NCBI GenBank assembly: GCA_032718475.1
Contig: JAUCBJ010005720.1
Span: 24,107-88,106, forward strand
Length of the DNA stretch: 64,000 nucleotides
Direction of reading: 5' to 3'
From: Nemertoderma westbladi
Lineage: Eukaryota > Animalia > Xenacoelomorpha
Part shown: positions 1 to 64,000 of the stretch, piece after piece
Numbering within the stretch: position 1 is the stretch's first letter
Layout of the letters: each line of letters opens with the position of its first letter
The notes under the pieces: model-generated
The model's database searches: none
Seen by the model: only the letters and a program-made list of their open reading frames with translations
What the model was told of the DNA's origin: nothing
Program-made: the position numbers and the translations under genes

Positions 1-433
1 GGTAAGCCAATCAAATAGTGGCCTGGGTATACGGTAAGCCAATCAAATAATGGCCTGGGAATACGGTAAGCCAATCAAATAATGGCCTGGGTATACGGTA
101 AGCCAATCAAATAATGGCCTGGGTATACGGTAAGCCAATCAAATAATGGCCTGGGTATACGGTAAGCCAATCAAATAATGGCCTGGGTATATGGTAAGCC
201 AATCAAATAATGGCCTGGGTATACGGTAAGCCAATCAAATAATGGCCTGGGTATACGGTAAGCCAATCAAGTAATGGCCTGGGTATACGGTAAGCCAATC
301 AAATAATGGCCTGGGTATACGGTAAGCCAATCAAATAATGGCCTGGGTATACGGTAAGCCAATCAAATAGTGGCCTGGGTATACGGTAAGCCAATCAAAT
401 AATGGCCTGGGTATACGGTAAGCCAATCAAATA
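1..433 (+). repeat. 32-bp minisatellite made of an SLC6 exon end plus 5' splice site (ATAATGGCCTGGGTATACG|GTAAGCCAATCAA)
   Basis: About 13 near-identical 32-bp units, continuing from beyond the window start. The unit reads I(M/V)AWVYG, the usual SLC6 W-x-Y-G exon end, followed by the donor GTAAGC. Its phase 1 matches the next exon at 551. Confidence 0.9.
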
Positions 434-550
434 TACAATATATATATAGCATGTAAACCTGTGTCGACGTAATTGATATTTATTGGTTGATATTGATGAT
501 TGTTGCTAAGCAGCAAAATATAAAATATTCAAGGTTTATTAACGTTTCAG

Positions 551-825
551 GTGGGAAGCAACACGTCAAGAATATTCGCACAATGTTGGACACCAAGATC
601 CGACTGTGGCCCTTCGCGGTGTGCTGGTACGCACTGACCCCTATCCTGTGTCTCTCGGTTGTCGTCTACATGTGTATCAAGTACGAGCCACTAGTCTACA
701 ACAAGTACGAATACCCTGATTGGGCCCACGCTATTGGATGGATGTTTGCCCTCTCTTCTATCCTTCTACCACCCACTTTCGCTATCGTAAAACTAATCAC
801 TACAAAGAAAGGCAATCTTAGAGAG
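551..825 (+). CDS. SLC6 transporter gene A, penultimate exon (TM11-TM12)
   Basis: Acceptor tttcag|GT at 550/551 and donor GAG|gtaac at 825/826. Translation includes CWYALTPILC...YEPLVYNKYEYPDWAHAIGWMFALSS...GNLRE, typical of the SLC6 C-terminal half. Confidence 0.92.
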
Positions 826-988
826 GTAACTTTTATACAATTCGCAATAATATGATATCATTATATTTTTTGTAGGTTTTAACTTCCATAGACTGTAAAA
901 TTATTTAGTAATTTAAACAGTACTGTAGATGTAAAAGTTATTATAGCGAATGGATGGTGATTGGCAAATACATAGATCGGATACAGGA

Positions 989-2330
989 CACAGCAGCATA
1001 CCGCCCCAGATCTCGCGGCCAGCCACACACACACAGTGCCGGCGGACCCAGCAGCATAGCCCCCCAGATCTCACGGTCAGCCACACACAGTGCCGGCGGA
1101 CCCAGCAGCATAGCGCCCCCAGATCTCGGGGTCAGCCACACACAGTGTCGGCGGACACAGCAGCTTAGCGTCCCCAGATCTCGGGGTCAGCCACACACAG
1201 TGTCGGCGGACACAGCAGCTTAGCTTCCCCAGATCTCGGGGTCAGCCACACACAGTGTCGGCGGACACAGCAGCTTAGCATCCCCAGATCTCGGGGTCAG
1301 CCACACACAGTGTCGGCGGACACAGCAGCTTAGCATCCCCAAATCTCGGGGTCAGCCACACACAGTGTCGGCGGACACAGCAGCTTAGCGTCCCCAAATC
1401 TCGGGGTCAGCCACACACAGTGCCGGCGGACCCAGCAGCATAGCGCCCCCAGATCACGCGGTCAGCCACACACACAGACCCAGCAACATAGCGCACACAG
1501 ATCTCGCGGCCAGCCACACACAGTGCCCGCGGTCCCAGCAGCATAGCGCCCCCAGATCTCGGGGTCAGCCACACACAGTGTCAGCGGACACAGCAGCTTA
1601 GCGTCCCCAGATCTCGGGGTCAGCCACACCCAGTGTCGGCGGTCCCAGCAGCATAGCGCCCCCAGATCTCGGGGTCAGCCACATACAGTACCGGCGGACC
1701 CAGCAGCATAGCGCCCCCAGATCTCGGGGTCAGCCACACACAGTGTCAGCGGTCCCAGCAGCATAGCGCCCCCAGATCTCGGGGTCAGCCACACACAGTA
1801 CCGGCGGACCCAGCAGCATAGAACCTCCAGATCTCGCGGTCAGCCACATACAGTGCCGGCGGACACAGCAGCTTAGCGTCCCCAGATCTCGGGGTCAGCC
1901 ACACCCAGTGTCGGCGGTCCCAGCAGCATAGCGCCCCCAGATCTCGGGGTCAGCCACATACAGTACCGGCGGACCCAGCAGCATAGCGCCCCCAGATCTC
2001 GGGGTCAGCCACACACAGTGTCAGCGGTCCCAGCAGCATAGCGCCCCCAGATCTCGGGGTCAGCCACACACAGTACCGGCGGACCCAGCAGCATAGAACC
2101 TCCAGATCTCGCGGTCAGCCACATACAGTGCCGGCGGACCCAGCAGCTTAGCGTCCCCAGATCTCGGGGTCAGCCACACACAGTGCCGGCGGACCCAACA
2201 GCATAGCCCCCCCTCAGATCTCGGGGTCAGCCACACACAGTGTCGGCGGTCAGCCACACACAGTGTCGGCGGACACAGCAGCTTAGCGCCCACCAGATCT
2301 CGCGGCCAGCCATACATATTCCCAGATCTT
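989..2330. repeat. 55-bp GC-rich intronic minisatellite (AGATCTCGGGGTCAGCCACACACAGTGTCGGCGGACACAGCAGCTTAGCGTCCCC)
   Basis: Period 55 (AGATCT at 1121 and 1176), about 24 variant copies in the last intron of gene A. Confidence 0.93.
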
Positions 2331-2763
2331 TATATCCTCTATTTCGTCATCATTTGAGGAAAACCTTTGTCTGTCCACCACACCTATTCTCAACAACAGA
2401 TTGACACATCTAATAAGGTTGCGTGTAAGTTGATCCTGCCGGCGGGAAACAATCCCCAGCAAGCTTCAGACGGCATCTCCGCAGGGTGATGCTGGGTCTT
2501 GGCAATGAGAAGTTGCCATAATTGTATCACTTTATATTTCGTACATCGTAACGTTGCGCACCCCTCGCGACATCCTGATATAAATTATTAATTCCTTATA
2601 AATTATTATTTTGGATGAACAACTCTAAATCAAAATGTTTCCGCGGTCTACTGTAGTATGGTCGGCATACCTGAACGGTTATTAGGAGAAACGGGTTCGA
2701 TCCCCACTGGTGCCCAATTCATTTTGATGATGACTGATATATTTTCACCTGTTTCTCTTTCAG

Positions 2764-2937
2764 CGACTCGCCTACCTAACGACTCCGGTATTCGAGTCCA
2801 ATCATTTTCTCAACATGGGGGTCCTGCCTAACTACGGTGGCCATGGCCTCGAAGACACCGACACAATGTCCAATGAGAACCCTCCATCCTATACAACAGC
2901 TGTGGAGAGCGATCGGCGCAGTGAGTCTACTGTCTGA
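2764..2937 (+). CDS. SLC6 transporter gene A, last coding exon (C-terminal tail)
   Basis: Polypyrimidine acceptor tttctctttcag|CGA joins in phase 0 to give GNLRE|RLAYLTTP (SLC6 post-TM12 motif). It ends NPPSYTTAVESDRRSESTV* with TGA at 2935-2937. AATAAA follows at about 3017 and 3417. Confidence 0.85.
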   Translation, partial: RLAYLTTPVFESNHFLNMGVLPNYGGHGLEDTDTMSNENPPSYTTAVESDRRSESTV

Positions 2938-5384
2938 CGTCACAGATCGGGAGTTCTTACCGAAATACAACCGATTGCTACGACATATTCCTATCCTTAC
3001 AAACAATGTAAAGTAAAATAAAGTAAAACTATTGCAGTGCGGTGGTCTATTTTTATCCATAACAAATTAAACTCGATTTTGGTGTACCACTTATGGTACT
3101 ACAGGTCTTGCGGTATGTATAATATGTTTTACAGTAAGTACCGGTATATGTAGGCCTACTAAATTGCTGTACGTTTTGTGCTGACTCTTTATGTTATAGG
3201 CTACATGTTATGTGATGGGAATTGTGCTGCTCTTCTGTCTATTCGCTTTGTATTATTATGTAATTTTAATCAATTATTCCTGTATCATTTCGAGTCTAAC
3301 TCAGTAGGCCTATACCGCAGTTTACCAGTTTACTTTGTGGTCTCGTTGGCTCTAAGTACCGCATTGATGTTGTTAACAATTTTGCAGGAGTAATTTTACT
3401 TGCGAATCTATTTTTTAATAAACTCAGTTAAAAACTCAATTGTATAAATCTATTTATTAGTATATTTTTAATATTTTTACGGCTAGTAGCTTACTACACT
3501 ACAGTACAGTGCTTTGTATACATGTTGTTGATGTATCTTAATTTCAGCCAATGTTTATTACCTACTGTAGGTCAATTAATTTATTCTAATAAGAAGTTTA
3601 TGTTTTGGATTCCGGATCCCATGACTGGGAAAATTTAAATTGTAAAATTAAACAATAATTATAATAATGTATTACTTGGATTAAAAATGTCGCACTTTTT
3701 CATTATTCTCGAGGTATTTTATTTACCGAGTGTCAGCGAGGTTAATATTGGGTCGAGAGAATTATTGTAAAAAAATGTTCCCCATGTAATACGTAATTTT
3801 ATTCCTAACTTGGTACGTTTTTGTTGCTAAATTCTGTAATAAAACATAGCGATACCGGTATACAGTACAGTTGTGTTACAAAATAAATTGAACTGCAGTA
3901 TTTTACTATATAGCTTCCATAGTTACTGCGATTCTAATTACTGAACTCTCCAACTCTCGATGCTGCCTAACTCAATGTTAAATGATTTCGTGTTCTAGAA
4001 TATTTATTACGTAACTAGAGAGCCGCTTAACAGAATAAACCAATATTGGATATTGAGTTCCGTTTTGGAGTTCGCCTTGCAGACACTAAAGTTGCAATAA
4101 CTATTCAGTGTTTGCATGGATTTTGCTCAAATTACTTCCAAACCTTTTCTACGTCGATGCTCTTTGAACACATGTAATAAAATTTAAGAAATTCCGCCGA
4201 AAATGTTTTCACATTTTCTAATTTTACTTTTACCGCCTCGAAGACAGTGAAATCGATTCAATCTTGGGTTACCTTTTTTCCTCTGGGAAAAATATCTCTA
4301 CTTTCTCTCCGATGTTGCGGTTCGCCGAAAAAATTTAGGGGAAAAAAAACTTTATACAAATAATAAAAATAAAAATATATTGTATTATACTGGTTGGAGG
4401 GAAGATCATAACTTATTATTTGCTTCTTTTGTCTCTCTTAAAGAGCAATACAAATATATTATAATCGATTAATAATGTAATGGATGAGACATTGCCCGAT
4501 GTAAACCATCAACCTCTACTGAAATTCTGCAGCAGTACCAAAAAGTCGCTCCGACCTGATTGCTGTTATTACCGCTAAAAGCAACTCACCATTATTCCTG
4601 ACATTTAATACAACTATATTTTACAATGCGGTTTTATTTCATTGTTGAGTTTATCCCCTATGTGGATAATAAACAACACTAATAATTTATGAGTAAGTAA
4701 GTAATTGTTTTGTAATTATTGTCATTGGAATAAATATCATAGTTACTTTTAAGGTAATAATAAATGCTGCTAATTTTTTCACCTTAAGTACTTTTGTGTT
4801 TCTCAGTAGTAAATCATCTTGCTACGTTATGTTCTCATCTAATATATTTCTCCATTTTGATTTTTTTTCATAATTAATTTCGTACCGTAATATTAATTGT
4901 ACTGTAATTTTGGATTCAACTGTAATATGTAGTTTTATGCCAATTTAATTTAATTCTATAATTTATTTAAACTCGTTGTTTATCACTACACTTACACTTA
5001 CTTACACTTACACTACAATATTTCACTAAAGTTATTAGTTTCGAAAAAGCCAAGTGCGGCGTTATCAAAAAATATTTCTCAATATTTTTAGTCATCATTA
5101 ATTTGTGTAATAATCGAATTACATATAATATCTATTTATTGCACTTTGAGTTGTCGCATACACTTCATTGTTAATTAAGTAATTAATTAATTACGTGTTA
5201 AATTAAGTTATTTACAATAATTACATCGATTGTCTTTAATAATTAAGTTACTGATTTAGCCATATTAATTCAAAGTTATTTCATCAGTTATCTTCTTCTC
5301 AAACATTAAAATAAAATTTGATATATTATTATTATTACTTAAATATAATAAATGGTTGTCTCTTTTAATAAATATAATTTCTTT

Positions 5385-8300
5385 GACTGGGGAATTAGCC
5401 AACAATGTATGGAGTGGGACTGGGGAATGAGCCAACACTGTATGGAGTGGGACTGGGGAATGAGCCAAAACTGTATGGAGTGGGACTAGGGAATGAGTTA
5501 ACATTGTATGGAGTGGGACTGGAGAATGAGTTAACATTGTATGGAGTGGGACTAGAGAATAAGTTAACATTGTATGGGGTGGGACTGTAGAATGAGTTAA
5601 CATTGTATGGAGTGGGACTATAGAATGAGTTAACACTATATGGGGTGGGACTAGAGAATGAGTTAACATTGTATGGAGTGGGACTGGATAATGAGCCAAC
5701 ATTGTATGGAGTGGGACTGGAGAATGAGTTAATATTATATGGGGTGGGACTAGAGAATGAGTTAACATTGTATGGAGTGGGACTAGAGAATAAGTTAACA
5801 TTGTATGGGGTGGGACTGTAGAATGAGTTAATATTATATGGGGTGGGACTAGAGAATGAGTTAACATTGTATGGAGTGGGACTAGAGAATGAGTTAACAT
5901 TGTATGGAGTGGGACTGGAGAATGAGTTAACATTGTATGGGGTGGGACTAGAGAATGAGCCAACACTGTATGGAGTGGGACTAGAGAATGAGTTAACATT
6001 GTATGGAGTGGGACTAGAGAATGAGTTAACATTGTATGGAGTGGGACTGGATAATGAGCCAACATTGTATGGAGTGGGACTGGAGAATGAGTTAATATTA
6101 TATGGGGTGGGACTAGAGAATGAGTTAACATTGTATGGAGTGGGACTAGAGAATGAGTTAACATTGTATGGGGTGGGACTGTAGAATGAGTTAATATTAT
6201 ATGGGGTGGGACTAGAGAATGAGTTAACATTGTATGGAGTGGGACTAGAGAATGAGTTAACATTGTATGGAGTGGGACTGGAGAATGAGTTAACATTGTA
6301 TGGGGTGGGACTGTAGAATGAGTTAATATTATATGGGGTGGGACTAGAGAATGAGTTAACATTGTCTGGAGTGGGACTATAGAATGAGTTAACATTGTAT
6401 GGGGTGGGACTGTAGAATGAGTTAATATTATATGGGGTGGGACTATAGAATGAGTTAACATTGTATGGAGTGGGACTAGAAATGAGTTAACATTGTATGG
6501 AGTGGGACTGTAGAATGAGTTAATATTATATGGGGTGGGACTAGAGAATGAGTTAACATTGTATGGAGTGGGACTAGAGAATGAGTTAACATTGTATGGA
6601 GTGGGACTGGAGAATGAGTTAACATTGTATGGGGTGGGACTGTAGAATGAGTTAATATTATATGGGGTGGGACTAGAGAATGAGCCCACATTGTATGGGT
6701 GGGACTGTGGAATGAGCCAACACTGTATGGAGTGGGACTGGAGAATGAGTTAACATTGTATGGGGTGGGACTGTAGAATGAGTTAATATTATATGGGGTG
6801 GGACTAGAGAATGAGTTAACATTGTATGGAGTGGGACTAGAGAATGAGTTAACATTGTATGGAGTGGGACTGGATAATGAGCCAACATTGTATGGAGTGA
6901 GATGGAGTGGGACTGTAGAATGAGTTAACATTGTATGGAGTGGGACTAGGGAATGAGTTAACATTGTATGGAGTGGGACTAGAGAATGAGTTAACATTGT
7001 ATGGAGTGGGACTGGATAATGAGCCAGCATTGTATGGAGTGGGATGGAGTGGGACTGGAGAATGAGTTAATATTATATGGGGTGGGACTAGAGAATGAGT
7101 TAACATTGTATGGAGTGGGACTAGAGAATGAGTTAACATTGTATGGGGTGGGACTGTAGAATGAGTTAATATTATATGGGGTGGGACTAGAGAATGAGTT
7201 AACATTGTATGGAGTGGGACTATAGAATGAGTTAACATTGTATGGGGTGGGACTGTAGAATGAGTTAATATTATATGGGGTGGGACTATAGAATGAGTTA
7301 ACATTGTATGGAGTGGGACTAGAGAATGAGTTAACATTGTATGGAGTGGGACTAGGGAATGAGTTAACATTGTATGGGGTGGGACTGTAGAATGAGTTAA
7401 TATTATATGGGGTGGGACTAGAGAATGAGTTAACATTGTATGGAGTGGTCCTAGAGAATGAGTTAACATTGTATGGAGTGGGACTGGAGAATGAGTTAAC
7501 ATTGTATGGGGTGGGACTAGAGAATGAGCCAACACTGTATGGAGTGGGACTAGAGAATGAGTTAACATTGTATGGAGTGGGACTAGAGAATGAGTTAACA
7601 TTGTATGGGGTGGGACTGTAGAATGAGTTAATATTATATGGGGTGGGACTAGAGAATGAGTTAACATTGTATGGAGTGGTCCTAGAGAATGAGTTAACAT
7701 TGTATGGAGTGGGACTGGAGAATGAGTTAACATTGTATGGGGTGGGACTAGAGAATGAGCCAACACTGTATGGAGTGGGACTAGAGAATGAGTTAACATT
7801 GTATGGAGTGGGACTAGAGAATGAGTTAACATTGTATGGAGTGGGACTGGATAATGAGCCAACATTGTATGGAGTGGGACTGGAGAATGAGTTAATATTA
7901 TATGGGGTGGGACTAGAGAATGAGTTAACATTGTATGGAGTGGGACTAGAGAATGAGTTAACATTGTATGGAGTGGGACTGGAGAATGAGTTAACATTGT
8001 ATGGAGTGGGACTAGAGAATGAGTTAACATTGTATGGGGTGGGACTGTAGAATGAGTTAATATTATATGGGGTGGGACTAGAGAATGAGTTAACATTGTA
8101 TGGAGTGGGACTAGAGAATGAGTTAACATTGTATGGAGTGGGACTGGAGAATGAGTTAACATTGTATGGGGTGGGACTGTAGAATGAGTTAATATTATAG
8201 GGGGTGGGACTATAGAATGAGTTAACATTGTATGGAGTGGGACTAGAAATGAGTTAACATTGTATGGGGTGGGACTGTAGAATGAGTTAATATTATATGG

Positions 8301-9935
8301 GGTGGGACTAGAGAATGAGTTAACATTGTATGGAGTGGGACTAGAGAATGAGTTAACATTGTATGGAGTGGGACTGGAGAATGAGTTAACATTGTATGGG
8401 GTGGGACTGTAGAATGAGTTAATATTATATGGGGTGGGACTAGAGAATGAGCCCACATTGTATGGGTGGGACTGTGGAATGAGCCAACACTGTATGGAGT
8501 GGGACTGGAGAATGAGTTAACATTGTATGGGGTGGGACTGTAGAATGAGTTAATATTATATGGGGTGGGACTAGAGAATGAGTTAACATTGTATGGAGTG
8601 GGACTAGAGAATGAGTTAACATTGTATGGAGTGGGACTGGATAATGAGCCAACATTGTATGGAGTGGGATGGAGTGGGACTGTAGAATGAGTTAACATTG
8701 TATGGAGTGGGACTAGGGAATGAGTTAACATTGTATGGAGTGGGACTAGAGAATGAGTTAACATTGTATGGAGTGGGACTGGATAATGAGCCAGCATTGT
8801 ATGGAGTGGGATGGAGTGGGACTGGAGAATGAGTTAATATTATATGGGGTGGGACTAGAGAATGAGTTAACATTGTATGGAGTGGGACTAGAGAATGAGT
8901 TAACATTGTATGGGGTGGGACTGTAGAATGAGTTAATATTATATGGGGTGGGACTAGAGAATGAGTTAACATTGTATGGAGTGGGACTATAGAATGAGTT
9001 AACATTGTATGGGGTGGGACTGTAGAATGAGTTAATATTATATGGGGTGGGACTATAGAATGAGTTAACATTGTATGGAGTGGGACTAGAGAATGAGTTA
9101 ACATTGTATGGAGTGGGACTAGGGAATGAGTTAACATTGTATGGGGTGGGACTGTAGAATGAGTTAATATTATATGGGGTGGGACTAGAGAATGAGTTAA
9201 CATTGTATGGAGTGGTCCTAGAGAATGAGTTAACATTGTATGGAGTGGGACTGGAGAATGAGTTAACATTGTATGGGGTGGGACTAGAGAATGAGCCAAC
9301 ACTGTATGGAGTGGGACTAGAGAATGAGTTAACATTGTATGGAGTGGGACTAGAGAATGAGTTAACATTGTATGGGGTGGGACTGTAGAATGAGTTAATA
9401 TTATATGGGGTGGGACTAGAGAATGAGTTAACATTGTATGGAGTGGTCCTAGAGAATGAGTTAACATTGTATGGAGTGGGACTGGAGAATGAGTTAACAT
9501 TGTATGGGGTGGGACTAGAGAATGAGGCAACACTGTATGGAGTGGGACTAGAGAATGAGTTAACATTGTATGGAGTGGGACTAGAGAATGAGTTAACATT
9601 GTATGGAGTGGGACTGGATAATGAGCCAACATTGTATGGAGTGGGACTGGAGAATGAGTTAATATTATATGGGGTGGGACTAGAGAATGAGTTAACATTG
9701 TATGGAGTGGGACTAGAGAATGAGTTAACATTGTATGGAGTGGGACTGGAGAATGAGTTAACATTGCATGGAGTGGGACTAGAGAATGAGTTAACATTGT
9801 ATGGGCTGGGACTGTGGAATGAGCCAACACTGTATGGGGTGGGAATACTGGATAATGAGCCAACACTGTATGGGTGGGACTGTGGAATGAGCCAACACTG
9901 TATGGAGTGGGACTGGATAATGAGCCAACACTGTA
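5385..9935. repeat. 33-bp minisatellite (GAGAATGAGTTAACATTGTATGGAGTGGGACTA) with 1767-bp higher-order repeat
   Basis: About 138 units. Diagnostic variants recur at a 1767-bp offset (ORF track 6476 vs 8243, 6673 vs 8440). Confidence 0.95.
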
Positions 9936-10901
9936 TCGATCATGGGGTGTAATTCCTCACTGCCGTTGGGTGAGGGGGTGAACATAATGGGGGATGTGTT
10001 CATTACTAGTAGTGATGGTAAGCTCACTCTAGTTTGTGTCCCCTTGTTTGGGATTTGGAACATTTCGAGGTGCCGACAAAGGAGAAATTCCGCTCGGTGG
10101 AAGACACGAAATCACAGAAGATGTTGGAACGAGATACTACCTTTGAAAATGGTCATTATTATGTCCCAATGTTATGGAGAGATAAACAAAAACCTCTTAC
10201 ACGTAACCTCACCCTAGCAATTAAAAGATTGCGATGGATAAAGACGAGATTGCGTAAAAATGCCAACGAATCGGAACAATTCCAAACAAAGATGGAAGAG
10301 TTCATCACCAAAGGAATAGGACAATATCTGACGGAGGAAGAAATATTGAATCCCGACCCCCAACAATATTATATTTCAACCCACTATGTTCTAGAAACTA
10401 ATAAGAAAAATAAAGTGCAAGTGGTAATGGACGATGCAGTAATTTGGAAAGGCCATAGCCTAAACTCTGAACTAATGGCTGGACTTATTCAACACGATAG
10501 TGACTGAGTCTAACCTGTTGCTTTCTGCTTAGACCTAGAAGCGATGTTCCATCAAGTCAAGGTATACCCAGAAGATGCCGTATCACAAACGATCTTATGG
10601 TACGATGGACAAGAGAAACCGAAATCCATAACAAATTCAAATGAATGCGAATATGTTCAGCGCCACTGATGCCCCACCTACAACGGCTTTCCCACTCAAA
10701 ATGACAGGAAGCAAAAACGCCCACAGATATCCTGCCAATGTAAATGGGACGATCCAAAAACCTTTTCTACGTGGACGATGGACTCACAGGCGAAACTACC
10801 GTGAAGAAAGCGGTGCTGCTAGCGTATAATCTAATAGACTGTCTAAAAAGAGGAGGATTTAATGCAATCAAATTCCTATCCAACTCTCGACAATTCCTTA
10901 A

Positions 10902-12402
10902 CCCTATTAATCCCGGGGGGGGGGGGGGGGGTCAATATGACCCCCCCGTGGTTTTATTATTATAATTCTGAAACAAACGCAGTTGGGAATCTGAAATTTT
11001 ATGATTTTTCCTAAAAATCTATTGTCTTCCTAGTAGTGAAAACCGTTTGCAAAAATATTGGGTAGTTTTCGAGTTATAGCACCATTTTTTAACCCTACTT
11101 TTGGCACTTTTTTTTGAGACGTTTTTTGAAAATTACTTTTCATTAAATATGAATTGTAACATCTCTATGTTTGAATTACACCGGTTTTTTGGTGTTAGCA
11201 ATTGGATGGAATTCATATAAATTGATTTAGAAATTTCAAACTTGTTTTTTTCGGTGGGTGCCAAATTTTGGTGCCAGAACTAAATTTTGAAATATGTCAA
11301 TTTTGAAAATTGATTGTTTGAAACTTGTTTTTTACGCAATTGGGGTTTTTTGGGGTTCTCGTTTCGATGAAATATATACGAGTTGCACCAAGCGTATAAA
11401 ACTTGTATTTTTCGGTGCTGTGTGCAATTTTTGGTGCTAGCACGAAATTTTGAAAATCCATTCAATAGATAAAATTGCTTGTGACATTTTATTTCTTGCG
11501 TTTTAGAGGTTTATGGCTGTTCTGAATTCAATGGAATATATAATTATCGAACTAGACATCTCAAACTTGTATTTTTCGGAAGTGGGTGCAAAATGTGGTG
11601 CTAGCACCAAATTTTGAAAATCATCAAATATATCAATTGATTGTGTCACCTTGTTTCTTGCGTTATACGGGTTTGTGAGGGTTCTGAATTCAATGGAATC
11701 AGTAAAAATTTCATAAGAGTTTTCAGACTTGTATTTTTCGCAAAAATTTTGGAAAATAAGCAAATTGATCAGTAGATAGTATCATCTTGATTCTTGTGTT
11801 ATACGGGTTTATACTGGACATCGCAAACTTGTAATTTTTGGTGATGGGTACGAAATTTGGTGCTAGCACCAAAATTTGCCAAATTACACCGAAAAATACA
11901 AGTATCAATGATCTGGCATATTAGAAATGTATTCCATTAGAATCATCAGCGCCCTAGAAAACCTATAAATGTGAATTTATAGCATCGTATAAGTGAATGA
12001 AAAATTTTGTGTTCTACCTGAAAAGTGCTGGTTACTTGTTTTTTTCATTTTTTTCCTACGCAGAGACGACTAAACAGCCCTTTATAGTAATCATATCATT
12101 TTTAAATATTTTCCAATGTATTTTGCGCCCCAGAAAACCTGTATTGAAAAACAATTAGCCGAAAATGTAACTTTCAAATTTTGTGAAAATTGTGCACTAC
12201 TTGTAATTTTGGTGCTGCAATATAACCACCCCAGTACATTTTTTCGAAATTTTTTTTTTTCGGTCGGATCCAGACTACTGATACCTACGTACAAACAAAA
12301 AATCAGACGTTTTCGTAAAAATTTGTAGATTTTAGAGGGGTGGGGTCAATATGACCCCCTCCCGGTATTTGTACAACATTTTATAGCCCGGTACTAATAG
12401 GG
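10902..12402. mobile_element. Non-autonomous piggyBac-like DNA transposon (MITE), 1.5 kb
   Basis: TTAA TSD at 10898-10901 and 12403-12406. TIRs CCCTATTAATCCCGGG / CCCGGTACTAATAGGG (14/16 match). Subterminal palindrome GGGGTCAATATGACCCC at both ends. The host pol frame continues across it, and there is no transposase ORF. Confidence 0.9.
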
Positions 12403-12497
12403 TTAACAACACACCAACAGACAAAGTTGCGAAAGGAGTCCTAGATCTGGATTTGGGTGAAATGCTGTTGACAAGAGCATTGGGAGTAAAATGGTGG

Positions 12498-13683
12498 TGT
12501 AAAGGCTTTTCCGGAATTGGCCGGTTATTTTCCCCGTAAAGTACTCTGTAGTTGGTTTAACAGGCATAAAAGGCCGTGTCCCACTGTACTGGTGTTTTAG
12601 AGGACATAAAAGTAATTTCTTCTGTACGTGTACTTTAGCGGACATAATCCACAATTCTATGACGCAAAAGCCGAAATACTCTTGAAACAGTGTAGTTAGT
12701 ATGACGACAGCTAATAGCTGAGCTGTACACGTGGAGCCTCTGCACGGAGCCTTGGTTCTTTGTTCTGCTCAGCTCAAATGACGACATCTATCAGCTGTGT
12801 CCACGTCAGTTCGACCAATCAGAGATTTTCCCTTTGTGTAAAAGCTGTACAGCAGAATCCCATGATTCAGTACTGACGTTTCCCCCACGCCTAAGAACAC
12901 CGGCCGTGGAATGTTTTCTAACATTAGAGCGTCTTTAATTATAAGAACACATAACTGTTACCGGCACGGTACAGCGGTACGAGACACTAAGAACACATAA
13001 CGGTACGGTACGTATTGCACATTATTTACTGCTATTTGCTGTTTGTTATTAAATGTATCATTCGTTTGCTTATTGTTATTTGGAGAATAACTATAAACGA
13101 TCAGAAACCCCGATCTTCTTGATACACTAAGGTTAGAGAGACCGGCTACATATAGCAATTGCGACTTATATTATCGTGGTTTGTAGTGAATTGAATGCTA
13201 TTTTATAGGCCCTACAAATGTCGGTTGCTATTCTCTTTATATATGATTAAAATCAGTGACTATCGGCAATTCAGTGTGCAGCGGTGTGCAATAGTAACAA
13301 AGCATCTCCTAAAGAATGCGCCTTATGTGTAACTTATAATCCATTCCGTTGTGTTTAGTGTAAGCCATAGCTCTGTTTATATAGATAGAGCGCCACGTCC
13401 TAAAGGAACTGCTAATATTTCCCGAAAGTGAATAATATTTGTCAGAGATTATATATTAACGATCAATCGAATAGTACGGTAGGCCTGCACCGCAATCAAA
13501 TTAAAGCATCCGAATCCAGTCTCCCGGGTATATCCAGCGGGTGAATGGTCGCGCATAGACTGGCTTCGGCTAATGTTGGATTTATTTGTCTCAAATACTT
13601 GTCATAGGCTAAAGTCAATTTATAACCTAGAAGACATATAGATTTGGCGGGTTAAACTGCCAAAGGTCTTAAAAGCGCGAACA
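12498..13683 (+). repeat. 5' LTR of BEL element 1 (1186 bp)
   Basis: TGTAAAGG...GCGAACA, matching 23454-24662. Contains CCAATCAG (about 12815), a TATA-like GTAAAAG (about 12838) and an initiator-like TCAGT (about 12866). Confidence 0.93.
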
Positions 13684-13965
13684 GTAACAGTTATAGCTTC
13701 TTGATTGTGGCGTAAGCAATCAAGTTGATAGTACCGGTCGACCGGTAACCAGTAGGCCTGACTACCTGATCATCCGGACCGGTACTTACAGCAGTATAGG
13801 TACATCAGTATTATTTCGATTGTGATATATTGTATATTTTAGGCTCTTAGGGGATTAGGGATTGATCACCCCTTATTCCTTTGTATGGTTTACTTATTTC
13901 TGTCAGTTTTATTTACTAGTAGGCTAATATTGAGCAGAAGACGTGTAAACCTGCTCAGATTGTAC

Positions 13966-14545
13966 AGATAATTTGTAGGCTGGACTGTTGTCTAACTGTT
14001 GTTAAGTCTGAACGGATTGCAGTGTGTGTAGAGCATCTGTCCGATAAAGTGCTAGTTAGGAACGTAGGGGCTTCAAGTGCTGTGAGGTAAACCCCCTTTG
14101 AAAGAATAAGTCGTACTACTAGGTTAGAACGCATACTAACTAATCATTTCGGAGTCTGCATATACTGTAGTTTATTTAGGCTTGATAGTAGTCTGCCATC
14201 GTTTGGTCTGTACTTTGTTTGTGTAGTCTGTACGGGTAGCGTATAATTTTTATTTAGATAATTTGTAGGCTGGATAGTTGTCTGGCTGTTGTTGAGTCTG
14301 AGGAGATTTCGGTGTGTGTAGAGTGTATGTCCGATAAAGTGCCAGTTGGGAACGTAGGGGCTTCCAGTGCTGTGAGGTAAACCCCCTCTGAAAGAATAAG
14401 TCGTACTACTAGGTTAGAACGCATACTAACTAACCATTTTGGAGTCTGCATATACCGTAGTTTGTTTGGGCTTGATAGTAGTCTGTCAGTATTTGGTCTG
14501 CATTTTGTTTGAGTAGTCTGTACGCGTAGCGTAATATTTATTATT
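13966..14545 (+). repeat. 290-bp direct tandem duplication in the BEL1 leader
   Basis: AGATAATTTGTAGGCTGGA starts at 13966 and 14256, and the two copies are similar along their length. Confidence 0.85.
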
Positions 14546-15812
14546 CAGAGTTTATGCGATTATTCGCAACATTCATTCCCCAAGTTTATTCCTACAGTAA
14601 TTGTGCTTGTTATATATACCGTTACAGTTAAACTAACCCCGGTACTACATCAGGGCTGCTTGGCGTAGGTAAAGACTGGTGATTTTGTGCACCGGTCACT
14701 CCAGCAGATACCGTGGTTCTTTTGGCTGTTCAAGTATTTTAACTACTGATTATTTGTTATATAAGTACTTGTACCTAATTTAGGGTTTGGTGTACAGTGC
14801 TTTCCGAAGGTGATTAGTGTGTGGGCAGTATATTTGTGTTGTAAAGTGGTTAATAGGCACGTTGGTTCTGGTAGACCGCGGTAATTAACTTCTGGGTAGG
14901 AACACTCTGTGATACATAACGTAGTACTTATAGCGATACGGCTATAAGTCGTCAGATGGTGGTATTTTCCTATCTGGACAACGCAGTATATTTACTACTA
15001 CTTATTATTTTCAAATACCGTAGTACCCTGTCCGTTGTAATAACCAGATATTCTAACCCTTTGTTAGGCTGGTTTGTAGACTTCTTGTAAAATTACCCTA
15101 AAAATTCGTACTTGTAAATTTTTGTGTTTATTTAGAGATTGTAATCTCAACCCGAATTGTACGTAATTTGTAGTATTAAGTAACTTAGGTTAAATTAGAA
15201 TTATTTGTTTTAGTGTCCAACAAGTAGCACTCCACTGAGAGCGCACAGCTTCTGTGTAGTGACTCCCCCCAGAAATAATAACATTTATTTCAAATATTGA
15301 CAAAACCCATTTTAACGGGTATATATATATTATAAATCAACTCAAACGATTTATAAATAGTAGGCCTGCCATACATCAATTAGGTCTAAATGTCAGTTGG
15401 ACTACTGCTTAAATAGCGGTAATAAAGTAAGTTAAAGTAACCAAGTAACCCCTGAAATTTCAGAAATTCAATTATTCTAAAATAATTGACATACCGGTAT
15501 TTACAATCGGCTTATTATATTTATTTCTATAAATTTAGGCTGAAATTATACCGGTATTCTGTAATTAATATTAATTCTAGTCTGTAATTATACTTATATA
15601 TATACATTATAAGTGTAAGCTGTATACCGGTATTCACGATAGGCCTATTATATATTTATAAATTTAGGCTGAAATTATACCGGTATTCTGTAATTAATTC
15701 TAGTTAATAATTATACTTATATATACTATAGGTGTAAACTGCATACCGGTATTCACGATAGGCCTATTATATATTTATATATACTTGTGCTGAAAGTACA
15801 TACCGGTATTCT

Positions 15813-17054
15813 GTGACAAATCTAGTCTGTGACAATACTTATATATATATTTCTCAATGGCCCGACAGCTCCAGTAGTGAGGATACTGTAGAGCTGACAC
15901 CCGAGCGCGGAGCAAAGATGACGGATGCGGTTTATTCGGATCCCCATCTCATCCTTCCTGCGGCCGTACTCACTAGGTTATTGATTGCGGTGGAAGAACA
16001 CCAGATCGATTGGGCGAGAAGTAAGCGATCGACTAAAGATAGTTATGCGGGATATACAAGGGAAGAACTGAAGTCTATTGTCGAGTCGCAATGGAACTTC
16101 CCCGGACCCGGACTCCCGTTTGATTTATCAGAAGCTGCCTGGGAAGATATACACAGGATGGGAGTAACCAAGGAAACCGTCGATCCAGCTGTGTGGAAGA
16201 GGTCCGCAGCCGGATACGTACAGGGATTCGTAAGCTCTATGGAGCGAGTAGAAAAACAACTGTTTCAACAACCCCAAGGACCTCAAGAGCAGGGACAACT
16301 GCTTTATCAAGTTAGAGAAAGAATTCTACGAATCAGGCTAATCTTATCAGCCTTTGAGGAGGCTTCTAAAAGAAGACAAGACACGTCGTTGCAAGTTGCC
16401 GTAAAGACTTGGTTTCAACGGGTGAGCCTCAGGGTGCAGGGAACGACTCAGTGGAAAGCCCAACTGGATGAGCGCTCAACCCATGGAGAATCAACAGACG
16501 CTACTTTTTCCCAAGTGGAAAGTGAAGCGACAGCAGAGAAGCCGCATAAGAGGGATGCCATTGACATCTATCTGTCGGACTATCAACGTTTTGTAGGAGA
16601 TGAAGAGTTGAGGAGAAGACTAGAGGGGCTTAGCCCTAATAGTGAAGGAGCCCAGCGTGTGTTGGACGCAATCGATGTGGATAGGTTAGCTGCGAACCAA
16701 GCTAAATTCAATGAAAGCATCCTCATCGCTAAGGTTCAAGAAGAACAAGTAAAGAAAAAACGTATAGAAGACAGAAAGATAGCAGCAGTGGCAGCAGCAG
16801 TGGCAGCGGCAGAAGCGGAAAGAAAGGCTGTAGAAGTGGAAAGAAAAGCAGCCGAAGTGGAAAGAAAAGCGGCAGCGGCAGTGGCAGAAGCAGAACGAAA
16901 GGCGTCTGAAGAGACTGTCCAACTAGAGTTGGAAAATCTTCAAGAGAAGCAAGACAACTTTAATAAACAGTTAAAAGCTAGTAATATGCAGATGATGAAT
17001 CGATCTACTCCCAAGAGGCAAGGTTATACATCAAGGCGATACCACAGATCATGA
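15813..17054 (+). pseudogene. BEL1 gag N-terminal region (coiled coil, AAEAERK repeats), separated from the rest by a stop/frameshift
   Basis: 413-aa open frame inside the element, directly upstream of the gag-PR ORF. First ATG is at 15918. Confidence 0.65.
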
Positions 17055-17094
17055 AGGCGGAGGAAATCAATCTCGCCTAAGCAGACGTAAAAGA

Positions 17095-20000
17095 ATGTCC
17101 CACCGTGAGAAATTGCCTGATTTGCCCCCAGCTGTTCGAAGGCAACTAAATAACACAAATTTAGGTAGTACAGAACCCACAGACCAAATAATTAAAATAG
17201 AAAGACTCCCTACTATAGTAGATGAGCCTGAAATAATTAGGCCTGTTCTTGAAATCACCCCTTCGGTGATAGAAACGCCTGTACTCCCAGAACCTACCTT
17301 TAAATTCCCTTTATACAGCACCAAATTATCTGTGCCTAGAGGAACAGCCCCTGAAACAGTGTCGGTCCTGGACTCCGAGCGAAATATAAAGGATATATCG
17401 CCCGTAGTCCCTCGTCTGCCCGCTACGACGTTGGCGGATCCTGCTTCGGCGGTTGATTGGGTAGACGAGAGACGGCGGGGGATGGATATTCTCCTCGGAA
17501 AGATGGAGGAGAATCGAGTGCGCTCCTCCCAACAGGTCCGAGAGTTAGAAGGGACTGTTCAACAGTTAAAGGGAACCGTAAAGGAAAGTAGGTTAGAGTT
17601 GCAAGAAGTGCAGCAAAGTATCGCGCTAGAACGCGATAAATTAGTAAATTTACAAAAGGGTATACCACCACCCCCGGTAACAATGTGTCAACCTGTTAGG
17701 TCTGAAGTATCTCATGCGCAAGGTGTGGAGCCTACACGCATATATACTGCTAGCGAAGTAGAAACTCCTATAGTGAACCCTATTAAGGGTAATTATAGAC
17801 ATGTTGATAATGATATTCCCTATAGACCTGATCATAATCCGAGAAATTTATATACCGATACCTCGATATTAAATAACTCGATGGCCCAAGAAAGTTTTAC
17901 GCGTCAAATGGCTAGAACCGAAGCCCGGCAAGAGGTAAAGGTGGGAGAGATCGTCAAGTTCAATGGAGATGAGATGAAATGGTTACCTTTTAATGAATAT
18001 TACAAAGATAACATACAGAACTCTGTACTATCTAATGGAGAGAAACTTAGATTCCTCATCGAGTGCTTGGAAGGATCTCCCAAGTTAATGGCGTTAAAGT
18101 TTATTGGACATCCAGACGGATTAAGACAAGTTTGGGATACCCTAAACATCAGGTATGGTAATAGGACTAACATAGCTAGGTATTTATATGCGAAATTAAT
18201 GGCGCCCCGAAAGTTTCTTAGCAGCGGGATTATAGAGTTTTCTGACGATATTCAGGAGATCTGTAGACAACTAGATTGGTTAGGTAAGTCTCATGAATAC
18301 CAGAATTCTATGGTTGTAGGAGCCTTAGCATCTACTTTGCCCAAGGGTGGAGTAGGTACACGCTGGGATAAGAAAGTGTTATATATGATGGAACAACAAC
18401 GACGAGACCCTACCATGGCTGATCTCATGTCATTCTTAGATGGAGAAGTGAAATTACAGCTCCTAAGGCAGTCCAGAGAGAAGACACCAGAAAACAAGGT
18501 AAGTGAGAAACCCGTTTCTAGGAGAAGGGTAATACCAGTGTGTTATACCGACGACAGCGAAAGCCAGGCTTCTCAAGAGGAAGACAGCGGGAAAGACACT
18601 GAAAGATCTTACTATGACAACAAAGCGACTAAGGACGTAAGTAAATTCAAGTCTCGAACCAATGACAGGAGAGAACAAGTAAGAAAAACTCCTCCTACGT
18701 CTCCTAAGAGAATTCAAGTAAGAAAGCCCGAAGAAAGAACGAGTGTGCACAACGTTACTCAAAGTAAGGTAAGTAACATCAAACCAAAATGTGTGCTGTG
18801 CGACGGGCCCCACCGTTTGAATATGTGTGATAAATTCCTAAAGAAATCATTAAAGGATAGACGTGAAGTCATGTGGGATAAGCGGTTGTGTTATAATTGC
18901 CTCAGACGAGGACACCAACGGCGAACCTGTTACTCCGACGCAAGGTGTGCAAAGTGCAGCGCAAAACATCATATCTTGTTGCACACGGAATTCGAACGAA
19001 ACAGCCCGAGTCAGGTAAGTGAGTCCGAACTACATGTCCAATTCAGTGATGTGAACGACACTGACCAATATTCTGAGATGGAAGGATCCTATTCGGACGA
19101 ATTCTCCGACGAAAACGAATCCTGTTACCTGACAAATACCGCAGTGTATCGAGCACTTACGTATGAAAAGGACACCGACAGCGACCTCACCCTAACTACT
19201 TCTGATCGACAACCATATTGGAAAGCGCCACCTTCCAATGTAGGAATCCGAGAATTTCCTGTAGTACAGGTAAGGGTCCCTGGACCTAAAAGGAGTTATA
19301 TAGTGAACGCCCTCCTTGACTCCGGTAGCACAGGAACATTCATCGACAAAGAACTAGCCGAAGACATCTTTGCTGGACAACCCAAGTTCCGAACTAAGCT
19401 AAACATGTCAGGAATTATGCAGGTTTGGAAATCTATCGTAATAGCGGATTATTATGTAGGCGCGTTGTCCACCCCCCAGGATGAACTAGGAGAATACAGC
19501 ATAAGGTCAGTAAAAATGGTAGCGATAAAGAACTTCGCGACCAGCCAAGTGGAACCTTATAACTGGGATGAGGACGATTTCACCCAGCAGTTTGGAATAC
19601 CTAGATTCAACACCGATTACCCTGGAGTCCAAATACTCATCGGTCAAAATGCGCATGAAGCGCTCGAGACATTGGAGAAACGGCCTGCTCAACCGCAACC
19701 TCTGCAAGTTTATGCGGGAAGAACTAGAGTAGGTTGGTACTTTACTGGCCCTTCTCGTAGAACTCTTATGGAAAGATTACCAAAAGAACAGGTATATCAA
19801 TTAAGTGAACGGGAAGTGGAGAGCAGTGAAGTTGACGACCCAACTGAGGGAACACCATACTCCTCAGATAATGACGACATCAACTCCAATGTAGATCAAT
19901 GGAGACATTGTCCCGAGACGATCAATCTAGCCGACATCGCTTCCAGAGGAGCAACTCCTCAAGAACTTACAGATACTCCAGACCGGTTAGGTGGACCCGA

Positions 20001-20220
20001 CTTCCTAAGTAAAGAAGATGAATGGCCTCCTCATCTTACCCCGGTGAAGATTAGACAGGCCAAGGGAGCGGAGAAAGTAACACAACCACTCAATCGCCCA
20101 GCTGGTCGTTTCTGTTTACCGGAAAGAGACCGAAAACTGTCCGGAAACTATGGAAGGCAAGATACTCTTCCCACGACCACCTCCCTAATCCAACAAATAT
20201 CTAGGGACTCCATAACGTAA
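17095..20220 (+). CDS. BEL1 gag-protease polyprotein fused in frame to an RNase H C-terminal remnant
   Basis: DUF1759-like FNGDEMKWLPF/EKLRFLIECLEG. Knuckles CVLCDGPHRLNMC, CYNCLRRGHQRRTC, CAKCSAKHHILLH. Protease ALLDSGST. It then jumps to QWRHCPETINLADIASRG...GPDFL. Confidence 0.88.
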   Translation: MSHREKLPDLPPAVRRQLNNTNLGSTEPTDQIIKIERLPTIVDEPEIIRPVLEITPSVIETPVLPEPTFKFPLYSTKLSVPRGTAPETVSVLDSERNIKDISPVVPRLPATTLADPASAVDWVDERRRGMDILLGKMEENRVRSSQQVRELEGTVQQLKGTVKESRLELQEVQQSIALERDKLVNLQKGIPPPPVTMCQPVRSEVSHAQGVEPTRIYTASEVETPIVNPIKGNYRHVDNDIPYRPDHNPRNLYTDTSILNNSMAQESFTRQMARTEARQEVKVGEIVKFNGDEMKWLPFNEYYKDNIQNSVLSNGEKLRFLIECLEGSPKLMALKFIGHPDGLRQVWDTLNIRYGNRTNIARYLYAKLMAPRKFLSSGIIEFSDDIQEICRQLDWLGKSHEYQNSMVVGALASTLPKGGVGTRWDKKVLYMMEQQRRDPTMADLMSFLDGEVKLQLLRQSREKTPENKVSEKPVSRRRVIPVCYTDDSESQASQEEDSGKDTERSYYDNKATKDVSKFKSRTNDRREQVRKTPPTSPKRIQVRKPEERTSVHNVTQSKVSNIKPKCVLCDGPHRLNMCDKFLKKSLKDRREVMWDKRLCYNCLRRGHQRRTCYSDARCAKCSAKHHILLHTEFERNSPSQVSESELHVQFSDVNDTDQYSEMEGSYSDEFSDENESCYLTNTAVYRALTYEKDTDSDLTLTTSDRQPYWKAPPSNVGIREFPVVQVRVPGPKRSYIVNALLDSGSTGTFIDKELAEDIFAGQPKFRTKLNMSGIMQVWKSIVIADYYVGALSTPQDELGEYSIRSVKMVAIKNFATSQVEPYNWDEDDFTQQFGIPRFNTDYPGVQILIGQNAHEALETLEKRPAQPQPLQVYAGRTRVGWYFTGPSRRTLMERLPKEQVYQLSEREVESSEVDDPTEGTPYSSDNDDINSNVDQWRHCPETINLADIASRGATPQELTDTPDRLGGPDFLSKEDEWPPHLTPVKIRQAKGAEKVTQPLNRPAGRFCLPERDRKLSGNYGRQDTLPTTTSLIQQISRDSIT

Positions 20221-23200
20221 CAACATACGGAGTGGGTGTGTGACTATATTATTTTATATTTATTTTATTATTTTATATTATGTATGTATTATTATGTAAT
20301 TTTATTATAATCGTTTTATTTAATTTTATTCAGTAGAATGTTATTTTAGCGATTATTTAGTAGATTAGTGCAATATATTCGTGTTTATTACGTAATTACT
20401 TATATTATATATTTAGTGCGACGGCGAGAAATAATTCTTTTTCTCTTTCCTTACTGCCCGTATTACATTACGAATACGTAACTATAGTAAAATGAAATGT
20501 CTGTACTTATTAAAGTACAATAAAGCCACTACTATATTCAAGTATTATTGGTAGGCAGAGTATTAGGAATGCAAAGTTCAGATCCTCGTGTCTCGGCTAA
20601 ACCAAGCTCTGTGTAGACCTTGGAAACGACTTGCCTCTTCTCACTGACATTGCTTCGTGCGATATTGCTCTCATACCATATATAATAATACATATAGTAG
20701 CGTGATATCCCTATAACAGTAGCGTAAAACGCAAATAAATCTGTTAAACCTTTGACCATCTGTAACTCTAGTCGATTAAGATATCGCGGCACCCACCGAT
20801 ATACTTGAAAGACAAATTTTAGAATCAGTGGTTAACGTCCCCAGACAAGTTCTGGAATAAACCGGTGCCCATCCTAAATATTAATTATTAATATTTACAA
20901 AATCTGTCAAATTTTAGATCCTTTAACATTCTAGTCGATTAAGATATCGTAGCACTTACCGATACTCTTAAAAGGACAAATCCCTAGAATCAAGGATCCC
21001 AGTCCCCAGACTTGTTCTGGAATAAAATTGTGTCTATTTAATATTAAATAATAAAATTACGGGAATAAATTTAATTTCATCTTTTAATGAATTTGATAAA
21101 TTGTTATTTTATACAATTTATAATATTCCCAAAATTCCATTAATTAATAGATCATGGGAGCGGAGATTCACCTCTTAAGTGTATTAATGTGCGAGAATCT
21201 CCAATATAGAGTCAATAGCCGATAAAATTCATAAAATCATATATAAAGATGATATTGACCATTAAAGACTTACTATTAAATAGCATCCCAGATCTGTATG
21301 CATGGGAATTACCCTAATTCTACCGCTAGCTTTCCATAATGTCACCATAGTAACAGCCACGCTAGAATTAGAAGTGAGTTAAAAGAACAATAAAAAGCTT
21401 GCCCATTGAATAGCATACGGAATAAATAGCACACCGCTAGTATCCAAGGATACATAATAACAACGTGACATTCTGGAAGGCACTTGACTAACGGACAAAT
21501 GACCCGAATGTGTGATAGAATGTGTACCATTTGTGACAGTTACGTGGAATTTGTGCGTTTGTAGTTGAATGTTACTACTAAGGTGTGTTTACAGTAGCGA
21601 GTCGCAATTGTGAAAGTAGCCCTAACTCTCCAGTAAGAACCTGAAGTATATCTAAGCCTTTGGGACGGACGGTGGAGTGACTTGTGCTGGTTGTTGTAGT
21701 CGTTGTGCAGCTACGACGTTGGCGATAGGCACATCGACGAAAGTACACCAGCGCTGAGGATCTTGCACTGTCCGGGGGAAGAGAGGGGCAGGCAGCAACG
21801 CCCGCTAGCCTAAATATAAACTCATTATAATATTAATAAACTCATATAGCAGATATGATTGAGTTGATAGATGATGATCTTGGTATCAGGGAGCGATATA
21901 CTCTACCTTTACAAGCGTTTGTTGATAGCTTGATACGCGGCGACGCTGGTCCAACTACTACGGAGGACGATGGTCATTATATCTAACCGCCAATCTCCCG
22001 GGAGCAACTTGCGCGTGGGTTAGACTGTAGAAAATTTACCGCTCGCTATACGCATCGTAATGGTATGTATATGGACTTCTTAACTACTGGTCATCCTATC
22101 GACCTACACGATACGAACGATATAGACACCAAAAGGGAAATGGTTTTATTTAAATATCCTACCCAGCGGAAGCGGAACGATAAACTGAAACTCGAACACG
22201 AAAATTCTATTCGAAACCGACTCGAAAGTGCAGATGTTGAGGAGCCGGATAAACACAGCGACTTCACCAAATACCTGGAATTCTTGAGAGAAACCTATCT
22301 AGATATTACCAGTCAACAGAATCTAGAAACTCGATATCCTCAAGGTATAACTCATGACCGCATGGTAGAACTCAAACGGCTCTATTCCACAGATGTATCT
22401 TACCGCCGATCGACCGCTACCTGTTGTACTGGATAGCTTCGAACAGATGGAGGAAATTTGTAAAACTGGAGAACGATCACCCGCGTTTCCCCTACAAGAC
22501 GTGCGTCTTTGGTATTATTGCAATGAATGCCCAAGACCCAACCAACAAACGAAAAGACATAAACATCCGCGGAGACGTTGCTTTAAACACGGTTTTACTC
22601 GCTATATTTACGGGAGTTTCGAGCGAAACTTGTTCGATGTATCACCTACGCTCGTTCGACTCAGATGATCCTTAAATAAACCAATGATCAGAGTTTCGGA
22701 ATACTCGATCAGACCTCCTCATTCCCTAGTGAGACCTCAGACTCTTGATCCTATTAGTATGACGGATCCTCCCGAGCTGTACTCACTGCTCAAAGATCTA
22801 GTGTTACCTGAACAATTAGTCGGTGGCACCCGGTTGTGGGCTTCCTAGATATTAGCCCATCCTACCTAGCCGGATTGGGACGCGGACATTTAATATCGCC
22901 GTTTAACCCTTACTATCGTCCCGGCTTAACACGATATAACCTGTCACCAAAGTGGCGGAGAGCGTTGTACCAAATGAGTTAGACGCTATTCTACAAAGAT
23001 CAGAAAAGGAACTTACGCTTGTTCAGATAAACGTAAATTGCACTAGCAAGTCCAAGCGGTAAACAAAGTAACTATATCTCAGTTCGATCGGGAAATCCAG
23101 AATCTCTAAGAAGTTATCGAACTTGGACGATCCTATTCTCTGCGAGAGTTTTTGGATGAACGTATCCAGCTACGAGCGGAGGAAAATCAGCTCGAGGAGA

Positions 23201-23453
23201 AGCATATCGAAACGGCGGATACCTCGACCATAATCCTACACCTTCTGATGCAATCATATTGCCCCCTTCACCCAGGAGTTATGGCCCTCCTAGTAAAGTG
23301 GCTCCCCCCAAAGAGAAAAGGACTCTTGCTAGCCTCAAAAAACTGCGTAAACGCCGTCTGCGTAAGAAAGGCTAACTGTTTAGAGTATTTTTATATTTTA
23401 GAAACTGTGATTTGTTATATTTTATAGACTTAAATCCCATTTTCTGGGAGCGG

Positions 23454-24662
23454 TGTAAAGGCTTTTGCGGAATTGGCTGGTTATTTTCCCCGTAAAGTAC
23501 TCTGTAGTTGGTTTAACAGGCATAAAAGGCCGTGTCCTACTGTACTGGTGTTTTAGAGGACATAAAAGTAATTTCTTCTGTACGTGTACTTTAGCGGACA
23601 TAATCCACAATTCTATGATGCAAAAGCCGAAATACTCTTGAAACAGTGTAGTTACTATGACGATAGCTAATAGCTGAGCTGTACACGTGGAGCCTCTGCA
23701 CGGAGCCTTGGTTCTTTGTCCTGCTCAGCTTAAATGACGACATCTATCAGCTGTGTCCACGTCAGTTCGACCAATCAGAGATTTTCCCTTTGTGTAAAAG
23801 CTGTACAGCAGAATCCCATGATTCAGTACTGACGTTTCCCCCACGCCTAAGAACACCGGCCGTGGAATGTTTTCTAACATTAGAGCGTCTTTAATTATAA
23901 GAACACATAACTGTTACCGGCACGGTACAGCGGTACGAGACACTAAGAACACATAACGGTACGGTACGTATTGCACATTATTTACTGCTATTTGCTGTTT
24001 GTTATTAAATGTATCATTCGTTTGCATATTGTTATTTGGAGAATAACTATAAACGATCAGAAACCCCGATCTTCTTGATACACTAAGGTTAGAGAGACCG
24101 GCTACATATAGCAATTGCGACTTATATTATCGTGGTTTGTAGTGAATTGAATGCTATTTTATAGGCCCTACAAATGTCGGTTGCTATTCTCTTTATATAT
24201 GATTAAAATCAGTGACTATCGGCAATTCAGTGTGCAGCGGTGTGCAATAGTCTGTATGTGCTTGTCCGCGTAACAAAGCATCTCCTAAAGAATGCGCCTT
24301 ATGTGTAACTTATAATCCATTCCGTTGTGTTTAGTGTAAGCCATAGCTCTGTTTATATAGATAGAGCGCCACGTCCTAAAGGAACTGCTAATATTTCCCG
24401 AAAGTGAATAATATTTGTCAGAGATTATATATTAACGATCAATCGAATAGTACGGTAGGCCTGCACCGCAATCAAATTAAAGCATCCGAATCCAGTCTCC
24501 CGGGTATATCCAGCGGCGGGTGAATGGTCGCGCATAGACTGGCTTCGGCTAATGTTGGATTTATTTGTCTCAAATACTTGTCATAGGCTAAAGTCAATTT
24601 ATAACCTAGAAGACATATAGATTTGGCGGGTTAAACTGCCAAAGGTCTTAAAAGCGCGAACA
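23454..24662 (+). repeat. 3' LTR of BEL element 1 (1209 bp)
   Basis: Copy of the 5' LTR with extra 20-bp and 3-bp segments, preceded by a weak PPT (CTGGGAGCGG). Confidence 0.93.
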
Positions 24663-25505
24663 GGTGGCCTGAAGAAGACACGATCACCATCGCAGTTAAA
24701 CCGCAGATGGTGATAAACCAGGAACAAGCAACGAAGAGGATTTCCATCATTATGTCCGTCTATGATCCACCAGGACTCGTTGTACCGATCGCATTACAAG
24801 GAAAGATCATGTTCCAGAAATGTTGGACAGACAAACTTGATTGGGATAAACAACTACCACCAGCATTGCTTACCGACTGGATAAAGTGTACTTCCCAATT
24901 AGAAATCTTTACAGAATTGCAGATACCCCATTTGTACTTCCCGATGATTCCAGATACTCCAATATACGAGTTACATCAATTCTGCAATGCCAGCGAAACC
25001 GTTCCACACCTAAGTTGTGTGGCGTGGGTGGGGAGGGTGAGCCTATTCAAACTAGGCTCGTATTTTCTAGAACAAGACCAGCACCCATATCTGCACAGAC
25101 GGTACCCAGGATGGAGTTATCAGCGGCAGTACTCGCAGTTAAAGCGCACGCCAAAGTGATCAGTGCGCTGGAACTCACAATCGAACGAAATTATTTCTAT
25201 TCGGATTCAGAGGTGGTACTATGCCAACTATCAAATGAGTCAAGATGGTTCGTAACCATTGTAGCGAACCGGATAGAGGAAGTAAGAAGGTTTACCGAGT
25301 TAAGACAATGGAGATACGTTCCCACAGAAATGAATCCAACAGACTGTGCAAGCCGCGGATTATTCCCGGAAGAGTTTATAACAAGGTTCCACAACTTTTG
25401 GTTTTATGGACCAGAGTTCCTCAGACTGCCTGACAAGGAGTGGCCTTCAGAAATAGTTAACGGCCCTCATAGGGGGAAGAAACCAGAGGAGGTGGACGAC
25501 TATAA

Positions 25506-26441
25506 ACCCATGTGATAATTTTTTTTGTAGTTAAAGGGTGTAAGACTCTAGTGGTTACCTTAAAGTTAATATATACATCAAACCCCTGTTAGTCAGTATG
25601 TCGGTACATTCAATTATCACATATAAATATAGAGCAGAACTCCGGCATCACTGCATGTTGTTAAATCTTATATAATTTTTGTGCTGTGTGTTTGCTCTAG
25701 CAAACTACCAGTTTTCCATTGGTAACATGTTTACTTACCGTAGGCCTATAGGGTTCCAATGTTCTGAGGTCTGAAGTCTGTTTGGGCTGAGTGGTAACTG
25801 AGTTGATGGTGCGATTAATTTAGGTCAACGGTGCAATATAGTTAGGCTTGGCTAATTCCCTGTCCAGCTGATGAGGTGTCGAGGATTAGCGCGTACTGGT
25901 CCTAGACGCCAAAACGCAACCATATTTTTAACAAATTAATTATTTTTGTCTAGTCCTACCTCTTTCACGGCGACAAAAATGTCATATATTTTCTTATAGA
26001 ATATAGGCTTAGCTTTTGTGCAGTTTAATACCGGTATCATTTAGTGTATGGCGGTTAGGTTTTAGGGTTAGGGTTGCAATACATACTTGTATGTGGAGCA
26101 TGGTATAATATATTTTGTTTGTGTTTTTTGTTTGTCTTGTTTTGTGTTCCTTGATGGCCTTAGGGTCTGGAAGGTATTTTGGGCTTAATGTCCTGATACT
26201 ATACTTTTGTTTGTGTTTTTTGTTTGTTTTGTTTTGTGTTCCTTGATGGCCTTAGGGTCTGGAAGGTATTTTGGGCTCAATGTCCTGATACTATACTTTT
26301 GTTTGTGTTTTTTGTTTGTTTTGTTTTGTGTTCCTTGATGGCCTTAGTGTCTGGAAGGTATTTTGGGCTTAATGTCCTGATTCTATATTTTTTTGTAGTT
26401 AAAGGGTGTAAGACTCTAGTGGTTACCTTAAAGTTAATAAA
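25506..26441 (+). mobile_element. 0.9-kb non-coding insertion with about 52-bp terminal direct repeats, possibly a non-autonomous Penelope-like element
   Basis: TSD-like GACTATAA at 25498-25505 and 26442-26449. Direct repeats at 25520-25571 and 26388-26439, the latter running into AATAAA. Internal 92-bp x3 repeat and a hammerhead-like core at 25868-25915. Confidence 0.55.
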
Positions 26442-28071
26442 GACTATAACCCCGACAAAGAGAAGGAAGTCATGGTGGCATATGCGACAATGGCAACAGA
26501 TGATGAACATCCCATAGATAAAATCCTGGCTGGAAATGGTTCCTTCAATATCAACATGAATAGACTGGCAAACCTAATGATCCTACGGGATAAAATACTT
26601 TACAATGCCCGACGCAAAAAGAACAAGTTTATAAGCTTCCAACCAATCAAAGCAGACTACAATGAATTGGCATTCACCACCATAATAAAACATCTACAAG
26701 TTAAACACTTTGCGTCGACCATACATGATCTAAAAAGGAACATCCAACTGGTCAAGAGTAATCCGTTGCGGAAGTTATGCCTGTTTCTTGACCCCCTTGG
26801 GGTCATAAGGTGTAACACAAGACTCCTATATACAGAACTGGATTATAATGAGAAGTTTTCCATACTGTTACCAAACGAGTCGCCGATTACAACAGCTATA
26901 GTCAGAGGCGCACACCAGGATATCGCCCACCAGGGGTTTGACTACACCATAAACAAGGTGCGAAGACGTTTCTGGATATTCAAATTAAGATCCAAAGTAA
27001 AACATGTGATACGCACCTGTGTGAAATGCCAAAGGAAATGGGGTAAAGCGGACTCACAACTAATGGCCCCGCTAGACCATGGAACAGGGCGCAGATGTAC
27101 GACTCACCGTTCACCTATTGTGGAGTAGATCTGTTTGGACCCATAACCTTAATGCGCGGCAGGGTAGAAGTCAAACGATATGGAGTGATATTCACGTGTT
27201 TCCTATGTTGCGCTGTGGCGCTGGATTTAGCGGCAGATTATTCAGCCGTCGCGGTGATTCTAGTACTGAGGAGATTTATCTGCCGATATGGAAATGTTTC
27301 GATATTATATTCAGATCAGGGAACTCACCCCCCTAAATAAATTCTGACTGACTATATAATTTCGTGCTATTGGCTTATTATAAAAAACTTATTATTGTAT
27401 ATATTCTAATTATATTGGTGTATTGGGGAGTCCCATATATTTGGAATCAGTGTATATCAGCGCAAAGAGAACTTGATCAGTTAGAATTAAAATTGATGAT
27501 TCAACCTAACTTGTTCTTTTTCCTTTTCGACTACATTATCCATCACTCCCTGATCCAATATCTGGTGACTAGTATTGAGAGATGCAGAAACACTCCCAAA
27601 CTTACATCGGCGTTAGTGAATAATGGCAACAAAATTCCAAATATAAGAGGTGAATTTTGCTGATACAAAATTCAGATAAACCTGCGGAATTCCAACCATA
27701 GCACTTTCCCGATGGAGCTTCACCCTGCGATGAATTCAGAAACCTAACACTACTTCCATGCTACACTGACACGTAAACGCAGATGAAACTGGTGAAGGAA
27801 AAGGTGTGTTCAAAACTATAAAACCCTATTTATCTAACAGACTCTAAATTATCTACATTATCTAAATATCAACGAGGAATGGACATAACGATTACACTGA
27901 TGGAGTTGACTCAACGTGAAGACAGGATTTGGAACATCAAAGTTGAGGTGCTGGGAACGAACTAGGGAATATTCAGGATCATTGTCCATGTGGATCAAAT
28001 CCCAATACGAAACGTACGAGGAGCTGTTCTATGCATTCGCTTACGTCGCGATACGTGCTGCTACCGAATAA

Positions 28072-29400
28072 ATGGATACCAAACCACCAACAACGCGCAG
28101 GAAGGACTATCGAACCAACTCTGGTACGGATCAGGAGCTCAATATTCAAGACCTTGCCCGCAGACTCGGAACTCTAAAAGGGCTCGTCACTAGGGCCAAC
28201 ACTCGAATTGAAACACTGGTAAAACGACCAAACTCTTCCAATGATGAGATCCAACAACAATTCAAGAAAGTACAGTACGCTATCCAGAACTACGAGTTAT
28301 CGTCCGGTGCATACAATCGCCTGATTCCTACTGACAATTGCAAAAACAAACTAAAACTCGAGGAACACCTGCGGCACCTCGACCAGTTCTGGCATCAACA
28401 CTCCCGGATTATCCAACTCGTCAGGAGGTACGAGGAGCGGTCAAACCGTAGACTCGAGAAAAGAGTCCGTGTCAACTGTTGCTACAAGGTGGATGGCTAC
28501 GAGCAGAACCGCTCAATCCACTTGATAATCAGAGTCTATTTTCTGGAGTGCAACCTCAACACACTCTCAAAGAAACAGACTCCAAGATCAGGTGTGGGAT
28601 CAAAGAGCCTGAGTGGTCAAAGTGCTAATGGGGAACAAATATGCGCAGTGGATTTGGATAAAAATAAGCTGGCACAGGAAATGATCAACCGGCATCCGGC
28701 GATCGATATCTAGGAAAAAGATGCAGAAATTCAGCAGGAACTCGAGAAGCGCGAAAGAGAAACTTGACTCGAAATCAAGAAATTCGAAATAGAAATTCAG
28801 TGAGAGAATGATAAGACAAAAAAAGGAACTCAATAAAATATAAAAGATACAACAATGGGATGCAGAACAGCGATCTCAAGAAATAAAAGCAGAAAAGATA
28901 ATGAAACAAAAGAAAAGTATGGACAATGCCAAATTAGCCAAGTACAAAACCGCTTTACTCGAGCTAAATCTCCTAATCAAGGAGGATAGGGAGAGAGGAA
29001 TCGAATGGGAATTTGAACCCATCCCCACTCCCGAGTTGGAGAAAACCATTCCATTCGAGGAACCCACTCCTCTCCAACCAATCCTTAAAACCCACAAACT
29101 CTCTCCCGCAGCACAAGAATTCATACCGGAAATGGACCAGGGAAGTCATAGTGCCTGATACGATCCTGAAAAGGATTCGGAGTGTAAGCGGATTCAATTC
29201 CATTGCACTATCCACCTTAGAATGGGACCAGTGGCATTTTTCCAATATAGTTGGGGATATGAGATTACCAATATTAATCTCACCTCATAACCAACTTTGG
29301 GGGGGGGGGCATCCCGGAAGAATTCCGACCAGAAGTGGCCTGGGAATGGTCAGCACCCAAAGGGAGTCACCAAAATGGAATTACTAAACGCCTAATTAGA
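28072..29400 (+). pseudogene. Degenerate gag-like N-terminal ORF, probably from another BEL/Pao fragment
   Basis: RRLGTLKGLVTRANTRIETLV helix resembles BEL gag N-termini, followed by charged coiled coil and a PAM2-like KLSPAAQEFIP. It is broken by stops and frameshifts. Confidence 0.45.
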
Positions 29401-30464
29401 ACATCTCGAGAAACTCTACGGAGTATAACTACAGACAGAAACTTACACCATCAAGTTATCGCTGAAGAAACATTCCGAACTATGTTGGCGGACTATCATA
29501 CCTGTAACCTGTAGCAGCTGTGAGGCTGCAGATCACTGCCAGTTTTACATATATATACATTATACAGCCTTCAAGAAACCTATAAGGCAACAGCTGCTAC
29601 AACAGATCGTACAACTAAAACTCAATCCGAGTTTCTTGATGAACGGAAAGGACGTTTTGAAACGGCGTTCCAAGATGGAATGAAAGTCGACGGAACTTAC
29701 AAATGTGGAATAAAAATTGTAACCCAAAACACAATAGATAGAATTTCACTTCACAAATAATATGAAAGACTCAATTTCAGATGTACTCATAAACATGTAT
29801 AGGGCCTAGTCAGTTGTTTCATTCAAAAAGTAAGTACAAATTTTAGAGAAAATGGCCAAAATCATCCACAATTAAAACTCTCTGATTGGATTATTAATTG
29901 GCAATTCGAAATTAAGTCCAATTCATAGTTAGAAAGAACAAATGGGCTCTACCTATATAACATACACATTCTACCTCTAGGATTATAATGAGATATCTTA
30001 TCAAATAAAGTTAGCTTTGCCAAAACAATGTGAGGGTGAGGATAGGACCACATTAGAGCGAGCCACACCCAAACATACTTCCTTGCTAATTCCCTACGAA
30101 GATGAAGTTACATATTAATTATTCAAAGTTAAAAAATGAGCCAAGAAATTACTGCTTATTGATATTAGAAAAGTATTATGATATTGCAGTCACTGCAAAC
30201 ATTGCAGTTACCAGTAACATCAAACAATTAAATATTTATTGTTTTCGCTAATTTTATGATATTTACGCGAACAAACAATGTTGTTCAATAATGTTGAACT
30301 AATCATTATTCTAAAAATTTTACACAACTTACGATAGACTTTACAGTTCTAGTCTATTTGCTTAAGCTTTACAATGAAACTGAACCTCAAACTGTAAGGT
30401 TGTGGCAAAATCGTTATATAGGCTCTGGTATATGTCTTTTTTTTATTATTTTATACGTCGGTTT

Positions 30465-30675
30465 ATACTGTCGGCATTACGTAACGCCGACACTGTCGGC
30501 ACAACGTAACGCCGACACTGTCGGCACAACGTAACGCCGACACTGTCGGCACAACGTAACGCAGACACTGTCGGCACAACATAACGCCGACACTGTCGGC
30601 ACAACGTAACTACGACACTCAGTACATTATCTGCACAGTGTTGGCACAACGTTATGCCGAGACTGTCGGCACAGC
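30465..30675. repeat. 25-bp tandem repeat containing the palindrome GCCGACA-C-TGTCGGC
   Basis: ACAACGTAACGCCGACACTGTCGGC repeated about 7-8 times with decay. Confidence 0.85.
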
Positions 30676-32932
30676 GTTTACACCCTGTAGGTTCCAACAA
30701 TAAGTCCCCCTCGCAAAGCCTTCCGATATGACATATCCAGCTTTTCGACGCTTCGGTGTGGTTTACAGTAGTGCACCTATCCAGTGTCTGCTACTGGACA
30801 GTACATTTTGAAAGTTACTTGCACGTCTAGCCAGCCACCTTGAGCTTTAGCTGTTTGCCCTCAATATTAATTTTTATTTCTCATCAATGTTAAACTATCA
30901 ATTAAGATTATATTAGGTAGCAGGTTACTGTGTCACTTTATTCTAATTGTGCAATAGCCTGCTTGTGTTTGTGTTAGTTATGTTGTGTTTGATATATTCA
31001 ATTATCAATAAAATAAGTAGCAATAAATAATATGTTATTTTTTTAAAGTTGATTTCAATTTAGCTTAGTTTGTTGTTTTTTTCTAGTTACTATACTGGTA
31101 GTTGTTCGTGTTGATGTACTGTAGGTTGCTTGGAGTCTGTTCCTTTAGTAAAGTAGTGGCCCCGGTTTCTTTAGTTATTAAGGAATTGTTCGATCTCTAT
31201 AATAGAAAGCCCGTTCGTTATACATTCAGGGCTGATACAGGACAGGTCCTGGCTTTGTCGGCTTATTTACTTGCGGCACTATAATTAATTAACATTACTT
31301 GGTATTTAATAACATCTAATGAAAAACTATTCCAGGGGTCTGTGATCACGTTTCAATAACAGAACTTTGGACCAAATAGATTATATTACGTGTGAAAAAT
31401 AAATTTATACAAATATAATGTGTTGGAGAGTAAAACATTATAAACATTACCTATTCTTTAAACTATTGTATTTTCACACAAAACAAATAGTATATGATGC
31501 TATTATAGTGTTTTTCAAACTTAAATGTATACCGGTAAATAAACCAAGTTGCCTTTGTGGAGGTCGGCTACATTTTGCTGCGAGGGCGGCTAAAATATGA
31601 TGCTGCAACAAAAGTTGTATGGTGTGAGTAGTATACTGTAAAAATAACCATAAAATAATTAAATTACTTCATTAAATAAATTTATGCCTACTGGTTTACT
31701 ACCAAACACACCACATATTCAACGTCTACCGGTGGCCTACTACTGTAATATTGTGAATGAATCCGCTACTGTGGCAAATGTTTTTTCTTTTATAACCGTG
31801 ATCTATAATAAATCTCTCCGCAAATTATATATCTTAGAGTTTGTGGAGAAAACCCCTATTTATTTTTTCCTCGTAATAAATACTTTAGCAATTGCGTCAT
31901 TTCCTTTGTACGTACTTATAAATAATGTTTTGTATTTGACAAATCTTTCTCACTAATATTTTTAAAAATGATTAAAATAATCTAAAACTAGTTAAAAAAA
32001 ACTTTTCTTAACTAATTTTTTACCTTTTTAACTATTTTTTTAGCATAAAGTTTTCACACATAACCGAGTCAATGGTCTTACATGTCGATAAACCGTCTGT
32101 ACGGTTATGGTGTTTGTATACATCAAGAAAGTACATACAGTAGTACTGTACAATCATACCGGTAATTAAATAGGCCAGGCCCATACATACAGCATTAACT
32201 CAACACTTGATTCCGAAACATTTGATAAGTACAAAAATAAGTCGCATTCAACACCTGAATTGATTTCGTAATAGTTGTAAGATCATGTTAGATCGATAGG
32301 ATTGTACCGATTGTTAGATCGATAGGATTGTACAATGTTAGATCGAGACTCTGATACCCATCACAACTACACTTTTTCTGTTCTCTAATATCATTATTGA
32401 TATGAATCAGAATAACACTTCATATACAATGTCATGTCTATGTATGCCGAATTTTATGTCCGTCGTCCGACCTATCCACAGTTATTGTGCTGTGCAGATC
32501 CTTGGAGAAGCCATAAACCCTGTATAATAATATAATAATAATATAATACTCCATTACACAATGTTTTCCAAAAATGCGGATATTTAGTAATATTATGATG
32601 ATACATCTAATATAGATAATGACAATAAACTAAAGTCCGCACAGATCAACTAACCTTGATCTTCACCAACCTGACACTAACTCGTTTGTTTATTGTTTCA
32701 CTAAATTAATTGGCAATGGAAAGAGCCACAACTGACACAGATAATGATGTAATGTGTCTCTCGTGCGTTACTATTTCTCCTATAGGCCTGATTTTATGAG
32801 GGTGAGGGTTGTGTCGTATTATACCGTAATCAGTTGTTATATAGTTTGGGCTGTTTGTTAGATTTAGTTCTAGAATATTCAACTTAATGGATTCAATATA
32901 GTAAATATCCGTCATCAAGAAAAGTTGTAATA

Positions 32933-33015
32933 ATGGGTAAGAAAAATAAATCCGATACAGAGATGGATAACTTTGCTGAGGTCGGTGACATCGAACTTCA
33001 GGAGAAAGGAAAACT
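32933..33015 (+). CDS. SLC6 gene B, first coding exon
   Basis: ATG GGT AAG... gives MGKKNKSDTEMDNFAEVGDIELQEKGK(L), with donor CT|gtaagt. Phase 2 matches the exon at 41662. Confidence 0.72.
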
Positions 33016-33084
33016 GTAAGTTGTAATTAATATATTATACTGAATATTTGAAAATCTATGTCAAGGTATTGAATGATGTATCGA

Positions 33085-36000
33085 ATTCCACCCTGGCCCA
33101 TCACAAGTTACAAACATTGTAATAGATCCCGCATTCCTGATTCCACCCTGCCCCATCACAAGTTACAAACAGTGTACTAGATCCTGCATTCCTGATTCCA
33201 TCCTGGCCCATCACAAGTTACAAACAGTGTAATAGATCCTGCATTCCTGATTCCACCCTGCCCCATCACAAGTTACAAACATTGTAATAGATCCCGCATT
33301 CCTGATTCCACCCTGCCCCATCACAAGTTACAAACAGTGTACTAGATCCTGCATTCCTGATTCCATCCTGGCCCATCACAAGTTACAAACAGTGTAATAG
33401 ATCCCGCATTCCTGATTCCACCCTGGCCCATCACAAGTTACAAACAGTGTAATAGATCCTGCATTCCTGATTCCACCCTGGCCCATCACATGTTACAAAC
33501 AGTGTAATAGATCCTGCATTCCTGATTCCACCCTGGCCCATCACATGTTACAAACAGTGTAATAGATCCTGCATTCCTGATTCCACCCTGGCCCATCACA
33601 AGTTACAAACATTGTAATAGATCCCGCATTCCTGATTCCACCCTGCCCCATCACAAGTTACAAACAGTGTACTAGATCCTGCATTCCTGATTCCATTCTG
33701 GCCCATCACAAGTTACAAACAGTGTAATAGATCCTGCATTCCTGATTCCACCCTGCCCCATCACAAGTTACAAACATTGTAATAGATCCCGCATTCCTGA
33801 TTCCACCCTGCCCCATCACAAGTTACAAACAGTGTACTAGATCCTGCATTCCTGATTCCATCCTGGCCCATCACAAGTTACAAACAGTGTAATAGATCCC
33901 GCATTCCTGATTCCACCCTGGCCCATCACAAGTTACAAACAGTGTAATAGATCCTGCATTCCTGATTCCACCCTGGCCCATCACATGTTACAAACAGTGT
34001 AATAGATCCTGCATTCCTGATTCCACCCTGCCCCATCACAAGTTACAAACAGTGTAATAGATCCTGCATTCCTGATTCCACCCTGGCCCATCACATGTTA
34101 CAAACAGTGTAATAGATCCTGCATTCCTGATTCCACCCTGGCCCATCACAAGTTACAAACAGTGTAATAGATCCTGCATTCCTGATTCCACCCTGCCCCA
34201 TCACAAGTTACAAACAGTGTAATAGATCCTGCATTCCTGATTCCACCCTGGCCCATCACATGTTACAAACAGTGTAATAGATCCCGCATTCCTGATTCCA
34301 CCCTGGCCCATCACAAGTTACAAACATTGTAATAGATCCCGCATTCCTGATTCCACCCTGGCCCATCACAAGTTACAAACAGTGTAATAGATCCCGCATT
34401 CCTGATTCCACCCTGGCCCATCACAAGTTACAAACAGTGTAATAGATCCCGCATTCCTGATTCCACCCTGGCCCATCACATGTTACAAACAGTGTAATAG
34501 ATCCTGCATTCCTGATTCCACCCTGCCCCATCACAAGTTACAAACAGTATAATAGATCCCGCATTCATGATTCCACCCTGCCCCATCACAAGTTACAAAC
34601 AGTGTAATAGATCCTGCATTCCTGATTCCACCCTGCCCCATCACAAGTTACAAACAGTGTAATAGATCCTGCATTCCTGATTCCACCCTGGCCCATCACA
34701 TGTTACAAACAGTGTAATAGATCCCGCATTCCTGATTCCACCCTGGCCCATCACAAGTTACAAACATTGTAATAGATCCCGCATTCCTGATTCCACCCTG
34801 GCCCATCACAAGTTACAAACAGTGTAATAGATCCCGCATTCCTGATTCCACCCTGGCCCATCACAAGTTACAAACAGTGTAATAGATCCCGCATTCCTGA
34901 TTCCACCCTGGCCCATCACATGTTACAAACAGTGTAATAGATCCTGCATTCCTGATTCCACCCTGCCCCATCACAAGTTACAAACAGTATAATAGATCCC
35001 GCATTCATGATTCCACCCTGCCCCATCACAAGTTACAAACAGTATAATAGATCCCGCATTCCTGATTCCACCCTGGCCCATCACAAGTTACAAACAGTGT
35101 AATAGATCCCGCATTCCTGATTCCACCCTGGCCCATCACAAGTTACAAACAGTGTAATAGATCCTGCATTCCTGATTCCACCATGGCCCATCACAAGTTA
35201 CAAACAGTGTAATAGATTCCGCATTCCTGATTCCACTCTGGCCCATCACAAGTTACAAACAGTGTAATAGATCCCGCATTCCTGATTCCACCCTGGCCCA
35301 TCACAAGTTACAAACAGTGTAATAGATCCTGCATTCCTGATTCCACCCTGCCCCATCACAAGTTACAAACAGTTTAATAGATCCTGCATTCCTGATTCCA
35401 CCATGGCCCATCACAAGTTACAAACAGTGTAATAGATCCTGCATTCCTGATTCCACCATGGCCCATCACAAGTTACAAACAGTGTAATAGATCCCGCATT
35501 CCTGATTCCACTCTGGCCCATCACAAGTTACAAACAGTGTAATAGATCCCGCATTCCTGATTCCACCCTGGCCCATCACAAGTTACAAACAGTGTAATAG
35601 ATGCCGCATTCCTGATTCCACCCTGGCCCATCACAAGTTACAAACAGTGTAATAGATGCCGCATTCCTGATTCCACCCTGGCCCATCACAAGTTACAAAC
35701 ATTGTAATAGATCCCGCATTCCTGATTCCACCCTGGCCCATCACAAGTTACAAACAGTGTAATAGATCCCGCATTCCTGATTCCACCCTGGCCCATCACA
35801 AGTTACAAACAGTGTAATAGATCCCGCATTCCTGATTCCACCCTGGCCCATCACATGTTACAAACAGTGTAATAGATCCTGCATTCCTGATTCCACCCTG
35901 CCCCATCACAAGTTACAAACAGTATAATAGATCCCGCATTCATGATTCCACCCTGCCCCATCACAAGTTACAAACAGTATAATAGATCCCGCATTCCTGA

Positions 36001-39000
36001 TTCCACCCTGCCCCATCACAAGTTACAAACAGTGTAATAGATCCCGCATTCCTGATTCCACCCTGGCCCATCACAAGTTACAAACAGTGTAATAGATCCC
36101 GCATTCCTGATTCCACCCTGCCCCATCACAAGTTACAAACAGTGTAATAGATCCCGCATTCCTGATTCCACCCTGGCCCATCACAAGTTACAAACAGTGT
36201 AATAGATCCTGCATTCCTGATTCCACCATGGCCCATCACAAGTTACAAACAGTGTAATAGATTCCGCATTCCTGATTCCACTCTGGCCCATCACAAGTTA
36301 CAAACAGTGTAATAGATCCCGCATTCCTGATTCCACCCTGGCCCATCACAAGTTACAAACAGTGTAATAGATCCCGCATTCCTGATTCCACCCTGGCCCA
36401 TCACAAGTTACAAACAGTGTAATAGATCCTGCATTCCTGATTCCACCATGGCCCATCACAAGTTACAAACAGTGTAATAGATTCCGCATTCCAGATTCCA
36501 CTCTGGCCCATCACAAGTTACAAACAGTGTAATAGATCCCGCATTCCTGATTCCACCCTGGCCCATCACAAGTTACAAACAGTGTAATAGATCCTGCATT
36601 CCTGATTCCACCCTGCCCCATCACAAGTTACAAACAGTGTAATAGATCCTGCATTCCTGATTCCACCATGGCCCATCACAAGTTACAAACAGTGTAATAG
36701 ATCCTGCATTCCTGATTCCACCATGGCCCATCACAAGTTACAAACAGTGTAATAGATCCCGCATTCCTGATTCCACTCTGGCCCATCACAAGTTACAAAC
36801 AGTGTAATAGATCCCGCATTCCTGATTCCACCCTGGCCCATCACAAGTTACAAACAGTGTAATAGATGCCGCATTCCTGATTCCACCCTGGCCCATCACA
36901 AGTTACAAACAGTGTAATAGATCCCGCATTCCTGATTCCACCCTGGCCCATCACAAGTTACAAACAGTGTAATAGATCCCGCATTCCTGATTCCACCCTG
37001 GCCCATCACAAGTTACAAACAGTGTAATAGATCCTGCATTCCTGATTCCACCCTGCCCCATCACAAGTTACAAACAGTGTAATAGATCCCGCATTCCTGA
37101 TTCCACCCTGGCCCATCACAAGTTACAAACAGTGTAATAGATGCCGCATTCCTGATTCCACCCTGGCCCATCACAAGTTACAAACAGTGTAATAGATGCC
37201 GCATTCCTGATTCTACCCTGGCCCATCACAAGTTACAAACAGTGTAATAGATCCCGCATTCCTGATTCCACCCTGGCCCATCACATGTTACAAACAGTGT
37301 AATAGATCCTGCATTCCTGATTCCACCCTGGCCCATCACAAGTTACAAACAGTGTAATAGATCCCGCATTCCTGATTCCACCCTGGCCCATCACAAGTTA
37401 CAAACAGTGTAATAGATGCCGCATTCCTGATTCCACCCTGGCCCATCACAAGTTACAAACAGTGTAATAGATGCCGCATTCCTGATTCTACCCTGGCCCA
37501 TCACAAGTTACAAACAGTGTAATAGATCCCGCATTCCTGATTCCACCCTGGCCCATCACATGTTACAAACAGTGTAATAGATCCTGCATTCCTGATTCCA
37601 CCCTGGCCCATCACAAGTTACAAACAGTGTAATAGATCCCGCATTCCTGATTCCACCCTGGCCCATCACAAGTTACAAACAGTGTAATAGATGCCGCATT
37701 CCTGATTCCACCCTGGCCCATCACAAGTTACAAACAGTGTAATAGATGCCGCATTCCTGATTCTACCCTGGCCCATCACAAGTTACAAACAGTGTAATAG
37801 ATCCCGCATTCCTGATTCCACCCTGGCCCATCACATGTTACAAACAGTGTAATAGATCCTGCATTCCTGATTCCACCCTGGCCCATCACAAGTTACAAAC
37901 AGTGTAATAGATCCCGCATTCCTGATTCCACTCTGGCCCATCACAAGTTACAAACAGTGTAATAGATCCCGCATTCATGATTCCACTCTGGCCCATCACA
38001 AGTTACAAACAGTGTAATAGATCCCGCATTCCTGATTCCACCCTGCCCCATCACAAGTTACAAACAGTGTAATAGATCCCGCATTCCTGATTCCACTCTG
38101 GCCCATCACAAGTTACAAACAGTGTAATAGATCCCGCATTCCTGATTCCACCCTGGCCCACCACAAGTTACAAACAGTGTAATAGATCCTGCATTCCTGA
38201 TTCCACCATGGCCCATCACAAGTTACAAACAGTGTAATAGATCCCGCATTCCTGATTCCACTCTGGCCCATCACAAGTTACAAACAGTGTAATAGATCCC
38301 GCATTCCTGATTCCACCCTGGCCCATCACAAGTTACAAACAGTGTAATAGATCCTGCATTCCTGATTCCACCCTGCCCCATCACAAGTTACAAACAGTGT
38401 AATAGATGCCGCATTCCTGATTCCACCCTGGCCCATCACAAGTTACAAACAGTGTAATAGATCCCGCATTCCTGATTCCACCCTGGCCCATCACAAGTTA
38501 CAAACAGTGTAATAGATCCCGCATTCCTGATTCCACTCTGGCCCATCACAAGTTACAAACAGTGTAATAGATCCCGCATTCCTGATTCCACCCTGCCCCA
38601 TCACAAGTTACAAACAGTGTAATAGATCCTGCATTCCTGATTCCACCCTGCCCCATCACAAGTTACAAACAGTGTAATAGATGCCGCATTCCTGATTCTA
38701 CCCTGGCCCATCACAAGTTACAAACAGTGTAATAGATCCCGCATTCCTGATTCCACCCTGGCCCATCACATGTTACAAACAGTGTAATAGATCCTGCATT
38801 CCTGATTCCACCCTGGCCCATCACAAGTTACAAACAGTGTAATAGATCCCGCATTCCTGATTCCACTCTGGCCCATCACAAGTTACAAACAGTGTAATAG
38901 ATCCCGCATTCCTGATTCCACCCTGGCCCATCACAAGTTACAAACAGTGTAATAGATCCCGCATTCCTGATTCCACCCTGCCCCATCACAAGTTACAAAC

Positions 39001-40843
39001 AGTGTAATAGATCCCGCATTCCTGATTCCACTCTGGCCCATCACAAGTTACAAACAGTGTAATAGATCCCGCATTCCTGATTCCACCCTGGCCCACCACA
39101 AGTTACAAACAGTGTAATAGATCCTGCATTCCTGATTCCACCCTGCCCCATCACAAGTTACAAACAGTGTAATAGATCCTGCATTCCTGATTCTACCCTG
39201 CCCCATCACAAGTTACAAACAGTGTAATAGATCCCGCATTCCTGATTCCACCCTGCCCCATCACAAGTTACAAACAGTGTAATAGATCCCGCATTCCTGA
39301 TTCCAACCTGGCCCATCACAAGTTACAAACAGTGTAATAGATCCCGCATTCCTGATTCCACCCTGCCCCATCACAAGTTACAAACAGTGTAATAGATCCC
39401 GCATTCCTGATTCCACCCTGGCCCATCACAAGTTACAAACAGTGTAATAGATCCTGCATTCCTGATTCCACCCTGGCCCATCACAAGTTACAAACAGTGT
39501 AATAGATCCCGCATTCCTGATTCCACCCTGGCCCATCACAAGTTACAAACAGTGTAATAGATCCCGCATTCCTGATTCCACCCTGCCCCATCACAAGTTA
39601 CAAACAGTGTAATAGATCCCGCATTCCTGATTCCACCCTGGCCCATCACAAGTTACAAACAGTGTAATAGATCCCGCATTCCTGATTCCACCCTGGCCCA
39701 TCACAAGTTACAAACAGTGTAATAGATCCCGCATTCCTGATTCCACCCTGCCCCATCACAAGTTACAAACAGTGTAATAGATCCCGCATTCCTGATTCCA
39801 CCCTGCCCCATCACAAGTTACAAACAGTGCAATAGATCCCGCATTCCTGATTCCACCCTGGTCCATCACAAGTTACAAACAGTGTAATAGATCCTGCATT
39901 CCTGATTCCACCCTGGCCCATCACAAGTTACAAACAGTGTAATAGATCCCGCATTCCTGATTCCACCCTGGCCCATCACAAGTTACAAACAGTGTAATAG
40001 ATCCCGCATTCCTGATTCCACCCTGGCCCATCACATGTTACAAACAGTGTAATAGATCCCGCATTCCTGATTCCACCCTGGCCCATCACAAGTTACAAAC
40101 AGTGTAATAGATCCCGCATTCCTGATTCCACCCTGCCCCATCACAAGTTACAAACAGTGTAATAGATCCCGCATTCCTGATTCCACCCTGCCCCATCACA
40201 ACTTACAAACAGTGTAATAGATCCCGCATTCCTGATTCCACCCTGGCCCATCACAAGTTACAAACAGTGTAATAGATCCCGCATTCCTGATTCCACCCTG
40301 GCCCATCACAAGTTACAAACAGTGTAATAGATCCCGCATTCCTGATTCCACCCTGGCCCATCACAAGTTACAAACAGTGTAATAGATCCCGCATTCCTGA
40401 TTCCACCCTGGCCCATCACAAGTTACAAACAGTGTAATAGATCCCGCATTCCTGATTCCACCCTGCCCCATCACAAGTTACAAACAGTGTAATAGATCCC
40501 GCATTCCTGATTCCACCCTGGCCCATCACAAGTTACAAACAGTGTAATAGATCCCGCATTCCTGATTCCACCCTGCCCCATCACAAGTTACCAACAGTGT
40601 AATAGATCCCGCATTCCTGATTCCACCCTGCCCCATCACAAGTTACAAACAGTGTAATAGATCCCGCATTCCTGATTCCACCCTGGCCCATCACAAGTTA
40701 CAAACAGTGTAATAGATCCCGCATTCCTGATTCCACCCTGGCCCATCACAAGTTACAAACAGTGTAATAGATCCCGCATTCCTGATTCCACCCTGGCCCA
40801 TCACAAGTTACAAACAGTGTAATAGATCCCGCATTCCTGATTC
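33085..40843. repeat. 55-bp minisatellite (CCACCCTGGCCCATCACAAGTTACAAACAGTGTAATAGATCCCGCATTCCTGATT), about 141 copies, in intron 1 of gene B
   Basis: Highly homogeneous 55-bp period, with variant blocks recurring at 275- and 440-bp offsets. Confidence 0.97.
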
Positions 40844-41661
40844 TATAATAATCAATAATTTGATCCCATTAAATATATTGCAAAATTAACAATAATAATA
40901 AAAGAAATGCAAAGTTGGTTCCCCTTGCTAAATGCGAGGTGTATGTAGTAATTACCCAAACCTCGGACAATGATGGTATTTTTGTCCAGAGCATCCACAT
41001 CAACTTGATAAGCGATATGTCTAGTGCCGGTACTAATTGACTTGACGAGACAGTGTCACCATTATCTTCATTATCTGTCTTCTATTTCTAGCTATTTTTG
41101 ACTCTTTGTTATCGTAGTATAGACCTATACTGTACATGTTTTGGCTGATGTTCTTGGAAACAAATTCAATTATGGCAGTAAGATGACTAGTAGGATACTA
41201 TATGACAGTAGCATGACAATAGGATACTGTTTATAGAGTTGCCTCAAACTGTCCGTCACATCCGGGTAGCAGTTCATTGTCTTTTCCGATTAGTGGTAGA
41301 GGCGTGGTGGAAAAGATATTGAAACACTTGTGGGCATTTTTTTTCATGTGCAATTTATCATGTTTGTATATATTTTGTTCTAGAACAATTGTTGGACCTA
41401 CTGTTAGTAGCTAGTTTGTCAGTAGCTAGTACAAAATAAAAATTACTACAGTAGCAACATTATGAATATATTCGATTAAAGTTTCGGATATGAAAAATAA
41501 AAGTTAAAAATTTGTGATCTCGGCAATACTAGTAAGTACTTTATTTATCGACTAATTTTTCCGGTATTTTAGCCACCATTTAATAGAACTAGTCTAAGAT
41601 AAATAACTTAACAAATAACACGATAAATAACTCTACTAAGTGCAATGTATCGTTTATTTAG

Positions 41662-41801
41662 TGGCAATGTTGATGGGGAGGTCGAAGAAGAACGCGACCA
41701 TTGGGCCAACCAATGGGAATTCTTAGTGTCTCTGATTGGTTATTCTGTTGGATTTGGGAACATTTGGAGATTTCCTTATCTTTGTTTTAAAAATGGCGGA
41801 G
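41662..41801 (+). CDS. SLC6 gene B exon 2 (TM1)
   Basis: tttag|T acceptor. Translation ERDHWANQWEFLVSLIGYSVGFGNIWRFPYLCFKNGG(G) is the SLC6 signature, and Gly rather than Asp in TM1 indicates a non-monoamine subtype. Donor G|gtgag. Confidence 0.95.
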
Positions 41802-41854
41802 GTGAGATGTATTCATATTACGGTGGCGGGGTGTTCGTTGTGGTTGGGCAGAGC

Positions 41855-42888
41855 CAGAGAGGGAGTAGGCTGAACTGTAGGGAGTAAAGGGAGTGGGCTG
41901 ATGGGGTGGATGGACAGGGGGTGGGCTGAGGGGGATGGGCTGATGGGTTGGATGGAAGAGGTGGGCTGAGGAGGATGGGCTGATGGGGGTTGATGGGTTG
42001 GATGGAAGAGGTCGGCTGAGGGGATTGGCGGATGGGGTGGGCTGAATTGTAGGGGGTAAAGGGAGTGGACTGAGGCGGTTGACGAAGGGGGTGGGCTGAG
42101 GGGTGGGCGGAGGGGGTGAGCTGAGGGGGATGGGCTGATGGGTTGGATGGAAGAGGTGGGCTGAGGAGGATGGGCTGATGGGGGTTGATGGGTTGGATGG
42201 AAGAGGTGGGCTGAGGGGATTGGCGGAGGGGCTGGGCTGATCTGTAGGGGGTAAAGGGAGTGGACTGAGGGGGTGGATGGAGGGGTGGGACGAGGGGGGT
42301 GGACTGATGGAGGGGGTGGGCTGAGAGGGTTGGCGGAGGGGGTGGGCTGAACTGTAGGGGGTAAAGGGAGTGGACTGAGGCGGTGGACGGAGGGGGTGGG
42401 CTGATGGGGGTTGATGGGTTGGATGGAGGGGGTGGGCTGAGGGGGTTGGCGGAGGGGGTGGGCTGAGGGGGTTGGCGGAGGGGGTGGGCGGAGGGGGTGG
42501 GCTGAACTGTAGGGGGTAAAGGGAGTGGACTGAGGCGGTGGACGGAGGGGTTGGGCTGATGGAGGTTGATGAGTTGGATTGGGGGGGTGGGCTGAGGGGG
42601 TGGATGGACAGGGGGTGGGCTGAGGGGGTTGGCGGAGGGGGTGGGCTGAACTGTAGGGGGTAAAGGGAGTGGACTGAGAGAGTGGACTGAGGTGGTGGGC
42701 TGATGGAGATTGATGGGTTAGATGGAGGGGGTGGGCTGTGGGGGTGGATGGACAGGGGGTGGCTGAGGGGGTTGATGGGTTAGATGGAGGGGGTGGGCTG
42801 AGGGGGTGGATGGACAGGGGGTGGGCTGAGGGGGTTGGCGGAGGGGATGGACTGAGGGGGGTTGATGGGATGGAGTGAACCAGGGGGG
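41855..42888. repeat. Degenerate G-rich tandem repeat (GGGGGTGGGCTGA-type) in intron 2 of gene B
   Basis: Strongly G-skewed with many G3-G6 runs, filling most of the intron. Confidence 0.85.
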
Positions 42889-42971
42889 TTCCCATAAAAG
42901 TGGTTTGTCCAAAATATATCACGGCCTGTTGTATAGAAACTATGATTATTATAACTTTATATTAATTTCAG

Positions 42972-43103
42972 GTACATTTCTTGTTCCCTATCTAATATTT
43001 CTGGTAGTTGGAGGGATCCCGTTATTGTTTTTGGAGGTTTCTTTGGGTCAATATATGCAACGCGGCGCCATTGAGGCTTGGAGGATTGTCCCATTACTTC
43101 AAG
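42972..43103 (+). CDS. SLC6 gene B exon 3 (TM2)
   Basis: tttcag|GT acceptor, (G)TFLVPYLIFLVVGGIPLLFLEVSLGQYMQRGAIEAWRIVPLLQ(G), donor G|gtatc. Confidence 0.95.
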
Positions 43104-44290
43104 GTATCGACCGTAGTTTATTTATTTATTTATTTATTTTATTTATTTATTTTATTTATTTATTTATTTGATAGGTTGTTGTGAGATTTACTGACGTTCT
43201 AAAAATATTGTGTTGTAATAAGTTATTTTAACTCCTTCCATAGGAATGGCTTTAAACAGCTTTTTAAATTATTATTCTCACGGCTGATACATGAGAGAAG
43301 AATTTATTGATTAAATTGCTAAACTATATCAAGAATAAAAGTGAAATATACAAGACGATTTAATATTATAAATTAATTTTTTAAGCTAGACAGATAGACA
43401 TGATAGACAGTCCAAGCACAACAATAGAGACAGGGGGGGGGGGACTGGACGCAAATCCCATCTTGGCGAATTAATATCCCACCTCAATGTGAAATTCTCA
43501 ATTTAGGGAAAGGAACAGGTTACAGTGGCACATTATTTTAACCTAATCAATAAACAAAAAAGAATACAACAGGTTACAGTTTTATTTTTGGAGAGTAATC
43601 ATCTGTTATTTGCGTCGAATTTCCCCTGGAGAGGGATGAATTTTAATTGCGTACAGTTGTCCCCCTATCTGTAACAATAATAATTAATAAATCCTGTACA
43701 TAGATAAATAAATATATTATATTAAATATATTAAATGATTATTCTCCATTATAAATCGACTCTAATATAAAGGCAGGTCTCGCCTGCTCTATCTTCAGCT
43801 CCCAAACCACTGCGCCGCATTTTATCATCGACCTTTAAGCAGTGCGATGCTCCACCATTGATAGAGAGCTGAACGCGGACTGATATTTAGAAAAAAAAAA
43901 AATGCATCGATAACACTAGCTGGTTTCATACAATAGAAACTAAATGATTTATTTAAAATGAAAAAATTAATAGCTCTAAACATTTGAAAAAACACTAAAG
44001 CTAGCAATAAAAACTCTAGCTGAAATCACTCGAGTTACTGTATAGCCACCTGAATTATATCATTACAGATATGGGTAACATGCCAATAGTTATCTACCCA
44101 GTAATTATTAAACTCGCGATCTTTTCGATATTTTTAATCTCATGGTCATGATTTTTTTACTGAGTGCACCAGCTGCTCGGTACCATGGCCTGGGGAGCAT
44201 CTCCAACACCGACCCACGCATTTACCAAAGGTGGTGTATAGTAATGAAAACATAATTTGTATTGATTTATATCGATTAAATTCTTTTTAG

Positions 44291-44513
44291 GTATTGGTTT
44301 TTCTGGGATTCTGATTGCATTCTATCTCAATAATTACTACATTGTTATTCTGTCATGGACGCTTCATTATTTCGGAAATTCGTTCCAAGCGAATTTGCCA
44401 TGGGCAACCTGCGGCAACGCATGGAATACCAAAGACTGCATTGATGATGAACGTAGGAATTTGTCGTACCAGGCGGTTAATAGACCCACCGACCCTGCTG
44501 AGGAGTACTGGAG
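44291..44513 (+). CDS. SLC6 gene B exon 4 (TM3 and extracellular loop 2); GABA/taurine/creatine-subfamily-like
   Basis: ttttag|GT acceptor, (G)IGFSGILIAFYLNNYYIVILSWTLHYFGNSFQANLPWATCGNAWNTKDC...RPTDPAEEYW, donor AG|gtaagt. This frame is not in the ORF track. Confidence 0.93.
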
Positions 44514-46685
44514 GTAAGTTGGTGAAACAACCGACTTGCTGAGGAGTACTGGAGGTAAGTTGGTTAACCAACCGACCTTGCTGAGGAGTACTGGAGGTAA
44601 GTTGGTTAACCAACCGACCTTGCTGAGGAATACTGGAGATAAGTTGGTTAACCAACCGACCCTGCTGAGGAGTACTGGAGCTAAGTTGGTTAACCAACCG
44701 ACCTTGCTGAGGAGTACTGGAGCTAAGTTGGTTAACCAACCGACCTTGCAGAGGAGTACTGGAGCTAAGTTGGTTAACCAACCGACCCTGCTGAGGAGTA
44801 CTGGAGCTAAGTTGGCTAACCAACCGACCCTGCTGAGGAGTACTGGAGGTAAGTTAGTTCCAAACCGACCCTGCTCAGGAGTACTGGAGGTAAGTTGGTG
44901 AAACAACCGACCCTGCTGAGGAGTACTGGAGCTAAGTTGGTTAACCAACCGACCTTGCTGAGGAGTACTGGAGCTAAGTTGGTTAACCAACCGACCTTGC
45001 AGAGGAGTACTGGAGGTAAGTTGGTTAACCAACCGACCCTGCTGAGGAGTACTGGAGCTAAGTTGGTTAACCAACCGACCTTGCTGAGGAGTACTGGAGG
45101 TAAGTTGGTGAAACAACCGACTTGCTGAGGAGTACTGGAGGTAAGTTACTTCCAAACCGACCCTGCTGAGGAGTACTGGAGCTAATTTGGTTAACCAACC
45201 GACCTTGCAGAGGAGTACTGGAGCTAAGTTGGTTAACCAACCGACCCTGCTGAGGAGTACTGGAGGTAAGTTGTGAAACAACCGACTTGCTGAGGAGTAC
45301 TGGAGGTAAGTTAGTTCCAAACCGACCCTGCTGAGGAGTACTGGAGGTAAGTTAGTTCCAAACCGACCCTGCTGAGGAGTACTGGAGCTAAGTTGGTTAA
45401 CCAACCGACCCTGCTGAGGAGTACTGGAGGTAAGTTAGTTCCAAACCGACCCTGCTGAGGAGTACTGGAGCTAAGTTGGTTAACCAACCGACCCTGCTGA
45501 GGAGTACTGGAGCTAAGTTGGTTAACCAACCGACCCTGCTGAGGAGTACTGGAGGTAAGTTAGTTCCAAACCGACCCTGCTGAGGAGTACTGGAGCTAAG
45601 TTGGTTAACCAACCGACCCTGCTGAGGAGTACTGGAGCTAAGTTGGTTAACCAACCGACCCTGCTGAGGAGTACTGGAGGTAAGTTAGTTCCAAACCGAC
45701 CCTGCTGAGGAGTACTGGAGCTAAGTTGGTTAACCAACCGACCCTGCTGAGGAGTACTGGAGGTAAGTTAGTTCCAAACCGACCCTGCTGAGGAGTACTG
45801 GAGCTAAGTTGGTTAACCAACCGACCCTGCTGAGGAGTACTGGAGCTAAGTTGGTTAACCAACCGACCTTGCTGAGGAGTACTGGAGGTAAGTTTGTTAA
45901 CCAACCGACCTTGCTGAGGAGTACTGGAGCTAAGTTGGTTAACCAACCGACCTTGCTGAGGAGTACTGGAGCTAAGTTGGTTAACCAACCGACCCTGCTG
46001 AGGAGTACTGGAGGTAAGTTAGTTCCAAACCGACCCTGCTGAGGAGTACTGGAGCTAAGTTGGTTAACCAACCGACCCTGCTGAGGAGTACTGGAGCTAA
46101 GTTGGTTAACCAACCGACCTTGCTGAGGAGTACTGGAGCTAAGTTGGTGAAACAACTGACCTTGCTGAGGAGTACGGGAGGTAAGTTAGTTCCAAACCGA
46201 CCCTGCTGAGGAGTACTGGAGGTAAGTTAGTTCCAAACCGACCCTGCTGAGGAGTACTGGAGCTAAGTTGGTTAACCAACCGACCTTGCTGAGGAGTACT
46301 GGAGCTAAGTTGGTTAACCAACCGACCCTGCTGAGGAGTACTGGAGGTAAGTTAGTTCCAAACCGACCCTGCTGAGGAGTACTGGAGCTAAGTTGGTTAA
46401 CCAACCGACCTTGCTGAGGAGTACTGGAGGTAAGTTGGTGAAACAACAGACCCTGTTGAGGAGTACTGGAGGTAAGTTAGTTCCAAACCGACCCTGCTGA
46501 GGAGTACTGGAGCTAAGTTGGTTAACCAACCGACCCTGCTGAGGAGTACTGGAGGTAAGTTAGTTCCAAACCGACCCTGCTGAGGAGTACTGGAGCTAAG
46601 TTGGTTAACCAACCGACCCTGCTGAGGAGTACTGGAGCTAAGTTGGTTAACCAACCGACCCTGCTGAGGAGTACTGGAGGTAAGT

Positions 46686-48541
46686 ACCTGAGTAAGTGCT
46701 TAACTACTATAAAAAACCATCCAAATTGTTTATAGATGGAGAATATATCATGTCATCTGAAGGAATGACTCAGGGATGTCCAGTGGCAATGCCCGGATAT
46801 GGACTGTGCATCACCCCCCTCATTGATAGACTCGGCGCCGTAACCACCACTTCCCAGAAGTGGTTTGCTGATGACGCCAATGCTAGCGGTCGTCTAAAAC
46901 AACTAAGAAAATATTGGGGAGAATTGGTCGAATGGGGACCTAAATACGGGTATTTTCCAAATGCCTCAAAAACTTGGTTAATAGTAAAACCCGAGTTATT
47001 AGAAGAGGCGAGGATGCTGTTCGCAGGAACCAATGTGCAGATATCTGCAGGTGGTCATAGGATCCTGGGCGGTGCAGTTGGTAGTGACGATTCCATTCGG
47101 CAGTTTGTTCTTGATAAGGTCGAGTCTTTTGTTCGACAGGTGGAGCGATTGAGTCCGATCGCAGACATTGACCCGCATTGTGCATTTACCTGTCTTTCCT
47201 TTGGACTCTCTGCGAAGTGGCGGTTCATTTGTCGGGTAATCCCCAACATCGAGCTGCTATTGGCACCACTCGACGAGGCAGTCAAGACTTTCCTAATGAA
47301 ACTGGGTAACAGAGTAAACTTATCTGAAACCGAACAGAAACTAATAGCGCTGCCAACAAGATTGGGAGGACTAGGCATACCCATTCCATCAGATCTTAGT
47401 AAGGAATACGATAACTCAAGAGCCATCAGTGAGCCATTGATGGAGCGACTTCCAACAGATACAATGGCCGATGTCAGGGAAAAACAGAAAGAAACATCCA
47501 AAGCTATCAAATCGGAGCAAAACATAAGGGTCGCAGAAGAAATACAAAGTATACAGGTCGCAATATCCCCAGTTCAGGAACAACTACGAATCTTATCTTC
47601 ACAGAAGGGGGCATCGGCTTGGCTCAACACCAGACCATCAACCCAGCACAACTATCACCTCACAAAGTCAGAGTTCAGGGATGCGATCCAGCTTAGGTTC
47701 GGATGGCAGTTGCAGGCGACACCGGCGGAATGTGCCTGTGGGGCGCGGTTCACAGTAAACCACGTTTTATCGTGCCCCACAGGTGGTTTTCCGTCGGTCC
47801 GTCACAATGAAATCAGAGATTTCATCGCCAACACATTAACCGAGGTTGCCCATGATATCTCAATCGAGCCTGTACTCCAACCAATCACTGGGGAAACATT
47901 CCATCGCTCTACAACCACAAGGGATGAGGGTGCTCGGTTAGATGTATCTGTCAGTGGTTTCTGGGGAGGTCGTTATGAGAAACTGTTGATTGATGTTTCT
48001 GTATTTAACCCCCTAGCACCATCCAATTCCTCTTTGGGCGTCGATAGAGCTTATACCCATCACGAGAACCGAAAGAGGGCCCAATATGAAGAAAGAGTTC
48101 GGGATGTAGAAATGTCAACGTTCTGTCCCTTCATTCTAGCGGCTACTGGAGGAATGGGTTGGAGTGCACGTATCTTCACTAAACGTCTCGCTGATTTGTT
48201 AGCAGTGAAGAGAGAGATCAGCTACAATGAAGCAATTCAGTGGCTTCGCCGCAAAATCAGCTTTGCTTTATTACGTTCAGTAATAATGTGTGTTCGCGGA
48301 AGCAGATCGACACTAAGGCGACCCATTCTGCACAATATGGCCGATACCTCAATCTTGGTAGCCAATGCGGACGCGCGGGTGGTGTAAGATTGGAGGGACC
48401 ATGCTTTGTTCTGCAGTTTTGTGGTGTTTCTTTTTTTTATAAATATAGATGTCTATAATTGCTCATTTTCATGATTTAATAAATTTACCGGTAAGATTAA
48501 TTAATAATAAAAAATTAGTTTATAATTAAAAAAAAAAAAAA
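46686..48541 (+). mobile_element. 5'-truncated non-LTR retrotransposon with restriction-like endonuclease (CRE-clade-like)
   Basis: Poly(A) tail at 48528-48541 and 13-bp TSD ACTGGAGGTAAGT (46673-46685, 48542-48554), with an uninterrupted ORF inside. Confidence 0.9.
46696..48387 (+). CDS. Partial RT + CCHC zinc knuckle + PD-(D/E)xK-type RLE of the CRE-like element
   Basis: GMTQGCP, WFADDA, GPKYGYFPNASKT, LPTRLGGLGI, CACGARFTVNHVLSC..RHNEIRD, RLDVSV..LIDVSV..HENRKRAQY. Confidence 0.9.
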   Translation: MLNYYKKPSKLFIDGEYIMSSEGMTQGCPVAMPGYGLCITPLIDRLGAVTTTSQKWFADDANASGRLKQLRKYWGELVEWGPKYGYFPNASKTWLIVKPELLEEARMLFAGTNVQISAGGHRILGGAVGSDDSIRQFVLDKVESFVRQVERLSPIADIDPHCAFTCLSFGLSAKWRFICRVIPNIELLLAPLDEAVKTFLMKLGNRVNLSETEQKLIALPTRLGGLGIPIPSDLSKEYDNSRAISEPLMERLPTDTMADVREKQKETSKAIKSEQNIRVAEEIQSIQVAISPVQEQLRILSSQKGASAWLNTRPSTQHNYHLTKSEFRDAIQLRFGWQLQATPAECACGARFTVNHVLSCPTGGFPSVRHNEIRDFIANTLTEVAHDISIEPVLQPITGETFHRSTTTRDEGARLDVSVSGFWGGRYEKLLIDVSVFNPLAPSNSSLGVDRAYTHHENRKRAQYEERVRDVEMSTFCPFILAATGGMGWSARIFTKRLADLLAVKREISYNEAIQWLRRKISFALLRSVIMCVRGSRSTLRRPILHNMADTSILVANADARVV

Positions 48542-50011
48542 ACTGGAGGTAAGTTAGTTCCAAACCGACCCTGCTGAGGAGTACTGGAGCTAAGTTGGTT
48601 AACCAACCGACCTTGCTGAGGAGTACTGGAGGTAAGTTGGTGAAACAACTGACTTGCTGAGGAGTACGGGAGGTAAGTTAGTTCCAAACCGACCCTGCTG
48701 AGGAGTACTGGAGCTAAGTTGGTTAACCAACCGACCCTGCTGAGGAGTACTGGAGCTAAGTTGGTTAACCAACCGACCTTGCTGAGGAGTACTGGAGGTA
48801 AGTTACTTCCAAACCGACCCTGCTGAGGAGTACTGGAGCTAAGTTGGTTAACCAACCGACCCTGCTGAGGAGTACTGGAGCTAAGTTGGTTAACCAGCCG
48901 ACCCTGCTGAGGAGTACTGGAGCTAAGTTGGTTAACCAACCGACCCTGCTGAGGAGTACTGGAGCTAAGTTGGTTAACCAGCCGACCCTGCTGAGGAGTA
49001 CTGGAGCTAAGTTGGTTAACCAACCGACCCTGCTGAGGAGTACTGGAGCTAAGTTGGTTAACCAACCGACCTTGCTGAGGAGTACTGGAGGTAAGTTAGT
49101 TCCAAACCGACCCTGCTGAGGAGTACTGGAGCTAAGTTGGTTAACCAACCGACCTTGCTGAGGAGTACTGGAGGTAAGTTGGTGAAACAACCGACTTGCT
49201 GAGGAGTACTGGAGGTAAGTTAGTTCCAAACCGACCCTGCTGAGGAGTACTGGAGCTAAGTTGGTTAACCAACCGACCCTGCTGAGGAGTACTGGAGCTA
49301 AGTTGGTTAACCAACCGACCCTGCTGAGGAGTACTGGAGCTAAGTTGGTTAACCAGCCGACCCTGCTGAGGAGTACTGGAGCTAAGTTGGTTAACCAACC
49401 GACCCTGCTGAGGAGTACTGGAGCTAAGTTGGTTAACCAACCGACCTTGCTGAGGAGTACTGGAGGTAAGTTAGTTCCAAACCGACCCTGCTGAGGAGTA
49501 CTGGAGCTAAGTTGGTTAACCAACCGACCTTGCTGAGGAGTACTGGAGGTAAGTTGGTGAAACAACCGACTTGCTGAGGAGTACTGGAGGTAAGTTAGTT
49601 CCAAACCGACCCTGCTGAGGAGTACTGGAGCTAAGTTGGTTAACCAACCGACCTTGCTGAGGAGTACTGGAGCTAAGTTGGTTAACCAACCGACCTTGCA
49701 GAGGAGTACTGGAGCTAAGTTGGTTAACCAACCGACCCTGCTGAGGAGTACTGGAGCTAAGTTGGTTAACCAACCGACCTTGCAGAGGAGTACTGGAGCT
49801 AAGTTGGTTAACCAACCGACCCTGCTGAGGAGTACTGGAGGTAAGATAGTTCCAAACCGACCCTGCTGAGGAGTACTGGAGCTAAGTTGGTTAACCAACC
49901 GACCCTGCTGAGGAGTACTGGAGGTAAGTTAGTTCCAAACCGACCCTGCTGAGGAGTACTGGAGGTAAGTTGGTTAACCAACCGACCCTGCTGAGGAGTA
50001 CTGGAGGTAAG

Positions 50012-50558
50012 TGTTAGCTTATTCAATCCCGCTAACACCCCATAAAGTTTAGCCAATAAGCAATATTGGGAGCCACGAGATTGGGTAATTAACCAACTCG
50101 TGCCATCCCAATAAGAATGGGAAGGAGAAGCACACAATGAGGGTCAGGGGCCAAACCCCTAACCCAGAGAGAACAGGTGGAGTGAACGGGAACACTCCAA
50201 AGGGCGCCAACAAGGGTATCAACCAATCAGAGGGGGGAAAGGCATCGATTAGGTAGAGTAACAAGGCCAACCGTGCAATATAGCCACTTGGCAGTAATCA
50301 TATCAATTCAGTTATCTCAGTGCAATACTGGTGCTAGTTTAGGTTACATAGTTTAGCTAGGGAAGGACCGGGACTTTAGTTACCGTATCCCGCCTTCCGT
50401 ATACAACAACATATTATCTCATATCTATATCTATATCTATATCTGTATACCCGAATATTATATACGACGAACAGCACAAACTCATTCACTCTTTATACAC
50501 GGCGGGGACGCGTAAACTAACAACGGATAAACCGGGATCCCTCTTGGATCCCGTCACA
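50012..50558 (+). repeat. 5' LTR of BEL element 2 (547 bp)
   Basis: TGTTAGC...GTCACA. Contains CCAATCAG (about 50223), AATATAG (about 50277), TCAGTT (about 50308) and a terminal hairpin CGGGATCC-CTCTT-GGATCCCG. Confidence 0.95.
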
Positions 50559-50641
50559 GTAACTAAAACCGAGCTGCTGCCCTAGTTAAACTGTAACAAC
50601 TGCTGCCCTAGCTAGCTGAACTCCACCGATCACCAACCGAG

Positions 50642-53234
50642 ATGAGTCAGTCGGGAGAGATAACACCGACGCGGACCCCGGACGAAGAACAAACGATCCG
50701 CGAGGCCGCGACCAGGCGGTATAGGCCCACGACGCCGGAGCCATCGGTAACGGGCGATCCGGCAGTTCAAGATGAGGGGGACCGTCTGGAGTCAGAAGTC
50801 GAGTCGAGAGGAGGGGGATCGAGTCGGAGGATAGAGAGAACGAGCTCGAGGGAGAAGGAGACGAGTCGACACGGGACGGGGGTCGACGCACCGGTGTCGC
50901 CGGCCAGCCACAGGCCGAGGGCGACGAGCGGCCCACCGAAACGGCGACGGTGGGGCCGACGGTGCGGCGCCGGACGCGGAGAGACGAAGGAGATATCGGT
51001 ACCGATGTCGCCGGCCAGCCACAGGCCGAGGGCGACGGACGGCCCGCCGGAACGGCGACGGTGGGGCCGCCGGTACGACGTCGAACCCGGAGAGACGGAC
51101 GAGAGGTCGGCGACGAGGACGTCGGGGTTTCTGAGCGACTTCGACGGGCCTACAACGCGACCCGGAGACTACTAGACGAGGCCAGAAAGGGGAAGACGAT
51201 AGACGAGGTAAAACTAAAGTCAGGACTAGGTAAGTCGGACAGACATTTATATTATCTGATGCGCTTCGGGCAGAGAGAACTAGCCGAGGAGAGAGCGAAA
51301 GGGGTTGCCAGTGAACTGTTCGAACTATGGGAATGTGGGAGTATGGAACCTAGCGTAGCGTCAGTGTACATAGGGCCATACTTGGTCGATGCCCGGGGAG
51401 TAAAATTAGTGGGTTGGAGGGGACCTGAAGGGGGCGAATCCGAGGTTAACCCCGAGGATTCGGCCTCGTCGGTCGGAGGAAGTTCCGGGAAGCGGGGGAA
51501 AGTTAGTAGGATCGGGGAGGCGAAGGGAGTCCGTCGTGACCGATAAGTCTGCTACATCCTCCGCGAAAGAAAGACTGGTGAGAGAGGCAGGTGCCGCGTA
51601 CCGTCTCGAGCTGATAGAGCAAGGTCAGAGGGAAATGGATAAACGGCTAGAGGAGGGGAGAATGCGGCTAGAGAGGGAAGCGGCATTGATTAGAGAAACC
51701 GGAGAGAAGGCCGAAAGGGCTTTGAGAAGCCTTAGGGAGTATGATGAAATAGAGTTGAAGGAACAAGAGGAGCGTGTGGCGAGAGAGAAAAGTGAACGCG
51801 AGAAACGTGAGGTGAGAGAGAAAAGTGAACGCAAGGAGCGTGAGGCGAAGTGGGAAAGTGAACGAAAGGAACGTGAGGCGGAACGCGAGAAACGTGAGGC
51901 GAGGGAGGAAAGTGAACGAAAGGAACGTGAGGCGGAACGCGAGAAACGTGAGGCGAGGGAGGAAAGTGAACGCAGAGAGCGTGAAGCGAGACGAAGGGAG
52001 AGCGCTAGGAGAGTAGCAGAGTTGGCTGGCCAGGACGCGCGGGAGTGTGAGAGGAGAATGGCAGAAGCTGAGCGAGAGCAAAAGGAATTAGAGAGACGCC
52101 AAAGTGAGCTTTCGGAACATAGGATTAGACGCGCGCACGAGTTGCAAATGGTGCGGGCGGGGGCGTCTGAGAGCGAGACTGGCTCGAGTATTTTAGAGGA
52201 GCCAGGGGCCGTGGATACATTTATTAATACCCCACTTACAGGGACCGCACGACAGACCCAAAACTGGTGTGACCGTACGGGCGGGGGGGGGGGGGGGGGG
52301 GGGTAATAATGATAATGGTACAGTAGACGTGGTTAATATTAATAGTACCGTATGGGATAATTCTAATCAAACCTTTATTGCAGGAAATACTTTACCTAGT
52401 GGTAGTAATTTAAATTTAAATCAGAACATTCCTAATATTAATGTAGAAAATAATTCTAATATTAATGTAGCTACGCAAAATAATCCAAATAATCAAAGTA
52501 ATAACCCAAATTCGAACTTGCAAAATAATTTAAGTAATGCAATTACACAAAATAATCCAAATAACTTAAATAATTCAGCGAGCCCGAATTTACAAAATAA
52601 TTCAGATAGTGTAGTCGCGCAAGATAATTCAAATGATTTTATTTCGAACGAACAAATTAATTCCGTTTCCAATACGGGTGCTATTAATGTAAACACGTCG
52701 GGCGTGTATGGCCAGACAGATGGGGCCCTGGTAGGCCACGTAGTTAGTAGGCCGGAAGTAGCTGGGTTAGGTAGACCCGGCGAGGGCCTGGTAGGCCACG
52801 TAGTTGGTAGGCAGGGAGTGGCTGGGTTAGGTAGACCCGGCGAGGGCCTGGTAGGCCACGTAGTTGGTAGGCAGGGAGTGGCTGGGTTGGATGGACCCAG
52901 CGAGGGCCTGGTAGGCCACGTAGTTGGTAGGCAGGGAGTGGCTGGGTTGAATAGACCCAGCGAGGGCCTGGTAGGCCACATAGTCGGTAGGCAGGGAGTG
53001 GCTGGGTTGAATAGACCCAGCGAGGGCCTGGTAGGCCACATAGTCGGTAGGCAGGGAGCAGAGGGCCTGGTAGGCCACGCAATAGCAGAGAGAGAGGCGG
53101 GGGTGAATAAACCCGACCGCGGTAGGGTTGATGTGTCGACTAGAGAGGGATATAGTAGCGGGATGAGAGATAGCGAAGTTAGATGTGGCGAGTGGGGGGG
53201 GGGGGGCTACGAGAGCCCCACAACAGCGAGTTAG
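50642..53234 (+). pseudogene. BEL2 gag N-terminal low-complexity region (E/R/K helix, Asn-rich block, 60-bp x6 repeat), in several frames
   Basis: Overlapping ORFs at 50642, 50950, 51536 and 52269 directly after the leader. Some breaks fall at poly-G runs and may be sequencing errors. Confidence 0.65.
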
Positions 53235-53363
53235 CGGCGAAAGGGGGGGGGGGGGGCAGAGAGTGTCCCACAGCCGTCAGCGGATAATGCGAGGGCCGAA
53301 ATAGGTAAACCGCAACAACCGGCGACGGAAAGTAATAGGGGGATTGCGAGTATCCCCAGCGGC

Positions 53364-56300
53364 GTGCGACCGAGCAGAGAGAGACAGGTTGACGTCGTAA
53401 GAGGGCGGACGAAGCGTCGAGCCCGATCAGAAGAGGGAAGAAGAACAGTGGGATTTAACCGGGAGGTCGACGAGAGATCTCACGAACGGGAATATTCCAC
53501 TGAAAGGAGAAGAAGAGAAGACAGTAGTAGAAGTATCGCCGCGAACGATAGAAGAGCGAGGACGGATAGCGAGCCGTCGGTAGTCGAGATGAGAACGGGG
53601 AGTCAGTGGGGTCGGACTCCGGGAGATTGCCGTCGCCCCGGAGAGATGCGACCCGGTGAGGTGCATTGCGCGCCGATGGAGGGGTGCGCGATGTACCGGT
53701 ACGAAGACGAGAGCAGTAGAGGAGGGGGTCGAAGAGAAACTTTCCGACGGAATATACCTACCGATCGAGAGTACGGTAGCCACGGGGAGGACTATTCGAG
53801 AAGAATAAACTTCGATCCCGAGCGACACATGCAGACTGCAGGACATACTGTAGGCCTTACTGCACATACCATAGGCCATACTGAGAGAGGCAATGTAGGG
53901 GATAGGATGGCGCGGACAACGGGATTAAACCCGGAAGTCGCGGAATACATACCGGCGAGTAGGCCAGAAGCTGATAGGCCTATACCGGTACCAGTACAGC
54001 AGTATGACTACAGCATGCAGGGACATAACATATACCCAGGGGAGGGGGGAATTATTGCGGATAGGTGTATGGGCCCCAACATATTAACATCAACCCCAGT
54101 ACCAAACATACCGGTGGGGGGGGGGGGGGGACAGGGTGACATTCCCCCATCACAATATCAACAATATATCCCGATAGGAGCAAGAACAACGAGACCCTTA
54201 GATGAAAACAGGTCGTGTGACACAGAAATATGGAGGGGGCCGCTACCCCCGATGACATACCCAAGTCAGAGAAGATCAAGAAATAGGATGGACGAACCGC
54301 ACCAGACAGGAGAAACTATACAGCACCCGTCGAATCCATTGGAAGCGCAGGCGATGGGGATGGCCACATTGATCGATGCGTTGAAAACGAGGATCGAGCT
54401 ACCACCCGTGGAACCATTCAAATTCGATGGGAGTAGGCCGGAAGAATATCTACAGTTTCGGCGCATGTATAGTAACGAAATACTAACAAAAAACTTGACG
54501 CAGGCGGAGTGCCTAAAGTATCTGCAAGTATATACGGGAGGCCCAGCATACGATATCGTGAGGCAATATCAGAAGGGGAAGGAAGATAGATACAGCAGTA
54601 GGGCCGTCGATATGATTCGACGCGGCTTCTACGTAGACGACGGAATGGAGTCTGGAAATACGGTTAAGGAAATACTGGACACGGGGCGCGAGGTTCGCGA
54701 CATCCTAAAAGGATCCGGTTTTAACCTGACCAAATTCCAATCCAGTTCGGAAGAATTTATCAAGGCGATAGAGGACAAGAAGCCAGAATCGACCATGGAT
54801 AATCCCACAACGGCCAAAGGGCAGGACATGGCGATTAAAAGAACAGAATCTCAACAGAAGGCGTTGGGAATCGTGTGGGATAGAGAGACAGACGAACTTA
54901 AATATCAGCTAAGCCAGGAGGGCGCAGACATCCACACGAAGAGGGGCTATGTATCGTATATAGCAAGGATATACGATCCCCTAGGCCTAGCATCCCCATT
55001 ATTAGTCACGGGGAAACAGATACTCAAAAGAGTATACAAATTGAAGGATGAGTGGGACGTAGAGGTACCAGAGGAAATCAAGAAGCAGTGGAGCAAGTGG
55101 ACAAGAGACTTGGAGAAGATGGGAACATACAACATGCCCCGAGTGTATTTCCCGGATGGGAACATGATGAGTCTGGACCTACACATGTTCTCCGATGCGT
55201 CGTTGGAGGCGTACGGAGCGGCACTCTATTTAGTACAACGAGAGGGGGCTCATAAGCCCAGACTAGCCTTTAGCAAAGCAAAGTCAACGCCGCCAGATTC
55301 AGCATCAGTTCCCAAGTTAGAATTGACAGCTGCGAGACTAGGAGTTAGAGCCACAGCCTACCTAGTGGATACTATTCCCAACATAGTGGAGACACACTAC
55401 TGGACGGACTCCATGGTAGTGCTTGGTTGGCTACATAATGAAAGGACGAGATACCCGATATTCGTCGCAAATAGAGTGGACGAAATAAGGGCGACCACAG
55501 AACTGGAAAGGTGGCACTACTGCCCAACAGACGAGAACCCAGCGGACTTGCTGTCGAGGGGCGTGGTACGCCACACTTTCTTGAAGAAGGAAGTATTGTG
55601 GCAACATGGGCCACAATTTCTGAGCGATAAGGAGGCCTGGCCGCCGATGAGAAAGGTGGACCCGGGCTCAGAAGTAGTATCAGAAGGAGAAGAGGGAGAT
55701 TCAGAGGGAGAAGAGATATACTCCCAGATGGTGAGGGAGATTAGGGACGTGCAACCAGGACGGGAACTGTGCGATAACCCGACGGATAAACTCCTCAGCT
55801 ACAGTTCTAGTTGGTATAAGACCAAGAAACTAGTGGCGTACTGGAGAGCCTTCGGGAATTTCCTTGCGGGAGTTGGCAAGGACAAGAAGATCAGGACAAC
55901 CATAGATCTGGAAGGAGCGGCCAAGGCAGTGATCCGCTATGAACAACGGAAGAACTATGGCGACGAGGTGGAACGCGTCGGTAACCAACAGCACCTCCGA
56001 CGGGACAGCGAGCTGATTACGCTGTCGCCACAACTCAATGACGACGGGATTCTAGTAATGAATTCTAGGGTGGGATACAACAACAGCATAGTCGTACCAC
56101 CGAAACCCATCATCATTCCCACGGGATCGCCAATAGTCCACCAGATTATCTGGGACTCCCATAAGTCGATATTGCACGGGGGCACCAACCGAACCCTCAC
56201 AGAGATAAGGAGGACCTATTGGGTCAAACAATTAAGGAAGAAGGTTAAAGCGGTAGTGGGGCAGTGCCAGACCTGCCGACGAGCGAAGAAGGAGCGAGCC

Positions 56301-57273
56301 GTACAGGAGATGGCGCCACTACCGGCGAGTAGGGTAAGACAGCACGACCCGCCATTTACGCATTGCGGTGTGGACATGTTCGGGCCGATAAAGATCAAAG
56401 TGATGCGACACACGGAGAAACGCTACGGCATCATCTTCGTATGCAACAACACACGGGCGGTAGGGATAGAACTCGCCCAAGATGCAACTGCATCAGCATT
56501 CATTAATGCCTTAGAAAGGTTTAGGGACCGGCCGCAAAGGTGGGACGATCGCAGTGATATACAGCGACAACGGCACCAACTTTGTGGGCGCAGAGAGTGA
56601 GATGGCAGAGGCCTTGGACATCTTGGAGGGAGAAGAAGTCAGGGCAGCCATGAGGCGACGACAAGTAAAGTGGGAGAGAAGGACGCCGTATGCACCACAT
56701 ACACTAGGGTGCGTCGAGAGACTGGTGGGCAGTTCAAAGCGTCTAATGACGAAGCTAATGAACACCCACATGGTCACTGAGGACGTCTTACGGACAGTAC
56801 TTGCGAAGTGCGAGGGGATCATTAATAGCAGACCGCTATATCCGGAGAATGATGACCCTGAGTCGTTAGACGTGCTGACGCCTAGCCATTTCCTGATGGA
56901 AAGGCCAGCGACCATCGATATGCGGGGTGTAGACCCAGATGACATACACTCTTGCCAAAGTTGGAAAGTCGCTAAAGCAATAAGCGCAGAGTATTGGAGG
57001 AGGTGGGTAGAAGAATACCTACCCACGCTCCATAAGCGAAGCAAGTGGAGGAAGCCGAACAGGGAGTTAAGAGTAGGAGATCTCGTAATCGTTACGGATG
57101 ATACTATCATCAATAACCAGTGGCGGTTGGCGAGAGTTGTAGGCACCTACTCCGATGAGGACGGAAGAGTCCGATCGGTAGAAGTGCGGATAGGTGGTAA
57201 GATAGGTGCGAAGGACAGGAAAACCTACAGGAGAGCAGTAGGCAAATGCTGTCTGCTAGAAGGAGCACCTTAA
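53364..57273 (+). pseudogene. BEL2 gag fused in frame to RT C-half, RNase H and integrase (frameshift near 56550)
   Basis: FKFDGSRPEEY..CLKYLQVYTGGPA is joined directly to FYVDDG. Then IYDPLGL, HMFSDAS, PKLELTAA, WTDSMVVLGWL, ENPADLLSRG, H..H..CQTC, CGVDMFGP, YSDNGTNF, WRRWVEEYL. Confidence 0.9.
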
Positions 57274-57394
57274 CTTGGAGTTAGAGTAGAGTTTAGTCGT
57301 CCAAGATTTGGACTGAGGGGGGTGGGATTGAGGGCGAAACGCCCTTCCCACACAAATAAAATAAAAATAAAATAAAAATAATAAGTACACAGTA

Positions 57395-58065
57395 GGTACG
57401 CAGTTAGTAGGCAGAAGTTAGTTAAGAGGTACGTAGTACCTAGTTAGTTAGTTAGTTAGGAGGTACGTAGTACCGATAGTTAGTTAGAGAGTTAGAGGGT
57501 ACGTAGTACCGATAGTTAGTTAGAGAGTTAGGGGGTACGTAGTACCGTTAGTTAGAGAAGAGTTAGAGGGTACGTAGTATCGTTAGTTAGAGAAGAGTTA
57601 GAGGGTACGTAATACCATTAGTTAGAGGAGAGTTAGAGGGTACGTAAGTACCGTTAGTTAGTTAGAGAGTTAGAGGGTACGTAAGTACCGTTAGTTAGTT
57701 AGAGAGTTAGAGGGTACGTAGTACCGTTAGAGAAGAGTTAGAGTTAGGGTATGTAGTACCGTTAGTTAGAGAAGAGTTAGAGGGTACGTAGTACCGTTAG
57801 TTAGAGGAGAGTTAGAGGGTACGTAAGTACCGTTAGTTAGTTAGAGAGTTAGAGGGTACGTAAGTACCATTAGTTAGTTAGAGAGTTAGAGGGTACGTAG
57901 TACCGTTAGAGAAGAGTTAGAGTTTGGGTACGTAGTACCATTAGTTAGAGAAGAGTTAGAGGGTACGTAGTACCGTTAGTTAGAGGAGAGTTAGAGGGTA
58001 CGTAGTACCGTTAGTTAGAGAAGAGTTAGAGTTAGAGGGTACGTAGTACCGTTAGTTAGAGAGAG
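57395..58065. repeat. About 30-35-bp degenerate tandem repeat (GTTAGAGGGTACGTAGTACCGTTAGTTAGAGAAGA) in the BEL2 3' non-coding region
   Basis: About 20 copies, each with a GGTAC-GTA-GTACC hairpin core. Confidence 0.85.
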
Positions 58066-59638
58066 AGAGTAAGAGGTAGAAGGGTATATAAGATATAGAT
58101 ATTAGTTAGCAGTTAGTAGCGTTAGTAGCGAGAGGGGGGCATATGAGTACAGCTGGGTAAATCGTGTGGCCACACGACGCACACTGCTGTACTGCATAGG
58201 CCCACAGAGTAGGCCAGAATGTGGATTAGGGAATAGAATAATCAATAGGAAGCAGTAAGGTAGTAGGATTGAAATTAAATCAAAAATAAAATTAGAATAA
58301 GAATAGGGCTAAGAAGGGGAACAAATTATGGTAACAGTAGTAAGAATAGGCAATAACTCAGAAATTCAGAAAGAGATAGGCCATCGAACTGAACTTAAAC
58401 CACCTAAACCCATCACTCATCACGTTTGCGCCTTGGCAAGGCACCACCTACGGGTGAGCGATCGGGCAGAGTTCGAGATGGCAGGTAAACTTGTGAGAGA
58501 GGAGAGAAGCAGAGGAGAGGGAGGAGGAAGCTAGGGCGCAGAGCTATGGCTTCGAGGAATAAGCAGCCTTAGACGAACTTCGTTGGGCTTCGTCAGGGAG
58601 TTCGAGGGAGTCTCTAGGGAAAGAACTGGGGTGGACGGTGGGATCACCGAAACAGTCGACGTCGGGATTGCAAGCAATGAAGATGATCTTATGGGACGCC
58701 ACCAGAGGGAGACAACCGGGCCACTCTGAGGGGCCACCTGCGAAACGGTATCGGGCACTAATAACACCAGCGCCCAAGGAGCCAACAACCGGAATCAGCA
58801 GGGAGGTGGCGGCGAGAGTCCGAAAGCAGAAAGCGGATCCCAGAGGAGCGGTGGTGACCAAGAAACGACCCAGGGAAGAGGACGCCAGGGGGAACTATCC
58901 TCAGAGGAACAGATAGGTTCCCAGGGCCGGGGGAGAGAAACTGGGACTTGGACGTGTTACGCCTGGAAGGCACCGCGTGGGACGTACGAACTATTAAGTA
59001 CAAATCTAATTAATGCAAATAATCATATAAGTGCAATTTGTATGTACGTACGTAGTGATTAGTAATCTAGAATATATACGCTCGAAGTAAGTACTATAGT
59101 CATTCAACCTTTCTCAATTAGCTACTGGGACTGGGGGGTAAACTGACTATGGCACTATGGACGAGACACCAGACAATTTCACACTTCTTGAGTGCGACGG
59201 CACGAGAGGGGGGGGGGGGGGGGAGATTTGTCAGAAGGGATGAGGTAGTCAGAGTGGGGTTAAGGGACGGAGTAATGGAGCGAAATGCAGAGAGAGTGCG
59301 GATGCAATTCTAGTGTGTGGGGGGGGGGGGAGAATAAGAGGCTGAGTGAGGGACGAGGAGGTCCGAGTGTATGAGAGAGTTAGGATGAGAGTGAAGAAGA
59401 GATAGGGCGGAAGTGTTGGGGAAACAAAAGTTGCGTGAGAGGTGAGCGCGATCGGCCCGACATGAGACGCCAGGCACACAGGGTAGCGTTATCATACCCA
59501 TAGGGAGCGGCCTGGAAAGCCGGCTCCGAGAGAAAAGAATTCCACCCCACACCCGATACTAGATCGGGATCCAGCGGGATTGCAGCGCACTTTTTGGTTG
59601 ATGCTATCTTCCTACCGGGAAGATAGCATGGGGGGGAG

Positions 59639-60181
59639 TGTTAGCTTATTCAATCCCGCTAACACCCCATAAAGTTTAGCCAATAAGCAATATTGGGAGC
59701 CACGAGATTGGGTAATTAACCAACTCGTGCCATCCCAATAAGAATGGGAAGGAGAAGCACACAATGAGGGTCAGGGGCCAAACCCCTAACCCAGAGAGAA
59801 CAGGTGGAGTGAACGGGAACACTCCAAAGGGCGCCAACAAGGGTATCAACCAATCAGAGGGGGGAAAGGCATCGATTAGGTAGAGTAACAAGGCCGACCG
59901 TGCAATATAGCCACTTGGCAGTAATCATATCAATTCAGTTATCTCAGTGCAATACTGGTGCTAGTTTAGGTTACATAGTTTAGCTAGGGAAGGACCGGGA
60001 CTTTAGTTACCGTACCCCGCCTTCCATATACAACAATATTATCTCACATCTATATCTATATCTATATCTGTATACCCGAATATTATACGACGGACAGTAC
60101 AAACTCATTCACTCTTTATACACGGCGGGGACGCGTAAACTAAAAACGGATAAACCGGGATCCCTCTTGGATCCCGTCACA
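59639..60181 (+). repeat. 3' LTR of BEL element 2 (543 bp)
   Basis: Copy of 50012-50558 with about 7 substitutions and two 2-bp indels. Confidence 0.95.
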
Positions 60182-62320
60182 GTAAGTTAGTTCCAAACCG
60201 ACCCTGCTGAGGAGTACTGGAGCTAAGTTGGTTAACCAACCGACCCTGCTGAGGAGTACTGGAGGTAAGTTAGTTCCAAACCGACCCTGCTAAGGAGTAC
60301 TGGAGGTAAGTTAGTTCCAAACCGACCCTGCTGAGGAGTACTGGAGGTAAGTTAGTTCCAAACCGACCCTGCTAAGGAGTACTGGAGGTAAGTTGGTTAA
60401 CCAACCGACCTTGCTGAGGAGTACTGGAGCTAAGTTGGTTCACCAACCGACCCTGCTGAGGAGTACTGGAGGTAAGTTAGTTCCAAACCGACCCTGCTGA
60501 GGAGTACTGGAGCTAAGTTGGTTAACCAACCGACCCTGCTGAGGAGTACTGGAGCTAAGTTGGTTAACCAACAGACCCTGTTGAGGAGTACTGGAGGTAA
60601 GTTAGTTCCAAACCGACCCTGCTCAGGAGTACTGGAGGTAAGTTGTTTGACATTGAGAAAAAGAATATTGAGAAAAAAACATTGAGAACAAAACATTGAG
60701 AAAAAGAATATTGAGAAAAAAACATTGAGAAAAAAACATTGAGAAAAAAGACATTGAGATAAAAATTAGTTGCAATTTTTTTCTCAATGCCGTTCAGGAG
60801 AAATAAAACAGATACATTGAGAAAAAAAACATTGAATATTAATACAAAATGTATGCCATAATAACTATCACCGTTCGCTAACATAAAATTACTAAACCGA
60901 CCCTGCTGAGGAGTACTGGAGCTAAGTTGGTTAACCAACCGATCCTGCTGAGGAGTACTGGAGCTAAGTTGGTTAACCAACCGACCTTGCTGAGGAGTAC
61001 TGGAGGTAAGTTAGTTCCAAACCGACCCTGCTGAGGAGTACTTGAGCTAAGTTGGTTAACCAACCGACCTTGCTGAGGAGTACTGGAGCTAAGTTGGTTA
61101 ACCAGCCGACCCTGCTGAGGAGTACTGGAGCTAAGTTGGTTAACCAACCGACTTGCTGAGGAGTACTGGAGCTAAGTTGGTTAACCAACCGACCCTGCTG
61201 AGGAGTACTGGAGCTAAGTTGGTTAACCAACCGACCTTGCTGAGGAGTACTGGAGGTAAGTTAGTTCCAAACCGACCCTGTTGAGGAGTACTGGAGCTAA
61301 GTTGGTTAACCAACCGACCTTGCTGAGGAGTACTGGAGGTAAGTTGGTTAACCAACCGACCCTGCTGAGGAGTACTGGAGGTAAGTTGGTTAACCAACCG
61401 ACCCTGCTGAGGAGTACTGGAGCTAAGTTGGTTAACCAACCGACCTTGCTGGGGAGTACTGGAGGTAAGTTAGTTCCAAACCGACCCTGCTGAGGAGTAC
61501 TGGAGCTAAGTTGGTTAACCCACCGACCTTGCTGAGGAGTACTGGAGGTAAGTTGGTTAACCAACCGACCCTGCTGAGGAGTACTGGAGCTAAGTTGGTT
61601 AACCAGCCGACCCTGCTGAGGAGTACTGGAGGTAAGTTGGTTAACCAACCGACCCTGCTCAGGAGTACTGGAGGTAAGTTGGTTAACCAACCGACCCTGC
61701 TCAGGAGTACTGGAGGTAAGTTGGTTAACCAACCGACCTTGCTGGGGAGTACTGGAGGTAAGTTGGTTAACCAGCCGACCCTGCTAAGGAGTACTGGAGC
61801 TAAGTTGGTTAACCAACCGACTTGCTGAGGAGTACTGGAGGTAAGTTACTTCCAAACCGACCCTGCTGAGGAGTACTGGAGCGAAGTTGGTTAACCAACC
61901 GACCCTGCTGAGGAGTGCTGGAGGTAAGTTAGTTCCAAACCGACCCTGCTCAGGAGTACTGGAGGTAAGTTGTTTGACATTGAGAAAAAGAATATTGAGA
62001 AAAAACATTGAGAAAAAAAACATTGAGAAAAAAGACATTGAGATAAAAATTAGTTGCAATTTTTTTCTCAATGCCTTTCAAGAGAAATAAAACAAATACA
62101 TTGAGAAAAAAAACATTGAGATAAAAATTAGTTGCAATTTTTTTCTCAATGCCTTTCAGGAGAAATAAAACAAATACATTGAGAAAAAAAACATTGAATA
62201 TTAATACTAAATGTATGCCATAATAACTATCACCGTTCGCTAACATAAAATTGCTAAACCAATAATAACTTCTTAACTTTAACATAAGAGTTTAAACGGA
62301 GCAAAGGATAATAATAATAA

Positions 62321-63533
62321 CAAGCTGGCAAGCCTGGAGGGTTCACGGTCCTCCTACTTAATCAGTACAATAATAATAACCGATACATCATTGTCGAAAC
62401 GTACCCAGTATTCGGGTACCGGCTGGCGGCTGACCGGTACGTTTTCGTTCGGGTAGGCCTATGTTTCCTTTTCACTTGTTCCCATCGTAGGCGACCTCAT
62501 GCTCATCCCACCACGACCACGACCACCAGTTACGAGTTGGGTAGGCGTCTACCGGCAACCGGTAAGTAATTACGCGCCACACGACGTCATCCCGCCATCC
62601 GCCAACATTTATACCGGTACGGTAAGCCTACCACCTACCGGTTGGCTACCATCGCACCGTAGGTCTACCGCCTACGGTAGGGTACGTACCGTACAGCGGT
62701 ACTCAAAGTCGTACCGGTATTGTCGTAATTGACAAATGCAGGATTAAACTGTAACCCGTTCCGGTACCGGTACCATATGCATCTGAACGACTGGACGGTT
62801 AATCTCATAGCATAGCTGCATAGGCCTACCTGTAGTTAGTGCAAAGTCGCCTGCGAACATGGCGAAATATTATATATAAGCCAGGCATAGCCTACCCTGC
62901 TACCTGATGGATAATAATAAACTGAAATGCTATGCCAGTCTGCCAGTCCAATGCAGTCAGAAGTACCAGTACTTGGTACTGCCAGTTTGCTGCTATGCCA
63001 GTATGCTAGCAGGTAGTGCATAGTGCTAAGATTGTCTACCGGTACAGATGAACTACAGGCAGACAATCAGACAATACTAGCAGTCTAGGGCCTACAGGAC
63101 TGCAGTACCGGTACTGCAGTATTGGTAATTGCTAATGCTAATTAATTACCTTAATTAAATCTTCAATTAGGTCATAATGTAGGTCCAAATTTAAAAATCG
63201 GCCTCCGTTAATCGATTTAGAAATAATTCAGGTACCTCCATGCCAAATATCAGAATCATTCATTGCATTCCCTATGACAAGATAGCTTTTTCCTAAACCA
63301 TGCGAAAACACGCAAATATAGCGCTCACATCGCACAAATACCATCTCGACACCCAATTTTTTGTATGAGCCTTCGCCATCCCTATATCTAACTTTTGTCC
63401 AAATTTTATTTCGATTGATTAATAAATAACTGAGATATCGCTCTGGACACACACACACACACACACACACACTAACACACACACACACACACATTACGGT
63501 AATAATGGTCACTTATGTCAAAGACCGTGAACC
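62321..63533 (-). mobile_element. DINE-1/HINE-like non-autonomous Helentron-type element
   Basis: 11-bp subterminal inverted repeats GGTTCACGGTC (62340-62350) / GACCGTGAACC (63523-63533), an adjacent short hairpin, a (CA)n tract at 63447-63492, an AACAAG end and AT-rich flanks. Confidence 0.55.
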
Positions 63534-63535
63534 AA

Positions 63536-63784
63536 TAATATTGGTTATTTATATAGCGCTTTTCTACGCTCCTCAGCATACTCAAAGCGCTTTTATTATC
63601 ATTACCCCAGCAAAGCCAGGTTCCCATTATACCGCTGGGTTGACGTAGGCACTAAAGTCTAAAGTGTCTTGCCTAGGGACACAACAGTGCGAAATTTCTA
63701 CATCTTTTAGTCGGATTCGAACCTGCACCACCAAACACTATTGTGTAAGCAGTTCAGGCGCCGTATCCACTCGGACACTGCGAC
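63536..63784 (-). mobile_element. tRNA-derived SINE
   Basis: The minus strand has A box TGTCCGAGTGG, B box GGTTCGAATCC, a central TGTGTCCCTAGGCAAGACACTT motif and a LINE-type tail AAGCGCTATATAAAT. Confidence 0.7.
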
Positions 63785-64000
63785 ATCAGGATGAAATCAG
63801 GACACAGAATGGGTGGTGTATAGAAAAAACTTTTTGCTATATTCCACATTGGTGCATTTTTTTAAAATTAGAACAACAAAAATTACATATACTTAAATTA
63901 CCTCTCATGTTAATTTTTTCACTTGTTGTAACTATTTTTTCAAATTTGCACTTGATTATGTACCTAATTAATTTCCTTTAACTATTTTCACATTGGTGCA

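Follow-up and report, generated by a model that had tools for sequence, protein, structure and literature searches.

The window, a 64,000-nt stretch of Nemertoderma westbladi DNA, contains two BEL-type LTR retrotransposons, elements 1 and 2, in which the sequence directly after the 5′ LTR is complementary to a segment of the element's own LTR. Element 1, a BEL/Pao retrotransposon that has no RT, was inserted recently and lies within the pol of an older BEL copy. Its features are as follows.

12493..12497, + strand: left target-site duplication GGTGG, flanking element 1
12498..13683, + strand: 5′ LTR, 1186 bp, TGT...ACA, defined by alignment of the LTR pair and by the target duplication
12815..12871, + strand: candidate core promoter with CCAAT at 12815, TGTAAAAG at 12837 and an initiator-like TTCAGT at 12866 (putative function)
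12916..12964, + strand: block common to diverged LTR subfamilies of the same organism, including TATAAG at 12940, as judged from contig loose ends and depth
12951..12961, + strand: putative self-primer 3′ segment ATAACTGTTAC, with presumed cleavage after 12961 by analogy with Tf1
13048..13053, + strand: candidate poly(A) signal ATTAAA, followed by T/G-rich sequence
13643..13664, + strand: U5 hairpin, 19 nt before the LTR end, predicted by folding
13684..13694, + strand: non-tRNA primer-binding site (PBS) GTAACAGTTAT
16999..20220, + strand: ORF encoding BEL Gag (DUF1759), a Cys/His knuckle, protease and a short RNase H-region remnant
23446..23453, + strand: purine-rich tract before the 3′ LTR
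23454..24662, + strand: 3′ LTR, with the same primer segment at 23907-23917
24663..24667, + strand: right target-site duplication GGTGG, flanking element 1

The two LTRs of element 1 align over 1177 matching, 9 mismatched and 23 gapped columns. They have TGT...ACA ends, and the 5-bp target duplication GGTGG is present on both sides. Because both LTRs and the target duplication define the boundary, the LTR end at 13683 is fixed independently of the complement. The ORF has a DUF1759 match in Pfam (E 5e-12), and BEL polyproteins align to its Gag, protease and RNase H-region remnant. RT and integrase are missing. Paired TG...CA LTRs, a target duplication and a purine tract, as expected of BEL/Pao, were found in the elements of the window. 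A 430-codon open frame (15762-17054) overlaps the start of the Gag frame and is without a Pfam match; short frames are present at 21987-23424, within the 3.2-kb 3′ region, and none of them has a Pfam match.

The earlier note on this DNA had claimed that element 1 has no tRNA PBS and that the 11 nt after its 5′ LTR are complementary to that LTR. Both claims hold. There is no TGG at the independently fixed LTR end, and none was found within 0-5 nt of the 5′ LTR end in element 1 or in element 2. GTAACAGTTAT occurs once in the window, and its exact reverse complement is located at 12951 in the 5′ LTR and at 23907 in the 3′ LTR. The complement begins exactly at +1 past the LTR, with no extension into the LTR. 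A match of at least 11 nt anchored at +1 was obtained in 9 of 20,000 dinucleotide-shuffled element 1 LTRs (64 of 20,000 when offsets 0-5 were permitted), and a pseudo-PBS control gave at least 11 nt at 10 of 9,691 internal positions of element 1. No tRNA genes were found in the 64,000-nt window. An Rfam search of 12400-14000 with E up to 1 gave no match; therefore, no embedded tRNA-like primer was detected there. From the sequence, we consider it likely that the PBS of element 1 pairs with its own LTR segment and that this family primes minus-strand synthesis with its own RNA. An intron-split primer was also sought in element 1 with any GT/GC donor and AG acceptor; the best match was 7 nt, no better than unspliced, and no loose contig ends pointed to an intron-bearing version inside the primer.

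The arrangement of CCAAT, a TATA-like box and TCAGT described in the earlier note is present, and transcription of element 1 would start at about 12869. ATTAAA sits 87 nt after the primer end and would place the primer in R if the start lies upstream. A second TATA-like box, TATAAG, is located directly upstream of the complement. It could be the real TATA box, with a start near 12970, downstream of the primer, and this promoter role could also account for the conserved block. Against 12895-13015 we aligned DNA contigs drawn from three studies (four runs). Diverged copies of element 1 fit only from approximately 12914-12920 to 12960-12964 and are dissimilar to the window on both sides. The summed contig depth, which does not represent copy number, is highest at 12935-12959 and drops after 12964; several of the diverged subfamily copies already differ at 12961. 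A conserved island ending at the primer 3′ end fits selection on the putative primer. We favor the upstream start, as the succession of CCAATCAGA, TATA-like box, TTCAGT and primer end is the same in both elements, with the primer end 92 nt (element 1) and 73 nt (element 2) past the initiator-like A. An exact search for the conserved block in a collection of genome contigs gave 0 matches. TAAGAACAC is present three times around the primer (12892, 12942 and 12988), and the third copy runs on as ATAAC, which repeats part of the 5′ half of the primer.

Folding bore out the hairpin that had been reported near the U5 end. Within a three-duplex structure this hairpin alone is stable in element 1, and the primer helix varies with the window ends. 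Its probability ranged from 0.0 to 1.0 across 24 folding windows and was 0.0 in all four windows ending at 13850. The helix would span about 720 nt and is unstable intramolecularly in folding. Because it is not robust to the choice of window, folding was not counted as support for element 1. We make no claim for an extended duplex (12930-12961 with 13684-13713, -22.9 kcal/mol), because a local hairpin in the leader is a competing fold and a scan across the LTR did not rank this window first. The leader hairpin (13700-13724) adjoins the PBS. Most contigs have a different base at 13708, which would lengthen its stem; thus, the hairpin competes with extension of the primer duplex.

Element 2 represents a second BEL family and is inserted in the ~42-bp satellite array at 44484-61978. 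The features that bear on its priming are the following.

50012..50558, + strand: 5′ LTR (3′ LTR at 59639-60181, target duplication GTAAG)
50343..50383, + strand: putative primer arm, consisting of TTTAGTTAC at 50375-50383 and an upstream arm pairing with the leader at 50569-50597
50533..50553, + strand: U5 hairpin with an 8-bp perfect stem, 5 nt before the LTR end
50559..50567, + strand: non-tRNA PBS GTAACTAAA

Pfam identified Peptidase_A17, Integrase_H2C2 and DUF5641 in element 2, which retains the RNase H region and integrase and is without protease and the front of RT. Elements 1 and 2 are deleted, non-autonomous derivatives. Element 2 has a 9-nt self-complement at the PBS plus a longer duplex, in letters that differ from those of element 1; the TTTAGTTAC 9-mer was found in 105 of 50,000 Markov LTRs. 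The two elements agree in PBS bases 1-5, and both primers end in GTTAC followed by CG. Positions 6-9 of the PBS differ, and each element matches its own LTR there. The CCAATCAGA...TTCAGT order upstream of the primer is also shared, and no TATA-like box adjoins the primer of element 2. Of 10 folds begun at 50310 or 50340, 8 gave the primer helix of element 2 a probability of 0.84; of 5 begun at the primer itself, 4 gave it 0.0-0.02. In the fold, the upstream arm 50343-50371 pairs with 50569-50597, extending 40 nt upstream of the primer end, and a further duplex lies directly past the cut (50384-50394 with 50501-50510). The predicted fold resembles the three-duplex structure of Tf1. An intron-split primer, sought with the same donors and acceptor, gave at best 9 nt in element 2, no better than unspliced.

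The statement in the earlier note that BEL/Pao elements are generally described as tRNA-primed agrees with the ICTV profile of Belpaoviridae, in which the PBS is 18 nt long and pairs with tRNA-Arg or tRNA-Gly, a host tRNA being the primer (PMC8742986). In the available portions of the sources, self-priming is described for Tf1/sushi and predicted for Tcn1 and TAR (PMC6317226), and the self-priming mechanism and three-duplex structure are given for Tf1 and Tj1 (PMC4600332, PMC10085805). As far as the accessible text goes, BEL self-priming is not mentioned in PMC3601003, PMC6934838, PMC5443660 and PMC8220671. The term tRNA is absent from the main text of PMC3118150, PMC554778 and PMC6238403, "PBS" from the two of these checked for that term, and "primer" from PMC3118150 and PMC6238403, again within the text available. 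tRNA-independent self-priming in a BEL lineage was, to the earlier note, not known to be described, and our literature search likewise turned up neither self-priming nor splice-built primers for BEL/Pao; an earlier mention is possible in Repbase, GyDB, most subscription journals and supplements, which lay outside the search. A self-encoded primer has reportedly been described for Cer7 of C. elegans, a report that our literature search did not locate and on which nothing here rests.

As in Tf1 and Tf2 of Schizosaccharomyces pombe, Tj1 of S. japonicus and Tf1/sushi elements generally, the PBS of elements 1 and 2 comes directly after the 5′ LTR and has its complement within the LTR of the same element, with the match anchored at the LTR end (PMC4600332 and PMC10085805, in the parts available). 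Flanking duplexes and a U5 stem-loop of the Tf1 type are predicted clearly in element 2, whereas element 1 has the U5 hairpin only. While Tf1/sushi elements are Ty3/gypsy chromoviruses, the elements described here are Belpaoviridae (DUF1759, Peptidase_A17 and DUF5641), with BEL-type domains and no chromodomain in Pfam. The Tf1 primer is the RNA 5′ end, whereas the BEL primer appears to be internal to R and, in most relatives, to be completed at an intron junction. Primer cleavage has been shown for Tf1; for the BEL elements it is presumed by analogy. A predicted self-primer has been defined as a complement of at least 10 bp starting 0-5 bp after the 5′ LTR (PMC6317226, available text). The plant elements Tcn1 (Ty3/gypsy) and TAR/Houba/Osr-1 (Ty1/copia) were assigned on this basis, and element 1 has 11 bp at offset 0. 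Those elements belong to other superfamilies and hosts, and no intron-split primer is mentioned for them in that text (PMC6317226). The elements share with the ICTV description TG...CA LTRs of up to 1.2 kb, a purine tract, Gag and protease, as well as the RNase H region and integrase in element 2. BEL-type Gag/Pol domains are thus present; a complete pol (RT, RNase H and integrase) is found in neither element. They differ in that elements 1 and 2 and about 20 relatives are without the 18-nt tRNA-Arg/Gly PBS (PMC8742986).

A metagenome scan for relatives retained 77 BEL loci with about 28-39% identity to the element 2 pol, 47 of which had upstream DNA long enough to scan. In many of them, ...ACA is followed by GT or AT in place of TGG. 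We picked 20 non-TGG sites by hand, one per family, with L006/L076 and L032/L034 as close pairs. The same score partly guided this choice, and the LTR end is fixed independently only for L031, L034, L062 and, by a contig end, L063. An own-LTR complement of 10-17 nt is present in 18 of these 20 sites; L063 has 9 nt and L032 has 7 nt. Thus, self-complementarity in other families, which the earlier note had asked to be checked, extends to element 2 and to 18 picked relatives. Pairings of at least 10 nt between loci numbered 8 of 616, some of them between close pairs, and in seven TGG-type sites the match was 4-6 nt at +1, reaching no more than 9 nt when offsets 0-5 were allowed. The complement is contiguous in 3 of the 18 relatives (L034, L048 and L062) and requires removal of a GT-AG intron in the LTR in the remaining 15. 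The predicted introns measure 75-612 nt in the 14 relatives with both ends in one stretch; in L018, donor and acceptor are on opposite contig ends. The donor is GTAAGT or GTGAGT in 12 of the 15 split primers, which is stricter than the search demanded. The last 5, 7 or 8 bases of a split primer follow a pyrimidine-rich YAG, and the remainder ends the upstream exon; the downstream exon contributes 7 nt in 10 cases, 5 nt in 4 and 8 nt in 1.

Since the 20 sites were picked partly by score and LTR ends were fixed in few of them, an unbiased scan was run over every CA site in 38 family representatives and 15 shuffles. Matches of at least 11 nt were found in 14 of 38 families, compared with 1-5 in the shuffles. 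At sites starting with GT, a requirement modeled on elements 1 and 2, matches of at least 10 nt were found in 13 of 38 families compared with 0-2. When the GT condition was dropped, the contrast at 10 nt or more was weak (16 of 38 versus 5-13). The scan matches in L026 and in L062, the latter one of the 13 GT-start families, are probably due to chance. In the 3′ LTR of L034, the two flanks of the 536-nt L054 intron are joined directly, with 40/40 identity upstream of the donor and 40/40 downstream of the acceptor; therefore, an LTR without exactly the predicted intron exists. The L054 acceptor at 672 is one of three equal-scoring sites. In L034, the LTR matches the PBS over 11 contiguous nt. 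No two of the 20 PBS 9-mers from the 18 relatives and elements 1 and 2 are alike; they begin with G in 17 cases and with A in 3, and their second base is always T. In 10 of 13 relatives, a poly(A)-type hexamer follows the primer end by 11-83 nt and still precedes the LTR end. The suggestion that the primer may be internal to R gains support from the promoter-like motifs, from the upstream exons of the relatives and from the predicted element 2 duplex 40 nt upstream.

Several single loci are also of note. L015 (1633-1647), L028 (2425-2437) and L062 (1862-1874) have an apparent 3-nt TCA spacer between the LTR end and the self-complementary PBS, fixed by a second LTR in L062 only. The LTRs of L031 (4013-4422 and 10808-11177) are 71% identical, and donor, acceptor and the 12-nt junction complement are all kept. 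In the sister families L050 (354-360) and L057 (553-559), PBS position 5 differs and the LTR exon is changed to match (G-C versus A-T). A search for relatives in viral contigs gave 15 pattern matches, 0 of which were confirmed. Against the metagenome loci, the Gag of element 1 had weak, unranked matches only.

Phylogenetic analysis of the RNase H-integrase region was performed with 79 rows (L021 and L074 were omitted because they are too short), 59 rows and 32 rows. On the 32-row tree, the self-pairing metagenome loci cluster (3 changes versus a shuffled mean of 10.4; 0 of 500 shuffles). Five TGG loci form a separate group; L046 is located beside the self-pairing group and L052 inside it. L052 has a TGG-type site without self-complement (56-80), and a return to tRNA priming or a misplacement is possible. 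Element 2 is a long branch that, together with the host copy, joins towards the TGG side on the 59-row tree and is unplaced on the 32-row tree. Holding element 2 with the self-pairing rows was not rejected (AU p 0.248), which does not show a clade. Element 1 has no tree position because its RT is missing.

We propose, as the reading that best suits these sequences, Tf1-like self-priming in BEL/Pao with a putative primer that is internal and often assembled by splicing. The transcript would fold back so that its capped 5′ part pairs with the PBS. By analogy with Tf1, a cut after ...GUUAC would leave a 3′-OH at the LTR edge in element 1, and RT would extend the new 3′ end into U5, as in Tf1. For element 1, RT/RNase H supplied in trans would make the cut. 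Transcribed from ~12869, its segment would give a capped primer of ~90 nt, compared with 11 nt in Tf1. In the relatives, the predicted GT-AG introns in the LTR would be spliced, completing the primer. If only the cap-proximal copy were spliced, only the 5′ LTR RNA would pair fully with the PBS, and the unspliced 3′ R copy would keep the intron for the next DNA copy and could not compete for the PBS. If the 3′ copy were spliced now and then, intron-less LTRs such as that of L034, and perhaps those of elements 1 and 2, would result. More broadly, we lean towards the view that a large and widespread branch of BEL/Pao is tRNA-free and that the spliceosome builds the RT primer by removing the 5′ LTR intron, a replication checkpoint that would tell the 5′ R from the 3′ R. 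The window elements would then be intron-less members of this branch, or of independent origin, with a capped primer of 75-95 nt.

The primer could also be encoded by the element and act in trans: a short capped RNA (spliced in the relatives) from the 5′ LTR or from solo LTRs would anneal to the PBS of unspliced genomic RNA and be trimmed to the paired end. This would be a simple account of intron persistence in the DNA, and the position of the poly(A)-type hexamers, shortly past the primer end in the relatives and in element 1, and the instability of the long intramolecular helix of element 1 would suit it. However, element 2 is predicted to fold stably in cis with duplexes on both sides of the cut, and Tf1 acts in cis according to the available parts of PMC4600332 and PMC10085805. 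We regard a trans-acting primer as unlikely. Alternatively, the pairing may be real and selected as a structural switch in packaging, translation or poly(A) control, with priming by something else; the element 2 duplexes do reach beyond the PBS, and self-priming itself is deduced from sequence. Such a switch seems quite improbable to us. Against a switch, the first complementary base is at +1, immediately past the LTR (or past the 3-nt spacer in L015, L028 and L062), exactly the position that an RT primer needs. Moreover, no TGG site is present in its stead, and the TGG-type elements are without pairing.

Even if the relatives self-prime, the complement in element 1 might lie in U3, upstream of a TATAAG-driven start, as a chance match, a relic or a 3′-end pairing. 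TATAAG does lie within the conserved block, the element 1 fold is not robust, and many elements were scanned initially, so that rare matches are expected to appear. This is nevertheless very unlikely in our judgment: the conserved block stops at the primer end and not ~30 nt past the TATA-like box, and elements 1 and 2 share GTAAC/GTTAC-CG as well as the upstream CCAATCAGA...TTCAGT order, and element 2 has no TATA-like box adjoining its primer. A cellular primer with the terminal sequence ...GUUAC, either a small RNA or a tRNA fragment, would explain the GTAAC common to both PBSs, and half-tRNA primers exist in Ty1/copia (PMC6317226, in the text available). We consider it extremely improbable, as PBS positions 6-9 differ between elements 1 and 2 in step with their own LTRs, and the differences among all 20 PBS 9-mers across the families are beyond what a single shared cellular primer can account for.

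Self-priming has so far been placed, in the sources available in part, in Ty3/gypsy and, by prediction, in Ty1/copia. If the proposed self-priming is true, BEL/Pao would be the third LTR superfamily, and this would bear on whether hairpin formation and self-priming are ancestral or have arisen repeatedly. A splice-built primer, if true, would link host RNA processing directly with the start of reverse transcription. Self-primed elements of this kind would evade control via tRNA supply or tRNA fragments, and annotation tools demanding a tRNA PBS would under-call them. The predictions of the model are exact (junction, cut site and paired bases) and can be checked by RNA sequencing alone.

The surroundings of the elements contain further repeats. 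The older, broken BEL pol that hosts element 1 occupies 10022-10911, 12407-12497 and 24663-27337, with a further insert at about 25520-26390, and on the trees it is the long-branch neighbor of element 2. LTRs and a PBS of this older copy were not found in the window. Its pol is interrupted at 10898-12406 by a ~1.5-kb insert with TTAA on both sides, short terminal inverted repeats starting with CCC and internal 162-bp repeats, which by eye resembles a non-autonomous piggyBac-type DNA transposon. Degenerate Gag-like frames at 28072-29384 may represent a fourth BEL copy; no LTR was identified for it, and the one frame scanned gave no Pfam match. Besides the array that contains element 2 (44484-61978, about 42 bp), satellite arrays are located at 986-2249 (55 bp), at 5401-9936 (33 bp) and from 32975 on (55 bp).

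Follow-up and report, generated by a model that had tools for sequence, protein, structure and literature searches.

Primer-binding sites complementary to their own LTRs in two BEL/Pao elements of Nemertoderma westbladi suggest self-primed reverse transcription

The window analyzed here, a 64,000-nt stretch of the Nemertoderma westbladi genome, contains two BEL/Pao elements with paired long terminal repeats (LTRs), identified by self-comparison and Pfam searches, and all of their features lie on the forward strand. Element 2 spans 50012-60181 within a 41-42-bp satellite. Its 5′ LTR (50012-50558; TG...CA, 547 nt) and 3′ LTR (59639-60181) differ by 7 substitutions and 2 two-base indels, corresponding to about 97.5% identity; the 5-bp target-site duplication (TSD) GTAAG is found at 50007-50011 and again at 60182-60186, and a polypurine tract (59630-59638) abuts the 3′ LTR. 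The main ORF (53235-56600) encodes a partial Gag with a DUF1759 start, the RT YVDD motif, an RNase H region (Peptidase_A17) and the integrase zinc finger, while the C-terminal part of the integrase (DUF5641) is read in a different frame at 56515-57273. Since the partial Gag is joined in frame straight to the YVDD part of RT, the protease, the zinc knuckles and the N-terminal half of RT are missing. The nearest proteins reach about 33% identity, and almost all of them carry PF05380.

Element 1 spans 12498-24662, with LTRs at 12498-13683 and 23454-24662 and the TSD GGTGG, and retains a Gag-protease ORF (16999-20220) that ends in a short RNase H remnant and is accompanied by neither RT nor integrase. 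Both window copies are non-autonomous internal-deletion derivatives, and neither encodes a complete PR-RT-RH-IN polyprotein. The nearest relatives of the element 1 Gag-protease among the loci surveyed below (L038/L002) are 23% identical, and the Gag remnants of the two window elements share 26% identity over just 84 residues. Their LTRs were described in the first-pass annotation as dissimilar, and indeed the sole stretch in common is a 14-nt CCAAT box (blastn E 0.27), which precedes the primer end by about 140-150 nt in each element (50219-50232 in element 2, 12811-12824 in element 1); judging from the NF-Y consensus, this box presumably has a promoter role. Degraded BEL pol fragments flank element 1 on its upstream (10022-10504, N-terminal part of RT) and downstream (24668-27330, RNase H and integrase) sides, and element 1 was probably inserted into an older BEL element.

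Several other repeats share the window. The satellite around element 2 (44484-61978), whose unit contains a perfect splice-donor-like AG/GTAAGT, carries three insertions at nearly the same unit position: a non-LTR retrotransposon, element 2 itself and a low-complexity 243-bp piece (60651-60894). The non-LTR retrotransposon (46685-48531), which we take to be CRE-like, is 5′-truncated, with a 563-aa ORF that shows RT-like and restriction-like endonuclease motifs and no Pfam match, a poly(A) end and an 11-bp TSD in the satellite; within the satellite unit, this TSD and that of element 2 end at the identical base. The region 27560-29400, where no LTR was found, holds another BEL Gag-like start (28072-28713); roughly 500 nt before it is a TGGTGAC motif, possibly the tRNA-type primer-binding site (PBS) of another element. 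Finally, a 55-bp unit is repeated about 141 times in an array at 32975-41000.

Element 2 shows the domains of BEL/Pao (Belpaoviridae), namely the Peptidase_A17 region, the H2C2 integrase, DUF5641 and a DUF1759 Gag, together with the corresponding structural traits: TG..CA LTRs, a polypurine tract and a 5-bp TSD. The ICTV profile describes Belpaoviridae/Semotivirus as primed by host tRNA through an 18-nt tRNA-Arg/Gly PBS, and states that BEL/Pao replication is poorly understood and assumed to be tRNA-primed (PMC8742986); a tRNA-Tyr PBS is given for Achilles (PMC4580426). Domain content and order, LTR ends, polypurine tract and TSD are shared with these elements, whereas neither window element has a TGG-type PBS, and that of element 2 starts with GTAAC instead of matching an 18-nt tRNA 3′ end. 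We take the ICTV statement on the PBS as descriptive, the assignment to Belpaoviridae being made by pol.

The 9-nt PBS of element 2 (50559-50567, within GTAACTAAAACCG at 50559-50571) is flush with the LTR end, and its perfect complement, TTTAGTTAC, is found at 50375-50383 of the element's own LTR as a putative self-primer core; beyond an internal loop, CGG at 50369-50371 faces CCG at 50569-50571. All of this had been proposed from the letters in the first-pass annotation and is present in the window. In element 1, the 11-nt PBS (13684-13694) has its exact complement at 12951-12961, followed by CG. TGG is absent from the PBS position of either element, and both have the perfect complement at offset 0. 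When the LTR was dinucleotide-shuffled, such a complement appeared in 37 of 20,000 trials for element 2 and 15 of 20,000 for element 1, in agreement with the earlier judgment that chance is unlikely. A search for GT-AG introns within the LTR brought no gain in duplex length for either element (9 vs 9 in element 2; best 10 vs 11 in element 1).

The LTR boundary, about which the annotation had cautioned because GTAAG and GTAAC overlap, stands as drawn: it is supported by the TG..CA ends and the 5-bp TSD, and three contigs of sequencing run X4 leave the LTR straight after 50558 into unrelated flanks, so that the end is independent of the overlap. For the GTAAG duplication we also considered an integrase-independent insertion through PBS homology, as described for Tf1 (PMC11042837), and rejected it; the clean 5-bp TSD with both element ends intact favors normal integration.

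Around the core of element 2, further helices can be drawn. The bases after the primer end (50384-50394) pair with 50501-50510 in a post-primer stem with one bulge and one G-U, the latter becoming G-C in the 3′ LTR, which has C at 50388; a PBS-like sequence in U5, GTAAACTAA (50512-50520), and an 8-bp hairpin at the U5 terminus (50533-50553) follow. These three features had been noticed from the sequence, and we located each of them where the first reading had placed it. An additional outer helix, absent from that reading, joins 50349-50362 in the LTR to 50580-50593 in the leader (14 bp, 2 G-U), bringing the LTR:leader duplex to about 35 nt overall. The leader repeats the outer-helix arm at 50600-50619, with CTGCTGCCCTAG at 50574 and 50601, so that the upstream LTR arm could also pair in a second register.

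When folded by itself, the segment 50360-50580 is no more stable than its shuffles (z -0.89), and its minimum-free-energy structure pairs the primer with the U5 decoy GTAAACTAA instead of the PBS. In folds that all end at 50600, the primer:PBS pairing probability stays at 0.00-0.01 when the RNA starts at 50366-50375 but reaches 0.62 for a start at 50360 and 0.84 for one at 50345; since it climbs once the RNA start reaches the upstream arm, the outer helix matters. In these models, the decoy of this copy would win over the PBS in any RNA that starts downstream of about 50360. The corresponding probability in element 1 is 0.997 for starts at 12940-12951 and 0.065 from 12900.

Sequence variation within the element 2 family was examined in contigs from public DNA runs X1-X4, representing three samples; the family is high-copy, with 2228 contigs in run X3. 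The table of substitutions at or above 2% is complete for the U5 part that it covers, with the primer arm lying outside this coverage. It lists no substitution in the PBS (50559-50567), none in 50497-50513, a stretch that holds the 3′ arm of the post-primer stem, and none in the arms of the U5 hairpin, the loop of which varies at 50541 and 50544. Among the 40 of 177 variant sites listed, none falls in the primer or PBS, and variants occur at 50568 and 50570, right past the ninth PBS base. The decoy GTAAACTAA, in turn, is among the most variable stretches, with substitutions at 50514-50519, 50521 and 50523 and many insertions. Of the conserved RNA fold that had been proposed, three parts seem to be preserved in this family, namely the post-primer arm, the arms of the hairpin and the PBS, while the U5 decoy is highly variable; this variability at 50514-50523 rules out the decoy as a conserved switch. 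At contig joints, subfamily contigs replace the 80-96-nt loop between the arms of the post-primer stem. Judged by eye, one contig present in runs X1 and X3 of a single sample shows a longer U5 hairpin whose arms differ. One X4 contig runs on past the LTR end and GT (50560) into a different leader that still resembles that of the family; it may belong to a subfamily that uses a different PBS, in which case the primer of that subfamily could reveal covariation directly. A family-specific DNA pattern had 0 matches in metagenomes, and scans of viral contigs gave no match.

To place the two window elements among their relatives, we collected 87 BEL/Pao loci, nine of which have two LTR copies that fix the 3′ end of the LTR. 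A TGG PBS was found in none of these nine, in a sample of relatives that includes no tRNA-primed BEL control. Across the nine elements and the window pair, a duplex of at least 9 bp between the PBS and the element's own LTR was present in 10 of 11, compared with 4 of 110 cross-pairs; seven of the 11 elements reached 11 bp or more, a length seen in 0 of the 110 cross-pairs. The LTR end of L031 was moved by 7 nt by hand (offset 9), and the sole miss at 9 bp, L052, had an over-extended LTR end and shows 11 bp once this is corrected; with both hand-set ends, which are after-the-fact adjustments, all 11 elements pair their PBS over 9-12 bp with their own LTR. Scans of sequences with unfixed LTR ends added four elements (23 regions), six (44 loci) and nine (20 regions), with L042 and L066 of the 44-locus scan, and contiguous 9-11-mers and the L043 hairpin of the 23-region scan, excluded as chance-looking. 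A null was run for the 20-region scan alone, in which at least 10 bp was seen in 10 of 20 regions (null 23/500) and at least 11 bp in 8 of 20 (null 5/500). No match was obtained in 35 of the 44 loci and 10 of the 20 regions, many of which seem truncated, yet L020 spans the LTR start to the ORF and also lacks a complement. In total, the signature was recognized in 28 distinct outside elements, accounting for 33 of the 87 loci. The initial proposal of a self-complementary, non-tRNA PBS whose letters differ between elements consequently extends well beyond its two examples. As side observations, the LTRs of L011, L052/L054 and L077 end in TA, not CA, and the BEL/Pao contigs L081-L087 sit in seven GTDB MAGs assigned to prokaryotes, presumably as host contamination.

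A set of 14 elements, including the window pair, shows what recurs. In 13 of these, the perfect core begins at a distance of 0-4 nt from the end of the LTR. The outer parts, which played no role in the selection, also favor the leader of their own element, with a mean of -11.6 kcal/mol against -7.6 for other leaders, a preference reached in 0 of 20,000 permutations; element 2 scores strongest, and three of the 14 rank poorly. Thirteen of the 14 also carry a poly(A) hexamer 11-93 nt past the end of the primer, which is what an R region starting at the cut needs; the exception is element 2, which has no AATAAA or ATTAAA after the primer. Primers end in AC or AT (one ambiguous), and the recurring trait is a PBS start of GT or AT. 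The bases that follow the primer vary, CG being restricted to the two window elements, so the conserved cleavage site GUUAC^CG that had been suggested is not supported. The covariation claimed between the two examples involves two unalignable LTRs and does not amount to formal covariation.

Of the 28 outside signature elements, six are contiguous; in the other 22, a GT-AG intron of the LTR has to be bridged for the complement to form or to gain its full length. Five of the nine two-copy elements are split in this manner (L011, L018, L035, L052 and L062), with canonical GT-AG introns of 77-186 nt and the primer ending 6-7 nt into the second exon. The LTR of L033 has a 536-nt GTAAGT..CAG intron (137-672) inside the primer, and the 3′ LTR of L022 (6694-7103), a member of the same family, lacks exactly that intron, with 135/137 identical positions in exon 1 and 160/182 in exon 2. 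We read this intron-less LTR as reverse-transcribed spliced RNA, a reading that would stay intact even if the L022 contig was assembled from two subfamilies. These patterns suggest that in many relatives the primer is likely stitched together by splicing.

A FastTree phylogeny of RT(C)-RH-IN was built from element 2, 72 of the 87 loci and 32 named proteins, the other 15 loci being left out because they lack an unbroken 430-residue match. Signature-bearing elements are scattered over clades containing fish, fluke and mollusc sequences. The tree includes no named reference elements with which to place element 2 in a BEL/Pao clade (Suzu, Sinbad, Pao, Bel, Tas, Dan or Flow), and element 2 has a weak placement on a long branch (1.68). 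A clade of GTAAC-PBS elements, the possibility that the annotation had raised for an RT/integrase tree, is not shown, since pol is missing from element 1 and element 2 stands isolated.

Self-primed reverse transcription has been described for Tf1/sushi elements (PMC10085805, PMC4600332). As in Tf1/Tf2/Tj1 and Tf1/sushi, there is no tRNA PBS here, the PBS complements the element's own LTR, and flanking helices complete a multi-duplex structure (PMC10085805); Tf1 has a PBS start of ATAAC (PMC11042837), close to the GT/AT starts of the BEL/Pao elements. There are also differences. Tf1 is a Ty3/gypsy chromovirus, whereas the window elements are BEL/Pao, and no chromodomain was detected in element 2 with Pfam; element 2 would be Tf1-like in how it works and is not a member of Tf1/sushi. 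Moreover, pairing reaches upstream of the core, so that the RNA probably does not begin with the primer, as it does with the first 11 nt in Tf1; in element 2, the stem after the primer closes on U5 instead of PBS-adjacent sequence; and many BEL/Pao relatives would require splicing for their primer. The plant Tcn1 (gypsy) and TAR (copia) lineages, which belong to other superfamilies, were predicted to self-prime from a complement of at least 10 bp located 0-5 nt past the 5′ LTR (PMC6317226). We judged the window elements by the same own-LTR complement, and their PBS does lie within 0-5 nt of the LTR end; at that published cut-off, the 9 bp of element 2 narrowly fall short and intron-split primers would be missed altogether.

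From the pairing, its position, its independence of any particular sequence and the presence or absence of introns, we infer that element 2 uses its own RNA for Tf1-like self-priming in cis, with a probability of about 0.68. Transcription would start upstream of 50349, and the 5′ end of the RNA would fold back onto the PBS and leader in an interrupted duplex of the 9-bp core, the CGG:CCG helix and the 14-bp outer helix, with the post-primer stem and U5 hairpin closing a multi-helix junction. RNase H is predicted to cut after 50383, leaving a 3′-OH adjoining the LTR end, from which RT would copy U5-R as far as the cut; an intact relative would have to provide RT and RNase H in trans. Most of the relatives sampled would obtain this primer in complete form only after splicing out a GT-AG LTR intron; the two window elements are the contiguous form, which intron loss can produce. 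The core of just 9 bp, the competition from the U5 decoy and the lack of a poly(A) hexamer past the primer speak against self-priming in element 2, as the persistence of introns in relatives' 3′ LTRs does against a cis mechanism.

An unlikely alternative is that the LTR:leader duplex has a structural or regulatory function (packaging, dimerization, translation or poly(A) control) and that the primer is a tRNA fragment or another host small RNA. The duplex of about 35 nt in element 2 does exceed what a primer needs. However, the core is placed against the LTR end, where priming must occur, in all but one of the 14 elements, and the PBS differs in each element and tracks its own LTR, so a shared host RNA could not match all of them. 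Slightly less probable again is a primer that derives from the LTR and acts in trans, in which short (spliced) transcripts of solo or 3′ LTRs anneal to unspliced genomic RNA. Such a route would account for the survival of introns, kept in most outside signature elements, and is favored by the high copy number of the family and by the poly(A) signal past the primer, which makes short transcripts plausible; the intron-less 3′ LTR of L022 indicates, however, that the template end can be spliced as well, cis folding is enough for both window elements, and the Tf1 precedent is cis. It is highly improbable that the primer is made by a ribozyme that cleaves itself at a conserved GUUAC^CG site. Both window elements do read GTTAC followed by CG, but the next bases are variable among the 12 remaining elements of the set of 14, Rfam covariance models matched no known ribozyme or RNA family (a single chance match, E 3.8), and small ribozymes leave a 2′,3′-cyclic phosphate, no 3′-OH. 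Equally improbable, and largely refuted by the shuffles, the cross-pairs and the insertions that diverge past 50558, is chance complementarity or a boundary misplaced owing to the TSD, despite the 4 of 5 bases that GTAAG has in common with the PBS start and the unremarkable local fold.

Beyond cis self-priming in element 2, we lean slightly toward a wider reading, in which a large part of BEL/Pao, comprising Sinbad/Suzu-like elements and the divergent lineage of the window, is self-primed. Its widespread form would be a primer built by host splicing of an LTR intron, with the spliceosome gating reverse transcription, and contiguous-primer elements would be intron-loss derivatives that are free of this gate and rely on a long fold-back duplex. 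We found no report of self-priming or splice-built primers in BEL/Pao in the literature searched; PMC554778 and PMC3118150 do not contain the terms PBS, tRNA or priming. If this reading is true, BEL/Pao would be the third superfamily with self-priming, after Tf1/sushi-type gypsy and the predicted TAR copia elements, its self-priming would account for the missing PBS calls in annotation pipelines, and a splice-assembled primer would link the initiation of reverse transcription to host splicing.
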